Made by a program: the position numbers and the translations under genes. The notes beneath the pieces were generated by a model. It was not told where the DNA came from. It searched no databases and worked only from the letters and a program-made list of their open reading frames with translations. From Cyanophora paradoxa CCMP329 (taxonomy: Eukaryota; Plantae; Glaucophyta): DNA of 64,000 bases. This document shows, piece after piece, positions 1-64,000 of the stretch (the stretch's first letter is position 1; each line of letters starts with the position of its first letter). The stretch lies in assembly GCA_004431415.1 (NCBI GenBank), contig QPMI01000434.1:342278-406277 (forward strand), written 5' to 3'.

Positions 1-2572
1 GTAGGCTTTCATTCCACCCTGACGCGCGCGGGAAGATCCCGAGCTTCGTGAAGGAGCTTCTAACGAACGTGTTCAAGAAGCCCAGCGACGGTGCGATCTC
101 GCGGGACGAGTTCGTTCGCGCTGTCGTCTCGAACGAGCTGCCCGTGCGCCCCCCTCGGAACCTCCCTTAGCTAGCCTCGGCGTGCGACGCCCGGCTCCCA
201 GGGCGTCTCGTTCCTCTTCCGCCTTTCCAAATCGCCGTTCTGCCCCCGGACGCGCTTCCGCTGGCTCCGCGACGCCACAAAGGTCCGCCTGGAGCGCTTC
301 GACCCTGCCACCGTCGGCCTCAACATCGGTGCCCTCCCCTGCCTTCCGCCACGCCCTGGCTTGCGCGCCTCGCCCCTCCCCGCCTGCGGCTTAGCATGCT
401 GCAGGCTACGAGACGCGGTCGGGCCCGGCCCGGCTCATGCCTTCGAACGCGGCCATTGCCGACATTCTCGTGAAGACTCTTTCTGCCGAAGCTGTGCGCT
501 CGCTGCCTTGCACCCCGCCTACTCCTCCTGCCCCCACTCGACGACTCGAGGGCTGTTGACGCGAACGCCCGGCAGTCCGCGCAAGCGCTGCGCGAGCGCA
601 TCCTCGAGACGGCTCCCTCCGGTGCGCCGCGCGGCCGGCCCCGCCGCCCCGCCCGCCCCTCCCTGACCGCCGCGCCGCAGTGCACGATCAGCCGGGCAAG
701 CGCTTCGACGACGCGCACCAGACGATCCTGCACCTGCTCCAGCCGCGCCCTTCCCACCCCGACTGGGGCTTCCAGCCTTTCACCCTCTCTACTGTGCTCA
801 GCCGCGCTGCGAAGTTGCCCCCCGCGCCCCGCTCATGGCCGCGCAGGCCACTCTTGAGAACCTCTGCTTGCAAGCCCGCAAGATTTTCGAAGCCGAGGCG
901 CGTGATGTCGTGCCCACGGGAAGCTCGGTTCCGCCTAACGCTGTACGCCACGCAGGCGAACATTCTGTACCTCGACTCGGCTCCCATCCGCATCTACGGC
1001 GACATTCACGGCCAGTGCGCCGACTCTCCGCCGCCGACGTCGCCGCCCGGTCGCGCCTCACGCGCGCGGGGCAGGTACGAGGACCTGCTGCAGTTCTTCC
1101 ACGCGACCGGGTACCCCGTCGACTTCTGCCCCAACGGCGGTCCGGCCGGCCGCGCCCTCCCTCGAGCGTCCGCCCCGCCTAATGGCCCCGCCAGACATCA
1201 TGTACATGCAGTACCTCTTCATGGGAGACTACGTTGACCGTGGCTGCTACTCCCTCGAGGCGCGCCGCCTCCGCGCCGTGCTCGCCGCCGCCGCGCCTGA
1301 CCCCGCTCGACCCCGCGCCCGCCCCGGCAGGTCGTTGCTCTCCTCTTCGCGCTCAAGATCCGCTGTGCGCTTGCCGTGCGCTGCCCGCACCCGTGGCGTG
1401 GCTTACGGAGCGCCAGATCCGCGCCGGATATTCTTGCTGCGGGGCAACCACGAGGACCGTGACGTCAACACGATCTACGGGTTCCGGCAGGAGTGCGAGG
1501 CGCGTCCGTCCTCCCGGGTCTCCCGGCGCCGTTTTTTGGCGGCCTGCGGCTTACGTGCGCTCCGGAGAACAGGAGCGGCTGGGCAAGTCGGACGGGGCGC
1601 GGATCTGGGAGCTCGTGAACCAGGTCTTCGACCAGCTGCCCATCGCCTGCATCATCGCCGGCGCCATGTTCTGTGTGCACGGCGGCATCGGCCGCGTCAA
1701 GAACCTCCTGCAGGCCCGCCAGCCCCCGTCCTCGCCCCGCCTCGCCTCGCTCGCCGCCGAGCCGGAGGCCCGCAGGTCTTCTCCATCCCCAAGGGCAAGT
1801 CGGTGATGCAGCTGCTGCGGGAGAACATGCGCGCGGAGGCCGAGCTGCTGCAGGCGCGGCCGCCCCGCCCCGTCCCTGCCGCACCCTGCCTGCTGGCCCC
1901 TTCCTGACCGCCCCGCAGGACCTGCTGTGGAGCGACCCGACGCCGGGCGACAGGGACGCCGGAATCCAGGTGCGCTGTACCCCCTTTCAATCGCCTTCCC
2001 GCCCCCGCGCGCTCCGCGCCGAAGCGGGGAGCAGCAAAGCCAGCGGGGGCCCAACACGTGCTACTTCGGGCCGGACATCGCCCGCGCCTTCCTCACGGAG
2101 AACAACCTCCAGGCGCGCCCAGCTTTCCGTTCACCGCCCGGGTTTCTGTCGTCTTACTTTCGCCTTGCATCGTTCCAGTTTATCGTCCGTGCGCACGAAG
2201 TGGTCCCAGACGGCGTCGACTGGCACACAGGCGCGCCCCGCTCCTGGGGCGCCTCACCCGCCTCTCTCTTCCTGACGCCACCCACAGGCGGCCGAGTCAT
2301 TACTGTCTTCTCGGCGACGAATTACTGCGGCCGGGACAACAACAACGGCGCTGTTCTCGAGGTCTGCAGGCGGCGCCGCGGTGCTCGATCGCGCCTCTTA
2401 GGCCCCGTCCCTCCGCAGGTCAGTCTGGCCGACGAGTACGATGCCGACGGGCGGAAGCAGGTCCGCAGATCTTCGGGAGGCGCCCCCGTACCGTCGTCCG
2501 CGTCTCACCCTCGCCGCAGGGGTTCCTGCAGGCGAAGGTCCTCTCTGCTCCCGCTGGCGCAGGAGACGACGG

Positions 2573-2604
<32 letters not shown>

Positions 2605-2976
2605 GCCCCCCCCCCCCCCCCCTCCCTCCCCCCTCCCTCCCCCTCCCCCCCCCCTCTCTTAACGAACGCGAACACGGCGCGCAGGGAGCCAATGTCGCCT
2701 CGGACGCCCGGCTCCTCCGTATCCGTCTCCACCTCCGGCCCTACGCGCTCCGCCAGCCCCGGACCCCTCCCCTCCGCCCAGCGCCCGGCGTCCCCGTCCG
2801 GCTCGAACCAGCAGATCACGAAGGCGAAGGGCCTCTGGATGGTTCGCCCCTTCGGCCCGCCCAGCCCGAGCCGCCGCGTGTTTGAATCCCTTGCGCAGGA
2901 CATTCCGAACCGGAGCCCGACGCCCCCGCGTCAGCGTTCGACCGAGAAGGACCTTGACGCTGACGCCCTCGCATAG
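1..2976 (+). CDS. PPP-family Ser/Thr protein phosphatase, PPKL/BSU1-like catalytic domain; multi-exon, 5' end outside window
   Basis: Spliced exons give GDIHGQ, GDYVDRG, LLRGNHE, CVHGGI, DLLWSDP, IVRAHEVV, ITVFSATNYCG..NNGA and a C-terminal RSPTPPR. EF-hand-like DGAISRDEF near the window start. Confidence 0.85.
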
Positions 2977-3243
2977 CCCCGCAGCCCTGGGCTTGCCTTC
3001 CCCCACGTACTTCACATTCTTCATTAGCACCTAACCCTCAGCCCCGCCCCCTCGCGCTCTTCTTCATAATGCAATTAAGCGTAGAGCACCTGCTGCCGCT
3101 GTATTGCTCGGGCCATGGAGACTGCCACAGGAGCACTTCGTACACAAGGGCTAGACGAGAGGACGAAGGGGACTAGGGGTCACAGGATCTGTCGCACAAT
3201 TGTGCGCCGTGGGGGCTGGGAGGGGATACTGCGTTTAAACCGC

Positions 3244-5078
3244 CTAGAAGGGGCGCGGCCGCTGCTCCCTCCGATCTTGGTGGGGTCGCATGGGGCCGGG
3301 GGCCCCACTGGGGGCGCCAGAGGGAGGAGGGGGTCCGTTGGAAGGGTGTCCGCTGGGCGGGGGTCCGTTGGGAGGGGCGGAGGCGGAGAAGACGAACGGG
3401 GGCTGTGAAGGTTGGGAGGCGGCGTCGCCAGACGGAGGGTTGGGAGGCGTGGGCGAAGGGCCGGTACGCGGGGCTGGGGCTTGGACGGGTCTGGAGGGGG
3501 AGCTGGAGGGATGGGGCTGGGGGGCGGCAAGGGACTGGGCGGCGGCCTGTGGAGGGTGCGACGAGCGCCCACCGCCACTCGAGCCCGCCTGAGATCCATC
3601 GGACGGAGGGGGCGCCTGTCCCGGAGCTCCGCCGCCAGGCTGCTTCGCGGCGCGAAGCGGGCCCGGTTCAGGCAACACGAATGTGGAGAGCACGAAAAGG
3701 GCCCGGTATTATCACCCACTCTAGAAAGGACCCGGGAGTCGGAACTCATCGAAAAACAGCAAACAAGAATGCCGCGATTAAGGCGGCGAATTCAGGAGGG
3801 GCGCGTCTGCTGGCGTCCTTGGATGCGGATCGCAGCAGCGTGACGGGATCGGGTTCAACCCAACCCGTCCCAAGAAAGGGTCTCTGGGAAGAGAACCCAC
3901 CGTTTGCCCGTGACCCGGCCCCCCCTGTCCGCTCTCGTACAGATCAAGGATCTGATTGCTAATGTCTGCAGGCGCCAGTCAGCACCAGCGTGGGCGGGCG
4001 CAGCACGACGGGGAGAGGACAAGCGCACTTTTCATTTCGTCCATCTTCGCGTCAAACATTTGCCACCATGGCGGCCCTTGGCTGTTTTGGCCGTTCTGCA
4101 GGTTGATCCGCAGGAACTTGGCCGCCAGGTAGATAGCCGCCGCCGCGATGATCCGAGGTGCAAACTGCAGGCACAAAGATGTCCGGAAACTGCGCGATGT
4201 TGAAGGTCAGATGTGAAACTTGACCAAGCTTCGCGAGTGACTGTGCTCTACCTGTCGTTCACGAAGTTCCAAGCAACCTGTGCCAGCTCCTTCGTGCCTG
4301 AGGCGTTCAAATAAGTCGAAGAAACAGAGCGCGTCATACATGGCACGCGTGGCGCACCGTCTATCTTCTTTACGTACGCCAGAAGGTGTTTGTACGGATG
4401 TTCTACGGTCAAATCGAACGCGATCGTCTGCAGGAGCACGCGCTCCGTGATGAGGACCTTTTCCTTGAGCTCCCAGAACTCCTGCAATGACGTTAAGCCC
4501 AAAGCGCACAGCGAAGTGCCCCGCGATGGCGCGGACCTGACTTTCCGGCTTCAACTCCTGATGACTCTTGGGGAGCGTCTTGTTCCGCACTTGATAGGTA
4601 ATGGATATCACATCCTTAAGCTTCTTGGGCGTTTCTTCCACTTTGCCAGCCAAAAAAAGGCAAGTGGTGCCCACAATCTTCATGGGGCTCACGTGAGACC
4701 ACCGTATGCCGCGAGCGGCATGGCAGACTCACAAAGCGATCATGCGCCTTGAAAGACTGCCTAATGAAGAACCGGTGGAAGAAGACTATCGCTGTTGCTA
4801 TGGTGATCTGAGGCCTGCGCAACGTGGTCAGCAACTCCTCAAGGCGAGCTATTTGCGCTCCGATGCAAGGGTGAAAACACTCACAACCGCAGTTTCTGTC
4901 CCGAATCGGACATAAACGCGCAGGTCGTCCGACGATACTGGATCTCGATCGTCTCACTGATGCCATCCCGCCGCGAGGGCGACTGTTGAAGCTCCTCCTT
5001 AGAAAAATACCATCGAGCGGACCGTGCATCGGCTGGCCCGGGAACAGGCGAAGCCGATGCCGCCGATTGCGTGGCCAT
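3244..5078 (-). CDS. Cyclin T/K family transcriptional cyclin, multi-exon
   Basis: WYFSKEEL..SPSRRDGI, TIATAIVFFHRFF, CLFLAGKVEETPKKLKDVI, LQTIAFDLTVEHPYK, AWNFVND; Pro-rich C-terminus. Stop position approximate. Confidence 0.88.
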
Positions 5079-5363
5079 TCGCCTGACTCACGCGAACCTC
5101 CCGCCACTCGCGAGCCTTTCGCGCACACCCGACCTCCGAACTCTGTCGGTGCCGAGTCCAGCCTCTCTGAAGAGAGCGGACGGGCGGCGCAAGGCCAAGG
5201 CCACACCTTTGCGAGTGTGCCCGCCGGGCCGCCGAATCCTAACACTCCATGCGAAGAGTGCTGTCCGGAAAGGTAGATTATGGCGCCGGCTGGTCGCCGG
5301 AGACGGAGCAGGCTGCAGCTGAACTAGACAATGTGTACCCCCCCCTCGACACACACGTGCAAA

Positions 5364-5706
5364 GAATTACGATAGCAAATGTTCTATATATAAGCTTAAG
5401 AAGTACCGTAGTACGACCAGATCAATCAATTACGATTCGATGACCATCAAGAATTACGACCAGCGCTGGCCGCAGAGCTAGCCAGCGAGACAAGAATTAC
5501 GACCACCATCAGGATCTCTTGCGGTAGAGCCAAGCCAAGCTCTAAGATCTAAGCTCCAAGATCCACATGTACAAGACACCGCCCAAGGTCTACCGAGCAC
5601 TGCGGCAGCGACCCGAGACCTCCACATGCAGTTTAAGAATTGCGCGGCAGAAGCCGGTAGTCTGACACAAAACCCGAAGTCTGATAAGAACTATACGAAT
5701 ACGATC
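5364..5706. repeat. Cluster of AATTACGA motifs
   Basis: Four exact copies (about 5365, 5428, 5452, 5495) plus degenerate ones; shares AAGAATTACGACCAGC with the cluster at 9.7 kb. Confidence 0.6.
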
Positions 5707-6314
5707 AGAATCGAACTATAAGAACTCCTCCGTCGTCGCCTGTGGGCCCCGACGCGGCAGGCCCCTCTAGCCCCTCGTCGGCCCCATCGTAGTTTGTAGG
5801 AACCCCAGGGGGAAGTTGCGCGCCCCCCTTCAGAGGGCCCTGCCTGCGTCGTCCGCGGCTTCTCGCCCCCGTAGTTAGCACCGCCGCTTCTAGCCTGCGT
5901 TGTCCGCGGCTGGTATGCCAGTGCTATCAATGTGCAGATGTGTGACATTAATATTCATATGCAATGTGCATCTGCGCTATGCATATGACCAAGATCCAGA
6001 GGCCAACGCGAGTCTACTCCAGAGCTCGAGGTCATGATCAACGCGGATAATGCATGCATATGCCGCATGCGCAGTGCATGCCAAAGAAGGCTAGCGCTGA
6101 ACCACGTGCAAGTGTGCACGTGCACGTCACGGCAAGCATCGACTTCAGATCTAGCTAGATAGAGTTTACTTTACTAGTAGCCGTGTCTCGATCGACGCTT
6201 GGCCATGGCCATGGGACGCACTCACGTGATTATTTACAATCTTACAATGACTTACATGTCTTACATGTCTTGGAATACACAGATTCTTGAACGTGAACAC
6301 AGGTGGCCGGGAAA

Positions 6315-8945
6315 TCAACTGGCGATCCCAGCAAGGTGGTCGATGATGAGCTGGAAGCCCTCGAGGTTGGCCATGTTCCTCGAGCACACGGCTTTGCAGA
6401 GGGCCGGCATGTCCGTCTGGAGGTCCGGCGACAAGTGAGTGTGTGGACGAAAGGACTCACAGCACCATGGGACATCACCTCAAGCGAGAGGTGACGGGAG
6501 AGGAACAGGAGAAGATGGAAGTCAGAAATCCTCTCAACATACGGTCTGCAGTTTGGAGTTACAGACAGGGGAAAGGCACGAAAAAGAGTGATACTCTCAG
6601 CACACTTCCGTGAGTTATTAATGAGGTGGATCTGGGGAAAAGAACATGAGAGGTTTGAAAACTGAAAAAAAGTGGAGACAGCACCTTGAGATCAGACTTG
6701 GCAAGTGGATGGCGCCTGTTTTCAATCGGAAATTCGGTTGAAAGATGGCTTCGGTGGTCTCGAATCGGCAGCTACCGGATAAATTGTGAGTGATTATCTA
6801 CGAGCTCAAAACTCATAGACTTGCAAGGCGCTCACCGTCACAAGGAAGAAGGAAGTGTCAACCTGCATGGCATCCGCGCGTTCAACAATCACCGGCTCTC
6901 GTGTGAGGACCACTTTGGGGTCATCATGTGAAGCAACGAGGTAATTGTGCTTGTATAAGTCAATACACTGGTCTGACAGCTGGAAGGCCTCGAAAGAGTA
7001 AGCCTTCTCCTTCGTTTCTACGGGAAACGGTAAGGAGCACCAAACAATAAAAAGGTTCCAAAACTGGGCACCGAAGCACACGAGGGTGACAAAGTGCTTG
7101 CCGAATTTAGCCGACAGTTCTGCTCCCTTGATGACCTCATCTGATGCCATTGAATAGTTGCGGTGGGGATGGGTAAAAATCCACCCGACCTTCGCAAGAA
7201 TAAGCTCAGATGAAGATGCAAAACAGCTATGACTGCAGAGAGTAGCAAATAAATGCCGTACCGGCCGCATCCCCAGGAGAGCCGCAAGCGCTTCCACCTT
7301 GGAGAATTCGGGGTCGTCCTTGAAATGAATCTTGTCTTTCGTGCCAGCCTGGCATGTGCTGTCAGCAGATGGCGACGTTGATCAAGACGACAAATGTTTA
7401 AGAAAACATACTTGTGGTGGCTCGTAGATTGCATCCACCTTGACAGTTGAGTCCGCCTCGGAATAACTGCCGAAGCAGATGCCCACACGCCTCTCTGCAA
7501 AACGGATCTCCTGCAGGTACGCCTACGAGAGAATGTCAGATCGACTGAACAGAAGATCGTAGTCCATGCCAACCTGGAAGTGGTTTGCTGCACTGTAATC
7601 AATGGAGACACCAGCTACGTTAGCATAGTCCTGAGGGAGGAGTGAAAACGGAAGTATTCTGCAAGATGATGCGGTATCTACGAACCTGCGACTTGATCCG
7701 TGGCTTCCGTGCTTCTTCAACAGTCATACACTCAATGCAGGAACCATGGGGCCCTGAGGAATATCAGCAGAACACAGCAAAAAACACAAGCATAGACGAC
7801 GAATGAACAGACCATGATTACGACATCTACGCAAAACGGGCTTCCCCTCTTCTTGCTCCTTTGGCAGGCAGTTCTCGCACATTCCCTTTGGACCGTGGGT
7901 GCACGCTCGCTTCGGCACTTTATCGGCGGGAGCACCCTGCGGAGTGGAACCTCGAATCAGCATTCGGTGCTTTGTTTCGAAGACGAGCAACGCACAATAG
8001 GCTTGTCACCGGCCTTCGGTTCGTCCTTCTCGTCGTCGACACAGTTGGGGCAGACCATATTTGCAGGGTGGGTGCACGGAGGCTTCTTGGCGGCCCACTT
8101 CTTTGTGATCTTGATACAATTCGGGCACTTTGCGCCTGGCCCGTGCTTGCAGAGCCACTCGATCTTTTTACCTGCATAATCTCGGTCATGAACTTCAGAC
8201 CTCTAGCCAGAGCTCGCATACCTGTGGCAGTGGAGTTCATGCAGTTCGGGCATATTGCGCCCGCCCCATGCAGGCATTTCTTCTTCCCCTCCGCAGCATC
8301 CGGCCCCGTTGCCGGAAGGCAGTGAACGCACTTCGCCCCAGGACCATGGATGCACCTAAGAAAGCGCTTGAGACTCGCCCACAGCACGCGAAACTCGAAT
8401 TCAACGCACCGTTTCACGGACCCGGGCGCTTCTGGAGCCGCCGCGACCGGCTGTGCGGCAGCGCTGGTTGAGCCTTGGCCCGCAGCTGGTGCGGCGGACG
8501 ACGGCCCCGCGGCGCTGCCCGACGCGGGGCGCTCGAGTCGCCCGCCGACGGTGGAAGTGACGTGGATCATATCTCCATGCCTGAGCGCACGCTTGAGCTG
8601 CCCTTCACGTGCGCGAATCGCACATCGTACTTCATCTTATAGTGGTCCACAGACTTCGTGTCATCCCGGAAGGTCTCCAGGCCCGCAGGGTCTCGCGCGA
8701 GCACGATGTCATTGGCCGACACGTTGATGAGAGCTGAGAGCTGCAGCGGCACACGATGCGTCAGAGCATCTGAACCACCATTCGAAGGAGAGTGCCAGCG
8801 ACTCGCCTTCTTCTTGACGTTATACAGCGGCTCCGCAGGCTCCACCTCAATACGCTGGATGCCCTCGCGCGTCCTGATGCGCAGGAGCTGCTCGCAGGTC
8901 AGCCTTCGGCGCGCACCGCGCGGGCTCGCGCACTGCCGCCGGCAT
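6315..8945 (-). CDS. NPL4: NPL4 (Cdc48/p97 cofactor), multi-exon
   Basis: N-terminal UBL (LLRIRTREGIQRIEV), six C-x-H...C-x2-C zinc fingers, MPN-like VGWIFTH and EAFQLSDQC, TEFPIENR motif. Confidence 0.85.
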
Positions 8946-9039
8946 TCTCGCTTGCAATTGAACAAACTCGGCCTGTGACACGCGTCTACGGGTACAGCAC
9001 ACACTACGTGCATACGGCACGACTGTCGACGTCGACGCT

Positions 9040-9212
9040 GTGAACAAAGGGTCGGGAGAGTCCTGGGGAACGGAGCCCCTCTATCCGGTCCATGCGATAA
9101 CCGGCGCCGCACAAGACTGTGGGCGGAAGAGGTTGGCCATTGGTGGCCAACCAACCGGAGGGAGAGCTAGCGCTAGCGCTATAGCTAGCGCTAGCTAGCT
9201 ATCATAGTATAG
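9040..9212 (-). ncRNA. Candidate Fanzor omega-RNA-like structured region
   Basis: Immediately 3' of the Fanzor stop. Perfect 9-bp hairpin GGTTGGCCA/TGGCCAACC at 9131-9152, plus further and enclosing stems within 9065-9166. Boundaries inferred. Confidence 0.35.
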
Positions 9213-9669
9213 CTAAAACTGCAGGCGCTGCCTCTTCGCTGGGGACGGGGCCGCCGACGAGGAGCCGGCCGCCTCCGGGTCCGGATCCGGTGCGGGGTCC
9301 GGGGCTCGAGCTGGCATGTCGACGGACGGCACCGGGGCCTGCGCATGCACAAAAACGTTTATCCGGTCAAAGAAACGTTTATCCGGTCAAAGAAACGTGC
9401 AAAAACGTCTCTGACTGCGCACCGTCCGTGCACCGGCAGCCCCAACGACGTCCAGCGGAGGGGCACACCCGTCAGCGTCGTCCACACCCGAGGCCACCCG
9501 AAGCATGATGTTCCTGCGAGCGATGTACACGCAGCGTGAGGGGCAGGAAAACTGGGGCCCCCGGCCGGCGCGTGCACACGCACCGAGCCCCGTTGAAGTC
9601 GCGGTCCATGATCGCCCGGCACGCCGGGCAGCGGAAGACCTTGTTGCCCCGAAGCTTGCTGTGGATGAA
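9213..9669 (-). pseudogene. Fanzor (eukaryotic TnpB) 3' fragment: Zn finger + RuvC-III + NLS, two introns
   Basis: Removing GT-AG introns 9514-9583 and 9339-9422 gives FIHSKLRGNKVFRCPACRAIMDRDFNGARNIMLRVASGVD...PSPAKRQRLQF*. This matches the TnpB/Fanzor F-x-C-x2-C...DRD-x-N-x-A-x-NI signature. 5' truncated. Confidence 0.85.
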
Positions 9670-10076
9670 TTACGACCAGCTAAGAATTACGACCAGCTAA
9701 GAATTACGACCAGCTGCAGGGAGCTAGCCGGCATTTATATATAATTACGATCAGAGCTAAGCAAAGAAGTTGAAGATTACGATGCTCGGAATCACATGAA
9801 TTATAATTACGATGCTCGCAATTACGATCCTTCTCTAGACCTGCCTTGAGCGCAGGGGCGCATGCGGGAGAGGAAAAGTAGGGGGAATTACGATGCTTGC
9901 AACTGGAATTACGACGCTCGCTTAAGCTTTGGGGGGAATTACGATTCACCTAGACCTGCATGCCGGCGCCGTGGATTTACGATCGTCTAGAGAAGACTGA
10001 GAAGACGACTGAGAAGAATTACGATTTCGATCGCCTATCGCCCGCAATTACGATCATCGGATGCCCGGAATTACGT
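9667..10076. repeat. Dense AATTACGA motif cluster (~14 copies, including a triple tandem GAATTACGACCAGCT)
   Basis: Read directly from the sequence; abuts the truncation point of the Fanzor fragment. Confidence 0.75.
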
Positions 10077-10627
10077 TCTTTGCTTAAGCTTGATCTAAGC
10101 GCGCCGAAGCTCCCCTGGCGTTCTCCGGTTCCCCTGCAGAGGCCGCGGCCGCAAGTTTCGACGAACTTCGGAAACTGCGTACGCCCGCCCTGCTCAGGTG
10201 AGCCCGTTGCCACGATTCACACTAGCTAGCGACCTCATGATCAATTGCACTAGCTAGCGACCTCAATTGCAATTGCAAAGCAGCCGGTCCGCTAGACGGA
10301 CCGGTCCGCCAGATCTAGACTCTCAGAGTCTGTTTGCCTTGCCAGCAGTTGCCAAGTTGCCAATTGCAAGTTGGTCTCCTGCTACCTGCATTTGGACATG
10401 TACACGAAATCAAGTCGTCAAGTCCGGGCTACAAGTGTGGGATGTACACTGCGGCCGCCGCAGCCGCCGCAGTGTGTACGTATACGTAACTGCAGAAGGG
10501 AAGACGCCTGCGTACCCGTCCGAACCCGGTACAGAACTCCTGGGGGGGGAGAAGGTGACACCCCGGTACAGCATAGTCTAAAAAACCTAATACAGGAGCA
10601 GCACCGCCGCGCCGTCGTCTCGACAAG

Positions 10628-11686
10628 ATGGCGCTCGCCCAATCGCCTCAGCTTGCGCAACAACGACACCCAGAGCAGCATCAGCAGCACCTCATCGCCC
10701 AGCCGCAGCAGCTAAGGCCCCCCGCGGTTAGCACACCGCGCCGGCCCCGCTCCCTCTCAGCACTGTGCGTGCCGGCGAGTCCCATGCCGGTGCGAGCGCT
10801 CCCGATGCGCCGCAGCGCCTGCGGTTCTGGTTTGACCAGTCTTCAGATGAGTGATGTTGCACTCGATCCACCCCGGCGGCCAAGTGTGGCACGCAAACTG
10901 CTCTTGCCGCGAGAAAGAGTGGCATCTAAGCGCAGCTACAGCAGCTCATGCATCGCTGTAAGCTCGCCGGACACTCCGAGCCAGTTGCTGTCTCGCCTGG
11001 GCAAGGTCGGCGCTCTTAGCTAAAGGGCAAGGTCGGCTCTCTGACCTGATCTGCAGCGCCTGTGCATCTCCGGACTGGAGGCCCTCCCCTCCCGCACTTG
11101 CAGAGAAGGATCGTGGGACGAGGAAGATATCCGCAGGTGCAGCCGCACAATGCTATGAGCTTTTGTGTGCTTCGATGCTGATCTACTCCGCGGCAGTGTT
11201 TTGAGCTCGCGGAGCTCCTGCCCGGATACCTCCCCAACGTCGTCCTCGCTGAACTCACTCGATGTCTCCCCGCTCGGTGGCCTACCGTCGATCTCCTCCA
11301 GCCTTTCAACGCTCTCCAGACTCGCTTCCACCGTTGCTTCCTGTCTTATCTCGTCCGAGAGCACCGGCGCAAGCATCGCCCTGCTCAACAGTGTGCTCCG
11401 CGTGCTCTTCCAGGCGGACGAGTTGATTGCGCACTCGTTTTCTGCAATCAGCACTTCTGTGGCAGAACTGCTTCCTCCCCTTCCGCAAGTCGAACTCGGC
11501 CCCGGCCAGCTCCACAACACCTTGAACAGCACCATCTCGTCCCTCGTCTTGCGTCTCCAGCTCTTCAACACCATGCCTTCCACTTCCCTCTCTGCATCAA
11601 ACCCGTCAGCTCAGAAGGATTTGAACGAGGCTCACTCCTGCTTGTCTCATGCCCTCTTCCTGCTCAAGTCAAACCCCTTCTTGTGA
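10628..11686 (+). CDS. Hypothetical Ser-rich protein (probably spliced or frameshifted)
   Basis: Two consecutive same-strand ORFs (131 and 173 aa); no recognisable domain. Confidence 0.3.
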
Positions 11687-12149
11687 GGCGCCTTCAGCCG
11701 CTTTTAGGGTGGTGCCTCTAGCAGGCAAAGCGCCCTCTTCTTTTTCTAGTTAGCTAGCAAATGGACACGAACTAACTCACAGTTAGCTGGGCAGCCTAGT
11801 TCCCAAGTAGCCAACGCGGGTAGGATAGTCCGACTGTCAGCAGGCAGATAGAATCCCCTTTCCGAGTCCCTTTTTCAGCCAGATGCAATTCCGTAATTTA
11901 TCTGGATCCCGTCCCCAGTGGTCATACTGCACAACCCCAATCGTCATGACAGAAAAGTGGTCAGACGGCCATCATGTACAATTACAGGAAGAATTACAGG
12001 ACTGAGGAGTACAGCATCAGGGTGAAAAAGCCAAGGCCTTCTAAACTTGAAAACATAGCCGCTGTACAAAAGTTGAAGGCCCGGCCCCTGCTGTGCATCA
12101 AGACTTGACAGATCAGACACATACGCATCGAAGGCCTGCTGTGCATCAA

Positions 12150-12376
12150 GACTGCTTGTGTCCGAGGAGGGCATCGAAGTGCGTGCACGAAGATCAGAAG
12201 TCACATCGTCCTCGCTCCGCCACAGGCTCGTGATTGTCTTGGTCTTCGTGAAGAACATCATTCCTGGCGTTACGTGTGGGTGTGAGGCTTGGCCGGGACG
12301 GGGGGAGGGAGGGGGCGGAAGGGGGGAGAGGGGGGAGAGGGGGAAGGGAAAGGAGGGGAAGGGGGGGGGGGGGGGG

Positions 12377-12412
<36 letters not shown>

Positions 12413-14613
12413 GGAGAAAGAGAGAGGGGGGGGGGGGGGGGCGCACCCTGCTTTCCGTAGAAGTGCAGGTCGCCACGAATGGAGCCCCGGGAGCCCGTGA
12501 AAGAGAAGAAGGGGAGCGCCACGGGATGGGGACGTTCACGCCCACCTGCGACCGCGACTCGTCTTCGGACCAAAGCCGACTGCATGCCTGGCAAGGGGTA
12601 GAACCGGACCTGGCCCGCGTCCACCTCGTGCTGGAACTTGCGGGCCGTGGCGCCGCTGCGGGTGAAGATCGCGGTGCCGTTGCCATACGGGTTTGCGTTG
12701 ATGATCCCGATCGCCTCATCGATCTGCAAGTACCTCAGCTCGGCAAAACTTCGAGAAAGGGAGCCCGCCGCACTGTATCGGCTCTCATAACGCAAAGAAC
12801 AGGTCCGAAGATCTGGAGGAAAGTCAGCAGGGCAGAAACCGGGGGTGGCCAGGGCAGCGGGCGCCTCCTCCGTGTAACACTCCATCGAAGGCGTGACGTT
12901 CGCGAGGATTGTGGGGCCCACGAAGTTGCCCCGCTCGTAGCCCGGCACGACCACGCCGCGGCCGTCGAGGGCAAGCGTTGCGCCGGCCTTGACGCCCCCC
13001 TCAACAAGGTCGCTCACCCGCTTCTTCGCCTCGGGCGAGATGAGCGGGCCGACGTCTGCCTCGGGCTCGTGGCCGGCGTTGACGCGCAGGGCCTTAGCGC
13101 GCTGTGAAGTTTTGAAGGGTCAGTCAGGTCAGTTCCAGCATGAAAACAAGGGGCAGCATTCGAGCACCTGAACGAGCTCAGGAAGCCAGGATTGAGCCTC
13201 GCCAACTAGAATAAGCGTCGAGAGTGCCATGCAGCGCTGCCCGGCCGCCCCGAACGCCGCCCCCACGACCGCGTTCAGCGCCTGCTCCCGGTTCGCGTCC
13301 GGCATGATCACGCCGTGGTTCTTGGCTCCGAGGTTGGCCTGCACACGCTTGCCCGTGGCCGTCCCGCGCGCGAAGATATGTTCCCCGGCCTTGTTCCCGC
13401 CCACAAACGAGATCGCCTTGATGTCAGGCGCGTCGCAGATGAAGTTCACTGCGTCCTGCGCCCGAACTCTGTACAGGGCGTACGGAGGGCTACAGAGGGC
13501 CGCGTCTCGTACGTGGGTCCCGTGGATGATGTTGAGGACCCCCGGGGGCAGGCCCGCCTCCGCGGCCAGCCGCGCGAGCAGCATCGACGTGTTCGGCACC
13601 CGCTCCGAGGGTTTCAGCACGAACGTGTTGCCCGTCGTGACCGCCATCGGGAACATCTGCATTCTCGACTCAAGAGCGACCGTGAGAGGAAGCCAAGAGC
13701 GACCGCACCCAGAGTGGAATCATGGCGGGAAAGTTGAAAGGCGCTTGGGAGAGGGCGGCGTCAGCAGCGCCGCCCTACGCATTAAGAACGCAGCGCACCG
13801 ATGCCAGCGCAGACCCCCAGCGGCTGGCGGTAGCTGTACGTGTCCATGTTCCGGCTCACGTTCTCGACCGTCTCGCCCATTGACATTGAAGACATGCCGC
13901 ACGCCACCTCGACCACCTCTGCACGAGCTCGGGCCGTGAGAAGGTGCATGCGCGAGCGAAACCGGTGCCCGAACGCGCACCGAGACCGCGGGTCACGTCT
14001 CCGCGAGCGTCCGCGAGGGTCTTCCCCTGTTCCTTAGTTACGCAGGCGGCCAGCTCGTCCTGCAACGGGCTGAGCGCGCGTACGCCAATACAGAGAGCAT
14101 CCACACCAGCCTCAGCGGACCATATTTTGACGGATGAGTTGCTGCAAGTTGAACATGACGCGCGCGCGAGCCATTATGGGCACTTCATGCCATGTCTTGA
14201 ACGCCTCCTTCGCCGCCGCTACCGCCGACTCCATCTCTGCCTTCGTGCTGATCGGAACGCGGGAAACGACTTCCTGCGTCGCCTGCGGGAAGAGAAACGG
14301 CGGGCGCATGCAAATCAAACCCTTCGTTGTGTGCGCAGGCGTGCAGGAACGGCGGGCGCAGGAGAGCGCAGAGCACACTGGGTTGTGTACGTCGATGTAC
14401 TGCGTTGCCCTGGACTCGACGAACTCATTGTTGATGAAGAGCTTCAGAGTAGGCTGCGCGGGCAAGCTGGTTCACTTGCACGCAGGCTCTTGTCAAGCAG
14501 AGGGGACGTACGGGGCTGGCCGGCGCCGCCTTTGCCACCGCAGCCGTCGCCATCCGCTTGGAGATGAGCACGGCGCAGGTCAAGCGGCTCTTCGCGCGGG
14601 CGCAGGTGTACAT
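12150..14613 (-). CDS. ALDH6A1: Methylmalonate-semialdehyde dehydrogenase (ALDH6), multi-exon
   Basis: [81 protein letters not shown]. Both ends approximate. Confidence 0.93.
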
Positions 14614-14760
14614 GTCAGGCTGCCGTTCGAATTGGGCGCCGAGCTCGCGGCTGCCCGGCCGCAGCTGGAGAGGTCCGGTCCTATAAAGGAGTGTACCCGT
14701 CGATCGAGCGCACCGCTGCGCACGGCTGCGCACCGCTGCGCACTGTTGGACAGCTACGAG

Positions 14761-17700
14761 ATGCGGAGGAGGAGCGGCGCCGCGGAGGTCGCTGCCCTGT
14801 TGCTTGCCGTCCTGGCGGTCGCCGCCGCGCAAGCGCCGACAATGACGTCGGTTCGTCCGGGCCCCAACGCTTCTCCTATGCGCTCTATCCAGAACGAGCC
14901 GATTGCGGCCCTCTACGTCGCACCCCGCCGCGATGTCGCCGGCAGCCCACTTGTCTCTCGACGCCCGCTCGGCGGGCGCCTACGTCGCATGCGTTGCAGT
15001 GTGATTGGCCTCCTCTAGGGCGCCGCTTGACGCTCATGCGGCGCTGTCGCCTCTAGTTCTTGGGGCGGGCTGCTGTCGTACGAACCGAGCGCGTGCTGAC
15101 CGACCCACGCCAGAAACTCATTGACTCGCCGCTGAAAACAATTCGCTTTCTGCCGTGCGTGTCGCGTTCTGCACGTGGGTCGGTCGATCTGGTTCTGACG
15201 GGTTCTCTTGCGCAGCTCGCCCGGCTTTGACGTGAGCTGCTTGCACCTCAACCTGCTCTGCGTGCCCGGCGGCTGATCGCTATGATACGCGCAGCTCACA
15301 TTCGCGCGGAGTCAGCGGAATCAAGTCTATCGCAGTTTGGACGGGGGCATCACCTGGACCAACGAGATGGCACGCATCTTGGACGACGAAGGGCAGGAGG
15401 CCCAAGGAATCAGCGCCATTTGGATCAACCCCATCGATTCGAAGCGGGCGCGCGGACTCCCGCCGGCTTCGCGCCCGGCGGCGCGCTCGGCCCCCTTGCC
15501 TTATCGTGCGCCTCACCGCCGCAGATGTTCCTCGTGGGCTACGGCACTACCCACTGGCTGACAATCGACGGTGGCGAGAAATATGTTCCGATCCGCACGT
15601 CCCTCCACATCCAGTCTCTGCGGTGGCACCCGCGGCAGGTGGACTGGGCGCTCGCCTCCGTCATCGCTTCGTCCTGCTACGGGGAGGCCGGCCCGATGCC
15701 CCCCTCGGGCGGCGAGGGCTGCAACATCCAGCTGCACCTCACGCAGGTTCGCCGGGCCAGGCGAGCGCACGCGCCGGTGCCTCGCTGCCCGCCCGAACGC
15801 CTCGCAGGACGCGGGCCGGACCTGGCGGCAGGTCTCCTCCTACGTGATCGGCTTCTCGTGGGGCATGCCAGACGCCCCCAACTACTCCGATACGCTCGCC
15901 TTCGTCTGCGGGACGAAGGACGGCTTCCGCAAGGGCAACCAGGACTTCTCGCAGTGGGACATGAACGCCGAGGTCCGCCGCACGGACAACCTCTGGAAGT
16001 CCGAAGGCACCGCCGTGCCGCGTGCGCCTGCGCCCAAGCCCCGCACCGCTCCGATGCCCTTCCTGACCCCCGGACTGCCTGCAGACGGCACTGCCTTTCT
16101 GTGGGTCGAGAGATTCCTCTTCGTCGGCCTCGTGCGCTAGCCCTCCGGGCGGCACGCGCTCTGCCCGCCCTCGCCCGCCTCACGCGCGCCCTGCCCCTCC
16201 GTCGCGCCGCAGCTCAACCCGCTGGAGCCGCAGGAGATCAAGCTGAAGGTGCGGGGTGGTGGGATCGATGGCTGTTTCCGCGCCCCGCGGCCTCCTCAGC
16301 GCGGGGAGCAGGTCAGCCGAGACAACGGGAAGACCTTCGACGATGCGCTCTTCCCCTTCAGGCTGAGCGAGGCGGGGTACACGGTCCTGGACACGAGCCA
16401 AGGAGCCGTCTTCGTCTCCGTAGCCCACTCGTGCGAGCGCGACAGCGGCAACGTCTACCTCAGCAACTCCGCCGGTGCAGCGGGTCCGCGCGGAGGCGCA
16501 ACCCGGGGGCCTCACCTCCTTCGCAGGAAACCGCTACAGCCTGGCAATCCGCGGGGTGCCGAGGAACGCAGTCGGCAAGACCGACTTCGAGAAGGCGAGC
16601 GGCGCCGGTACTCCGCCCCTTCCCTCTGTGCTGACTTTGTGGTTCTCCGCGCCCAGATCAAGAGCCTCGAGGGCGTCTATGTGGCCAACACGTTCGGGAG
16701 CGGCCGCCTGGGCCCGTACTTCCCCCCGGAGGGCGGGCAGGAGCGGCGCCGCCCGCTCCGCACGCGCATCTCCTTCAACAAGGGGTCTTTTTGGATGAAG
16801 GTGCGGCCGCCCTTTGTCGACGCGAACGGCGCGCCGTATGTGGACAGCGACGGCACGCCCTGCGAGTCCGTCTGGAAGAACCCTGAGAACGTTCCCGAGG
16901 TGCCCGACGATCTCGAGCCCCCTGCCGCTCTAGATCTCCTTAGTTCCCTCGCGCAGGACTCGGAGTGCCAGCTGCAGCTCCACATGGCGGCGGAGGGTGC
17001 GCCGCTCTCACGGCGCTGACTGCGGGACCGCCGGCCGGCCGCGGCCTCTGAAGCCGGCTGCAGACAAGTATGCGCCGATCTACTCGCACCCGAACGCGAC
17101 GGGCATCGTCATCGCGACGGGCAACGTGGGCTCCTACCTCCAGGACCGCGACGAGCAGGCGCGCCTCGCCCTCGCCCCGAGCCGGCGTTGCAGCGCGCCG
17201 CGCGCGAGCCCCGGGCCCGCGCAGGTCAACACGTTCCTCTCCCGCGACGGCGGCCTCACATGGTGCGGAGCCTGCAGGGAGACCGCAAAGCGTTTTGAGC
17301 GCTGAGGCTTCTTTGGCAGGACGGAGATCGCGAAGGGGAGCCACGTGTACGAGTTTGGGGACCACGGCTCGCTTCTCGTCGCTGTGCCCAACCTCGTCGC
17401 CACCAAGACCCTCAAGCGCGCCCCGCCGGGCCCGCGCCCCGCGCTGCGGCCGGACTGGGCCCGTCTGACCGACTCAAACGGCCCGCTGCAGGTACTCGTG
17501 GGACGAGGGGAAGACGTGGCGCAACTTCGACTTCAGCGACGTCGACGTCTCCGTCGACAACGTCGTCGCATGTGCGCGCTCCACCGCTTGCGCTTTCCTT
17601 CGTGCCCTGATCCCCTGCAGCGCCGCACGCGGTGGAGAGCGATTTCGTCCTGTACGGGTCCCGGGGCGCCCAGGCGAGCCGGCCCGCCCCTTTGCTGACG

Positions 17701-19605
17701 CCCGGGCGCCGTTGAGTGATCCCCGGCACCCCAGGGCGTCATCGTGCACGTCGACTTCTCCACTCTGCACATGCGCATGTGTACGCGGGATCGCCGCTGT
17801 TCCATTACAGCTTAGCGTGCCGCGCTTCTCGGCCGACCGCGCCGCGCAGGCAAGGGCGTGGACGCGCCGAACGCCCCGGACTCGGACTACGAGACCTGGA
17901 CTCCGGGCGCGCACGACACCGAGGTGCGGGCGGGCCGCGCCCCTGCACCCGGCTGGCACTCACGCCCGGTTGCCGGCAGTGCGTGCTTGGCCACACGATC
18001 ACGTACGTGCGGAGGAAGCGGGACAGCGAGTGCGACAACCCGGAGACCCAGCAGCGCAAGGCGCGGCGCCGCCCCTCGCGCCCCTCGCCTCGCCCCGCTC
18101 AGCGCCCGCCCGCAGATCTCGCGGAAGACCTGCGCCTGCACCGAGGCGGACTTCGAGTGGTGCGCCGCGTCGTGGCCGGCGCTTCTTGAAGTCAGCGCTG
18201 ACTGCCTTCCAGCGCGTACGGGTTCGAGCGGGACTACGACCAGGGCCCCTGCAAGGTTCCTTCTGGCTCTGCCCCCGCGCCCCCCGGACCGCGCGCCCAC
18301 GCGGCATCCGTGCAGCCGCTGTGGCCGGTGCAGAACAACATCCCGATCGACTGCCCGGACGGCTCCACCTTCTTCGTCACCAACGGCTACCAGGTCCGCT
18401 CCGCGAGCCGAGCCAGCCCACACGCGTCCAAGCCGACCGAAGCCAAGTCTTAGCCTAGTCGAGCTCTAATCGCCCCCTCTCACGTCGAGGGCGGTGGCAG
18501 CGGGTGGCGGGGGATACGTGCGACATCAACGACCCGAGCGTCTCGAACGAGTTCCGCCGCATCCACGAGCCCTTCTCGACGCAGGTGCGCCCATGCAGAA
18601 CAGAGCAAGGCCGCCGGGCTGCGCTGGGCTCTCCATTTGCCTCGATTGAAACGCCCGAACCCCTTATCTTTCGCCCCCGTCCTCACCGCACTTGCGGCGC
18701 AGTGCCCGACGCGCGGCGGCCACGGCTGGCTCGTCTTCCTAGTCGTCTGCTGCGTCCTCGGCGCCGCCGCCGCCGCCGGCGCATTCCTCTACCGCTACCG
18801 CAACTCGGACAGGTCGGTCATTCTCACCCACAACCCTCCCCTCGTCCTCTGCCTCATCCCGCGCGGCAGTCTGGGCGCCGTGAAGGAGCTCTGGAGCCGC
18901 TGGGAGGCAAAGCTGGGGCAGGCATCCGCCGGCCGCTTCTCCCGCGTCCGCTACTCGGGGTCCGCTTGTATTGACTTGAAGCAAACGCCGTATAACAAAG
19001 CTAACATTTAGCGTCGCCATCCCGGTGCAGGCTGAGCGGGGCGGAGGGGGCGGAGGGCCTGCTGGACGACGACATGGACGCGGAGGCGAGCGCGGAGCCG
19101 CTGCCAGAGCCCACCTCGAGCAACGCCACGTGCGCCCCCGCGTTCATTCCCTGCTTCAATCCGCGCTGCGCTGCGCTGCGCTGTGCTACGCATGGTGGGC
19201 TGACGTGAAAGCAGGTACTCCTTTGCCGGCGGCGCGGGCCGCCGGCCGGGCCAGCAGGCCGCCCCGACGGTCGCGAGCCTGTCCGCGGCGGCAGCGGCCG
19301 GCGCCGGCTCAGGCCCCGCGACCGCAAGCCCCAAGGCCCAGCCGGCCGGAGCCGCAGCGGGGGCCTCTTCCCTCTTCGACATAGGCGACTTCGGGCAGCT
19401 GACAGCGGCGGCGGCCCCGGGGCCCGCGCCCCCCCTACCGCCCCCGCCCCGGACGAGGCCCGCCGTCGCGGGGATGTCGATGGCACCCGCGGCCGCGGCG
19501 GGGCCCTCGGGACCCCCGGCGCCGCCCTCGCCCCCAAGGACGGCCATGCCGCCCGCGGGGGCCAGCCTTCTCGACGACGACGTGCTCGGGAAGGGCTCGA
19601 GCTGA
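14761..19605 (+). CDS. VPS10: Vps10p-domain sorting receptor (sortilin/VPS10), multi-exon
   Basis: Signal peptide; Asp-boxes (SLDGGITW, SRDNGKTF, SRDGGLTW, SWDEGKTW); YEFGDHGSLLVAV; 10CC module (CVLG..YVRRKRDSEC, CACTEADFEC, GDTC); TM segment WLVFLVVCCVLGAAAAAGAFLY. Confidence 0.88.
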
Positions 19606-19877
19606 GGGCCGCACTGCGGCACAGCGCACGCTCCCGAGTCCTCCTCCTCCCCGCGCAGGCCTGAATTGCGCCTGCCCCTGTAATATCTCCTGCAGATTCT
19701 AGAACTTCGGAAATTCAGTTACTCTCAGAGGCCAGACATTACCTGCAAATCATCATGGCATCATCTCCATGTACACTTTAGAATGCAAAAATCCAAGTTC
19801 GGGACTGAATTCGAAGTTGAGTGATCATCGGATGCAATTATACACGCTATTATAATTCGTAGCCGTAGCGGCCGAGG

Positions 19878-20692
19878 CTACGGCGCGGTCCATGGCCTGC
19901 TGCGCAGGAACGCGGCGGGCTCGTAGGCGGCGACCCCTGCGCACCCCGTGAGCGAGGGGTCCGCGCAGTTGAAACGAATGGTGCGGGTGGCGCACCCTTC
20001 AAAACGCGGATGGTCGCGCCTGGGCCGATGCCGAAATCTGATATGCACTTGATGCTGCCCAGCTCTATCCACAATCGACGGCCTTCGAACAGCATGATTT
20101 GCTGCGGCTGCTTGAGCTCGAATTCGCCTGTCGGAGCGATAAGTGACAAGAACGGGCGAGGGGGGCAAAGATGTGCGTACGTTCTATCAATTGTATAAGA
20201 TACATAATCGAGCAATGGCCTGTGATTTCGATCTTGATCTCCTTTGTGGGGGAAACTCTGCACGTGAAGCAGTGAGCTGCCGCACGCCGCAGCGCTAGCA
20301 GCCCCTCTGCGATGCGGCAGCTCACTTCTTCACTTTGCCGCCCTTCCCCTTGCCTGCACGTGAAGCAGTGAGCTGCCGCACGCCGCAGCGCTAGCTAACC
20401 CCTCCTCGATGAATGCACTGACCTTTTCCCTTGCCGCCTTTTGCCTCCTTCGCTTTCTTCAAGGCGGCAAGGGGAAAGGTCAGCGCATTCATCGGAGAGG
20501 GGGTAGCTAGCGCTGCGGCGTGCCTTATCAGCCTCGGTTTCAAGCTCGGGGATGTCTGCCGTCCGACAGCGTCAGAGCGCCCAGCTCAGGCACAGAGTTC
20601 ATATCTAAAGCGAACGAACCTGGTATAAATGACGGATTCGGCCCTATGACCGTGAGTGGTCCCTTCCAGACGCTGGTGCGCGGGCGGTCCAT
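19878..20692 (-). CDS. Small protein with Lys/Gly-rich linker and C-terminal ubiquitin-like domain, multi-exon
   Basis: Manual splicing gives MDRPRTSVWKG...KAKEAKGGKGKGKGKGGKVKKVSPTKEIKIEITGHCSIMYLIQLIE...QIMLFEGRRL...ISDFGIGPGATIRV. Confidence 0.55.
20378..20523. repeat. 63-bp inverted repeat (5 mismatches, 20-nt loop) across two introns and an exon
   Basis: Arms 20378-20440 and 20461-20523. Adjacent identical 42-bp direct repeat at 20258-20299 and 20354-20395. Confidence 0.9.
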
Positions 20693-21031
20693 CTTCTAAC
20701 GCGCCCCTCTGTAGCGACGCGCTGAGCGCTGACCGTCTCTCGCTTAGCTATGGATTCTGGCGGTTCGTCAGGCGAGCCTCCGCTGTCTGTTGCAGATCGC
20801 GAATCCTCGGCTTGCGAATCGTTCGTGCAGCGGTAGGACGTTCGTGGAGGCGTCTAGCAGCTGCTATGAATCTTTGTGCAGGGTGGCGCAGGAGCGGCCG
20901 AGGGAAAGCCTCTTTTGGATTGCGGTGCCTGGGTACGGCCGCTCTTCGTGCGCGACTCGGGAACGCGGCTGATTGAGTGCCGGACACACTCTAGCAGCGC
21001 AGAAAAAGAAGGACGCGCACCCCAGCGTTCG

Positions 21032-24010
21032 ATGGCGGCCGCGGCGGCTCCGCCGCCAGCCGGTCCGCCAGGCTCCGCTCCGTCCGCGCAGGCGCTTGTT
21101 TCGCGGGACGCGTTCCTGGACCCTGCCTTCGACCCCAGCACATTCGTCTCCGACCTGCGGAAGCATGTGCCCCTGGAGCAGCTCCGCAACGAGGTGCGTT
21201 CGCCGCCAACCCTCCAAGCGCGTCCGTGGCAGGGCTGACCGCGTGTTCCGCGCGCCGCAGCTCAACAAGCACTTCCAGTCCTTGCGGAATGAGGTGCGGT
21301 CGCTCTCGCTCATCGCTCCTCGCGGCCCGCTGACCCGCCCGCAGCTGCTCGAGCTCATCAACCGGGACTTCGACCAGTTCGTCTCGCTGTCGACCAACCT
21401 CGTCGGCGCGGACCGCATGATAGCGCAGCTAAAGCAGCCACTCAAGGTTCTGCGCGAGGACATTGCGGTGAGTGCCTCGGCGCGCATGGCCATCGCTGCC
21501 GCGGTCTGACTTGCCGGTTCGCGCGCAGGGCGTCCAGGATGCGGTGGTGGAGCAGATGCGAGCGCTGCAGGGCAAGCTGGACGAGCGCAAGGAGCTCGCC
21601 GAGCAGCGGTCGTACCTGCAGCTCTTCATCAACATCGCCACCGTCGTGCAGCACATCGAGGAGCGCCTGCGCTCCGACGAGTGGGAGGGCTCGGGCGGGG
21701 GGCGCCCCGCGGGCATCGACGACGTGCGCCGCTCCGCCCGCGGCCGGCCGCCCCCGGCTCGCACCTCACGCCGTCGCGCAGACGGGCTTCGACGTGGACG
21801 GGCGGGAGCTGGACGAGACCGGCATCATCGTGCCGGAGGGCTCAGCGAACAGGGAGCTGGCGGCAAGCCGTCTGATCGAGCGCGTGGCGAACGAGTACAA
21901 CAGGCTCGACTTCTACCTGAAGCGGGCCAAAGACTTGCCCTTCGCGCGGTCCCTCGACACGGTCCGCTCGCCTGGCCCCCGCTCCCGATCGCCTCCGACG
22001 CCGAGGGGCCGGCGGGCGTGCAGAGGGTGCTGTTCATCGAGAAGACGATCCGGGACAGGCTGGAGGAGACGTTCGCGGCGGGCCTGGAGAGCGGGGACCA
22101 GCAGGTCCTCTCCCACTGCCTGCGGGCCTTCGCCGCCATCGACGCGACCTCCCACGCCGAGAACCTCGTCCGCAAGCTCTGGGTCCAGCCCGCCATGCAG
22201 AAGGTCCTACCTGCCACGGCCCTGCGCCCCCGGCGCCCGCTCAGCCGGGCGCCGCAGATCATCCGGAAGGAGCGCTTCGAGCGGGCGAACGAGGGGCTCG
22301 CCGCCATCTACGACGACATCATCCGCTACGTGCAGGACAAGTTCGAGTGCGCCGCCGCGCCCTTGCGCCTCTCCCCGCGCCCTCGCTGCACGCTCGGCTC
22401 ACCGGCGCCGGCCCGGCAGCACGCTGATCGAGCTCACGGGAGGGGAGTCGGCGCAGTCGTCCTCGGGGGGCGTCCGCGGCTTCAACTTCCTGGCGAACAG
22501 CCTGTGGGCCGAGGTGGAGGAGGTGCTCTCCAACGCGACCCCCTTCGTCTTCGCGACGGGCATCCCGGACTCGTTCCACCAGAACTACCTCCTCTCCATG
22601 GCCTTCCTCGACCGCGTCGAGCGCTTCTGCAAGACGCGCGAGTCGGTGCAGGCGTTCCGCAACCACGCCGCCTACAGCCGCTTCCTCCGCCGCTGGGGCC
22701 TCCGCGTCTACTTCCAGCTCCGCTTCTACGAGGTCTCCTCCAAGCTCGACGCCGCCCTCTCCCGGGGCGTCGAGGTTCTCGCCTCGCCCTCCCCCGCCGG
22801 CTATCGCCTCGACGCCGGGGCCGCTGTGGAGGAGGCGACGGAGCGCTGCCTTGCCCCCGAGGTCTTCCTCCCCATGCTCGCCCACCAGTTCGCCAAGCTC
22901 GCCCTCCAGTGCATCGCCCGCTACAAGAACTGGCTTACGGCCGGCCTCCAGCAGGCCTGTCCCCGGCCCCGGCCCGGCCGACCGTTACCGCGGCGGCGCT
23001 GAGCCCCGGCGCAGGTGCTGAGCGGCGCCCAGTCTGGCGCCGCGGCGCCGCAGGCGGGGTGGGCCGCCCTCGCCCCCGAGCAGTACATCCTGGCGTACCA
23101 CGACACGGAGCTCCTCCTCACACGCGTCCGCCCCCGCCCCGCGCGCCTTCGCCCCGCCAGGCCGGCCCGCGACGTCGGCTCACGGCGCGTCTCGCGCAGT
23201 TCCAGTCGCGGGTCCCGGCGGCGCTTCGGAAGCGGATGGAGGCGCTCTCGGGCAAGCTCCCCGAGGACTTCGGCGAGCGTGCGCCCCCGCCCTCTCCCCC
23301 TTTGCGTCGCATCTTCCTCGCGGTCGACCGCCGACCGCAGGGCTCTGCCGGGAGTCGGCGGAGAGCGTGCGGGCAGTGCTGCCCGAGCTCTCCAAGATCA
23401 TCACGTCCCACGTGCTCTCCAAGTGCCTCGAGAACCTGCAGGCCGTGCGGGGCGTCACGGCCATGTACCGCATGACGAACAAGCCGCCGCCGACGAAGCC
23501 CTCGATGTACGTCGCGACGATTCTGCAGCCTCTGGGCCAGTTCGCGCAGGAAGTCGAGGCCTCCTCGCTCGTCTCGCGGGCCGTGCTGCAGTCCTGGACG
23601 CTCGCCGCCGTCACCTCCGTCGCGGACCGCTACAACGAGATGACCACGGAGCTCATCACGACCGTCCGCAAGACCGAGAGCTCCCTCAAGCGCCTTCAGG
23701 CCAAGAAGCCGGCCGCCGGCCCCGCCGCCCCCGCCTCCGCCCAGGCCATGGGCGACACCGACAAGGCCCGCCCCGCTTCCTTCCCCCTCTGGCCTTTCCC
23801 CACCCCTACCATTCCATCTCACGGCGCCTCGCCCCGCAGATCTGCCTGCAGCTGTACCTGGACGTGGAGGAGCTGGGGCGCCTGATGAAGAAGCTGGGCG
23901 TGGAGGCGGCGTCGCTGGCCTCGTTCGCCTCCCTCCACGATCTCGTCTACGCCGAGAGCGAGAAGTTCCTGCCGCTCCTCGCCCAGCAGGCTCCCCCAGC
24001 CGCCCCCTAG
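21032..24010 (+). CDS. COG2: Conserved oligomeric Golgi complex subunit 2, multi-exon
   Basis: FDPSTFVSDLRKHVPLEQLR..LLELINRDFDQFVSLSTNLVG, FATGIPDSFHQNY, RWGLRVYFQLRF, YRMTNKPPPTKPSMYV, DTDKICLQLYLDV. Confidence 0.9.
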
Positions 24011-24114
24011 CCAGCCGCCGCCCCCCGCGCACCGCATCTCGTCTAAGTACAGCTCACGTGTCTACGCTGCACGCATATTCACATCTCGCCTCGCCGAGTA
24101 CATTTAATCCGCGC

Positions 24115-25999
24115 CTACAAGCTCGGTGCGAGGGGCGCTGCCGCCGCCGCCGGAGGCAGGGCGGGGAACTTGTTCTCGACGAGGTAGCGGAAGCACTGCA
24201 TGATGTAGTTCTTCTCCTGCCGGATCTCTTTCGACAGGAGCTTCTGCAGCAGCGTCCGCGGGTGGGTCGGCGCCGGCGGCGGCCGCGGCGGCGCCGGCTT
24301 CGCCCCCGGCTGCGCAGCTGAGGTGTTAGGGCTGCGATGAGGAAATGATGTTACGCGAAAAGCACCTGGAGGTCGTGGGAGAAGCCGCAGCGGCCCCCGA
24401 GCTTGCAAAAGCCCCGCGCGAAGTACTTGCACGGCGGCCGCTGGTGCCTCCTCTCGCCGGCCTGCTCGGGGCGGCCCGGCGCCCGGCCCGCCGGCGCCGG
24501 CTGCTGCTTGCTGCTGTCGGTGCTGGTGCTTCCTGTTGGAGGGCGCAACGGCTCCGTGTGCGCTTCTCCGTGCCCGGCCGGGCCTGCCGGGGCGGGCGGG
24601 TGCACGGGACCGGCCTCCGGCCGGCCGCCCGCGTGCGGGACTTTCCGGGGAGACGCCTTGCAGCTCTCTGTTGATCCGTCGAGGTCCGTCAGGGAGCCCT
24701 CCACATGGGCGGGCGCATCCTTAAAGCTGTACTCCTCGGGCGCCCCGTCCGAGTCCCTCTCCTCGCCCTCCTCCCCGTCAAAAAAGTGCTCGTGGGACTG
24801 GCTGACTGCTGGCGAGTCCGGCGGCGGATGCGGGTGTGGGTGCTCGTGGGGGGGATGTTCCAGGGGCGGCGGCTGCTTGACGGACTCTGGGGGCGCCGGC
24901 TGGAGCTGCTGCGTCACAGGCGGGGTCGGCGCCCCGCCCTCCTCTCCTCGACCGCCGCCTAAAATCTGGGATCAGCGCAAGCTGAAATCATAAGAATGCA
25001 TCAATGACACCTTCGTAATGGTCGGGATTCCCGTGGTAGCCGCTATGACTGTAGCCGCCCCGCCCGCCCCGCTGCTGGTAGCTGCCGCCGCGAAGCCCGC
25101 CGCGCCCGCGCCATCCCCCGCGCCCCTCTTGGAGGAGGATGTGTGTCTGGTCCGGCTCGCGCTCGTGCTGGTGATGCTGGAAGCCGCCGCGCCCGCCGCG
25201 CCCGCGCCCCCGGCCGCGCTGATCGCGGTTGAAGAGTGGCCTGCGTGAGCGGTCGTCCACAATCTCTCCGCGAGCCCTCCTGTTCTCGTCTTCATGTTTC
25301 TGCGCCGCTCGCATCGTTAGCTGAAGCAACGCCTCGGCAAGCGATAGCGGCGTGCCTTGCGCTCCACGTTGGATTCGCTGGGCCAGTGCTTCCTGCGCTC
25401 TGCGCGCCATCGCTCGATTTCTTCCGGCGTGTCCAAGATGATCGGCTTGCGAGACGAGCTGCGTTGACGCTTTAGACGATCAAACGTGTCTAAATACGTG
25501 CCGCGCACCTCACGCCGTTGTGAGCGTCGTGGACGTGCTCGAAGACGACTTTCTTGGATGCGACGAAGCTACAGTCATCGCGAGGGCACTTCACATGCTT
25601 CGCTTTGTGCTCTTCAAGCTGCCGCTGCTGCTGGAAGCCGCGATCGCAGGCCTCGCAGAAGTAATTTTCCCTGCAAGCTCGCGTCAGAGCGAGCAGGCTC
25701 TCTCTGAAAAAACGCGCTCACGGCTCAGGTTCACGTGGCCGCTTCCGCTGCCCGTAATGCGGCGGAGGTGGGTACCCGCCGTACGTGTTGTGGTGCACTG
25801 GCGGATGCGGGGCGTATGGGGGCATGTACGCGCCCGTCACAGGCGCGAGCGACGCTCCGTACAGCGGCGGGGGCTGCGTCCCTGTTAAGAGCGCCAGGCG
25901 CGATCCGATCGCACGGCGCACCGCGGGCGTCCCAAGCAGGCCGTGTCCGCCCAGGTACATCGTGGGGGGAAGCGGCGGAGCGAACGGAGACGGGAACAT
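24115..25999 (-). CDS. NUFIP1: NUFIP1/Rsa1-like box C/D snoRNP assembly factor with CCCH finger
   Basis: DTPEEIERWRAERRKHWPS, CKYFARGFCKLGGRCGFSHD, LLQKLLSKEIRQEKNYIMQCFRYLVEN. Confidence 0.8.
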
Positions 26000-26095
26000 C
26001 GTAGCGGCTGGATGCAGCACCGCGTACCCCTCAAGGCTGCATCCGAGTGCATCGGCGGCATCGCTGCGGCATCAAAGCGCATCCCGGCGCGGGCG

Positions 26096-28257
26096 ATGTC
26101 GGCGAGTCGCGGAACGCCACAGTGGCCCTCATCTTTCGGGAGAGGCGCTTCTCTGCTAGGTCGCAGCGCGACCTCGAGGTCGCTGCTGCGCGACAGCGGT
26201 GTTCCTGCCGGGCACCGCTCGCAAGATGCGGTGGATAGGATAGAAGAAGGGCCCGTGCAGCCCTCGCGCACGTACGGCACCGCTGGCGACTTAGTGGGCA
26301 AGGTGTGTGCGGTGACCTTTGACGCGCCCTTTCGATCTAGCTACCGGCACGGGCGCGCGCGCTGCTATCGGCTAAAGGAGCGCTTATGAACGCTTATTCA
26401 TGCGTGCGCACTGCGCAGGTGCACGTTATCGGCGATGACGAAAGTCGGCCGCTTCTTGACGGAACGCTGGGAGACTTTGAGGGACACTCCACTTTCCTGC
26501 AGAGCTTCTTCAACTCCGTCAACATTCTCTGCGGAGTTGGCATCTTGGCTTTTCCTTTCGCACTCATGAAGAGCGGCTGGGTGGGCTTGCTGTTTATGGC
26601 ATTCCTAGCTATCGTCACAAACTACACCGGCAAAGTGAGTGGCTTGAACAGTGAATGGAAGGCCCAGCTCACCCATACGCAGTGCATTGCATACTGCATG
26701 CAAGCGCAACCGGGGATCCAGAGCTACCCCGAAATAGGGCAGGCGGCTTACGGGGACAAGGGTCGGCCAGGACCCCCAACTTGACGGCTTGCTTTGCCGA
26801 TTTCGTTCCGTGCACAGGCCGGCTTCTGATCTCGGCGATATTATACACCGAGCTTTTCTGCACGTTGTCTCTCTTTTTCATTCTGGAGGGAGACAACCTC
26901 ACTCAGGTTTGCACATGCAGCAGTCTCCTAAACTGCCTACATGCCCTTTACGCCCTTTCGAACAGCTCATCTATCCTCGGATTGGTATCGAGCATCGAGC
27001 AGCGACAAGAAATATGTTCATGGCGTTGACCGCCATTGTCGTCCTGCCAACTTCCTGGTTAAGAGATCTGTCATACCTGTCATACGTTTCTGTTCTTGGC
27101 ATGATCTCGGCTTTCTTCCTTCTGGGAGTTGTTGTGCGTCGCTTTGCTTCGGAGTTTCGGCGCTGAAGACGATGCATCCAATTAGCATTACAGGTCAACG
27201 ATGGCATCACAGGAGGAATGCTCGAGGGGCTGGACCTGTCCGACACAAAGACGTTCCGGTATTTTGTATTTGTTGATTTCAGTAAACTGCACATGCCATG
27301 GGTGTGAACCTTGCCAGAATAATTAATGTGGACAATCTTCCGCTGATGTTCGGATTGGTGTCGTTCGGCTTCGCGGGTCATGCAGTGGTTGGTAGTCACT
27401 CTTATGCTTCTTCTTGCTGCTTACCATCAATTTGAGCAGTTTCCAAACATATACACGTCCATGAAGGACAAGCGCCAGTACAAACGGATGCTCGACTTTT
27501 CATATGTTGTTGTGATGATTGCATACAGCGCAATGGCAGTTTTCGGATGGTTGCAGTATAGGGACGACACAGATCAACAAGTCACCTTGAATCTCCCAGA
27601 AGGGCTTGTTTCCCAGATTGCGACAGCCCTCATCTGCGTAAATCGTGAGCATACGTTGAATTTCCCATGCTTGGTCACGTTGTTAATGGCATACTCCAGC
27701 TATAACCAAGTTCTCCCTCACGCTCAATCCCATCGGCCTTGGGGTGATTATGTGCAGCATGTGGGCTTGCCTTCTGCAGCTGACAGCCGATCAGATTGAA
27801 GAGCTGTTCACTTTCAAATCACCTTTCGGCAATCGGGCTTTCAGCATATGTATCCGGTCTCTCCTCGTATTTTCTTCCCTCATTGTAGCAATGGTTATTC
27901 CATTCTTCGCCTATGTTCTTTCTTTTATTGGAGCATTCATGACGGTGAGTTGACTCCACACAACCCTATCCTGTTCTATTTCCCTGCCTGCATCGACACC
28001 CCATATTTCAGATGGCAGTGTCTGCTGTCTTCCCCGCTCTCTGCTACATGAGGTTATACAAGGGGAAGCTAGGCTGGCACATCTTGCTGTGGAACTGGCT
28101 CGTTGTGATTATTGGTACGATTTGTGCCATTTCTGGGTCCTGGATCGCGGCCGTCCAGATGTGCGTACCTGCACCTTGCCTGAAATTCCAGCGCTTATTC
28201 TTTCGCAGCATGCACGAGTGGCAAAAGAAATCTTCGTGGCAGATTCGACCCTCCTAA
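26096..28257 (+). CDS. AAAP-family amino acid transporter (AVT1-like), multi-exon
   Basis: STFLQSFFNSVNILCGVGILAFPFAL..SGW, SYPEIGQAAYG, LPTSWLRDLSYLSYVS, FPNIYTSMKD; multiple TM helices. Confidence 0.88.
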
Positions 28258-28495
28258 AAATGGGCGCGAGGAGGGCCGCTGAGGCTTCGCCCGACCTTTG
28301 GGACCCGCAGGGGCCCAGGGCTTGACTTAGTAATTTCAATTTTGATTTCAATTTTGATTTCGGAGCTCGAGTTCACGCGTACTACGGTACGTTAAATCGT
28401 GATCGCAACTGCAACAGGGCCCGCCGGGCGCCGGGCCGCCAGCGCCGGATCCGATAGCGCTAGCGAGCTCTATGTGACGATATTGATGAGATGGG

Positions 28496-28546
28496 GTACA
28501 TCGTATACAACCCGAATTCGTGCCCCCGGGCTTGTATACGATGTAC
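28496..28546. repeat. Perfect 15-bp inverted repeat hairpin
   Basis: GTACATCGTATACAA (28496-28510) / TTGTATACGATGTAC (28532-28546), extended by CCCG/CGGG. Confidence 0.85.
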
Positions 28547-28558
28547 TTGCAATTTCAG

Positions 28559-28869
28559 ACACGTGCGGCAAGATCAACTACGGGCTCGGCTCGAAGAGGG
28601 TCTTCGAGTGCCGCCCCGGGTGCGGCTTCCGGGCGGACCGCGACGGCGGCGCCGCGCGGTGCGTGTTGTGTCTATACACGCCTATACACAATCGCTGCTC
28701 CCCCCGCCTAGTCCCGACACGGCCTAGCCACGGCATAATTTTCCGTCTAGGCCTAGGGCCGGCTCGCCCTCCCAGCGCCGCCCGATCGCAATCGTAATCG
28801 TACTCTTGCAGGAGCATCTTCATCCGCTACGGCACCGGCGTGGACGCGAAGCGCCTGCTCGGTTCGTAG
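28559..28869 (+). pseudogene. Second Fanzor/TnpB 3' fragment with one intron
   Basis: Removing GT-AG intron 28659-28811 gives (D)TCGKINYGLGSKRVFECRPGCGFRADRDGGAARSIFIRYGTGVDAKRLLGS*. Confidence 0.75.
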
Positions 28870-29040
28870 CCAGCTAGCGCTAGGCTCCGATCCCCTTTTC
28901 TCCATCAGGGCACCAGTCCCTGCGGGTTACGCTCTCACCCAAACAGCACGGGTACAGTTAAAGCGCTGTAGGTAGGAGGTCCGGCGCGCCCGTAGCGTAG
29001 AAAGAGCTCAAGAACTCAGCCCACGGCAGCGCTAGCTATT
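28870..29040 (+). ncRNA. Candidate omega-RNA-like structured region
   Basis: Nested stems TACGCT(28928)/AGCGTA(28994), ACGGG(28948)/CCCGT(28989), TACAG(28953)/CTGTA(28966); hairpin CAGGG/CCCTG at 28906-28922; directly after the Fanzor stop. Confidence 0.33.
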
Positions 29041-29344
29041 GTTTCTCGTGCTGCTAATCGTATTTTTGTTGGTGGTTCTCCTATTAGTTATTTAGAACGT
29101 CCACAATCAGGAATTGACGCAAAAGCTAGCTAGATCGAGGTGCTCGATCGGTACCGCGTTCATCCAGTGCGCCCAGTTTCACGGATAAGCTGTTCAGCCC
29201 AGCGCAACCAGCGCCCCTGCCGGAGAGACCGCCGGCCTGTTGAACAACAGAATCATCGAGGCGCTCAGCTGCACTTCTGAGTGAACCGCGGTTGCGCTGT
29301 AGCAGCGGGCGGCCGCTGGGCGCTGCGGCAGCGAGCACGCGATC

Positions 29345-32300
29345 ATGGGCCCTGAGGACATGAGCGCGGATGATCTGGCAGCGCCGATCAAGGATACGGC
29401 AGTGCGCATTCGTCAGACCGCATGAACTGCACGTACGGGCAAGAGCGCCGCTCACGCTTCGCGCAGGAGAAGTGGCGGCTGCTCCCTTCGTTCCTGCGCG
29501 TGCGAGGCCTCGTGAAGCAGCACATCGATTCTTTCAACTATTTCACGAGCGTCGAAATAAAGAAGATCGTGCAGGCGAACCAGCGCGTCACATCGGATGC
29601 GGACCCTACCTTTTTCCTCGAGTGCGCCCACCACAGTTGACGCGCTCAATGCACAAAGCCCTTTTGACGCTTGTTCAGGTACACAAATATCAGCATCGGC
29701 AAGCCTAGTGTCGAGGAGGACCTGATCGTCACAGCTATCGCGCCACACGAATGCAGACTGCGGGTGCGGGGATAATTGCGCGCCATCGCAATGCGTGCGC
29801 TGTTTTGACCGTTATTACCTCAGGATATGACGTATGCAGCACCCATAACAGTAGATGTCCGCTACACCCGCGGTAAGGAGATCGTCGTCAGGAAGGGTGT
29901 CGTTGTTGGACGCATGCCCATCATGTTACGGTCCTGCAACTGCGTTCTTACAGGCAAGTCGGAGGCCGAGCTGGCAAAGCTCAAAGAATGCCCTCTCGAC
30001 CCAGGTGTGCATTATAAGTGCCTCTAGCTCGTCACAGTTGAATGCTGATTTTTTTCGCCCCGTTGACAGGCGGTTACTTTATTGTCAAGGGGACTGAACG
30101 TGTGATTCTCACCCAGGAGCAACTGTCGAAAAACAGAATCATCATAGAAGAGGACAGCAAAGGCAACATTCAGGCATCGGTGACAAGCTCGACCCATGAA
30201 CGGAAGAGCAGGAGCCAAATTTATTCAAAGCATGGAAGATGTACTTGAAGCACAACACGCTCACTGAAGACCTACCTGTAGTAATCGCAATGAAGGTATA
30301 GGACCTGTTTGTTGCTTGTCACATTGTTGGTAGGAACAGGCACTGATAGAACGTGTGGTCTGTCAGGCAATGGGAGTCGAGAGTGATCAGGAGATTGTCC
30401 AACTCGTCGGAAGTGAACCATTGTATGCAGACGCAATGTCTGCTTCGTTGGAGGACTGTTCATCCTCACGCATCTACACGAGAAATCAGGCACTCGATTA
30501 CATTGCATCCCGCATCAGAAGCTCTGGACCTCGGCGCTTCGGAGGACCTCGCCGCTCCAAAGTTGATGAAGCGCGCGAACTGCTTGCACAGGTCGTGCTA
30601 GCTCATGTCCCTGTCGAGAAGTTCAACTTCAGGCCGAAATGTATCTATGTCGCACTCATGCTCAGGCGTATCATCACCGCAATGAAGGACCCAACTGCCA
30701 TTGATGACAAGGATTACTACGGCAACAAGCGGCTTGAACTGTGCATCCTTATTTCTCTCGCCTGAACTTCCAGTAAATCTCATCCTTCCTCAGGTCTGGG
30801 CAGCTTATCGCACTCCTTTTTGAGGACTTGTTCAAGCGCTTCAACAGCGATTTGAAGCGGAATGCAGATCAGGTTCTCACGAAACAGAATCGTGCCCAGC
30901 AGTTCGACGTGGTGAAATGCATTCGCCCTGACACAATCACACATGGCTTGGAGCACGCCCTTTCAACTGGGAACTGGTCTGTTAAACGTTTTAAAATGGA
31001 GCGTTCGGGCGTGACCCAGGTAAATTCGTTTCTTGCTTGCTGTGGTGTGCCTCCAATTCATTGGACCTGTGCAGGTGTTGTCTCGGCTCTCCTACATTGC
31101 GTGCTTGGGCATGATGACGAGAATTACCAGCCAGTTTGAGAAGACAAGGAAGGTTGCTGGACCTCGCTCCCTGCAGGTACTTTCGAAACAACTTGTTTCT
31201 TAATAGCTTTGACTGTGTTGAGCAGGGTTCACACTGGGCATGGTCTGCCCATCGGACACACCTGAAGGAGAAGCCTGTGGCCTGGTGAAGAATCTCGCCC
31301 TTACCACACATGTAACAACGGATGATGAAGAAGGTCCAATCCTGCGCATGGCATTCAATCTTGGAACCGAGGGTGCTTTTCACCTGTGGGCTTTTCCTCG
31401 AGATTCGAGAGGCTCACCTGTTCTGGCAGATGTGAACACACTTTCTGGTGAGGAGCAGAACAGCCTATCATCCTACCTCGTCATTGTCAATGGTCTCGTG
31501 ATTGGAGTGCATAGGCGCCCTGCAAACCTTGTCAAGTCTCTTCGTGCCATGAGAAGAAAGGGCTTACTTGGGGAGTTCGTTTCCATTTTCCAGCACGATC
31601 GGCATAGAACAGTGTACATAGCCTCAGATGGGGGACGAGTGTGCAGGCCACTCATCATCGTGCGAAATGGGAAGTCCAGTGTGCTCCCTCGGCATATACA
31701 GGCAAGAAGCAATTGTCCATCAGCCCTTCGCAATCTTGCCTAACATCTGACTGTAAACGCAGGAAGCTGTTGATGGCTATCGCTCTATGCAAGACTTCTT
31801 GAAAGAGGGCCTCATCGAGTACCTGGATGTGAACGAGGAGAATAATGTGGAGATCGCGATGTATGAAAAAGATATTGTCCCAGCAACAACGCATCTGGAG
31901 ATCGAGCCTTTGACAATTCTGGGCGTTGTAGCTGGTCTTATCCCCTACCCCACCATAATCAGTCCCCTCGCAACACGTATGTAGCCAGCACTGCTTGAAC
32001 ACTCTGACTTGCTCACATTTTTCTTGCAGGTACCAGTGTGCGATGGGCAAGCAGGCTATCGGCACTATCGCCTACAACCAAATGAATCGTCTTGACACAT
32101 TGTTGTACCTGCTTGTCTACCCTCAGAAGCCCATGGTGAAGACAAGAACCATCGAGTTCATCAACTTCAACAAGGTGATAAGAAAAAATTCTAGCAATTT
32201 TCAGCAAGTTGACTTCCGTCTTGAACAGCTGGGTGCTGGTCAAAATGCCACGGTGTTCATCATGAGCTACTCCGGCTACGATATTGAGGATGCGACAATG

Positions 32301-33813
32301 ATGAACAAGGTATTTCCTTTCACAGCATCGTGCTTTTATGTTTCTTGTCAACACCCGTTGCAGGCATCGCTTGATCGTGGCTTTGGGCGATGCTTGGTTC
32401 TGAGGAAATACGCTGCATCTCTGAAGAAGTACGCAAATCAAACGTGCGCTGCTTGCTTCTTTCCACAGCGTGCTCCTCTGCCGCCTCATTCTATATGCAG
32501 TCTCGACCGTCTTGTTGGGCCTCCGGCTAATGATGATCCAAGGCCGATGAAAAAGATGCAGATCCTTGATGATGATGGCATATGTGCTCCGGGAGAGATT
32601 ATTCACCCAGGCGATGTCTACATCAACAAGCAAGTCCCTATGAACACATCAGACAACCTGGCGAATCCAGATGCACTCCCCGACTCGGGTTGCGATTTTT
32701 TTCCGTTTTCCTGCAGGCTGCGGCTCGTTCTGAAGGTTGCTTGGTTCTCCAGCCTACAAGCCACAGCAGATGACCTACAAGGGCAGTGTAGATGCCGTTG
32801 TTGACAAAGTGCTGGTTACCTCGAACGAAGAAGAACACGCACTCATCAAAGTGCTTGTCCGGAGCACCAGAAGACCTGAACTGGGCGACAAATTTTCCTC
32901 CAGGCATGGACAGAAAGGTTCGAGTTTTTCCCCCAGTGGCCCAGGACTCGAAGGGGATGTTCCAAGCTCACCCGTGCTCTTGTAGGAGTGGTTGGCTTGA
33001 TCGTAAATCAAGCAGATCTGCCTTTTTCGGAACAAGGCATATGCCCGGATCTTATCATGAACCCCACGGGTTCCCGTCTCGTATGACCGTTGGGAAAATG
33101 ATTGAGCTTCTTGGTGGCAAAGCTGGCGTGCTTCAAGGGATGCAACGAGATGGCACTGTGCGCTGAATTATTTTCGATTGGTGTCTACTGACATGTATAA
33201 CAGGCTTTTGCCGGTGACTCGGTGGAGGAGCTAAGTCGGGTGCTTGTATCCCATGGATTTAATTACTCTGGCAAGGACCTTGTTACATCGGGCATCACTG
33301 GAGAGCCTGTGTCTGCGTACATATTCAACGGCCCCATCTACTACCAGCGATTGAAGCACATGGTGCTCGACAAGATGCATGCAAGAGCAAGGTGTGCTTC
33401 TCTCCTACGCCTGATTGCTGCATCTCTGATTCAACAATGCAGGGGTCCTCGCGCTGTCTTGACACGCCAGCCAACAGAGGGGCGCTCACGTGATGGTGGT
33501 TTGCGTCTTGGTGAAATGGAACGCGACTGCCTGATTGGCTATGGCGCATCGGCGCTTCTGTTGGAGCGCCTGATGATTTCGTCTGATGCGTTTGCCGTCA
33601 CTGTCTGCCAGGTTTGCGCATTGTGGTCGAGCTTGCATGCCCTACCCTAATCCTGCGCAGGCTTGTGGACTGCTGGGGTACAATGGCTACTGCCAATACT
33701 GCCGCTCGGGGGAGAAGTGCTCCACTCTTAAGATCCCCTATGCGTGCAAGCTCCTCTTCCAGGAGCTTGGCTCTATGAACATAAACGTGAAGGTCACCCT
33801 TGCTGAGTTCTAG
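29345..33813 (+). CDS. RPC2: RNA polymerase III second-largest subunit, multi-exon
   Basis: [101 protein letters not shown]. Confidence 0.96.
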
Positions 33814-34267
33814 AGTAGTTTCAACAGCATTTGAACACGAACGAAATAAAATGCAACGAACGTATATCTTGGTACATGTACAACAGGTGCCTGTGCCCGC
33901 GCATTGCGATTGAAATTGTCTTCGAATTGCCAAGTTGGCCTCATGGCCGATCGACAGGGCATGCATTAATAAACTTGAAAGATTGCTCTTTCTACGCTAC
34001 GGGCGCGGCCGGACCTCCCGTTTCAAACTGAACGGAGTTTGCGTCACGCCCCGCCCATTGTTAACTTCTTCCGCCAATGAAATTAGCCCAGCGCAAACTT
34101 GAGCTCGAACTTGGCCTCGTACACAGTGGCGTACACACGCGGCCACAACGGTCACAGTAACGGTCAGCAGGCCGGCTTGCTAGTCAGCTTCCCTCGGCTA
34201 GGCCGGACTAGCTAGCTTCCCGCCATCGCGCACGCCCGAGCGCGAGCATTCCTGCACGCCGCCGTGC

Positions 34268-36267
34268 ATGAAGCAGTCAAAGCGAAAGGAACCCAGCCTC
34301 TGGGATGACGGCTTCGACGAGGCCCGACGTCGGCACCGCTGGCACGGCAAGCGACCCGACAGCAGCAGCTCGTGGGCCGGCAAGGGCAACATGAAGCGTG
34401 TCAACAAGATCACTCAGCAGGCGCGCAAGGCGAAGGAGCCCAAGCTCCCTGACCTCGACATCCTCAAGGGCGAGCACCCCGCGGCAACGGTCCGCTGCCT
34501 GGACACCAGCGGCCGCGCCTACCACGTTCGCCTTGGCGACTTCGTCATCTGTTCAGTTAGCTCAGACACCCAGCTGTGTCCAGAACTCAGCGTCGTTCGC
34601 CCGAAGCCCTTCCATTTCCCGCGCCCAGGTGAAACGATTTTGGCGCGAGTCGAGGGCGAGTTCCCAACACAGACGAAGGCGAAGCGCGGCGACTTCAACT
34701 ACTCCGTCAACGGCGTCATCCTTCGGCGCTTCGTGCGCCCGGAGGACTCCGATGTGAAGGACTGCGGGCTCGGCAGCGTGATCATCAAGGCAGACGGGGA
34801 GCAGGCAGCCGTGGCCATCGCAAACCACCTCATCTACTACTCGAACGTGACGGTCCGCCCGCCGCGCCCGCGCCCCGTTCCAGCGTCCGATGCCCGTGCG
34901 CGCAGGTTCACGCACCCGCGAAGGTGGTGGCCGCGGACGAGTACAAAGCCCTCAACCACGCCGATCCCCACATCTACGTCTGTAAGCAAATCATGACGTT
35001 CCCGGGCGACGGCTCCTTCCAGTTCGACGTCGCCCTCGCCTTCAACGCGAGGCTCAAGCGAGTGGCGAAGAAGAAGATGGCGTGCTTCCTCCGGCCGCTG
35101 TCGAGGCCGGAGGAGCGCGTGGAGGCGATTGGCTACCTTCAGGACGCCGCCGCGAACGCCCTCAAGCGCCGGAAGACCGGGACGCAGCTTGTCAACGTCA
35201 AGATCCCGGTGGCCGGGCCGGCAATGTTGGTCTGCGGCTCTTATGACTCGTTCGAAGTTCTTTTTCCTATCCTCTAACGGTGCGCATCGCAGGAGAACAT
35301 CGTGGCGCAGGTCGCGCACGTCGCCACGCCCATCGACCCGAAGACGGGCCAGCCGATCCCGGTTGACAAGCTGCCGGCGGCGAATCGCTTCGTTATCGAG
35401 CTTCCGGACCGCGAGACCGCTGCTGGTGGAAGCCGCTTCCTTTTTCCCGCTCGCTGTTCTTTTTCCGACCTCTTTGCAGCTGTTCTCGGTCCCTCCGGCG
35501 TGGCGCAAGCGTCCAAGCGCGTCTGCAAGCGGGACGCGGACGGGAAGGCGATCCGGAAGCACAGCGAGATGCAGACCGTCACCGTCGAGAAGGCGTACGG
35601 CGGCTTAATCGTGCCGCGCCACACGGGCTCCCATGACGTCGTCCAGTTCGACGAGCGTGCGCCCGGCCCGCCCTCGCCGCGCCGCTCGCTTACGAAGCTC
35701 TGCTCCTTGGGCGCGGCAGGTCCCGGTCGGATCGTGGCCACGAAGCGCTCGGGCAGGAAAGGTGGGCACGTCACGCTCGAGCTTCCGAGCTACGAGTACG
35801 GCCCCGACGGCGAGCGCATCGCCAGCCTCGCGGGGCCCCTCGCGGCTGTCCCCGTGAAGCGCCCGCGCCGGTGCCGCGCCGGCGCCAACACCGTCGCCAA
35901 GGCGCCGCCTGTCCCGAAGCAGCCCCTTCAGAACCTGCCGCCGCCGCCCTGCCGGCCCCGCCGCCGCCGCCCTGCCGGCCCCCGCCGTCGCCGCCCCGCC
36001 GGCCCCCGCCGCCGCCGCCCTGCCGGCCGCCGCCGCCGCCGCCCCGCCCGCCCCCGCCCCGCCGGTCGCCGCCCTGTCGGCCCCTGCTGCTGCTGCCCCA
36101 CCGGCCGCTGCCGCCCTACCTGCCCCCGCCGCATCCGCCTCGGTCCCCAAGTGCGCCCCTCCCCCTCGCCCCCGCTCGGCTACTTGCTCGCCTAATCCTG
36201 CAGCAGGAAGGATCGCGCGGCACAGCTCGCGGCCGCGGTGGCGGCGCGCAAGAGGGCAAAGTCGTGA
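34268..36267 (+). CDS. Putative BAH-domain protein with Ala/Pro-rich tail and C-terminal NLS-like KRAKS, multi-exon
   Basis: YHVRLGDFV...ILARVE...RRFVRPED...YYSN...HIYVCKQ resembles a BAH domain; could be host or TE-borne. Confidence 0.45.
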
Positions 36268-36308
36268 AGCTGCTACTGAGAATCGCACTATCTAGGTTAC
36301 AAGGTGCG

Positions 36309-36611
36309 CTATGTCTGGTCCAAATCCATTTCGTCTATTTCCCCCTCCGCTAGATCGTCTGCTAGAACCTCTGCTAGGGCCCTATCATCGAAATCGAGCA
36401 TGTTGGCGCCCTCATCCTCCGCCTCCATCTCCTCCTCCGCCTCCTCCTCTGCCTCGGCGTCGTACTCGGCGGTCTCCTCCTCCTCCTCCTCCTCGTCCCC
36501 GCTCTCCTCGGGCACCTCGTCCTCCGGCACCGGATCCCCCTCCTGCAGCTCAATATCCTCGTCGATCTCCTCCTCGTCCGCAGGCAGGGGCACCGCTGCC
36601 CCGCTGGTCAT
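36309..36611 (-). pseudogene. 3' fragment of a GC-rich gene with acidic C-terminus, truncated at the virus junction
   Basis: EEEIDEDIELQEGDPVPEDEVPEESGDEEEE...; GC-rich sequence ends abruptly at about 36610. Confidence 0.4.
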
Positions 36612-37954
36612 AACTGGGAATATCAAGGGAACCGATGGCGCCCCTAAATATACTGCCACTGATATTCTGGCGCTCTACAAAGCGAAGCTGCCGCTGATTT
36701 TCGCGAATCCACGAGTGCTTACATCGATTGTACAGCGCCCAAAGTACGAAGCAACTAACTTAGAAGCTGTGGCTCTGGAACTCTGCGGCTCAGCGACCAT
36801 GGCGGATCTCTACAAACCCACCATAGTAACTGCGTTCGACACGGTTCAAATGTCCCCCGTTTTTATTTCAAGCAACGATGAAGATATTAATGGGATGCTT
36901 GTGCGCGATGCTGCAAGGGCTACCTCGGCTGCGCCCACCTATTTCGAGCCGAAACAAGTCACAGTCGCCGGGAGAACATATTGTTTAATCGATGGTTGCA
37001 TGAGCGGAAATAATTCGCCCGGGTTTGTGGTTACACATTCGCCCGCACTTTATTCGGAAACTCTTGCGAGGAGGAGCTTATCGTGGTCTCGATTACGGCG
37101 GGTCACGTCCAAGACTCTGATAAGGCGACATCTGGATATTCGTACGACACTATGAAAAATTGGGGATCGTGCAATGGATGCTAAGCGCCACAGGATCGCC
37201 AATTCTCAGCATGTTCTTAGAGTCGAGTGATCTAAACGCCCACGTAAAGCTACTGGAACTTTTACCCAGAAACGATGATCAGAATTACGATCGCTACTAT
37301 AAGCTGAGCGTTCCTTTACCGAAAGATAAAATGACCCTCGATACTATCACAACGACGCACTTGCAATATTTAGAAACGGAAGCGCTCGCGTTTGTTTCCG
37401 CACAGCAAACGTATTTTAATGCGATGTATTCAGTGCTGACGATGAATATATCAGAGGGAGACGTTCCCATTATTAATCTGTCCGGGTGCACAGATGTAAG
37501 TGTACCCCCGGAGTCTAACTGGGTGCCGCTCGATAATAGCGCCTTTATTGCGGAATTTGGCACAGCTTCTGATGCCCGCTGGTCAAATGCTACGGGGTGG
37601 GTGGGATTTACCAACCCGCCGCAAGGTAGTAGGTCGGGAGGCAATTATTTACGCATTGATTTTCCGCGTCTGTTTATGCTTTCCTCTATAAAAATGAAGC
37701 CGGCTGCGAATGGAAACTACATTAAAACGTTTGAGATCGATTACCAATTAACTCCGGGAGTTTCTGCGCTTGTCACATACACAGAAGCCGGCGCGACGAG
37801 AGTGTTTACCAATGCAAATCAAATAGCCGGAAGTGTAGAGCCCGACGAACATTTCTTAGCGAACCCGAGATCTGTGAGAACCCTCGTAATCTGGGTGCTC
37901 ACGACGAACGTAGCTTCGGCATGCCGAATTGATTTCGAGGGCTACTACGTGTGA
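36610..37954 (+). CDS. Patatin-like phospholipase fused to a C-terminal discoidin (F5/8C) domain; 5' truncated, frameshifted
   Basis: PKYTATDILALY, PKYEA, DAARATSAAPTYFEP, LIDG; C-terminal YLRIDF..YIKTFEIDY..CRIDFEG. The GGGxRG and GxSxG motifs are missing. Confidence 0.75.
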
Positions 37955-37961
37955 ACAGCGC

Positions 37962-38807
37962 TTAATCCGTGATCACTTCCAGCTGAAACGAGTATGAGAG
38001 ACCGTTTATATCTGCAACAGATCCCCGCCATTTTCGAAGCGAAATTGTGAGACGATCTAAATCGAGTTGCGATGTGACATTTACGAAAGGGATGCTTGCG
38101 CTCGGTTCGTGGTAAAAGGAATATCTACCAAAGTCCGAGTTCATCTGAATTCGCAATAGATAGGAGTCGTCGAAATTGTTCTGTCTCCCAGTAACCGCTG
38201 CGAATTTGGTAAACGGGCGGAGCTCTTCGATATCAAGGTAAATATATGGAATTGCATTAAAGTCGACCATTTTCGGGCATATAATCGCGTAGCGACTGGG
38301 GTAATCTCTGAGTGGAACCGGCACTGGTTCTGGTGTGCTGGCGTAAACCACTCCGGGTTCTATGCCGAGACAGTCACAGAACTCCTGGTCTGAGGACTCT
38401 AATGTAAAAGGGCTATTCGGAGATGAGAACACGAAGCGGTTCGTAGAGAGAGCGAGAGAATAGGAGACCGGGAAGAGACCGAGTGGATTAAAAGAACCGC
38501 CCGCAAATCCGAGTAAAGCATCACTGTTTAGAGCTCTCTCTTTCGGATATCGTTCGTTATCAGCATCGACGTAATAATAATCGTTTACGCTGGGAATCGG
38601 TGCTATCATTTTGGATGCGGGGATTACTGTGGGCTCTTCGTTCAAAAACGTTATAGTTATTGTCTGATCGGGCGGAACAACATAAGAGCTATTGGGAATC
38701 TCAGCGGATAGCACACGAAATCGTCGTACATTATTAAGGCGCGTTTTCAAGTGCAGCACGCCGTTTTCAAGGTCTCTACTGTCGCAATTTATTGTTATTC
38801 TTTTCAT
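37962..38807 (-). CDS. Minor capsid (penton) protein 1
   Basis: ITINCDSRD, NVRRFRVLSAEIPNS, YIYLDIEEL, LDRLTISLR...DINGLSYSFQLEV: single-jelly-roll penton pattern. Confidence 0.75.
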   Translation of the reverse strand: MKRITINCDSRDLENGVLHLKTRLNNVRRFRVLSAEIPNSSYVVPPDQTITITFLNEEPTVIPASKMIAPIPSVNDYYYVDADNERYPKERALNSDALLGFAGGSFNPLGLFPVSYSLALSTNRFVFSSPNSPFTLESSDQEFCDCLGIEPGVVYASTPEPVPVPLRDYPSRYAIICPKMVDFNAIPYIYLDIEELRPFTKFAAVTGRQNNFDDSYLLRIQMNSDFGRYSFYHEPSASIPFVNVTSQLDLDRLTISLRKWRGSVADINGLSYSFQLEVITD

Positions 38808-38823
38808 AATCTATTATAGTAAG

Positions 38824-39749
38824 ATGAAAGAATACCTGAGCTTTTCGAGCGATGATCGCGACGAGGAGTTTACACAGCCAAACCAGTATGTAGTGACATT
38901 ACCCCGTCGCTATGACAACGTAAAATCGGTGCGCCTGGTGCAGGCAACGGTTCCCAATGTTCTTTCGACCGTGACAAATGATATAGACGCCACTGGTGCA
39001 ACCATCGAGCGCATGGAACTCTATTTCTCGGTCACAGCTTCGGATTCCGGATTCGTGACCATCACAATCCCCAAAGGATTTTACACCAAAGACGACCTTG
39101 CCGCAAAAGTCACAGAAAGACTCGAAGCAGCTCGCCTTTCAGATTTCGGTGGAAAATATATTAAATGCCGCTATAATACTACTTCAAAGATCTATGAGTT
39201 TTTCAGTGATAGTAACTTTTGGTTCAAGTTCTCCAAAGCTTCCCCTGAAACACTCAGAAAATCCAGTAACCGCAAAGCAATCGCTAAGAAACTCGCAATA
39301 TTCGGTTTCAAAGATATTCAGCTATATGTTTACGAGACATTTACCCCTCTTGCAAGCGATACATTCCTTGTGTTTAATCCTGGGACGGGAACTGTGACAC
39401 TCAATCGACGCATTCGCGGCTATACTCGTGGAGATGAGACCCCGGCGGCGATGATCTGGCTATATATTGACGAATTTGCGCCGTTTATTCGCTCAGTCAA
39501 CAAGCACGTCGATGGTTATTTCATGCGCATTCCAATCCCACAGGAACTCGAACATGGTGATATCTACCACTTCGACACGTCCACTACGGTGCCTCTCATT
39601 CGTGAATTCCGCGAATTAAAATCGTTCGACCGCTTGACGATTAAACTCATCGACCATGATGGCGCTCTCTTAGATTTCGGGTTTGGGCGCATTATTTCAC
39701 TTTTGAAATCGAAACCTACGACGCACCGCCCGAAATGAATTTCTACTAA
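38824..39749 (+). CDS. Minor capsid (penton) protein 2
   Basis: LSFSSDDRD, NVKSVRLVQATVPN, IWLYIDEF, FDRLTIKLIDHDGALLDFG. A terminal frameshift restores HYFTFEIE. Confidence 0.75.
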
Positions 39750-39796
39750 GCCCTTTAAATTATTTTCTGATCCCAAAGATAAGAGAAGAAACGCTC

Positions 39797-41109
39797 ATGG
39801 AGACTAACAGCCAATTCCAGCGCCCAACGCTGAAATCTATGCTCACCACCGATGACTACAAGGATTATTTCCTAAACAAGTCGCTGGTCATTGGAACGTC
39901 CTCTGGCACTAAGCCACTTCGAGTTCTGGTCGCCCCCGATACCGAACCAACCAATGCCCTCGGTAACCGAGTAGTTTTCAAAATCCCCCGCTACCATTTC
40001 CTGAATGGTCTCGCGCTGCAACTCGATCTAAACCCGATCACCCTCACTGATCTCACGAATGGTGTCGCTGGAACTACTGGCTACCTTCGCGTCATTGGAT
40101 CGCTGATTAAGCGCATCGAAATCTCTCACGCTTCATTCCGCTATGTTGTACCGGAAGATTTCGTCACCCAGTATTTTCTACTGATGACTGAACAGGGCGA
40201 ACTCGATAAGAAACTTCGCTATGTCGGTGGTCTTGTCGGAACCGCTGGTAACACTGTCGGTGGAACCTACGAAATCGATTTACCCTCTCCTTTCGAGAAG
40301 GCGATGTTCCCACTTTGCGCTCTGAACTCTGAGATCACAGTGGAAATCGAATTCAAGGCGCAAGGGATGGTATCATTGAGGATGTGAATAATGTTGCTAA
40401 TATTGCGGTAACCAACAATGGCGCTTCCCTTCAAGTGCTGAAACCCCGCGTTATTTGCAAGGTTGTAAACGCCGATGAGGCGGTTGTATCGGAGACCATT
40501 GCCCGTGTTAAATCGACTGGCATCGCGATCCCCTACAACGAAATCGGTTTCCTACACACAGATTTCCAGCCGACCGCCTCCGGTTCGCGAGTCAATCTCT
40601 CGCAACTCACAGGTGCGGGTCTCATCCACACTCTCGTATTCTCTGTGCGCCAAAACGCGAAGACGAAGGTTAACAACGGAACTCTCTCGGTTCTGGCTCC
40701 TCGTGCACTCAGAACCAACGCCGTAAGCTTCTATGTGGAACTCAACAATAACCGCCTTTACTCAAATACTTCGCTTCCTCTCATGATTGCCGCGACCGAA
40801 CTTCAAGATAAATATAATTCGGCGATCTTTACCGAGAGCACAAGCTACCCCGCTCTCACTGGCATTTACTTCGGTGCTGGAAACGGAAAGGCGTCGCTTC
40901 TAAACCAAGAGAACACGGGCTACATCGATGCCACAGGCACATCGGCGTTCGATCTGGTCTTCGAATTCAACGGTGTCACAACGGCAGCCGAAGGTTCATC
41001 AGAATGGTATGCATCATCGGCATATCAGAAGATGCAAATTCAGTGCATTGCCCTCGCCCACAACATCATGATAATTTCCGCCGACGGAATCCGAAGAGTA
41101 TCCGCATGA
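39797..41109 (+). CDS. Double jelly-roll major capsid protein (one frameshift near 40370)
   Basis: About 437 aa when joined; VVFKIPRY, LIKRIEI, IDLPSPF..FPLCAL..EITVEIEFK, C-terminal ALAHNIMIISADG; located between penton and ATPase. Confidence 0.78.
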
Positions 41110-41224
41110 TTACCATATTCAGTCTCATTTTTACAACATTTTCATCGTTTTGGAAATTTCCAGTAAGAGATACCCACAAAAAGCATTTAAAGACAAGCCA
41201 ACAATCAGTATATTAAGAAACAAG

Positions 41225-42171
41225 ATGACTCCCGCTCTGACTCACGATCAATTCGTATCTCGGTCTCAGGAAAGATTCCAGGTAAATTTGCATATGAGAA
41301 GGCGAAGTATAAAACATACTGCTTCGACAAGGTCACTTTGATTTGTCTGACATGTAACACAGAATTCGAATGTCTGCCTTCAAACCATTTGAAAAAAGGT
41401 GGATATGGAGGATGTCCCCAATGTTGCAAGGACATGCTCCACAAAGAAAGAGCCACTCCAAAAGACGTGTTTTTGGAACAGGCTCGATCAGCTCATGGAG
41501 ACCTATATGATTATGACTTGACGAATTACAGAAACTGTCGATCTAAGATTTCTATTCACTGCAAACAGTGCGGGCACGACTTTGAGAAGACTGTGTGTGA
41601 GGTTGTGCGAAGCGAAGGATGCCCGAAATGTAGTTTCAAAGCGAGATGCAAGAAAAGAAGTAAGCCACTCGATATATTTTTGAACGAAGTCAGTGAAGTT
41701 CATGGAGATCTTTATGACTATTCAGAGACAGAATACACAAACAAACGCACACCAGTTACCATTAAATGCAAGAAATGTAGCTCAAAGTTTTCATGCCTAC
41801 CACAGAATCATCTACGGGGGACTGGTTGCCCCCGCTGCAAATTTTCGAAAGGAGAAATTGCCGTTGAACAAGTCTTGAAGTCTTTGGAGCTTACATTTAA
41901 ACAACAGCACCGTTTCGCGAACTGCAAAAATAAAAACACGCTACCTTTCGACTTTTACATTCCTTCATTGAAGATTGCAATCGAGTATGATGGGCGCTTG
42001 CATTATGAGCCGGTCGATCACTTTGGGGGTCAGGAAAGATTAGATACGATTCGGCTTCACGATGGAATAAAGAACCGCTACTGCGAAGCTAACAATATTA
42101 AGCTCCTCCGCATACCATACACTGAAACTGATATTAAAGGTTGCATTGAGCGCTTCCTCTCATCGCTCTAA
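41225..42171 (+). CDS. Homing-endonuclease-like protein: three Zn-finger (DUF723-like) repeats + PD-(D/E)XK (DUF559/Vsr-like) nuclease
   Basis: HGDLYDY..C..C..F..P.NHL.G.GCP.C repeats; LPFDFYIPSLKIAIEYDGRLHY. One frameshift near 41280. Confidence 0.82.
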
Positions 42172-42216
42172 TTACCACAGTCAGTCTTATTTTTCTATTG
42201 TTTTTATAGTGAAAGA

Positions 42217-43081
42217 ATGCAAAAAGGGACGACGCCCATGGATCTCGAAGAATGGAACCCGAAACAGAGGGTGAAACTTCCCGCACGATTTCTCCTATTG
42301 GCGAAAACCAATTGTGGTAAATCGGTTTTCTTAAAGTGGCTGATCAAAGAACTCGAAGATCAGATCTCGTATGTTCTGGTTTTCTGTCCTACGAGTTTCA
42401 ACGGTTTCTGGGACAAATTACAGACGAAGTGCATGACACCTGGAAACCGGAATATGTAGAGTCGATCATAGAAGCCCGCAAAAAAGCCATCATCGCGGGT
42501 AAGAAACCAAAGAATATTCTCATCGTACTCGACGATTGTTTGGAGTCCGGAACTATCGATCTTTCGCGCGATCATTTGCTAAATAAATTGATGGCGCAAG
42601 GTCGTCATACGTTTTGTTCCGTGGCGCTAATATCGCAGAAACTAACAAAGCTTTCAACGATCATTCGCAGCAATGCGGAGTATATCATATTCCTCAGCTG
42701 GTCAAACATGCGAGAGTTTGAAGCATATCACGAAGAGTTCGGGAACATGGATAAGAGAGTTTCAAGCGCATGTTCCAAGAATTCTGTCATAGCTACCAAG
42801 CGATCATTCACGATAATACCGGGTATTCTGTGCGATGGTGGGTCGAAAAAGCCGATATGATCGATGACCATCCGTTTACTAAATTCCACAAGCGGGCGGC
42901 TTTTGAAGAAAAGAAGCGCAAACAACAAGAAGAGCAAGCAACAAAACCGCCGCCTGTCAAAGATTCGACAACTGTATGCAAAACTTTATCCAAATTTGAG
43001 CGTGAGCTTGAAGGTATCCCCAAACTTTCCCAAATTTCGCCTAAGAAAAAGAAAATGTTAATCAAATGTAAGAGAAGATAA
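42217..43081 (+). CDS. A32/FtsK-HerA genome-packaging ATPase (frameshifted)
   Basis: Walker A AKTNCGKS, Walker B ILIVLDDC, QGRH arginine motif, ISQK sensor, IRSN. Confidence 0.88.
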
Positions 43082-43083
43082 TC

Positions 43084-43604
43084 ATGGTCTACCGAAAGAA
43101 GCCTCAAACCCTACAAGCGGTCGCCTCTGGTAACCAAATCGCGGACTTGAAGAGTCTGGATTAACGTCGGGTGCGGTCTCGAAATGCCCGAATATCTTAT
43201 AGACACTTCGCCAGAAGAGGTCGCCAAGCAAGAGGCGATTATTGCGAGTGCCACCGCGGACAAGGGAAACCAAGATAGCGGTAAACGCCAAATGGAGGAT
43301 TTAGCTACTGTAAAACCACAGATTGGAGGCGGCTCCATCGATGAAGCAACCGACAAAGTACTAAAAGCGCAAGTTGTCGCAAGCCAGCACAAAACGCAAG
43401 ACGTCCCAAAAGCCGCCGAAACTGAGCTTAAAAAGCGCGGATCCTATCAAAACACACGGTTCCTGTCGACGTTGTCATGAGCTTGAAGAGAAAGTGCGAG
43501 ACCTTGAAATGAAAGTGTCAAACTACGAGAAATGGATGCAAGATTATAACGAACGCAAGAAATTAAAGGGGCTCGTGAAGAAGAGATCTCCAAACTCGGA
43601 TTAA
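43084..43604 (+). CDS. Hypothetical viral protein with CxxC and coiled coil (frameshifted)
   Basis: Overlapping ORFs 43184-43480 and 43374-43604 plus an upstream ATG. Confidence 0.4.
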
Positions 43605-43960
43605 AGCAAAAAGTCGACGTAGAGGAGATTAAAAAGGAGGAAAAACAGATGCACAAGCCGTAACTCGTCAGCAATCGGTTGCCCCGCAATATGCACATAT
43701 AGTGCCGACAGCACCAGCGAATTTCGCGGCAATGCTCGGTGGTAAACGCCATATCCGCTAATGGCTGTGAATATCCGCAAGGCAAAGCTGAACCCGCCCG
43801 TATTTAGAGCGGGTCTTTATGTGGACTCCCTTGCAATAGGGACAGGTCGGCTCGGTAAACAACATGATAAGGTCGACTAAATCATAAGGAAACACACGAG
43901 CAAGTAACAGCCTCATTTCCTGTTACCATAGGATTATTTTATTGCGACTCTTTATAGAAG

Positions 43961-44379
43961 ATGAACTTTATCAGTCAGTGCATTGAAATGTTTCAGCTTC
44001 ATGTAGTGTCTAATTGCCACAGCCCTTGCTGTGACACGACCGTAGAAATTGAAATATCGGATGGCGAAGACAATGGGGGTCGTCGCTTATCTGTTATTTC
44101 GAACACTGACACGAACGCCCCGCCAAGATCGCGAAGGGGTCGCCTGTGCCCGCGGCTATGAGTTCCAATATCGAATCCGCTCAGATAGAGGACGTAAACG
44201 TAGAGTATATTAGAAGGCGCTCATGTCCTGAGATATTGGGTGGGCATTTTCGCGCTGATTCCCTTATCCGATGCTCACCCTCGATGGAATGGCTTCGGGC
44301 AACGATGGAAATTACGAATACGTGGAGCCGCAACCTGTCTGGAACGATTATTAAAGATCGATCCGAGGGCAAAAATTGA
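43961..44379 (+). CDS. Small CC-motif protein (paralog of 57838-58164), frameshifted
   Basis: MNFISQCIEMFQLHVVSNCHSPCCDTTVEIEISD aligns with MDLLRKCMDMFHLNVTSKLNCSCCETTINLEISD. Confidence 0.6.
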
Positions 44380-44435
44380 AGGTTTCGGTAAAAGGTATTT
44401 AAGGGCAAGAGAAATAATACAGAGTGACAAAAAAC

Positions 44436-44448
44436 TATTTTCTCCGGT
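44436..44448 (+). promoter_or_regulatory. Viral upstream motif TATTTTCTCCGGT (copy 1)
   Basis: 8 nt upstream of ATG 44457; identical at 49901 and 55651. Confidence 0.65.
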
Positions 44449-44456
44449 TATAGTAA

Positions 44457-44869
44457 ATGGCGAAACCCAAGATTTCAAACCAAGAGGCGATGGCGGCACA
44501 GCAGGAAAAGCGCAGACCCGGGCGACCGAAAAAGGTGATTTCAGAAGAGGAGAAGGCGGAGAGATTAAGACTAAAACGCGAAAAAGACGCCGAGCGGCAG
44601 CGAAACAAGCATCAGAGACAGAAACAGGAGCGATTAGCCGCCGGAGAGGCTACTATATTCACACCGGAACAGCTACAAAAGATTGCAATTCGTAAACAGC
44701 AGCGATACCAAGACGATGAAGAGTATCGGGAGAAATCCGAGAGAAGGCACGTGAATACCAACGAAGGAAAAGAGCGGAACGCAAGCTGAACCCACCCGCT
44801 AAACCTCAGCCGCAAAAGCCCGCTGGGAGACCCCGAAAGCATGTCGTCGAGAACGCGAAAAATTCGTAG
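44457..44869 (+). CDS. Basic DNA-binding protein with two AT-hooks
   Basis: RRPGRPKK and, after restoring one A in a homopolymer, KPAGRPRK...NS* (TAG at 44867-44869). Confidence 0.7.
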
Positions 44870-44891
44870 CGAAAAGTACCGCACGATGCAA

Positions 44892-47800
44892 GATAAAATC
44901 TCTTGCATTAGCACACAACACAACTACAATGAGTTTCACATCGCCCAATAAATCTCTCCGACTAGATACTATCGAGGACCGTCGTATGCTGTGCTTTAGA
45001 AAGTACAAAATGAACGAAAGGTTTGAAGGTTTCGTGTCTAGATATCTAGCTAAGGAGGTTTCTAACTAATACTAATGATGTGGAAGCTAGCTGTATCGAT
45101 TTCTAAACCAACCTAAACTCCCGGCTACGAGGTCCTATCTCTACAAAGACTCCCAATCATGGTATGTCCGCCGCCAGCGCTGCCCAAGGGCCTCGCCGCG
45201 CCGTGTGCCAGGCTCCTCGCCAGCCCCAGTAGATTGGGCTACTGGCCGCCTCCTGCCGTCGCCTCCGCCGCCTCCATTTGTTGGTGTTGCGTCCTCCGGC
45301 CCCGCCCCAGACCGCAATCCCCCAGTGTCTCCCTCTAGCGCGGGCGCGCCCTCTGTGTGCCCACGCCCCAAGCATACCTGTTCGTATGGTCGTATACTTG
45401 CATGGCCGCTGAAGCCCGGACCCAGCCGTAGTCGTCTGGCGGGCAGCTCAGGTGTGAGAGGGCTAGGGTTTCCCCGCTTGGTGGCGGGACTCGAGGGCAC
45501 CGCACTCCCTGCAGCGTTCCCGCTGCCGGGCTCCGGATCCGCGCGCTTCCTGCGAGCGTTGCCAGCCGTATCGTCAGGCGGCGCGTCGGCCTCGCGCCCG
45601 CGCGCCTCAGTGCGCTTCGCCTTGGCGCGACGTTCTTTCATGACCTTCGTGATCCCGCACGCCTTCTCCCACTCCGCGTACGCCTGGCATCTGGCGGCCC
45701 ACGTTTTATGGGCCTGCTCGCCTATGGCCGTCGTCAGCTTGCGCACGACCTGGGCAGCTTTCTTGGCGTCCGTGACGGTCTCGCGAATCATATCGGTGAG
45801 GCCTGCCGGGGGCAGCCCCCGTAGCACGCACATCTGCGCCTGCCGTTCAGCTGCCGTGAGCGTCGGGTCGTTTACTCTCGTGACCTTCAGGGAGCTGGAG
45901 AGCGCGTGTGGCACTGACCGCTTCTGCGCGCCTTCGAGGGCCTCGCTGACCGTCGCTGCGATGCGTGCTTCCGCAGCGGTGCGCGCCTCCGTCGCCACCC
46001 GCGCTGGGGCAGGTGAGGACGTGCTCCAGCGTCTCCTCGGCCCAGTCACAAGCTGGGCCGGCCGTCGCCATCGATTTCCCGTGTGCTGCAGAGCGCACAG
46101 AGTCCTGCCGGGTTCACTTCGCTGTAGAGCTCGGCGCGTCTCGCTTGCGGACGAGGGCCGTCGCCACCGTACCCAAAACGAGTTTCATGTGCGTACCCCG
46201 AAGCAGTTGCTCTCTCGGCTCACTCCGACTCGGCGGGGCCCCATAGCCATCTGATCGTATACTGCGCCGTGATCCACTGGCAGCCGTAGCCACTCCCCGG
46301 CCTGAGCTGGTTCGCCCACGCGAAGTGCGTGTGGTGCGCGTGAAGCACAGCGGCGTGCCGCCGAGGGTCGCCTTCGACTCGCCTGACTATCCCGGTCGGT
46401 CCCTCGATCGTCAGCACTGCCGGCATGCTGAACTCGGGCGGCAGGAAGATGTTCTCGTCCAGTTCCTCCTGTTCCAGGTGCGCGCCTTGATCGGCCGCTC
46501 TGTCGGCGGCGTCGTTTAGCTCGTGCATATCCTCGTCGCTGTGCGCCTTGACCTTGATAACCGCAGCCGGCCGCTGCCGATCCCGTCCCATCACCAGGGC
46601 GCGAACTTGGACCACGCGTACAGCTCAGCGCTGCACGTGTTCCGGATGTAGTCTCGCATGTGCATATCGTGCACATTCAGCACGAACTTATCGAACCACG
46701 TGCAGACGTTCTGACTGTCCGTGTGCAGGCGCACCCCCTGCGCCGCGAGCACGTCGGCGACGATCGCAGCCTGGAGCTCAGCCTTGTTGTTCTCTTGAAG
46801 CCCGCGCAGCCTGCCAACGTACGTGCCTGCCCATTCGGGTGGTTCGCCACGGTCCCGTCCGGGAACTCAGCCGGGCTCACGACGCCGAGGCCGCGTGCGC
46901 CCCTTCCGTTTGACCCTTCTTCAGGCTCCCGTCCGTCCATATCCACTGCTCGAGTTTCCCCGGGCGACGGCCGAGCTTCGCGAGTTCCGCCTCTTCGATC
47001 TGCTCCCAATTTGCCAGCATGTGCTGCCAGTAAACGGTGAGGGTGACCCCTTCCTGCGCCGCCGGGAGTCCCAGTGGCGCGGCGCTCCGCCCGCGTAGTA
47101 GAGTTCGCTCTGCTCTGCTGAATCTGACACAGGTTGTGCTCGTCCCGCGGCTCGGCGCCCGGCGTCGCCGCCGCAGCCACTTCCAGCGCGGCCTGCAGCT
47201 CAGCCTCGGCCTCCGGGCTCAGCTGTTCGCGGAGGAAGCGCTCGTCACCATCCTGTACGGCTTTCACGCGGGCCTGGAGAAGCAGCGCCCTGCGTTTCTC
47301 GTCGTCTTGCGTGCGCAGGCCCGGGTCGTAGTACTCCAAGGTCGGTCGCAGGGCGACCTGCTTGCGCCCGCGCTTCGACTTCGTCTCCTGACCCGCCGCT
47401 ACCGCCGGCGTCTCCTCCGTCGGTTTCGCCTTCCAAGGCGAGGAGGGTATCCTCCTCCTCCCACCAGCCCTTCCCGTGCGTCCACGAGCCGTCGCACTGA
47501 CTCATTTCGGGGCAGCGCGATGGAGCATTGCGCGTGCACCGTCGTCATGGTGCCAGTACTGCTTCCTGTCCCCTGCACCGCCGTGTACGTGCCGTCCGCC
47601 CCTCTATTTCGGGGTGCCGGCAGTGACCGTCGCACCGGCAGTAGAGTCCCTCTTTCTCCGCGTCGGGGTCCGCGCCTTCGCACCGGCACCCAGTGCTCCA
47701 GCAGGTACTCCGACGCTAATATGCTGCCCGTCTCGGATTTGAACGTAACGACTCGCCCCACGTGGGGCTCGGCAGATTCATCGTGCAGTTGCTCCGCCTC

Positions 47801-49773
47801 AAATACGGCTACGAACGCGTCCTTTGCCCACTTCACCTTCCGGCCCCGCCAGGGAGCGAGGCCATGGCTGACGCGCGCTCTCCTGCCCGCCGCATCGGGT
47901 GCCGCAGCTGCTTCCCATCAACCGCGAGCGCGTTCGCTACCTCACGCCACCACGCAGGCTCGCTCTTCTGCAGCGTCCCCTTGGCGCGCCCATGTACAGG
48001 TCCTGCCAGGTTCGCAGGTCTCGCCGTCCGCTGCCGTCACCGCGTCCATGGTCGTCACGCCCGCCCGTACAGGGCAGGGCCGCGACGCTGAAGACGGATC
48101 TTGGGATGTGCATTTGCCACGGACGTAGCGCGGTCGAGGCGCTCCGGGTCAGGCCAAGGCTCCGCCCCGGGCAAGGTGCGGAACGCCGCATAGCGCGCGT
48201 GATTCGACATCAGCCGGTACTTACGGCGCTGCATTTGCGGCATGATCGCCGCCAGGGAGTTCCGCGGGCGAGTTCGCTGGAGATGGGCGCGTTTAGGAAC
48301 TCGGTCGGAGCAGAGGCACCCCAAGCTTCTCCTGCAGTGCGCGCACCCGGTGCCGTACCCCCCGAGCCAGCAGCGAGCCCTCGGGCGCGCAGAGCCGGAT
48401 CTGAGCCTCTGTGATTTGCGCCTCCGCTTGCAGTGGGCTGTTCGTTGAGGCTGTACCCCCCGTGGCTCCAGATTGCGTAATTCGTCGTCGAGGCGGCGAG
48501 GTTCCCGTGGTGCTTGACGACCCTCATCCAAATACGATCGAGTTCCTGGCACTGACTCTCGCTCAGGTCATGAGCTTCAGGCCGTACGAGATGCGGGCCT
48601 GCACTACGGCCTCGACAAGGTAGCAGGCCTCGTTCGCGGTGAGCTTCTTGCGTTCTATCAGCGCGACTGCGCCCCGCGCCTGATCGCAGATGTACTGCCA
48701 CTGACGATCCCAGTTCAGGTTTGCGCTCATGTATACCCCGAGGAGCTTGAAGTGCTCTTGGGGCTGGCGGACAAGTCCGACGGGGGTACCGTTGATCTTC
48801 GGCGGGGAGGGCTGCTTCTCCTTCTTCTTCGCGGCGGGGTGGGCCCAGGTTTGCTCTCAACTTCGCGACGTGCGTTGTTCCACGTGAAGATCGTCTTCTT
48901 CGCGTTGACCTCGATATCGTGCAGGCGGAAGAACTCGCCGGCCACGTCGGCCTGGGCCTGTAGCCCCGCATGCTTCCGCTCATCCACTTCGTGTCATCGC
49001 GTACGCCACGCCGCTGACGCGGGCCCGGCCCTCGCGTTCCGCAGCATCGTCTCCCTCGGGTTCCCATCACGTACGCCGTGCCGGCTCCTCCAGCTCTCGG
49101 GGTGGGCATAGTGCTCTATCGTCTTTGCCGTCTTCTTTCCGTGCTGGCGCTCGTGCTGATCCAGGCGCTCTTGCGCGCAGAGGAGGGCATCGTAGAAGAT
49201 CAGCCAGTGCAGCGGCGACTCGACACCGCCCTGCGGCAGCCCGCACTCGAGCTCGAACTCGTCGGAGAGGCCGTGACCGGAGATTGCCCGCGCCCTGCGG
49301 CGCCGGAATATGTTCCTGTGGAGCTCGATGTACCCCTCGGTACGTTCAGCCTCCGCATCGAGAGCTCCATGCTCTCCCACGAGACGGAGTCGTACGCTCG
49401 CCTGATATCCTGCAGCAGGATGTACAGGGCTTCTTGAACTCCTTCGCGTCCTCGAGGACTGCGTTAAAGACGTGGAGGGCGTCGTCCGTCGAGCAACCAG
49501 GTCTGAAGCCGTAGTTGCTCCTTTCAGGAGCCCGTTCTGATGGATTGTCCGGGACAGGCGCGCGTTCAGGAGGCCAGTGGTCAGCTTCAAGGCCACTCCT
49601 GCAGGGTGATCGGTCGCAGTTATTTTCGATATCCCCGTCCCACTCCCGGCTCTTAGTAATGCCGAGAATGTTGCCCTGACACACGGCATCCGGCAGTCCC
49701 GGAGGCGGATCGCTTCAGCCACCAGCGAGAGCAGCAGCTTCCGCCCCAGTGTACGGGCTCCTCTTCCGTGGCC
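44892..49773 (-). mobile_element. 5'-truncated non-LTR retrotransposon (RT + RNase H + CCHC) inserted into the virus
   Basis: NYGFRPG, QDIRRAYDSVSW, GLPQGGVESP, AYADD, FKLLG; RNase H NNKAEL, TDS, KVKAH..NDAADRAA; ETLEHVLTC. Host-like GC; 18-bp TSD AAGTACCGCACGATGCAA at 44874-44891 and 49774-49791. Confidence 0.92.
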
Positions 49774-49893
49774 AAGTACCGCACGATGCAAAAAATGATT
49801 AATTTTTTACCTCCCTTTTATTCCCCGTATAGGTCAAAAAAGCACTTAAAGAATTGGCGACAAGGTATGAAAAGGAGAATTTGGTAGATTGCG

Positions 49894-49913
49894 CCGAAAT
49901 TATTTTCTCCGGT
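49894..49913 (+). promoter_or_regulatory. Viral upstream motif CCGAAATTATTTTCTCCGGT (copy 2)
   Basis: 22 nt upstream of ATG 49936; identical 20-mer at 55644-55663. Confidence 0.7.
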
Positions 49914-49935
49914 TATTTTAAAAGAACTAATAGAG

Positions 49936-52900
49936 ATGCCGCGCGCAACCAACAGAATCGCTACAATGTTCGGACGAAATTATCGGATACATTATGCAGG
50001 GATTGAGTCAGGATTTGCTAACCGAAGAACAGGCGCATTGGGCGATGCACAACACAATGAATCGGAAGCCCAAGCTCCAAACGCTGATAGATATTCGGGA
50101 TACTCTGAATGGAATCATTAATCCCGCGTTTTCCGCAGGGCAGAGCGGAAAGAGAAGCGCGCCGCTCGCACCCAAGTAAATATAGAAAAGCAAAAGCAAA
50201 AAGAACAAGAGCTAAGCGTTTACAGCGTTTCGATCGCAAGCAAGAAAAGAAGCGGGCGAAAGAAGCGAAGCTTGAAGCGAAGCAACAGAAAGGCAAACTA
50301 AAGCGGTAGAGGATGCGATTAAACGCACTATTCTCGATCCAATCGCCCAATATGATCCGGAAACTCTCGCGACAGTTACGTTCAGATGTGGGCACCTGGA
50401 TCGGTGCTCGGTCTTCGGAGGTAATTGTTATTCCCGGAATTCCCGAATTAAATATACCAGACAGTTCCTTTGTCACCTACCGCAATATAAGAGAGACAGT
50501 TTCGGTGAGTGTGTTGCGAAGCTTTGCTCTGGCGAAAATGGATAGAATGTCTCAAATTCTAATTAGACCGGTCAAGTTCGTCATGATTGGCATGAGAGCG
50601 AATCAATCTTCTATTTACTCAAAAACTACGATGAATTGGCAGTAGGACTTAAAACTTTCGGCGAAGCATACGAGGTGTTCTTCTTTAAGACACCACCAAC
50701 GAGGAACAGAAAAGACTACGCCTAATGTTTGATGATTTTGGCGGCAGTATCGATGATGCCTTTATAACTGTTCATGAGGTCGCGATCGATGGGACGAAGG
50801 TGTCGAGGACGATGGAGCCGGTGCTATTCCTGGAAATCGCTATGAGTTCTGGATGAGGAGCTAATGGACAGCATGCGATGCACCGCGATTATGAGCAAAT
50901 TCACAGACTACACATTAAATCCAAACGCGTCTGAGTTCGAAGATGTTATTGAGCTTCCCAAATCATCGACATCTAACGCTTGCGGCTATGATATGATCAT
51001 CTCCACATGGGGAGCGTCCATTAAAAAGTGTCAGGAGGCGCGAAACCGCGATATACTGACTTTACTATGTCATACGACGGTCTCTATAAATTCTTTCACG
51101 GTCGCGAACGCACACCTGGCGACTCTCTGGCTCTCACCCTCCGCCATATTGAGAAATTCTGTCAGAGAATTCAGACAGGCTTCCGCGTCTTTGATGTCGA
51201 CGGAAAGTTAATATACAAATTCGTGGCAGAATCGATTAACAAAAACATCTTTCCCCGCAATATTCACTTTATGATTCACAACAAGCATATCTATATATTC
51301 AACGATAACATCAAGTCGCTCGAAATGCGCATGGCGAAGATGGAGGTCGAAGAGCTTGACTGTCATGTTCCCAAGTCGACCTCATCGTTAGCACTCTACA
51401 AAATTCCGACTTGTCTGACTCACGATATCTTTGCGCACACATCCAAGGATTTGTTAAAGATCACGCAATTAAAACTATCGCCCGACGAGCGCAGTTTCAT
51501 CCGCATTCTTTATACTGGGCGCGAAGGTCTGGAAGGTCTTCTATTTACGTTCCTGAAAATGCGATATGAGCCCGCTGTGAAGCTAACACCATCGAAGCAG
51601 ATCGACAGCATCACATTCAAAGCTAATGGCTCGATGTTCTCTATCAAAGACCCACGCACAACCGACCACTTCATTGAGCAAGATTTCGAAACAGAGGAGT
51701 ATTATAATAAGGTCTGTGAAATCGGTAAGGGGTTCCGGGAGTCGCTTCTAAATCCGACGAATATCTCACATTACAGCCCGAACATGCGCGAAATTCTCAC
51801 GCACTACAAGCGATCCGCACTAAGCGGCTTTTTCTATAAGCCGAACCCGAAAGCCACCTACACAGCTGTCGATATGGCGAAGTGCTACCCTTCGATACTG
51901 AAAGGCATGCAATATCTTCCGAAATACAATGTGTTTGATGACTTCGTTCCCTTTAAAGCGGGAAGCGATATTCTCGAATACGCGATCTACTACGTGCGTG
52001 TCGTTGCGTTTGAGAGAGAGCAAGCGACTTTCGCCGACGATGAGGATGTAGATTATGATGCCGCCATGTCTCGCAAGATTGATGGAATCGAAATTATTCT
52101 GGATCGCGCATTTTCCGTGAGTGGTCGTTGCTATAATTTCATGACAGGCTACACTCTCGCCATGCATTGGGCGGACGTAAAGGACAAGATAGAGATCATT
52201 GCGGTCGCGGAGCCTTCGCATTTGGTGCCCAATACGTCGATCGCTGAGATGAAGAAAGTACTTTCAAGTGACATTCAAACCACGGACAAGAAACACATTT
52301 TAGTGAAAGAGATCGGAATGCTCGGCAAATTCCAAGACTTGCAAACGTCCACGAAAATGTTCTACAACCGTGCCGAAGCTGAGAGGTTCGCCAAAGAATG
52401 CGGAGGAACAGTGGAGGTGTTTACTTTCAATCCGAAGAATTCGAAACGTGTCAAAGCACTTAGCGAATTCGAAGGTCACATCTATTTTGTTAAGATCAGC
52501 TCTCACCGCGAGCTTGTTAACGGATTCCTTCCTATCCACTTTCAAATTTACGATCGCAACCGCGCTAATATGTTTGCGCAATACAAGCGCCTGACAGCGC
52601 GCGGCACAAGGTTGCGGGATCAGAACGGACTGTCTATATATCGAAGGTTCATGGACGAGTAAAAAAGAGTTCGACCGAAATGCGTTTGAGAACATGGGCA
52701 AATTCAGCTATATTCCCGGGAAAAGATGCCCTGAAAACGCACTACGCCCGCCAAGGGGTGTAACTCTCGAATTTCAGGATCCCGATACGCTAATTAACCG
52801 GTTCTCGCTAAGGGATGAATTTAATCCTGAGTGCTTTAATCGGGTTGCGGAGCTTCATAATCGTATGCTTGTCCTTGCTGACATGCCCGGAAGTGGAAAG

Positions 52901-54236
52901 TCGACCCTCGGTATTAATTGCTTCGCCTCTCAGAAGTCGAATTGCTTAATTATCTGTCCCTATAACAAACAGTGCGCAGAGCTTAGGGACTCTCTCAAAG
53001 CCCGCGGCATTGAGAATATCGTCGTTCGTACTTTGTATAATGTTCTCGGGATCCGTGTCTCAAATGATCAGACCTACGAAGAGGCTATGAGCGAAAAAGA
53101 TCAGAGGGCGTTCGTCTCTGAGTTCAGCCATATAATGTTCGACGAGATATTCGCGTATTCCGTAAAGGATCTCGCTAAGATCAAGACTTTCATAGACCGC
53201 TATCCGGATATCAAATATTTGGCTAATGGCGATACCTATCAAAACGAACCAATTAATGACGATCTCTCGGTTTCTGATCGCAAGGGCTACTATAAGCGCG
53301 CCGTGCAAAGCATGTTCCCTAACGTTCTGAGTCTACGCATTAACAAGCGGCACAAGAAGGAGACAGACCGTGAATTAATTCGGGCGATTAAAGAGGATCT
53401 CTTCGAAAACGGACTCGAAGCCGCTCAGATTATCTCGAAATATGGGTGCCGACAATTAATGATCTAAGCGCTATTCCGACGGCTACTTTGGCATCGCTTA
53501 CAGAAACGAAATGACCTTAGCCTATAACAAACTGATGCACGATAGACGAAAAGTAAATATCGCAACCGTAGAGGTCAATGGCATCAAATTCTACAAGGGT
53601 TTGGAAGTCGTTTGTCGCAGGTATATGCGCATTTCGCGATCCGAAGGCGAGTCTGTTAATGCATACACGAATTACACCTACCGGATCACCAAAATCACTA
53701 AGCAAATGGTCACATTAACTGACGTTTTCGATGGCGTCACGTTCGAGGTTCCGTGTGCGATGTTAGAACATTTTTCTCTCCCTTATGCAGGAACAGGTCA
53801 TTCAACGCAAGGTCTCACACTTGATTCGGGCATTGTCATTTGTGAGGCTACGTTCCGCTATACCACTCGCGAATGGTTCTATACCGCGCTCACTCGTAAC
53901 CGCGATCTGTCTACTGTGCTGATTTATACACCGATTCACAAGTTCCAAGGAAAGCACGACTATATTGAATATCTGAAAGTGAAGATCCGCGGCTATAAAT
54001 GTCAGGATCAGCGTGCCGGGCGCGATTTCGACGAAGCGGATTATATTACGCCGGAGTGGATATTAGAGCGCAAGAAGCAACAGAAGGGCGCCTGTGCGAT
54101 CTGTTCCCTTCCTATTCCCACTGAGCCACAGGATCCGAATTACAAGCTCGTCGTGGATCGCATAAACAACAGGCGCCCACACCTTAAAGACAATTGTCAG
54201 CTCGTGCATCACGGGTGCAATTGCAGCAAAAAATAA
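49936..54236 (+). CDS. Fusion replicase: terminal-protein-like region + divergent pPolB + SF1 helicase + C-terminal HNH (several frameshifts)
   Basis: PolB motifs A DMAKCYPS, B KHILVKEIGMLGK and C GIRTDCLY (52616-52630), the last in frame with helicase PGSGKS, FDEI, GDTYQNEP; downstream HSTQGLT, YTALTR; HNH CAIC..DRINNRRPHLKDNCQLVHHGCN. Confidence 0.8.
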
Positions 54237-54254
54237 ACAGGTTTAATTAGAAGA

Positions 54255-55637
54255 ATGTCACGGATCGTCAGAAGGGTAGCGGGTGAGGAGACAGAGACTA
54301 CCATACTCCCTATTGCGGTTCCTGAAACTGAGCTAATCCCCCAAAAAATTACAAAACGCCAAGCAAAATCAAATTTATTAGGAGATGTTACTTTTAGCAT
54401 TGCTAACCCGTCCTCTAAGATCGTGCGACGCATGTATGACCCAAAGACAGGTTTTAAGAACCCATCGGCATTGTACGAAGAGCTGAGAAAAGAGGACAAG
54501 AGCCTCACACTGAAAGAAGTGCAAGATGTCGCAGCGAAACAAGAATTTATGCAGATCAACAAGAAGCCCCCCGCACCAACCCAAACCGCTTTTATTCCCA
54601 TCACAGCCCCGCCGTGGTGTTACCAAGCGGATCTCATTTTTTATCTCTCATATGGCAATTATAATTCCGGCTACATTGCAGTCCTTACTCTCATCGAGAT
54701 GACAAGCCGAAAAGCATATGCCAAGAAGTTAAAGAATAAGGAGGGCGCAAGTGTTGCCGCCGCTTTTGCGGAGATGCTCACAGAGCTCCCGGCTCCGATG
54801 ATTCGATTGGAGACAGATAACGGTTCTGAATTCATCGCAAAGGAGTTTCAGGAGGTCGTCAAAAGCAATGGAATAGAGCATCGCTTCAAGCAGGTCGGAG
54901 ATCACACTTCGCTGGGAATTATGAATCGCTTTCATTTGACCCTAAAAACGATGATAAACAATTACTGTGTCGCATATAATACAGTGCGGTTCATGGACAA
55001 GCTGGACGACTTCGTTTTCAATTATAACAACACCGTTCACAGAACAATAGGAATGAAGCCCGCAGATGTTAAGCTCTCAGATATGGAGCGGATCCGCGCG
55101 GCTATTATTTCGAGAAAGAATACGATCGTCAAGGATATATTCAGCGACTTTAAACCGGGGCTCCACGTCCGCGTATTGTTGCCAAGATCAAAGTTCGATA
55201 AAGGAGCGACTCAAAGGTACAGCCGAGAGGTCTACAAAATTGCGGGAAGGAGAGGAAACGCGATAGAGGTGCAAGATGCAGCCGGGAACCTAATGCCGAA
55301 GCTTTTTAAACCGCACGAATTGCAGATCATTACAGAGGTCGAGGCTGTGGTGGAACCATCAGGCAACGCAATCAAAGCAGCCGAAATAGAAGCCGCTTCT
55401 ATCCGGCAGGTTCAAAAAGAAGGCATAGATGTCGCCGCAAGTGTTCCGAAAGGGGCTCTATTGGAAGATCGCGCGGAGAAGACGAAGAGGGCGCTTAGAG
55501 AGCTTGCAAAACTCACGATCGCGGGAACTGAGAAGCTCTCTGAGGTAAACAGTCAGCGGTGGTATAAATCATTCAAGAATCAGAGCGCAAGCTATACAGC
55601 CCCTACTACGCGCATTCTTCGGTCATCTCGTTCATAA
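54255..55637 (+). CDS. Retroviral-like (rve) integrase of Polinton type with D,D(35)N triad
   Basis: YQADL, ETDNGSEF, GIMNRFHLTLK, YNNTVHRTIGMKP, SH3-like FKPGLHVRV...YSREVYKI; no chromodomain recognised. Confidence 0.92.
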   Translation: MSRIVRRVAGEETETTILPIAVPETELIPQKITKRQAKSNLLGDVTFSIANPSSKIVRRMYDPKTGFKNPSALYEELRKEDKSLTLKEVQDVAAKQEFMQINKKPPAPTQTAFIPITAPPWCYQADLIFYLSYGNYNSGYIAVLTLIEMTSRKAYAKKLKNKEGASVAAAFAEMLTELPAPMIRLETDNGSEFIAKEFQEVVKSNGIEHRFKQVGDHTSLGIMNRFHLTLKTMINNYCVAYNTVRFMDKLDDFVFNYNNTVHRTIGMKPADVKLSDMERIRAAIISRKNTIVKDIFSDFKPGLHVRVLLPRSKFDKGATQRYSREVYKIAGRRGNAIEVQDAAGNLMPKLFKPHELQIITEVEAVVEPSGNAIKAAEIEAASIRQVQKEGIDVAASVPKGALLEDRAEKTKRALRELAKLTIAGTEKLSEVNSQRWYKSFKNQSASYTAPTTRILRSSRS

Positions 55638-55643
55638 CAAACC

Positions 55644-55663
55644 CCGAAATTATTTTCTCCGGT
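55644..55663 (+). promoter_or_regulatory. Viral upstream motif CCGAAATTATTTTCTCCGGT (copy 3)
   Basis: 13 nt upstream of ATG 55677. Confidence 0.7.
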
Positions 55664-55676
55664 GAATATAAAAGAG

Positions 55677-55991
55677 ATGGAGGGTGAAAAGCATTTCGTG
55701 GATATTCCCTATGATAAAAAAGACGTTGCGAAATCCCTCGGTGGAAAGTGGGATCGTGAGAATTCATGCTGGTATGTCACGAAGAAAGATCACCCGCTAT
55801 GCTCTCAGTTCAAGACTCTAAGCTATGAGCAGGTGTATCAGAGAAACGTGAAGGTTTACCTCGATATTCCTTATGAATTTAAGGATCAAGCGAAGGCTGA
55901 GAGAGCCCGCTGGGATCCCGTTATGCGATGCTGGTATGTTATGGGTCTCGATCACCCGCTAATGGGCAAGTTTCCGATCAAGGAACACTAA
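55677..55991 (+). CDS. Tandem DUF5710-domain protein
   Basis: Two repeats: DIPYDKKDVAKSLGGKWDRENSCWYV and DIPYEFKDQAKAERARWDPVMRCWYV. Confidence 0.8.
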   Translation: MEGEKHFVDIPYDKKDVAKSLGGKWDRENSCWYVTKKDHPLCSQFKTLSYEQVYQRNVKVYLDIPYEFKDQAKAERARWDPVMRCWYVMGLDHPLMGKFPIKEH

Positions 55992-56016
55992 ATGTATATG
56001 TCGCTTTCTTCATTTT

Positions 56017-56409
56017 TTATGAAATTGGGAACCTTTGCTCTACTTGTAAGTCCCACTTTCGAACTTTCAGCCTTTCTTGTATGAGTTCGTTAATGTCCCG
56101 TGCTATACCCATTGTCTTCGCTTCGGCATTTGAGCCGCATGTAAAGATATCGATCGCTAATAGCCCCCTGTCGCTATAAGAGTGAGCTGTGGCATGCGAC
56201 TCATCTAATAGAAAGCCAATCGCGAAACCGGGAGGGGAATTAGAGCCGTCAAAAATGCATGTGTGCTGGTGCACGATGCGCATCTTGCGATCTGTTATAT
56301 ATTGCGACAGGTTCGCTGTGATCCACTCGGCGCATGCCTCCGGGGACTCGGTGAACGGGTCGGTTATATAGTCAAGCATGACGTGGTAGCCGCGGTATTT
56401 GGAATCCAT
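56017..56409 (-). CDS. speD: Prokaryotic-type S-adenosylmethionine decarboxylase proenzyme
   Basis: GYHVMLD, LLDESHATAHSY (E-S self-cleavage site), AIDIFTCG; 130 aa class 1B size. Confidence 0.85.
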   Translation of the reverse strand: MDSKYRGYHVMLDYITDPFTESPEACAEWITANLSQYITDRKMRIVHQHTCIFDGSNSPPGFAIGFLLDESHATAHSYSDRGLLAIDIFTCGSNAEAKTMGIARDINELIQERLKVRKWDLQVEQRFPIS

Positions 56410-56863
56410 TATTATTTAAGTCGATATTTTTGTGAGCTATGAGCTGTGTGTGCTTTTGTAGCCGCCAAATCGCGCCCTTTGCGAATCCGACCGCGCCGCT
56501 TTGTAACAGTGTAGAACTACTCTATACCCACACGGATGCAAAGTATGACTAGTGGAGCCTCATGGGAACGCGCGCCGGCGCTCAGAATGTAGCGGACACC
56601 TCGGTTTTCGGGCACTTGTGCAGAAATCGACGCCGGTCTTTGCTCCACGGTGGGCTAAGCTAGTCAAAGCATAACCATCATGCCCGGAAGCAAGTTATGA
56701 GCACGTAGCAATTGAGAGCGCGCCGAGATCAGCTTCCTGTCCAAAGTTATGCGGGGAAAACGGAAGGGGGGGTCGCCGCCGAGTCGCGATCGCCAACATT
56801 TGACGGCGGCTATTATACTTCTAACTGAGCATTTGAAAGGTATAACAGACCTACTGTAAGGCT

Positions 56864-57071
56864 TAGTTTCGGCGTAATGTCGGCTGACAGGGTGATAGTT
56901 TCGGCGTAATGTCGGCTGACAGGGTGATAGTTTCGGCGTAATGTCGGCTGACAGGGTGATAGTTTCGGCGTAATGTCGGCTGACAGGGTGATAGTTTCGG
57001 CGTAATGTCGGCTGACAGGGTGATAGTTTCGGCGTAATGTCGGCTGACAGGGTGATAGTTTCGGCGTAATG
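56864..57071. repeat. Perfect tandem repeat, 32 bp x 6.5
   Basis: TAGTTTCGGCGTAATGTCGGCTGACAGGGTGA starting at 56864, 56896, 56928, 56960, 56992 and 57024, partial at 57056. Confidence 0.97.
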
Positions 57072-57810
57072 AAAAAACGAGAGAGAGCCCACCACGGTGG
57101 CCCCACCGGAAACTGCCACCCCCATCCCCTAGCACCTCTCTCGCTGCACCAGTCGTAACGTCTACCCCGCTATCCCTCCGACATCGCTCTATCGTTACGT
57201 CTAGCACCACCCCGAGCAACGTCTACAGTTCTATTACGAAGGTGGAAGCCAAGCAATATCTAATGACTATACAAGGCAGAGCTGACAACTAGAATAGACG
57301 AAGAGGCCGCGCGGTGGTGTCTCTAGCGTTTTTTTCAGAATAGTCTAGACGATATTGCTGTGTACAGAGAAGCGGTGGCCCACCGGGAAACCGCCACCAC
57401 CATCCCCTCACAACCTCTCTCGCGGCCACCGCGGTGGTGTCTCTCGCGTTTTTTTCCGCGTTGATGTCCGATACTATGGGAGACAGACGTTAAGGTGTAA
57501 GCCTAGCAATATCTGACGACTATACAAGGCAGAGGAGACAACAAGAATAGGCGAAGAGGAGCGCTGCCCCCATGAGCGCGGTCTGCAGAGCAACGTGGCA
57601 GAATAGTCTAGACGATATTAATGTGTACAATGAAGCTATCAGAGGAAACACGTTTAGGTTAATTTTAGGCGATATAGATGAGTACGATGAAGCTAACAGA
57701 GGAAGCACGTTTAGGTTAATTTTAGGCGAAATGATGAGAACATTGAAGCAACCAGAGGAAAAGCGTTTAGCTCTATCTAGGCGATAATGATGAGTACATT
57801 GAAGCACTTC
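57072..57810. repeat. Degenerate repeat block: ~280-bp duplication, ~57-bp x3 tandem, ~30-bp imperfect inverted repeat
   Basis: GCAATATCT..GACTATACAAGGCAGAG and CAGAATAGTCTAGACGATATT each occur twice; CACGTTTAGGTTAATTTTAGGCGA twice; 57072-57102 is inverted at about 57424-57455. Confidence 0.75.
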
Positions 57811-57837
57811 GTGTCCCAAGAGCGCTCTGGTGCGGCC

Positions 57838-58164
57838 TCATTCCACTTGATCGGGTTGCTTCTCCTTTCGGAAACTTGATAGCAAGGACTTTTTTCTTTT
57901 CAGCGGCTTTGGGATATTTGGGGGAGGCCAAGACAATCTTCGGCCTTCAGCATCAAGCCAAGGTACAGGTGAATCAGTTCGAGTAAATGGAGAATTGGAC
58001 CTAGAAGTCCTGGGTGTGTTAATAGGCGAAACCTGAGTTTCTGGGGTGCGAGAGCCTTCTGTGTCTGATATTTCGAGATTAATGGTCGTCTCACAGCAAC
58101 TACAATTCAATTTGCTGGTGACGTTGAGATGGAACATATCCATACATTTTCGAAGCAAATCCAT
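57838..58164 (-). CDS. Small CC-motif protein (paralog of 43961-44379)
   Basis: Shared C..MF.L.V.S....CC.TT...EISD and GRRLS. Confidence 0.65.
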   Translation of the reverse strand: MDLLRKCMDMFHLNVTSKLNCSCCETTINLEISDTEGSRTPETQVSPINTPRTSRSNSPFTRTDSPVPWLDAEGRRLSWPPPNIPKPLKRKKSLLSSFRKEKQPDQVE

Positions 58165-58202
58165 CTATTAATGGAAAAATATAAAAAAACAAAGGAATGC
58201 GG

Positions 58203-59026
58203 CTATGGAGCCGTATCGCTGCCGAATATAGGAAAATACCTGTTTGTCCCCACATATTCTGCATATGTGTTCTGTTTTGCAATAGCATCGGTTCGTTCAG
58301 CGAAGAGAATGCACTTGTAGATTCCGAATTTTGTGGCTCTTACTAAAAACTGGTAATCTTCTAATCCGAAATTTACACCATGATACGCGATCCCGAAATT
58401 ATCATATGGAGTGATCACAACTGAAATATTCGGGGTTCCACCTTCTACTTGACAGAGTGCATAAATATCTGGAGGGATATCAACAATTACCTTATAATGA
58501 TCACCAATTTCAACCAGAGAATCAACTACTGATGTCTGTTCATTTACAACAATGGGGAATATCTTGATTATATAGGGGGCATTCATACCGGGGACATAGG
58601 TGCGAATCCGCGTCAGATTGTCGATCGGGTTTGGCGTGTCGTTCACGAAGAGAGGAGCTCCGATTGTTCCCCCAACTCGAAGACCATCACCAATATATGC
58701 GCCGCCATTTCGACAGTTAATAGCTCCAGAACGAGATTCAAAAGAGTAAGTCGAAAGAGGATCGCCGTAACTGTCTGGATCACCGTAGTGTGAGCTGAAA
58801 TTTGCATTTGTTACTAGCAACTTGGTAGTTTTAACCACACCATTATTTTTATCACATCTGAGTTCCTGCAATCTAAGTTTATGTGTAGATCCGAAGGTGT
58901 TTAATGTCGGTTGTACCTCTGTTGATTGCAGACCTTCCACATCGTCAAAAGTAGCATGTTGTAGAACGTGGTTTGCAGGAGCCGCGAGCGAAAGTTGTGC
59001 CGTAACAATACGCTCATTTCAGCCAT
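58203..59026 (-). CDS. Fibre-like protein 4 (shared N-terminal anchor, distinct C-terminus)
   Basis: AAPANHVLQH...RLQELRCDKNNGVVKTTKLLVTNAN, GGAYIGDG; frameshift near the start. Confidence 0.65.
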
Positions 59027-59156
59027 TTTACATTAAAGTGATATATATTTTAAGGTGTTGGATCGTCAATAACATCTGGCTCCTGGTAAAATCCGGTTGT
59101 AAAGATATCAGCAACATTCACACCACGAAGTGCTGAAACAGCAGCTATATCTGTTC

Positions 59157-59901
59157 TCAGTCCATTATCATAGTATTATAAACTCCTACCTCAGTGACAA
59201 ACAAATCATAAGTAAATGTCAAATTGTTATATACACAATATCCCCGACCGAAATGATTTGATGCTTGAACAAAGAATAGGTAATTGTGACCTGGTTGATT
59301 GTTGTTTGCTCTGCACATCGAAAGCATTGCTGTGGGAAGAGGAATATTTCTCCTCACTCGATCAGTTCCTGTTATGGAAACCAACTCCGAGTTTTCGAGG
59401 GTGACAGATGATGCAACATAGAAATGCAGGAAAGGTTGCTGTGCAACAGGTGTATAGAACCGAATTCGTTGTGGATTTTCAACATTTTGTTCAAGAGTAT
59501 CCGGGACATCATTGTATGCAATTGATGAAGAGAGTTGACCTGAAACTCGACAGCCACCACCAATAAATGCGCCTCCTGAACGAATTGTAGCGCGGCAGAA
59601 TTCTTATCGAAATCGAGGGCTTTTAAATCCACACTGTATGCATCAGGTCCTCCATTTGTCGGTTGAAAGAAGTTAGCATTTGTCACAAGTAGTCGAGTGG
59701 TTTTAACTACACCCGAATTCTTATCGGCTCGGAGTTCTTTTACACGAATCATCGAATTTTTATCGAAAGAGTTACCGTTAGAATTTGGTCGCTCTGTGGA
59801 TTCTAAACCGCGGACTTCATCATTTACTTCATGTTGTCGAAAGTGCATCGCTGGTGATCCAAGCGAATAAATGGTAATTGCACACGATTATATTCGCCCA
59901 T
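59157..59901 (-). CDS. Fibre-like protein 3 (shared anchor; frameshifted)
   Basis: HFRQHEV...RVKELRADKNSGVVKTTRLLVTNAN. Confidence 0.6.
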
Positions 59902-59937
59902 TGCTTCTTTTACTAGAAGGAAAGAAAAAAATAATGT

Positions 59938-60204
59938 TCATTGTTCTTCTGTGACAATATTATACTCGATCGCTTTTTTCACAGTCCCCCTTTGGAATGC
60001 CTGTAAAACAATAGCTTCCTTTGAGGTTGGTATCTGAAAGCCTGTTGATATACATGAATGGATCTCTTTCTGAACAATCTCATCAATTGCAATTCTTGCC
60101 CTGTTGTGGGCAGCATTATCAATCCAATCCTGAACAGATGCAGCGCAATATTCCATTCCCAACTTTTCGGTATCAGTTAGAACTACTTGGTAAATATTTG
60201 ACAT
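59938..60204 (-). CDS. Small phage-like protein, possible fibre assembly partner
   Basis: LTDTEKLGMEYCAASVQDWIDNAAHNRARIAIDEIV...IPTSKEAIV..AF..G.VK resembles, from recollection only, small ORFs next to C1q fibre genes in tailed phages. Confidence 0.55.
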   Translation of the reverse strand: MSNIYQVVLTDTEKLGMEYCAASVQDWIDNAAHNRARIAIDEIVQKEIHSCISTGFQIPTSKEAIVLQAFQRGTVKKAIEYNIVTEEQ

Positions 60205-60225
60205 TCTTACTCTATCAAAAGAAAA

Positions 60226-61242
60226 TTATGTAATACTTATCAACTCTCCACAAAAGGTAGTTCCAGAGGAATATGTCCCCTGGTTTGTTGTCCAAATAGT
60301 TACATATTCGTTGGCTGCAAGATTGAGAATGCAGGACATTTGAAGAGGTCTGACTATTAATGTGCCTGTGCTGGAAGCAGAAAGAGAAATGCCCCCAGGA
60401 TCGGCATCATTCAATTTGAAGAAAAGCTGAATTGGGTATTGTGTTGTTGAGTTGGTAAAAACTGAGAATCGATAATGTCCAGCAACAGGAGCTGTAAATC
60501 TTCCTGATGATCCAGTGAAGGATCCTGTTACATTAACAAGATTGGTTGCCCAATTAATGAGAGCGTCGAAGAAGTTGCAGTGTGATTATATCCCAATCGG
60601 AAGCAGAACCTTGTTGGGAGCTGTTCTTTAAATAACACCCTGTATTAATTGTTAATGAATTGGCTTCAAGTGTTGCGATGGTATTGCTATTTCGCTTCAA
60701 CACAAGATTAACATTTGCCCCTGTATCATTTCAGGAGTAACTAATCTTGTTGTTGCAGTAATGGTGGGTTGAGAGTTGTTGCTACTGAGACTCCACCATT
60801 TGCTGTAACCATTCCTGTAAAAGTGGTTGTCCCTGTCACAGCAAGTTGAGTTGCTGTAAGAGTCCCATCAACACTTGCCCATCTCCAATGTAGGCTCCTC
60901 CACTTCTTACTACAAGAGCAGAGTTATTAATGGTGTTGTCAAAAGTAGTAATTTTGGTGTTGGTGAACCCTCCCACATCATCATAATTGCTGAATCTGAT
61001 ACAATCGATCCCGATTGGACTTGGTTCTTATTTGACACAATTAAACCAGTGGTTCTCACCTTTCCATTATTGCGATCACATCGTACCTCTTTGCATCTGA
61101 TCACAGAATTTTGAGAAAATGAATCAGCTCCTGTGGATTCTGTGCAAATAAACCCAGGGGTTGCATCTGTCACTGTGTGGTTGAGTTGATGCAATTTTGG
61201 GGCTGCATAACAGAAAACAGGAACAGCAATCTGTGTAGACAT
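60226..61242 (-). CDS. Fibre-like protein 2 with C1q-like head (frameshifted)
   Basis: Anchor RCKEVRCDRNNGKVRTTG; C1q-like GRFTAPVAGHYRF...ILNLAANEYV...TFCGELI. Confidence 0.72.
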
Positions 61243-61264
61243 TCTTTACTTTAAAGTAACAATA

Positions 61265-62335
61265 TTATGTGGCGCTAATCAGCATTCCTCCAAAGTGCGA
61301 TCGATTGGTGTATACGATTGCAGCAGTGGAATTATTGTATATTCGTATCCAATCATTTGCAGCAAGGTTGATGATGCATTCATATGATATAGGTAATAGT
61401 GACATTGAGGAAGCAAAAGTTGCTCTTGCCTCATATTCTGATGTTGTTCCATTTTTTCGAAGATTCAGAACAATCTCAGATGCAGTAGTGGTTGAGATTA
61501 TCACTTGGAAACAGAAGTAATAATTTCCTGCAACAGGAGCCGTAAAATTCCCTAATGTTGAACCATTGAAGTTGTTTCCATGGTTGATAAGAACTCCTGA
61601 AAATAGAATATTTGTTCCAGTTGCTCTTGAAACTGTTGATTCTGCTGCATTTGGAGCCATAACAGAAGCCATAAAACGAGGGCAACCATTTCGTTTCAGA
61701 TAGCTACCTGATGAAAATACGATTGCCTCTCTATTTGATGGTGTTGTTTGAATATTTTGTAATGTCACAATTGCGCTTCCATTTCGTTTGTAAATAAAGT
61801 TGGTATCTGCAATTGTGTCACTCTCAGGAGTTGTTAATCTTGTTGACAGTGTGAGAGTTCCATACTGAATACTTCCTGATAGACCACCATTTAAGTTCAT
61901 CAACCCTGAAAATGAACTTGTCCCACTCACATTCAATTGATTTGCTGTAACAGTCCCCACCACAATTGCTCCATCACCAATGTAGGCTCCTCCACTTTTA
62001 ACTACAAGAGCAGAAGTATTACTTGTGTTACCAAAAGTAACTATCTGAGCTGTGGTGAACCCACCCACATTATCATATATTGCTGAATCGGGAACAACTT
62101 GACCGGCTTGAACCTGATTTTTATTCGAGATTATAATACCTGTGGTTCTTATCTTGCCTCCATTTCGATCACATCTAATCTCTTTAACTCTGAGTATATT
62201 ATTCTCTGTGAAAGAGGTATTGCTTGAAGTTTCAGTGCAAATATTTCCGGGTGTAGAGTCGACTACTTCATGAGAGGTGCTATGGAGTGATTTGGCTGCA
62301 AGTTCATAGTTTGGGATTTCTAATAGAGAGGTCAT
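61265..62335 (-). CDS. Fibre-like protein 1 with C1q-like head
   Basis: Anchor RVKEIRCDRNGGKIRTTG, GGAYIGDG; C1q-like GNFTAPVAGNYYF...IINLAANDWIRI...HFGGMLI. Confidence 0.78.
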   Translation of the reverse strand: MTSLLEIPNYELAAKSLHSTSHEVVDSTPGNICTETSSNTSFTENNILRVKEIRCDRNGGKIRTTGIIISNKNQVQAGQVVPDSAIYDNVGGFTTAQIVTFGNTSNTSALVVKSGGAYIGDGAIVVGTVTANQLNVSGTSSFSGLMNLNGGLSGSIQYGTLTLSTRLTTPESDTIADTNFIYKRNGSAIVTLQNIQTTPSNREAIVFSSGSYLKRNGCPRFMASVMAPNAAESTVSRATGTNILFSGVLINHGNNFNGSTLGNFTAPVAGNYYFCFQVIISTTTASEIVLNLRKNGTTSEYEARATFASSMSLLPISYECIINLAANDWIRIYNNSTAAIVYTNRSHFGGMLISAT

Positions 62336-62354
62336 CTTTATAATTACAAGATAG

Positions 62355-64000
62355 TTAAATTGCGACAGCAATGTAATGGATTGTTACAGTAATGCCTGGT
62401 CTGTCAAAAGAACTTAATGGAACTATGTCAAGCTCACAAGTGAAATAGCTACTGTAAACTTGTTTAAGCCTAACATACATTCGGTAGTAGTAGGCTGTCT
62501 CATTGTGTTGTATACCGGTTGTTACAATAGGAGGGTTAGCAAAGCTGCTGTTGAAATTAATAGTGAGGTTAAACCTATGGTCAGGGTTTGCCCAAAGATA
62601 AGGAGTAGTGTAAACATACGTTCCTGCTTGAATTTTCCCATTAAAATATGCATTAAGTTGACTGGTAAGATCTGCTTCTGTTAAACATCTACTAATAGTA
62701 GCATTATTGGAAGGGTTCATAGCATAGAAATTTCTTGCATAAGCATTTCCACGAACAAGTAAGGTTTTATCATAATAATTCTGCGAATTGTGGAAGAACC
62801 ATGTTTCATCAAACATAGGTCCTGCTGGTTCTACTATCTGACCCGATCCTACATACATTGTGTTGTTGGCTCTAATAGTGGTTGCTGTAAAGGGATCAAG
62901 AGTTGGTCTATTGGTCAGGTCATTGTAGTTGCCCGAGAAAATCGCTGGTTTGTTATAAATATCTGTATTCCAATCATGAGTGTGTGCAAAATCTGTAATC
63001 TCTGCCTTTGTGTGATTGTGGGCAAAATCTGTAATCTCAGCCTTTGTGTGATTGTGTGCAAAATCTGTAATCTCTGATTTTACATGATTGTGAGCAAAAT
63101 TCGTAATATCTGCTCGGTGTGAAAGTGTGCAAAATCTGTAATTTGCGATTTTGTGTGAGTATGTGCGAAATCTATGATTTCTGCCTTTGTGTGGGTGTGT
63201 GATCTATTATTAAGGTCGAGGAAGCTACCGGAAAATGCAACAGGGTGTAGATTTGCTGGGGTGGGTTTGTTTATGAGATCATTATAATCTCCTGTGAATG
63301 AAATAGTTTTTAGTTCACCCCTTCCTACATAATCAGAAGGTAAATCAATTTTCATAGGCATAATAGCAGGATCAATAGGAATCTCGTACTCAGCTCCTGG
63401 GTGAACCACAGGGAAGGTTTGATTACTTTCAGTGTGAACAAAAAAGTTGTCAGCAGTCACTGTTCCGTCAATAGTTCCTCCTGTCAAGGGCAGGTAATTC
63501 CCTGTCACAGCTAGACCTGCAATAACTATAGCAAGCTCTGTTTCATCTACATAGTTTTGGGCTTGAAGGTAATCCTCTGTTACCACTCTTGATATGGTCT
63601 CATTGTGAATATTCTTTGCTGCTGCCCTCTGATTGATTTCTAAGACACCTTCACCCACTCCACCATTATAATTCGTTTTTATCCATGATATCTCGCATCT
63701 CTTGTAATCATCTCGATTTCCAATTAGGGCATTTGGTAACAGTCTTTCTCTGGTAAAGATTAATTTGGGTCTTGAACTATCTAAGTCACTCACATCAGTA
63801 ACATTAATTTGAATTGCTGCATCTTTGTCATCATAGTTTGCTGGATCAGATGGAAGCGATAATATTAAACTATCTGTCATCGGGATGTCATCAGCATAGT
63901 AACTGGTAAGATAGATACCTGGGTTGGTGTCCATCAAACCGAAATTTCCGCCTGCTGCGACAATCTGCATCCGTGTAGGAGGTCTGATGTATAGCTCACC
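62355..64000 (-). CDS. Phage-tail-fibre-like protein with HxH repeats and C-terminal H-type-lectin-like domain; 5' end probably outside window, one frameshift
   Basis: YLPLTGGT, FTGDYNDLINKP/FSGNYNDLTNRP, six 12-aa H(T/N/F)HTK(A/S)(E/Q)ITDFA-type repeats (about 62974-63200); INFNSSFANPPIV...IHYIAV. Confidence 0.72.

Follow-up and report, generated by a model that had tools for sequence, protein, structure and literature searches.

The Fanzor1 elements CRe-1/2/3 of Chlamydomonas reinhardtii are non-autonomous Helitron2 elements (Bao & Jurka 2013, PMC3627910). They have 5'-truncated copies and an overabundance of 3' parts, which was ascribed to one-ended transposition, and the truncated copies are mostly flanked by target-site duplications of variable length, 7–19 bp (PMC3627910). 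In bacteria, TnpB-like nuclease-dead repressors (TldR) and orphan omega-RNAs place a TnpB-derived guide RNA beside a promoter; TldR works only with an RNA-binding protein of full length and a guide that matches a promoter (PMC10705468). The searchable literature holds no papers on Fanzor elements of Cyanophora or glaucophytes.

The stretch of Cyanophora paradoxa DNA analysed here (the window, 64,000 nucleotides) carries on its forward strand, at 28561–28869, a segment that codes for the ~51 C-terminal residues of a TnpB/Fanzor nuclease (remnant 2, Table 1). It is probably what is left of an intron-bearing Fanzor transposon of the nuclear genome, a dead copy truncated on its 5' side that arose by 3'-biased copying and landed in a spacer. 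Both peptides by which the remnant was recognised are located in the window, DRDGGAAR at 28636 (+) and IFIRYGTG at 28816 (+). Exon A alone matches Pfam family PF07282 (Cas12f1-like TNB) with 22.3 bits (E = 1.5e-4) and does not reach the gathering score of 26.3. Paralogues that are 81–87% identical and extend upstream into RuvC-II...TSKTCG score above it (40–45 bits, E down to 1e-11); EukProt lists these paralogues under Cyanophora paradoxa. Exons A and B were searched separately, the spliced product being represented only by database protein P0001. The RuvC-III motif DRDGGAAR/SI (the slash marks the intron) aligns with DRDVNGARNV of P0007 and DRDHNAARNI of P0009. The second CxxC pair of the zinc ribbon is kept and the first has one Cys left. 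Within the window, tblastn with P0005–P0009 finds no RuvC-I Asp, RuvC-II Glu, WED or REC lobes and no further Fanzor segment, so remnant 2 is a fragment and not a gene; because RuvC-I, RuvC-II, WED and REC are missing, it cannot be a nuclease. Homology to fuller copies begins at 28561, which is thus the 5' truncation point, and in the contig analysis a fuller copy continues upstream of 28563.

A HMMER search returns 2541 relatives, of which the full-length ones are 400–650 aa long and carry HTH_OrfB_IS605, OrfB_IS605 and TNB domains. The Cyanophora proteome holds one near full-length Fanzor model, P0007; a search with a shorter piece of P0007 found no further full-length Cyanophora models. The searches likewise found no full-length model of the subfamily to which remnant 2 belongs (subfamily A), the longest being 156 aa. 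When the full-length relatives of the family are compared with PDB sequences, the top match is the mimivirus ApmFz2 (9B0L, E = 4e-13 and 5e-23), and SpuFz1 (8GKH) is not among the matches at E ≤ 1. By this ranking of PDB matches, the family appears to be nearer to Fanzor2 (IS607-type TnpB, ApmFz2) than to SpuFz1-type Fanzor1.

Table 1. Fanzor-derived features of the window and the gene model that overlaps one of them.
Feature	Position	Strand	Description
Remnant 1	9666–9480	-	Comparison, diverged subfamily; located by peptides and tblastn
Remnant 1, exon A	9666–9584	-	
Remnant 1, intron	9583–9514	-	70 nt, GTGCGT..CAG; same codon and phase as in remnant 2
Remnant 1, exon B	from 9513	-	
Gene model P0001 (tig00020554_g10793.t1)	28491–28869	+	75 aa; database protein, tblastn
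Remnant 2, exon A	28561–28658	+	TCGKINYGLGSKRVFECRPGCGFRADRDGGAA plus CG of an Arg codon; partial zinc ribbon with the second CxxC pair; RuvC-III DRD; PF07282 match, tblastn
Remnant 2, intron	28659–28811	+	Spliceosomal, 153 nt, GTGCGT..CAG, phase 2, Arg codon CG/G
Remnant 2, exon B	28812–28869	+	(R)SIFIRYGTGVDAKRLLGS; stop TAG at 28867–28869
Remnant 2, right-end tail	28870–29007	+	Non-coding; high-copy repeat, ~170x single-copy depth
Third copy, terminal 34 nt of the element	33985–34018	-	97% identical to 28975–29007

The intron of remnant 2 is spliced. The joint 28657/28811 (GT..AG, skipping 153 nt) is present in RNA contigs of runs X15, X16 and X17, which come from three studies, and is absent from DNA run X2. 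A second, diverged remnant in the window (remnant 1, with DRDFNGA at 9606 (-) and IMLRVASG at 9509 (-)) has its intron in the same Arg codon, CG/G, in phase 2 and immediately 3' of DRDxxxA. The sequence-only reading, which proposed this shared intron position, an old intron-bearing Fanzor family and the reduction of both remnants to C-terminal pieces, is upheld on these points: the anatomy of the two remnants agrees, remnant 2 is spliced in RNA, the genome contains at least two diverged subfamilies with a common intron position, and tblastn with full-length relatives finds nothing else of the element in the window. The 'cag' preceding each remnant is not a splice acceptor. In fuller copies the coding sequence continues upstream with no intron, the loose end ...GAGGCCTGGACCTCGAAGACGTGCGGGGT encoding EAWTSKTCG in both DNA and RNA, and in remnant 1 the 'cag' falls inside the homologous codons I-H-S.

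Remnant 2 has an amino-acid transporter gene on one side and RPC2 on the other, with little space between the two; the RPC2 start codon is 339 nt downstream of the remnant. Contig 3 of X16 runs from the transporter exons into 28209–28657 and is then joined to 28811; remnant 2 is located within the read-through 3' UTR of the transporter gene. The annotated, spliced model P0001 and the splicing seen in RNA would suit a small gene with a function, encoding a zinc-ribbon peptide of 75 aa (g10793) exapted from Fanzor. The window differs from the reads by 1-nt indels at 28510 and 28527 that break the frame of P0001, and the ORF is intact once these are corrected. A gene of this kind is nonetheless very improbable, as the first 24 residues of the model derive from a hairpin repeat and have no relation to Fanzor, the transcript runs on from the 3' UTR of the upstream gene, and the sister models have unrelated N-termini, which is expected of fragments stitched together by an annotator. 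The terminal peptide of exon B also ends P0001–P0005 in the protein comparison.

The high-copy nature of the non-coding tail is new here. DNA depth over remnant 2 is ~18x in exon A, ~65x in exon B and ~170x in the tail, values that are summed over contigs at ≥92% identity and are thus only rough copy numbers. In DNA run X2, where the baseline is 137–148, the depth is 2546 at 28564–28710, 9039 at 28711–28857 and 23517 at 28858–29004. The proposal that 3' parts are kept in excess is borne out by this gradient, 3' pieces being far commoner than 5' pieces. A region of high depth further upstream (28270–28416, depth 13,638) was considered as a left end of the element and rejected: a single-copy contig spans 28278–28491, and a 12-mer tandem repeat accounts for the depth.

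Every copy has the same 3' boundary (29007), and the 5' ends differ from copy to copy. In the contig analysis the loose ends behind 29007 differ among themselves, and those before the shared sequence are scattered (28563, 28803, 28814, 28879, 28900 and 28954). The third copy in the window lies ~170 nt beyond the RPC2 stop in antisense orientation and is preceded by unrelated sequence; 0.02 such 34-nt end copies are expected in the window by chance. The flanks of either in-window copy contain no common word of ≥7 nt that could be a target-site duplication, which is weak evidence coming from only two old copies. A search of the tail against Rfam gives no family at the gathering threshold, nor at E ≤ 1. 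The 19-nt end of the element has one match each in metagenome and viral collections, both of which were dismissed as chance 19-mers with dissimilar flanks.

The depth gradient could also represent two classes of element and not the 5' truncation of one, if the tail (~30–150 nt) were mainly a short non-autonomous mobile element that multiplied independently and shares with the Fanzor element only its right-end recognition sequence. The big step in depth from exon B to the tail speaks for such an element, as do copies that start at 28900, 28954 and 28975 after unrelated sequence and one copy that starts immediately past the stop of an ORF to which it is unrelated (...PEEDFDGEW). It is unlikely all the same, given that in each run six or more contig variants join the Fanzor C-terminus directly to the tail (their loose ends lie before 28879), the 5' starts are scattered with no single left end, and neither a left-end repeat nor a terminal inverted repeat was found.

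Judging from TnpB and Fanzor elements, the tail would be the putative omega-RNA scaffold region. The motif GCTAGCGCTAG, which the sequence-only reading saw after the stop codon, is literally there at 28873. It arises from a 10-nt insertion seen only in remnant 2; most other copies read ...TCGTAGCTA followed by GGCTCC at this place. GCTAGC itself occurs 23 times in the window, mainly in intergenic DNA. The 'nested stems' said to follow fail for remnant 2, where the fold of 28811–29007 is no better than that of shuffled sequences (z = -0.36); the tail of remnant 1 has z = -5.2. There is also a 16-nt long-range complementarity between the start of exon B (28817–28832) and the end of the element (28990–29005). 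The 3' region is transcribed, as had been anticipated: RNA contigs cover the tail, at 86–100x the depth of the neighbouring gene in three RNA runs. Contigs of X15 and X17 begin at 28978 and pass 29007 into unique flank, although contigs give neither strand nor ends. The tail RNA is compatible with passive read-through out of the transporter gene upstream and does not demonstrate a discrete guide RNA.

These observations bear on the idea that the tails amount to a scattered repertoire of omega-RNAs or to a regulatory system, in which each tail would be transcribed with a guide from its flank and loaded on a Fanzor, intact or nuclease-dead, that is encoded at another locus. Such a complex would be directed to the adjacent DNA, either for homing or, in a TldR-like manner, to regulate the downstream gene. 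The ~170 DNA copies, the abundant RNA in three runs, its extension into unique flank, the 16-nt pairing and the presence of P0007 in the proteome speak for it. We regard it as distinctly unlikely. The RNA depth merely follows DNA copy number, RNA strand, starts and ends are not readable from contigs, and remnant 2 folds like shuffled sequence. Moreover, its subfamily is without a full-length model in the searches, the bias towards promoters is based on two cases while the third copy of the tail is antisense and 3' of RPC2, and the 3' bias has a mechanistic precedent (PMC3627910). It is equally doubtful that the right-end module (~150–200 nt) of this Fanzor2-like family, with its >100 transcribed copies, supplies dispersed omega-RNA genes from which the few Fanzors still left take flank-derived guides in trans, be it for gene regulation or for homing or repair across many loci. 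The RNA depth leaves room for some copies being transcribed for a reason; as a whole, the ~170 transcribed tail repeats fit ordinary transposon decay, and a regulatory guide-RNA system is not demonstrated here.

The decayed-transposon explanation would account for the locus as follows. Remnant 2 retains ~51 codons of the C-terminus, a single intact intron and a ~140-nt non-coding right end to 29007. The family makes or retains many more 3' ends than 5' parts. The most likely cause of this excess would be copying that starts from the 3' end or aborts short of the 5' end. LINE-like retroposition was considered as a source of 5' truncation and is unlikely, since the intron is kept (contig 28607–28734, ~10x) and the copies lack a terminal poly(A) or simple repeat. 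The copy would have inserted in the spacer between the transporter gene and RPC2 and would now be carried in the transporter's read-through 3' UTR, its relic intron still being spliced because the splice signals are intact. The short distance to the RPC2 start codon would reflect a compact genome. Nothing indicates selection for the position of remnant 2, and by analogy with CRe-1/2/3 (PMC3627910) the retention of 3' parts would not need selection to explain it. Several points run contrary to this account. The in-window copies have no target-site duplication, which most truncated CRe copies do have; Fanzor2 is the nearest match of the protein, whereas the precedent is a Helitron-borne Fanzor1; the RNA depth of the tail is far above that of the neighbouring gene; and remnant 2, P0002 and remnant 1 are truncated within ~7 codons of one another. 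The near-coincidence of the three truncations could be due to chance or to a microhomology hotspot.

Taken alone, the locus is ordinary transposon debris. The finding extends Fanzor2-like, intron-bearing, high-copy families to a third Archaeplastida lineage and suggests that 3'-overabundance, first known from Helitron-borne Fanzor1, may be more general among Fanzor elements. For annotation, it means that more than 17 small Cyanophora gene models (the P0001–P0006 clusters) are transposon stubs and not genes. The ~170 tails with a defined end are a concrete and cheap test set for the regulatory idea.

Among known systems, TldR is the model that underlies the regulatory idea for the tails. Unlike in TldR, the protein at the window locus is destroyed (a 51-residue stub) and any guide–target relation is hypothetical; a full-length, RNA-binding, nuclease-dead protein was not encountered locally, nor a full-length subfamily-A protein in the searches. 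The family shares with ApmFz2 of Acanthamoeba polyphaga mimivirus (9B0L, PMC11832414) a C-terminal zinc ribbon and DRDxNAxRN, and with Fanzor2 and IS607-type TnpB the absence of terminal inverted repeats and target-site duplications. It differs from ApmFz2 in that the window copy keeps only 51 residues of the protein, spliceosomal introns interrupt the Cyanophora genes and the omega-RNA is putative, and from IS607-type elements in that no serine recombinase is seen beside the window copy, which is itself truncated. Compared with CRe-1/2/3, the Cyanophora family resides in a glaucophyte, is closest to Fanzor2, has no recognised Helitron-type ends and shows no 7–19-bp target-site duplication at its in-window copies. 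Like CRe-1/2/3, it has a Fanzor gene of several exons, separated by introns, in the nuclear genome of an alga and is present in tens to hundreds of copies that are frequently 5'-truncated and almost all of which keep the 3' terminus.

Both peptides quoted in the sequence-only reading are found in the window, and both Fanzor remnants, the one upstream of RPC2 (remnant 2) and the diverged first one (remnant 1), have an intron that interrupts an Arg codon (CG/G, phase 2) right behind DRDxxxA. Over 28 aligned residues, the exon A peptides of the remnants have roughly a third in common (local score of 40 with BLOSUM62), and the DNA of the remnants is alignable over about 30 nt at most. The intron position common to paralogues so diverged is therefore real and inherited.

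Parts of the two Fanzor remnants, the third tail copy and summed DNA depth across remnant 2
Feature	Position	Strand	Detail	Summed DNA depth	Basis
Remnant 2, exon A	28561-28658	+			DNA reading and scripted frame check
Remnant 2, intron	28659-28811	+	153 nt, GTGCGT..CAG		DNA reading and scripted frame check
Remnant 2, exon B	28812-28869	+	stop TAG 28867-28869		DNA reading and scripted frame check
Remnant 1, exon A	9666-9584	-			DNA reading and scripted frame check
Remnant 1, intron	9583-9514	-	70 nt		DNA reading and scripted frame check
Remnant 1, exon B	from 9513	-			DNA reading and scripted frame check
Third tail copy	33985-34018	-	last 34 nt of element at 97% identity; upstream sequence unrelated		
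Depth bin	28564-28710			2546, roughly 18x	
Depth bin	28711-28857			9039, roughly 65x	
Depth bin	28858-29004			23517, roughly 170x	
Depth bin	just after 29004			1674	

Exon A alone matches PF07282 (Cas12f1-like TNB; Pfam, E=1.5e-4, under the gathering score). A word search found six proteins, all in EukProt, that are 76-87% identical to the exon-A-containing ORF, and a cluster look-up assigned the paralogues to EP00741 Cyanophora paradoxa. The remnant 2 locus is itself annotated as one of these, P0001 (75 aa), while P0003-P0006 reach further upstream (...VIVPEFRTSQM...CEAWTSKTCGxCGK...) and score above the Pfam cut-off, with E-values as low as 1e-11. Used as the query in an exhaustive HMMER search, P0005 retrieved 2541 relatives, the full-length ones bearing HTH_OrfB_IS605, OrfB_IS605 and TNB domains. 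The C-terminus of P0007, a fused model of 1839 aa, is a near-complete Fanzor resembling remnant 1. With P0008, another paralogue from Cyanophora, this shows that several diverged Fanzor lineages exist in the genome. The nearest full-length relatives come from metagenomic contigs of same-strand ORFan genes and also from fungi. Among solved structures, the mimivirus Fanzor2 (9B0L; PMC11832414) comes closest both to P0007 and to P0009, a full-length relative; SpuFz1 was not detected at E<=1 in this structure search. The proposed Fanzor identity and the old, shared intron are supported. In the window itself, tblastn with P0001-P0009 found no Fanzor pieces beyond the two C-terminal ones.

A 'cag' ahead of each remnant was rejected as a splice acceptor. 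At remnant 2, the DNA and RNA of a fuller copy run ...GAGGCCTGGACCTCGAAGACGTGCGGGGT (EAWTSKTCG) unbroken into 28563; at remnant 1, it belongs to the homologous codons I-H-S. Three independent truncated copies (P0001, P0002 and window position 9666), which represent two subfamilies, have start points no more than about 7 codons apart, around TSKTCGxCG(K/A)I, and this site includes a GTGCGG direct repeat. Either chance or a hotspot of breakage could account for the clustering. Directly upstream of the remnant 2 truncation point lies a near-perfect inverted repeat (28496-28546; 18-nt arms, 15-nt loop; GTACATCGTATACAA...TTGTATACGATGTAC), and its depth of about 2x suggests that the hairpin-plus-remnant locus was duplicated once.

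The remnant ends in a repeat of high copy number. Against a baseline of 137-148 over both flanking genes, summed DNA depth (contigs at >=92% identity) climbs steeply toward 29007 (table), in agreement with the claimed excess of 3' ends over 5' parts. Loose contig ends behind 29004-29007 disagree with one another, which makes 29007 the common 3' boundary. On the 5' side, loose ends are scattered (before 28563, 28803, 28814, 28879, 28900 and 28954), which shows that copies differ in where they begin. The 19-nt element end occurs twice in the window (0.02 expected). Elsewhere in the genome, one copy has a tail beginning at the position that corresponds to 28954, immediately behind an unrelated open frame (...PEEDFDGEW-TAG), a junction seen in RNA contigs of all three runs.

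A search of sequencing runs found 20 that contain the sequence, every one of them labelled with the same organism; contigs placed on 26800-31200 came from three RNA-like runs of three studies (X15, X16 and X17) and one DNA run (X2). All introns of the two flanking genes are removed in the former and kept in the latter, so these runs are truly RNA. Each of the three RNA runs contains the joint 28657->28811 (GT..AG, 153 nt), and the relic intron is therefore spliced. A 2004-nt X16 contig runs from exons of the upstream gene (Aa_trans domain; stop codon at 28255-28257) into 28209-28657 and across the joint, which places remnant 2 within a 3'UTR produced by read-through from that gene. In X15 and X17, the contigs of RPC2 start at 28978. 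This point is 30 nt into the repeat, exactly where a graph of 31-mers has to break, and RNA therefore passes the element end into the RPC2 leader as well. The contigs carry neither strand nor transcript ends. Transcription of the 3' region is supported by contigs covering the tail in all three RNA runs, and RNA depth repeats the DNA gradient (86-100x, about 25x, 1-14x), as passive transcription of many copies would. All four runs have one extra base after 28255, 28419, 28438, 28510, 28527 and 30233, probably single-base assembly errors in the window; two of these sites disrupt the annotated P0001 frame.

RPC2, by domain search an Rpb2-family polymerase subunit whose N-terminus matches POLR3B, starts at 29346, 339 nt past the element end and in the orientation of remnant 2. 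The third tail copy lies antisense, about 170 nt past the RPC2 stop (33813). Spacers between genes are short, so any surviving fragment adjoins some gene, and co-orientation in two cases has a chance probability of about 0.25. None of these findings supports the proposal that promoters retain 3' modules as a guide-RNA or regulatory system.

The motif GCTAGCGCTAG, said to follow both stops, does not hold as a family feature. Most other copies read ...TCGTAGCTA followed directly by GGCTCC (six contigs per run), and the motif in remnant 2 therefore stems from a private 10-nt insertion. The window has 23 occurrences of GCTAGC where about 10 would be expected, and they cluster between genes. Of the nested stems, only the palindromic tail of remnant 1 stands out (z = -5.2); exon B plus tail of remnant 2 (28811-29007) folds at -72.7 kcal/mol versus -71.0 when shuffled (z = -0.36). 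No Rfam family matched. A 16-nt complementarity between 28817-28832 and 28990-29005 could be an omega-RNA closing stem.

In the RPC2 leader, an AT-rich 91-nt stretch (29034-29124; one frame reads as 32 protein letters) has a match in a DNA contig of 767 nt that is very AT-rich on both sides and about 10x as deep as nuclear sequence. The stretch looks like a small organelle-derived insert, cyanelle or mitochondrial. The 12-mer tandem repeat ATTTCAATTTTG (28333-28370) falls in a 147-nt bin with a summed DNA depth of 13,638, so this satellite-like motif must be abundant at other genomic sites. Arrays of the motif TCGTAATT (24 occurrences of TCGTAAT on both strands, 4.5 expected) cluster in two intergenic regions (5365-5500 and 9668-10070, minus strand); GTACTACGGTAC is common to 5403-5415 and 28378-28390. 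These sequences may serve as promoter motifs or may derive from a further family of repeats. GC-rich blocks (65-72%; 1-3900, 12000-26000, 34000-37000 and 45000-49000) alternate with blocks of 40-50% GC. The transporter gene, RPC2 and the endogenous virus region lie in the blocks of lower GC, while the Fanzor remnant resembles the GC-rich ones in composition.

A literature search gave no paper pairing Fanzor with Cyanophora; the only research paper to mention both Fanzor and glaucophytes, which also exists as a preprint, reports that Replitrons were not found in the latter. Neither in-window tail copy of the Cyanophora family (two copies) has a target-site duplication. The excess of 3' ends has a simpler, already published alternative to the guide-RNA or regulatory reading. 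Bao & Jurka (2013; PMC3627910) described the Chlamydomonas Fanzor1 families CRe-1/2/3, with many 5'-truncated copies and an overabundance of 3' ends, and read this pattern as one-ended transposition that begins at the 3' end. The family in Cyanophora displays the same pattern but, unlike CRe-1/2/3, is on the Fanzor2 side.
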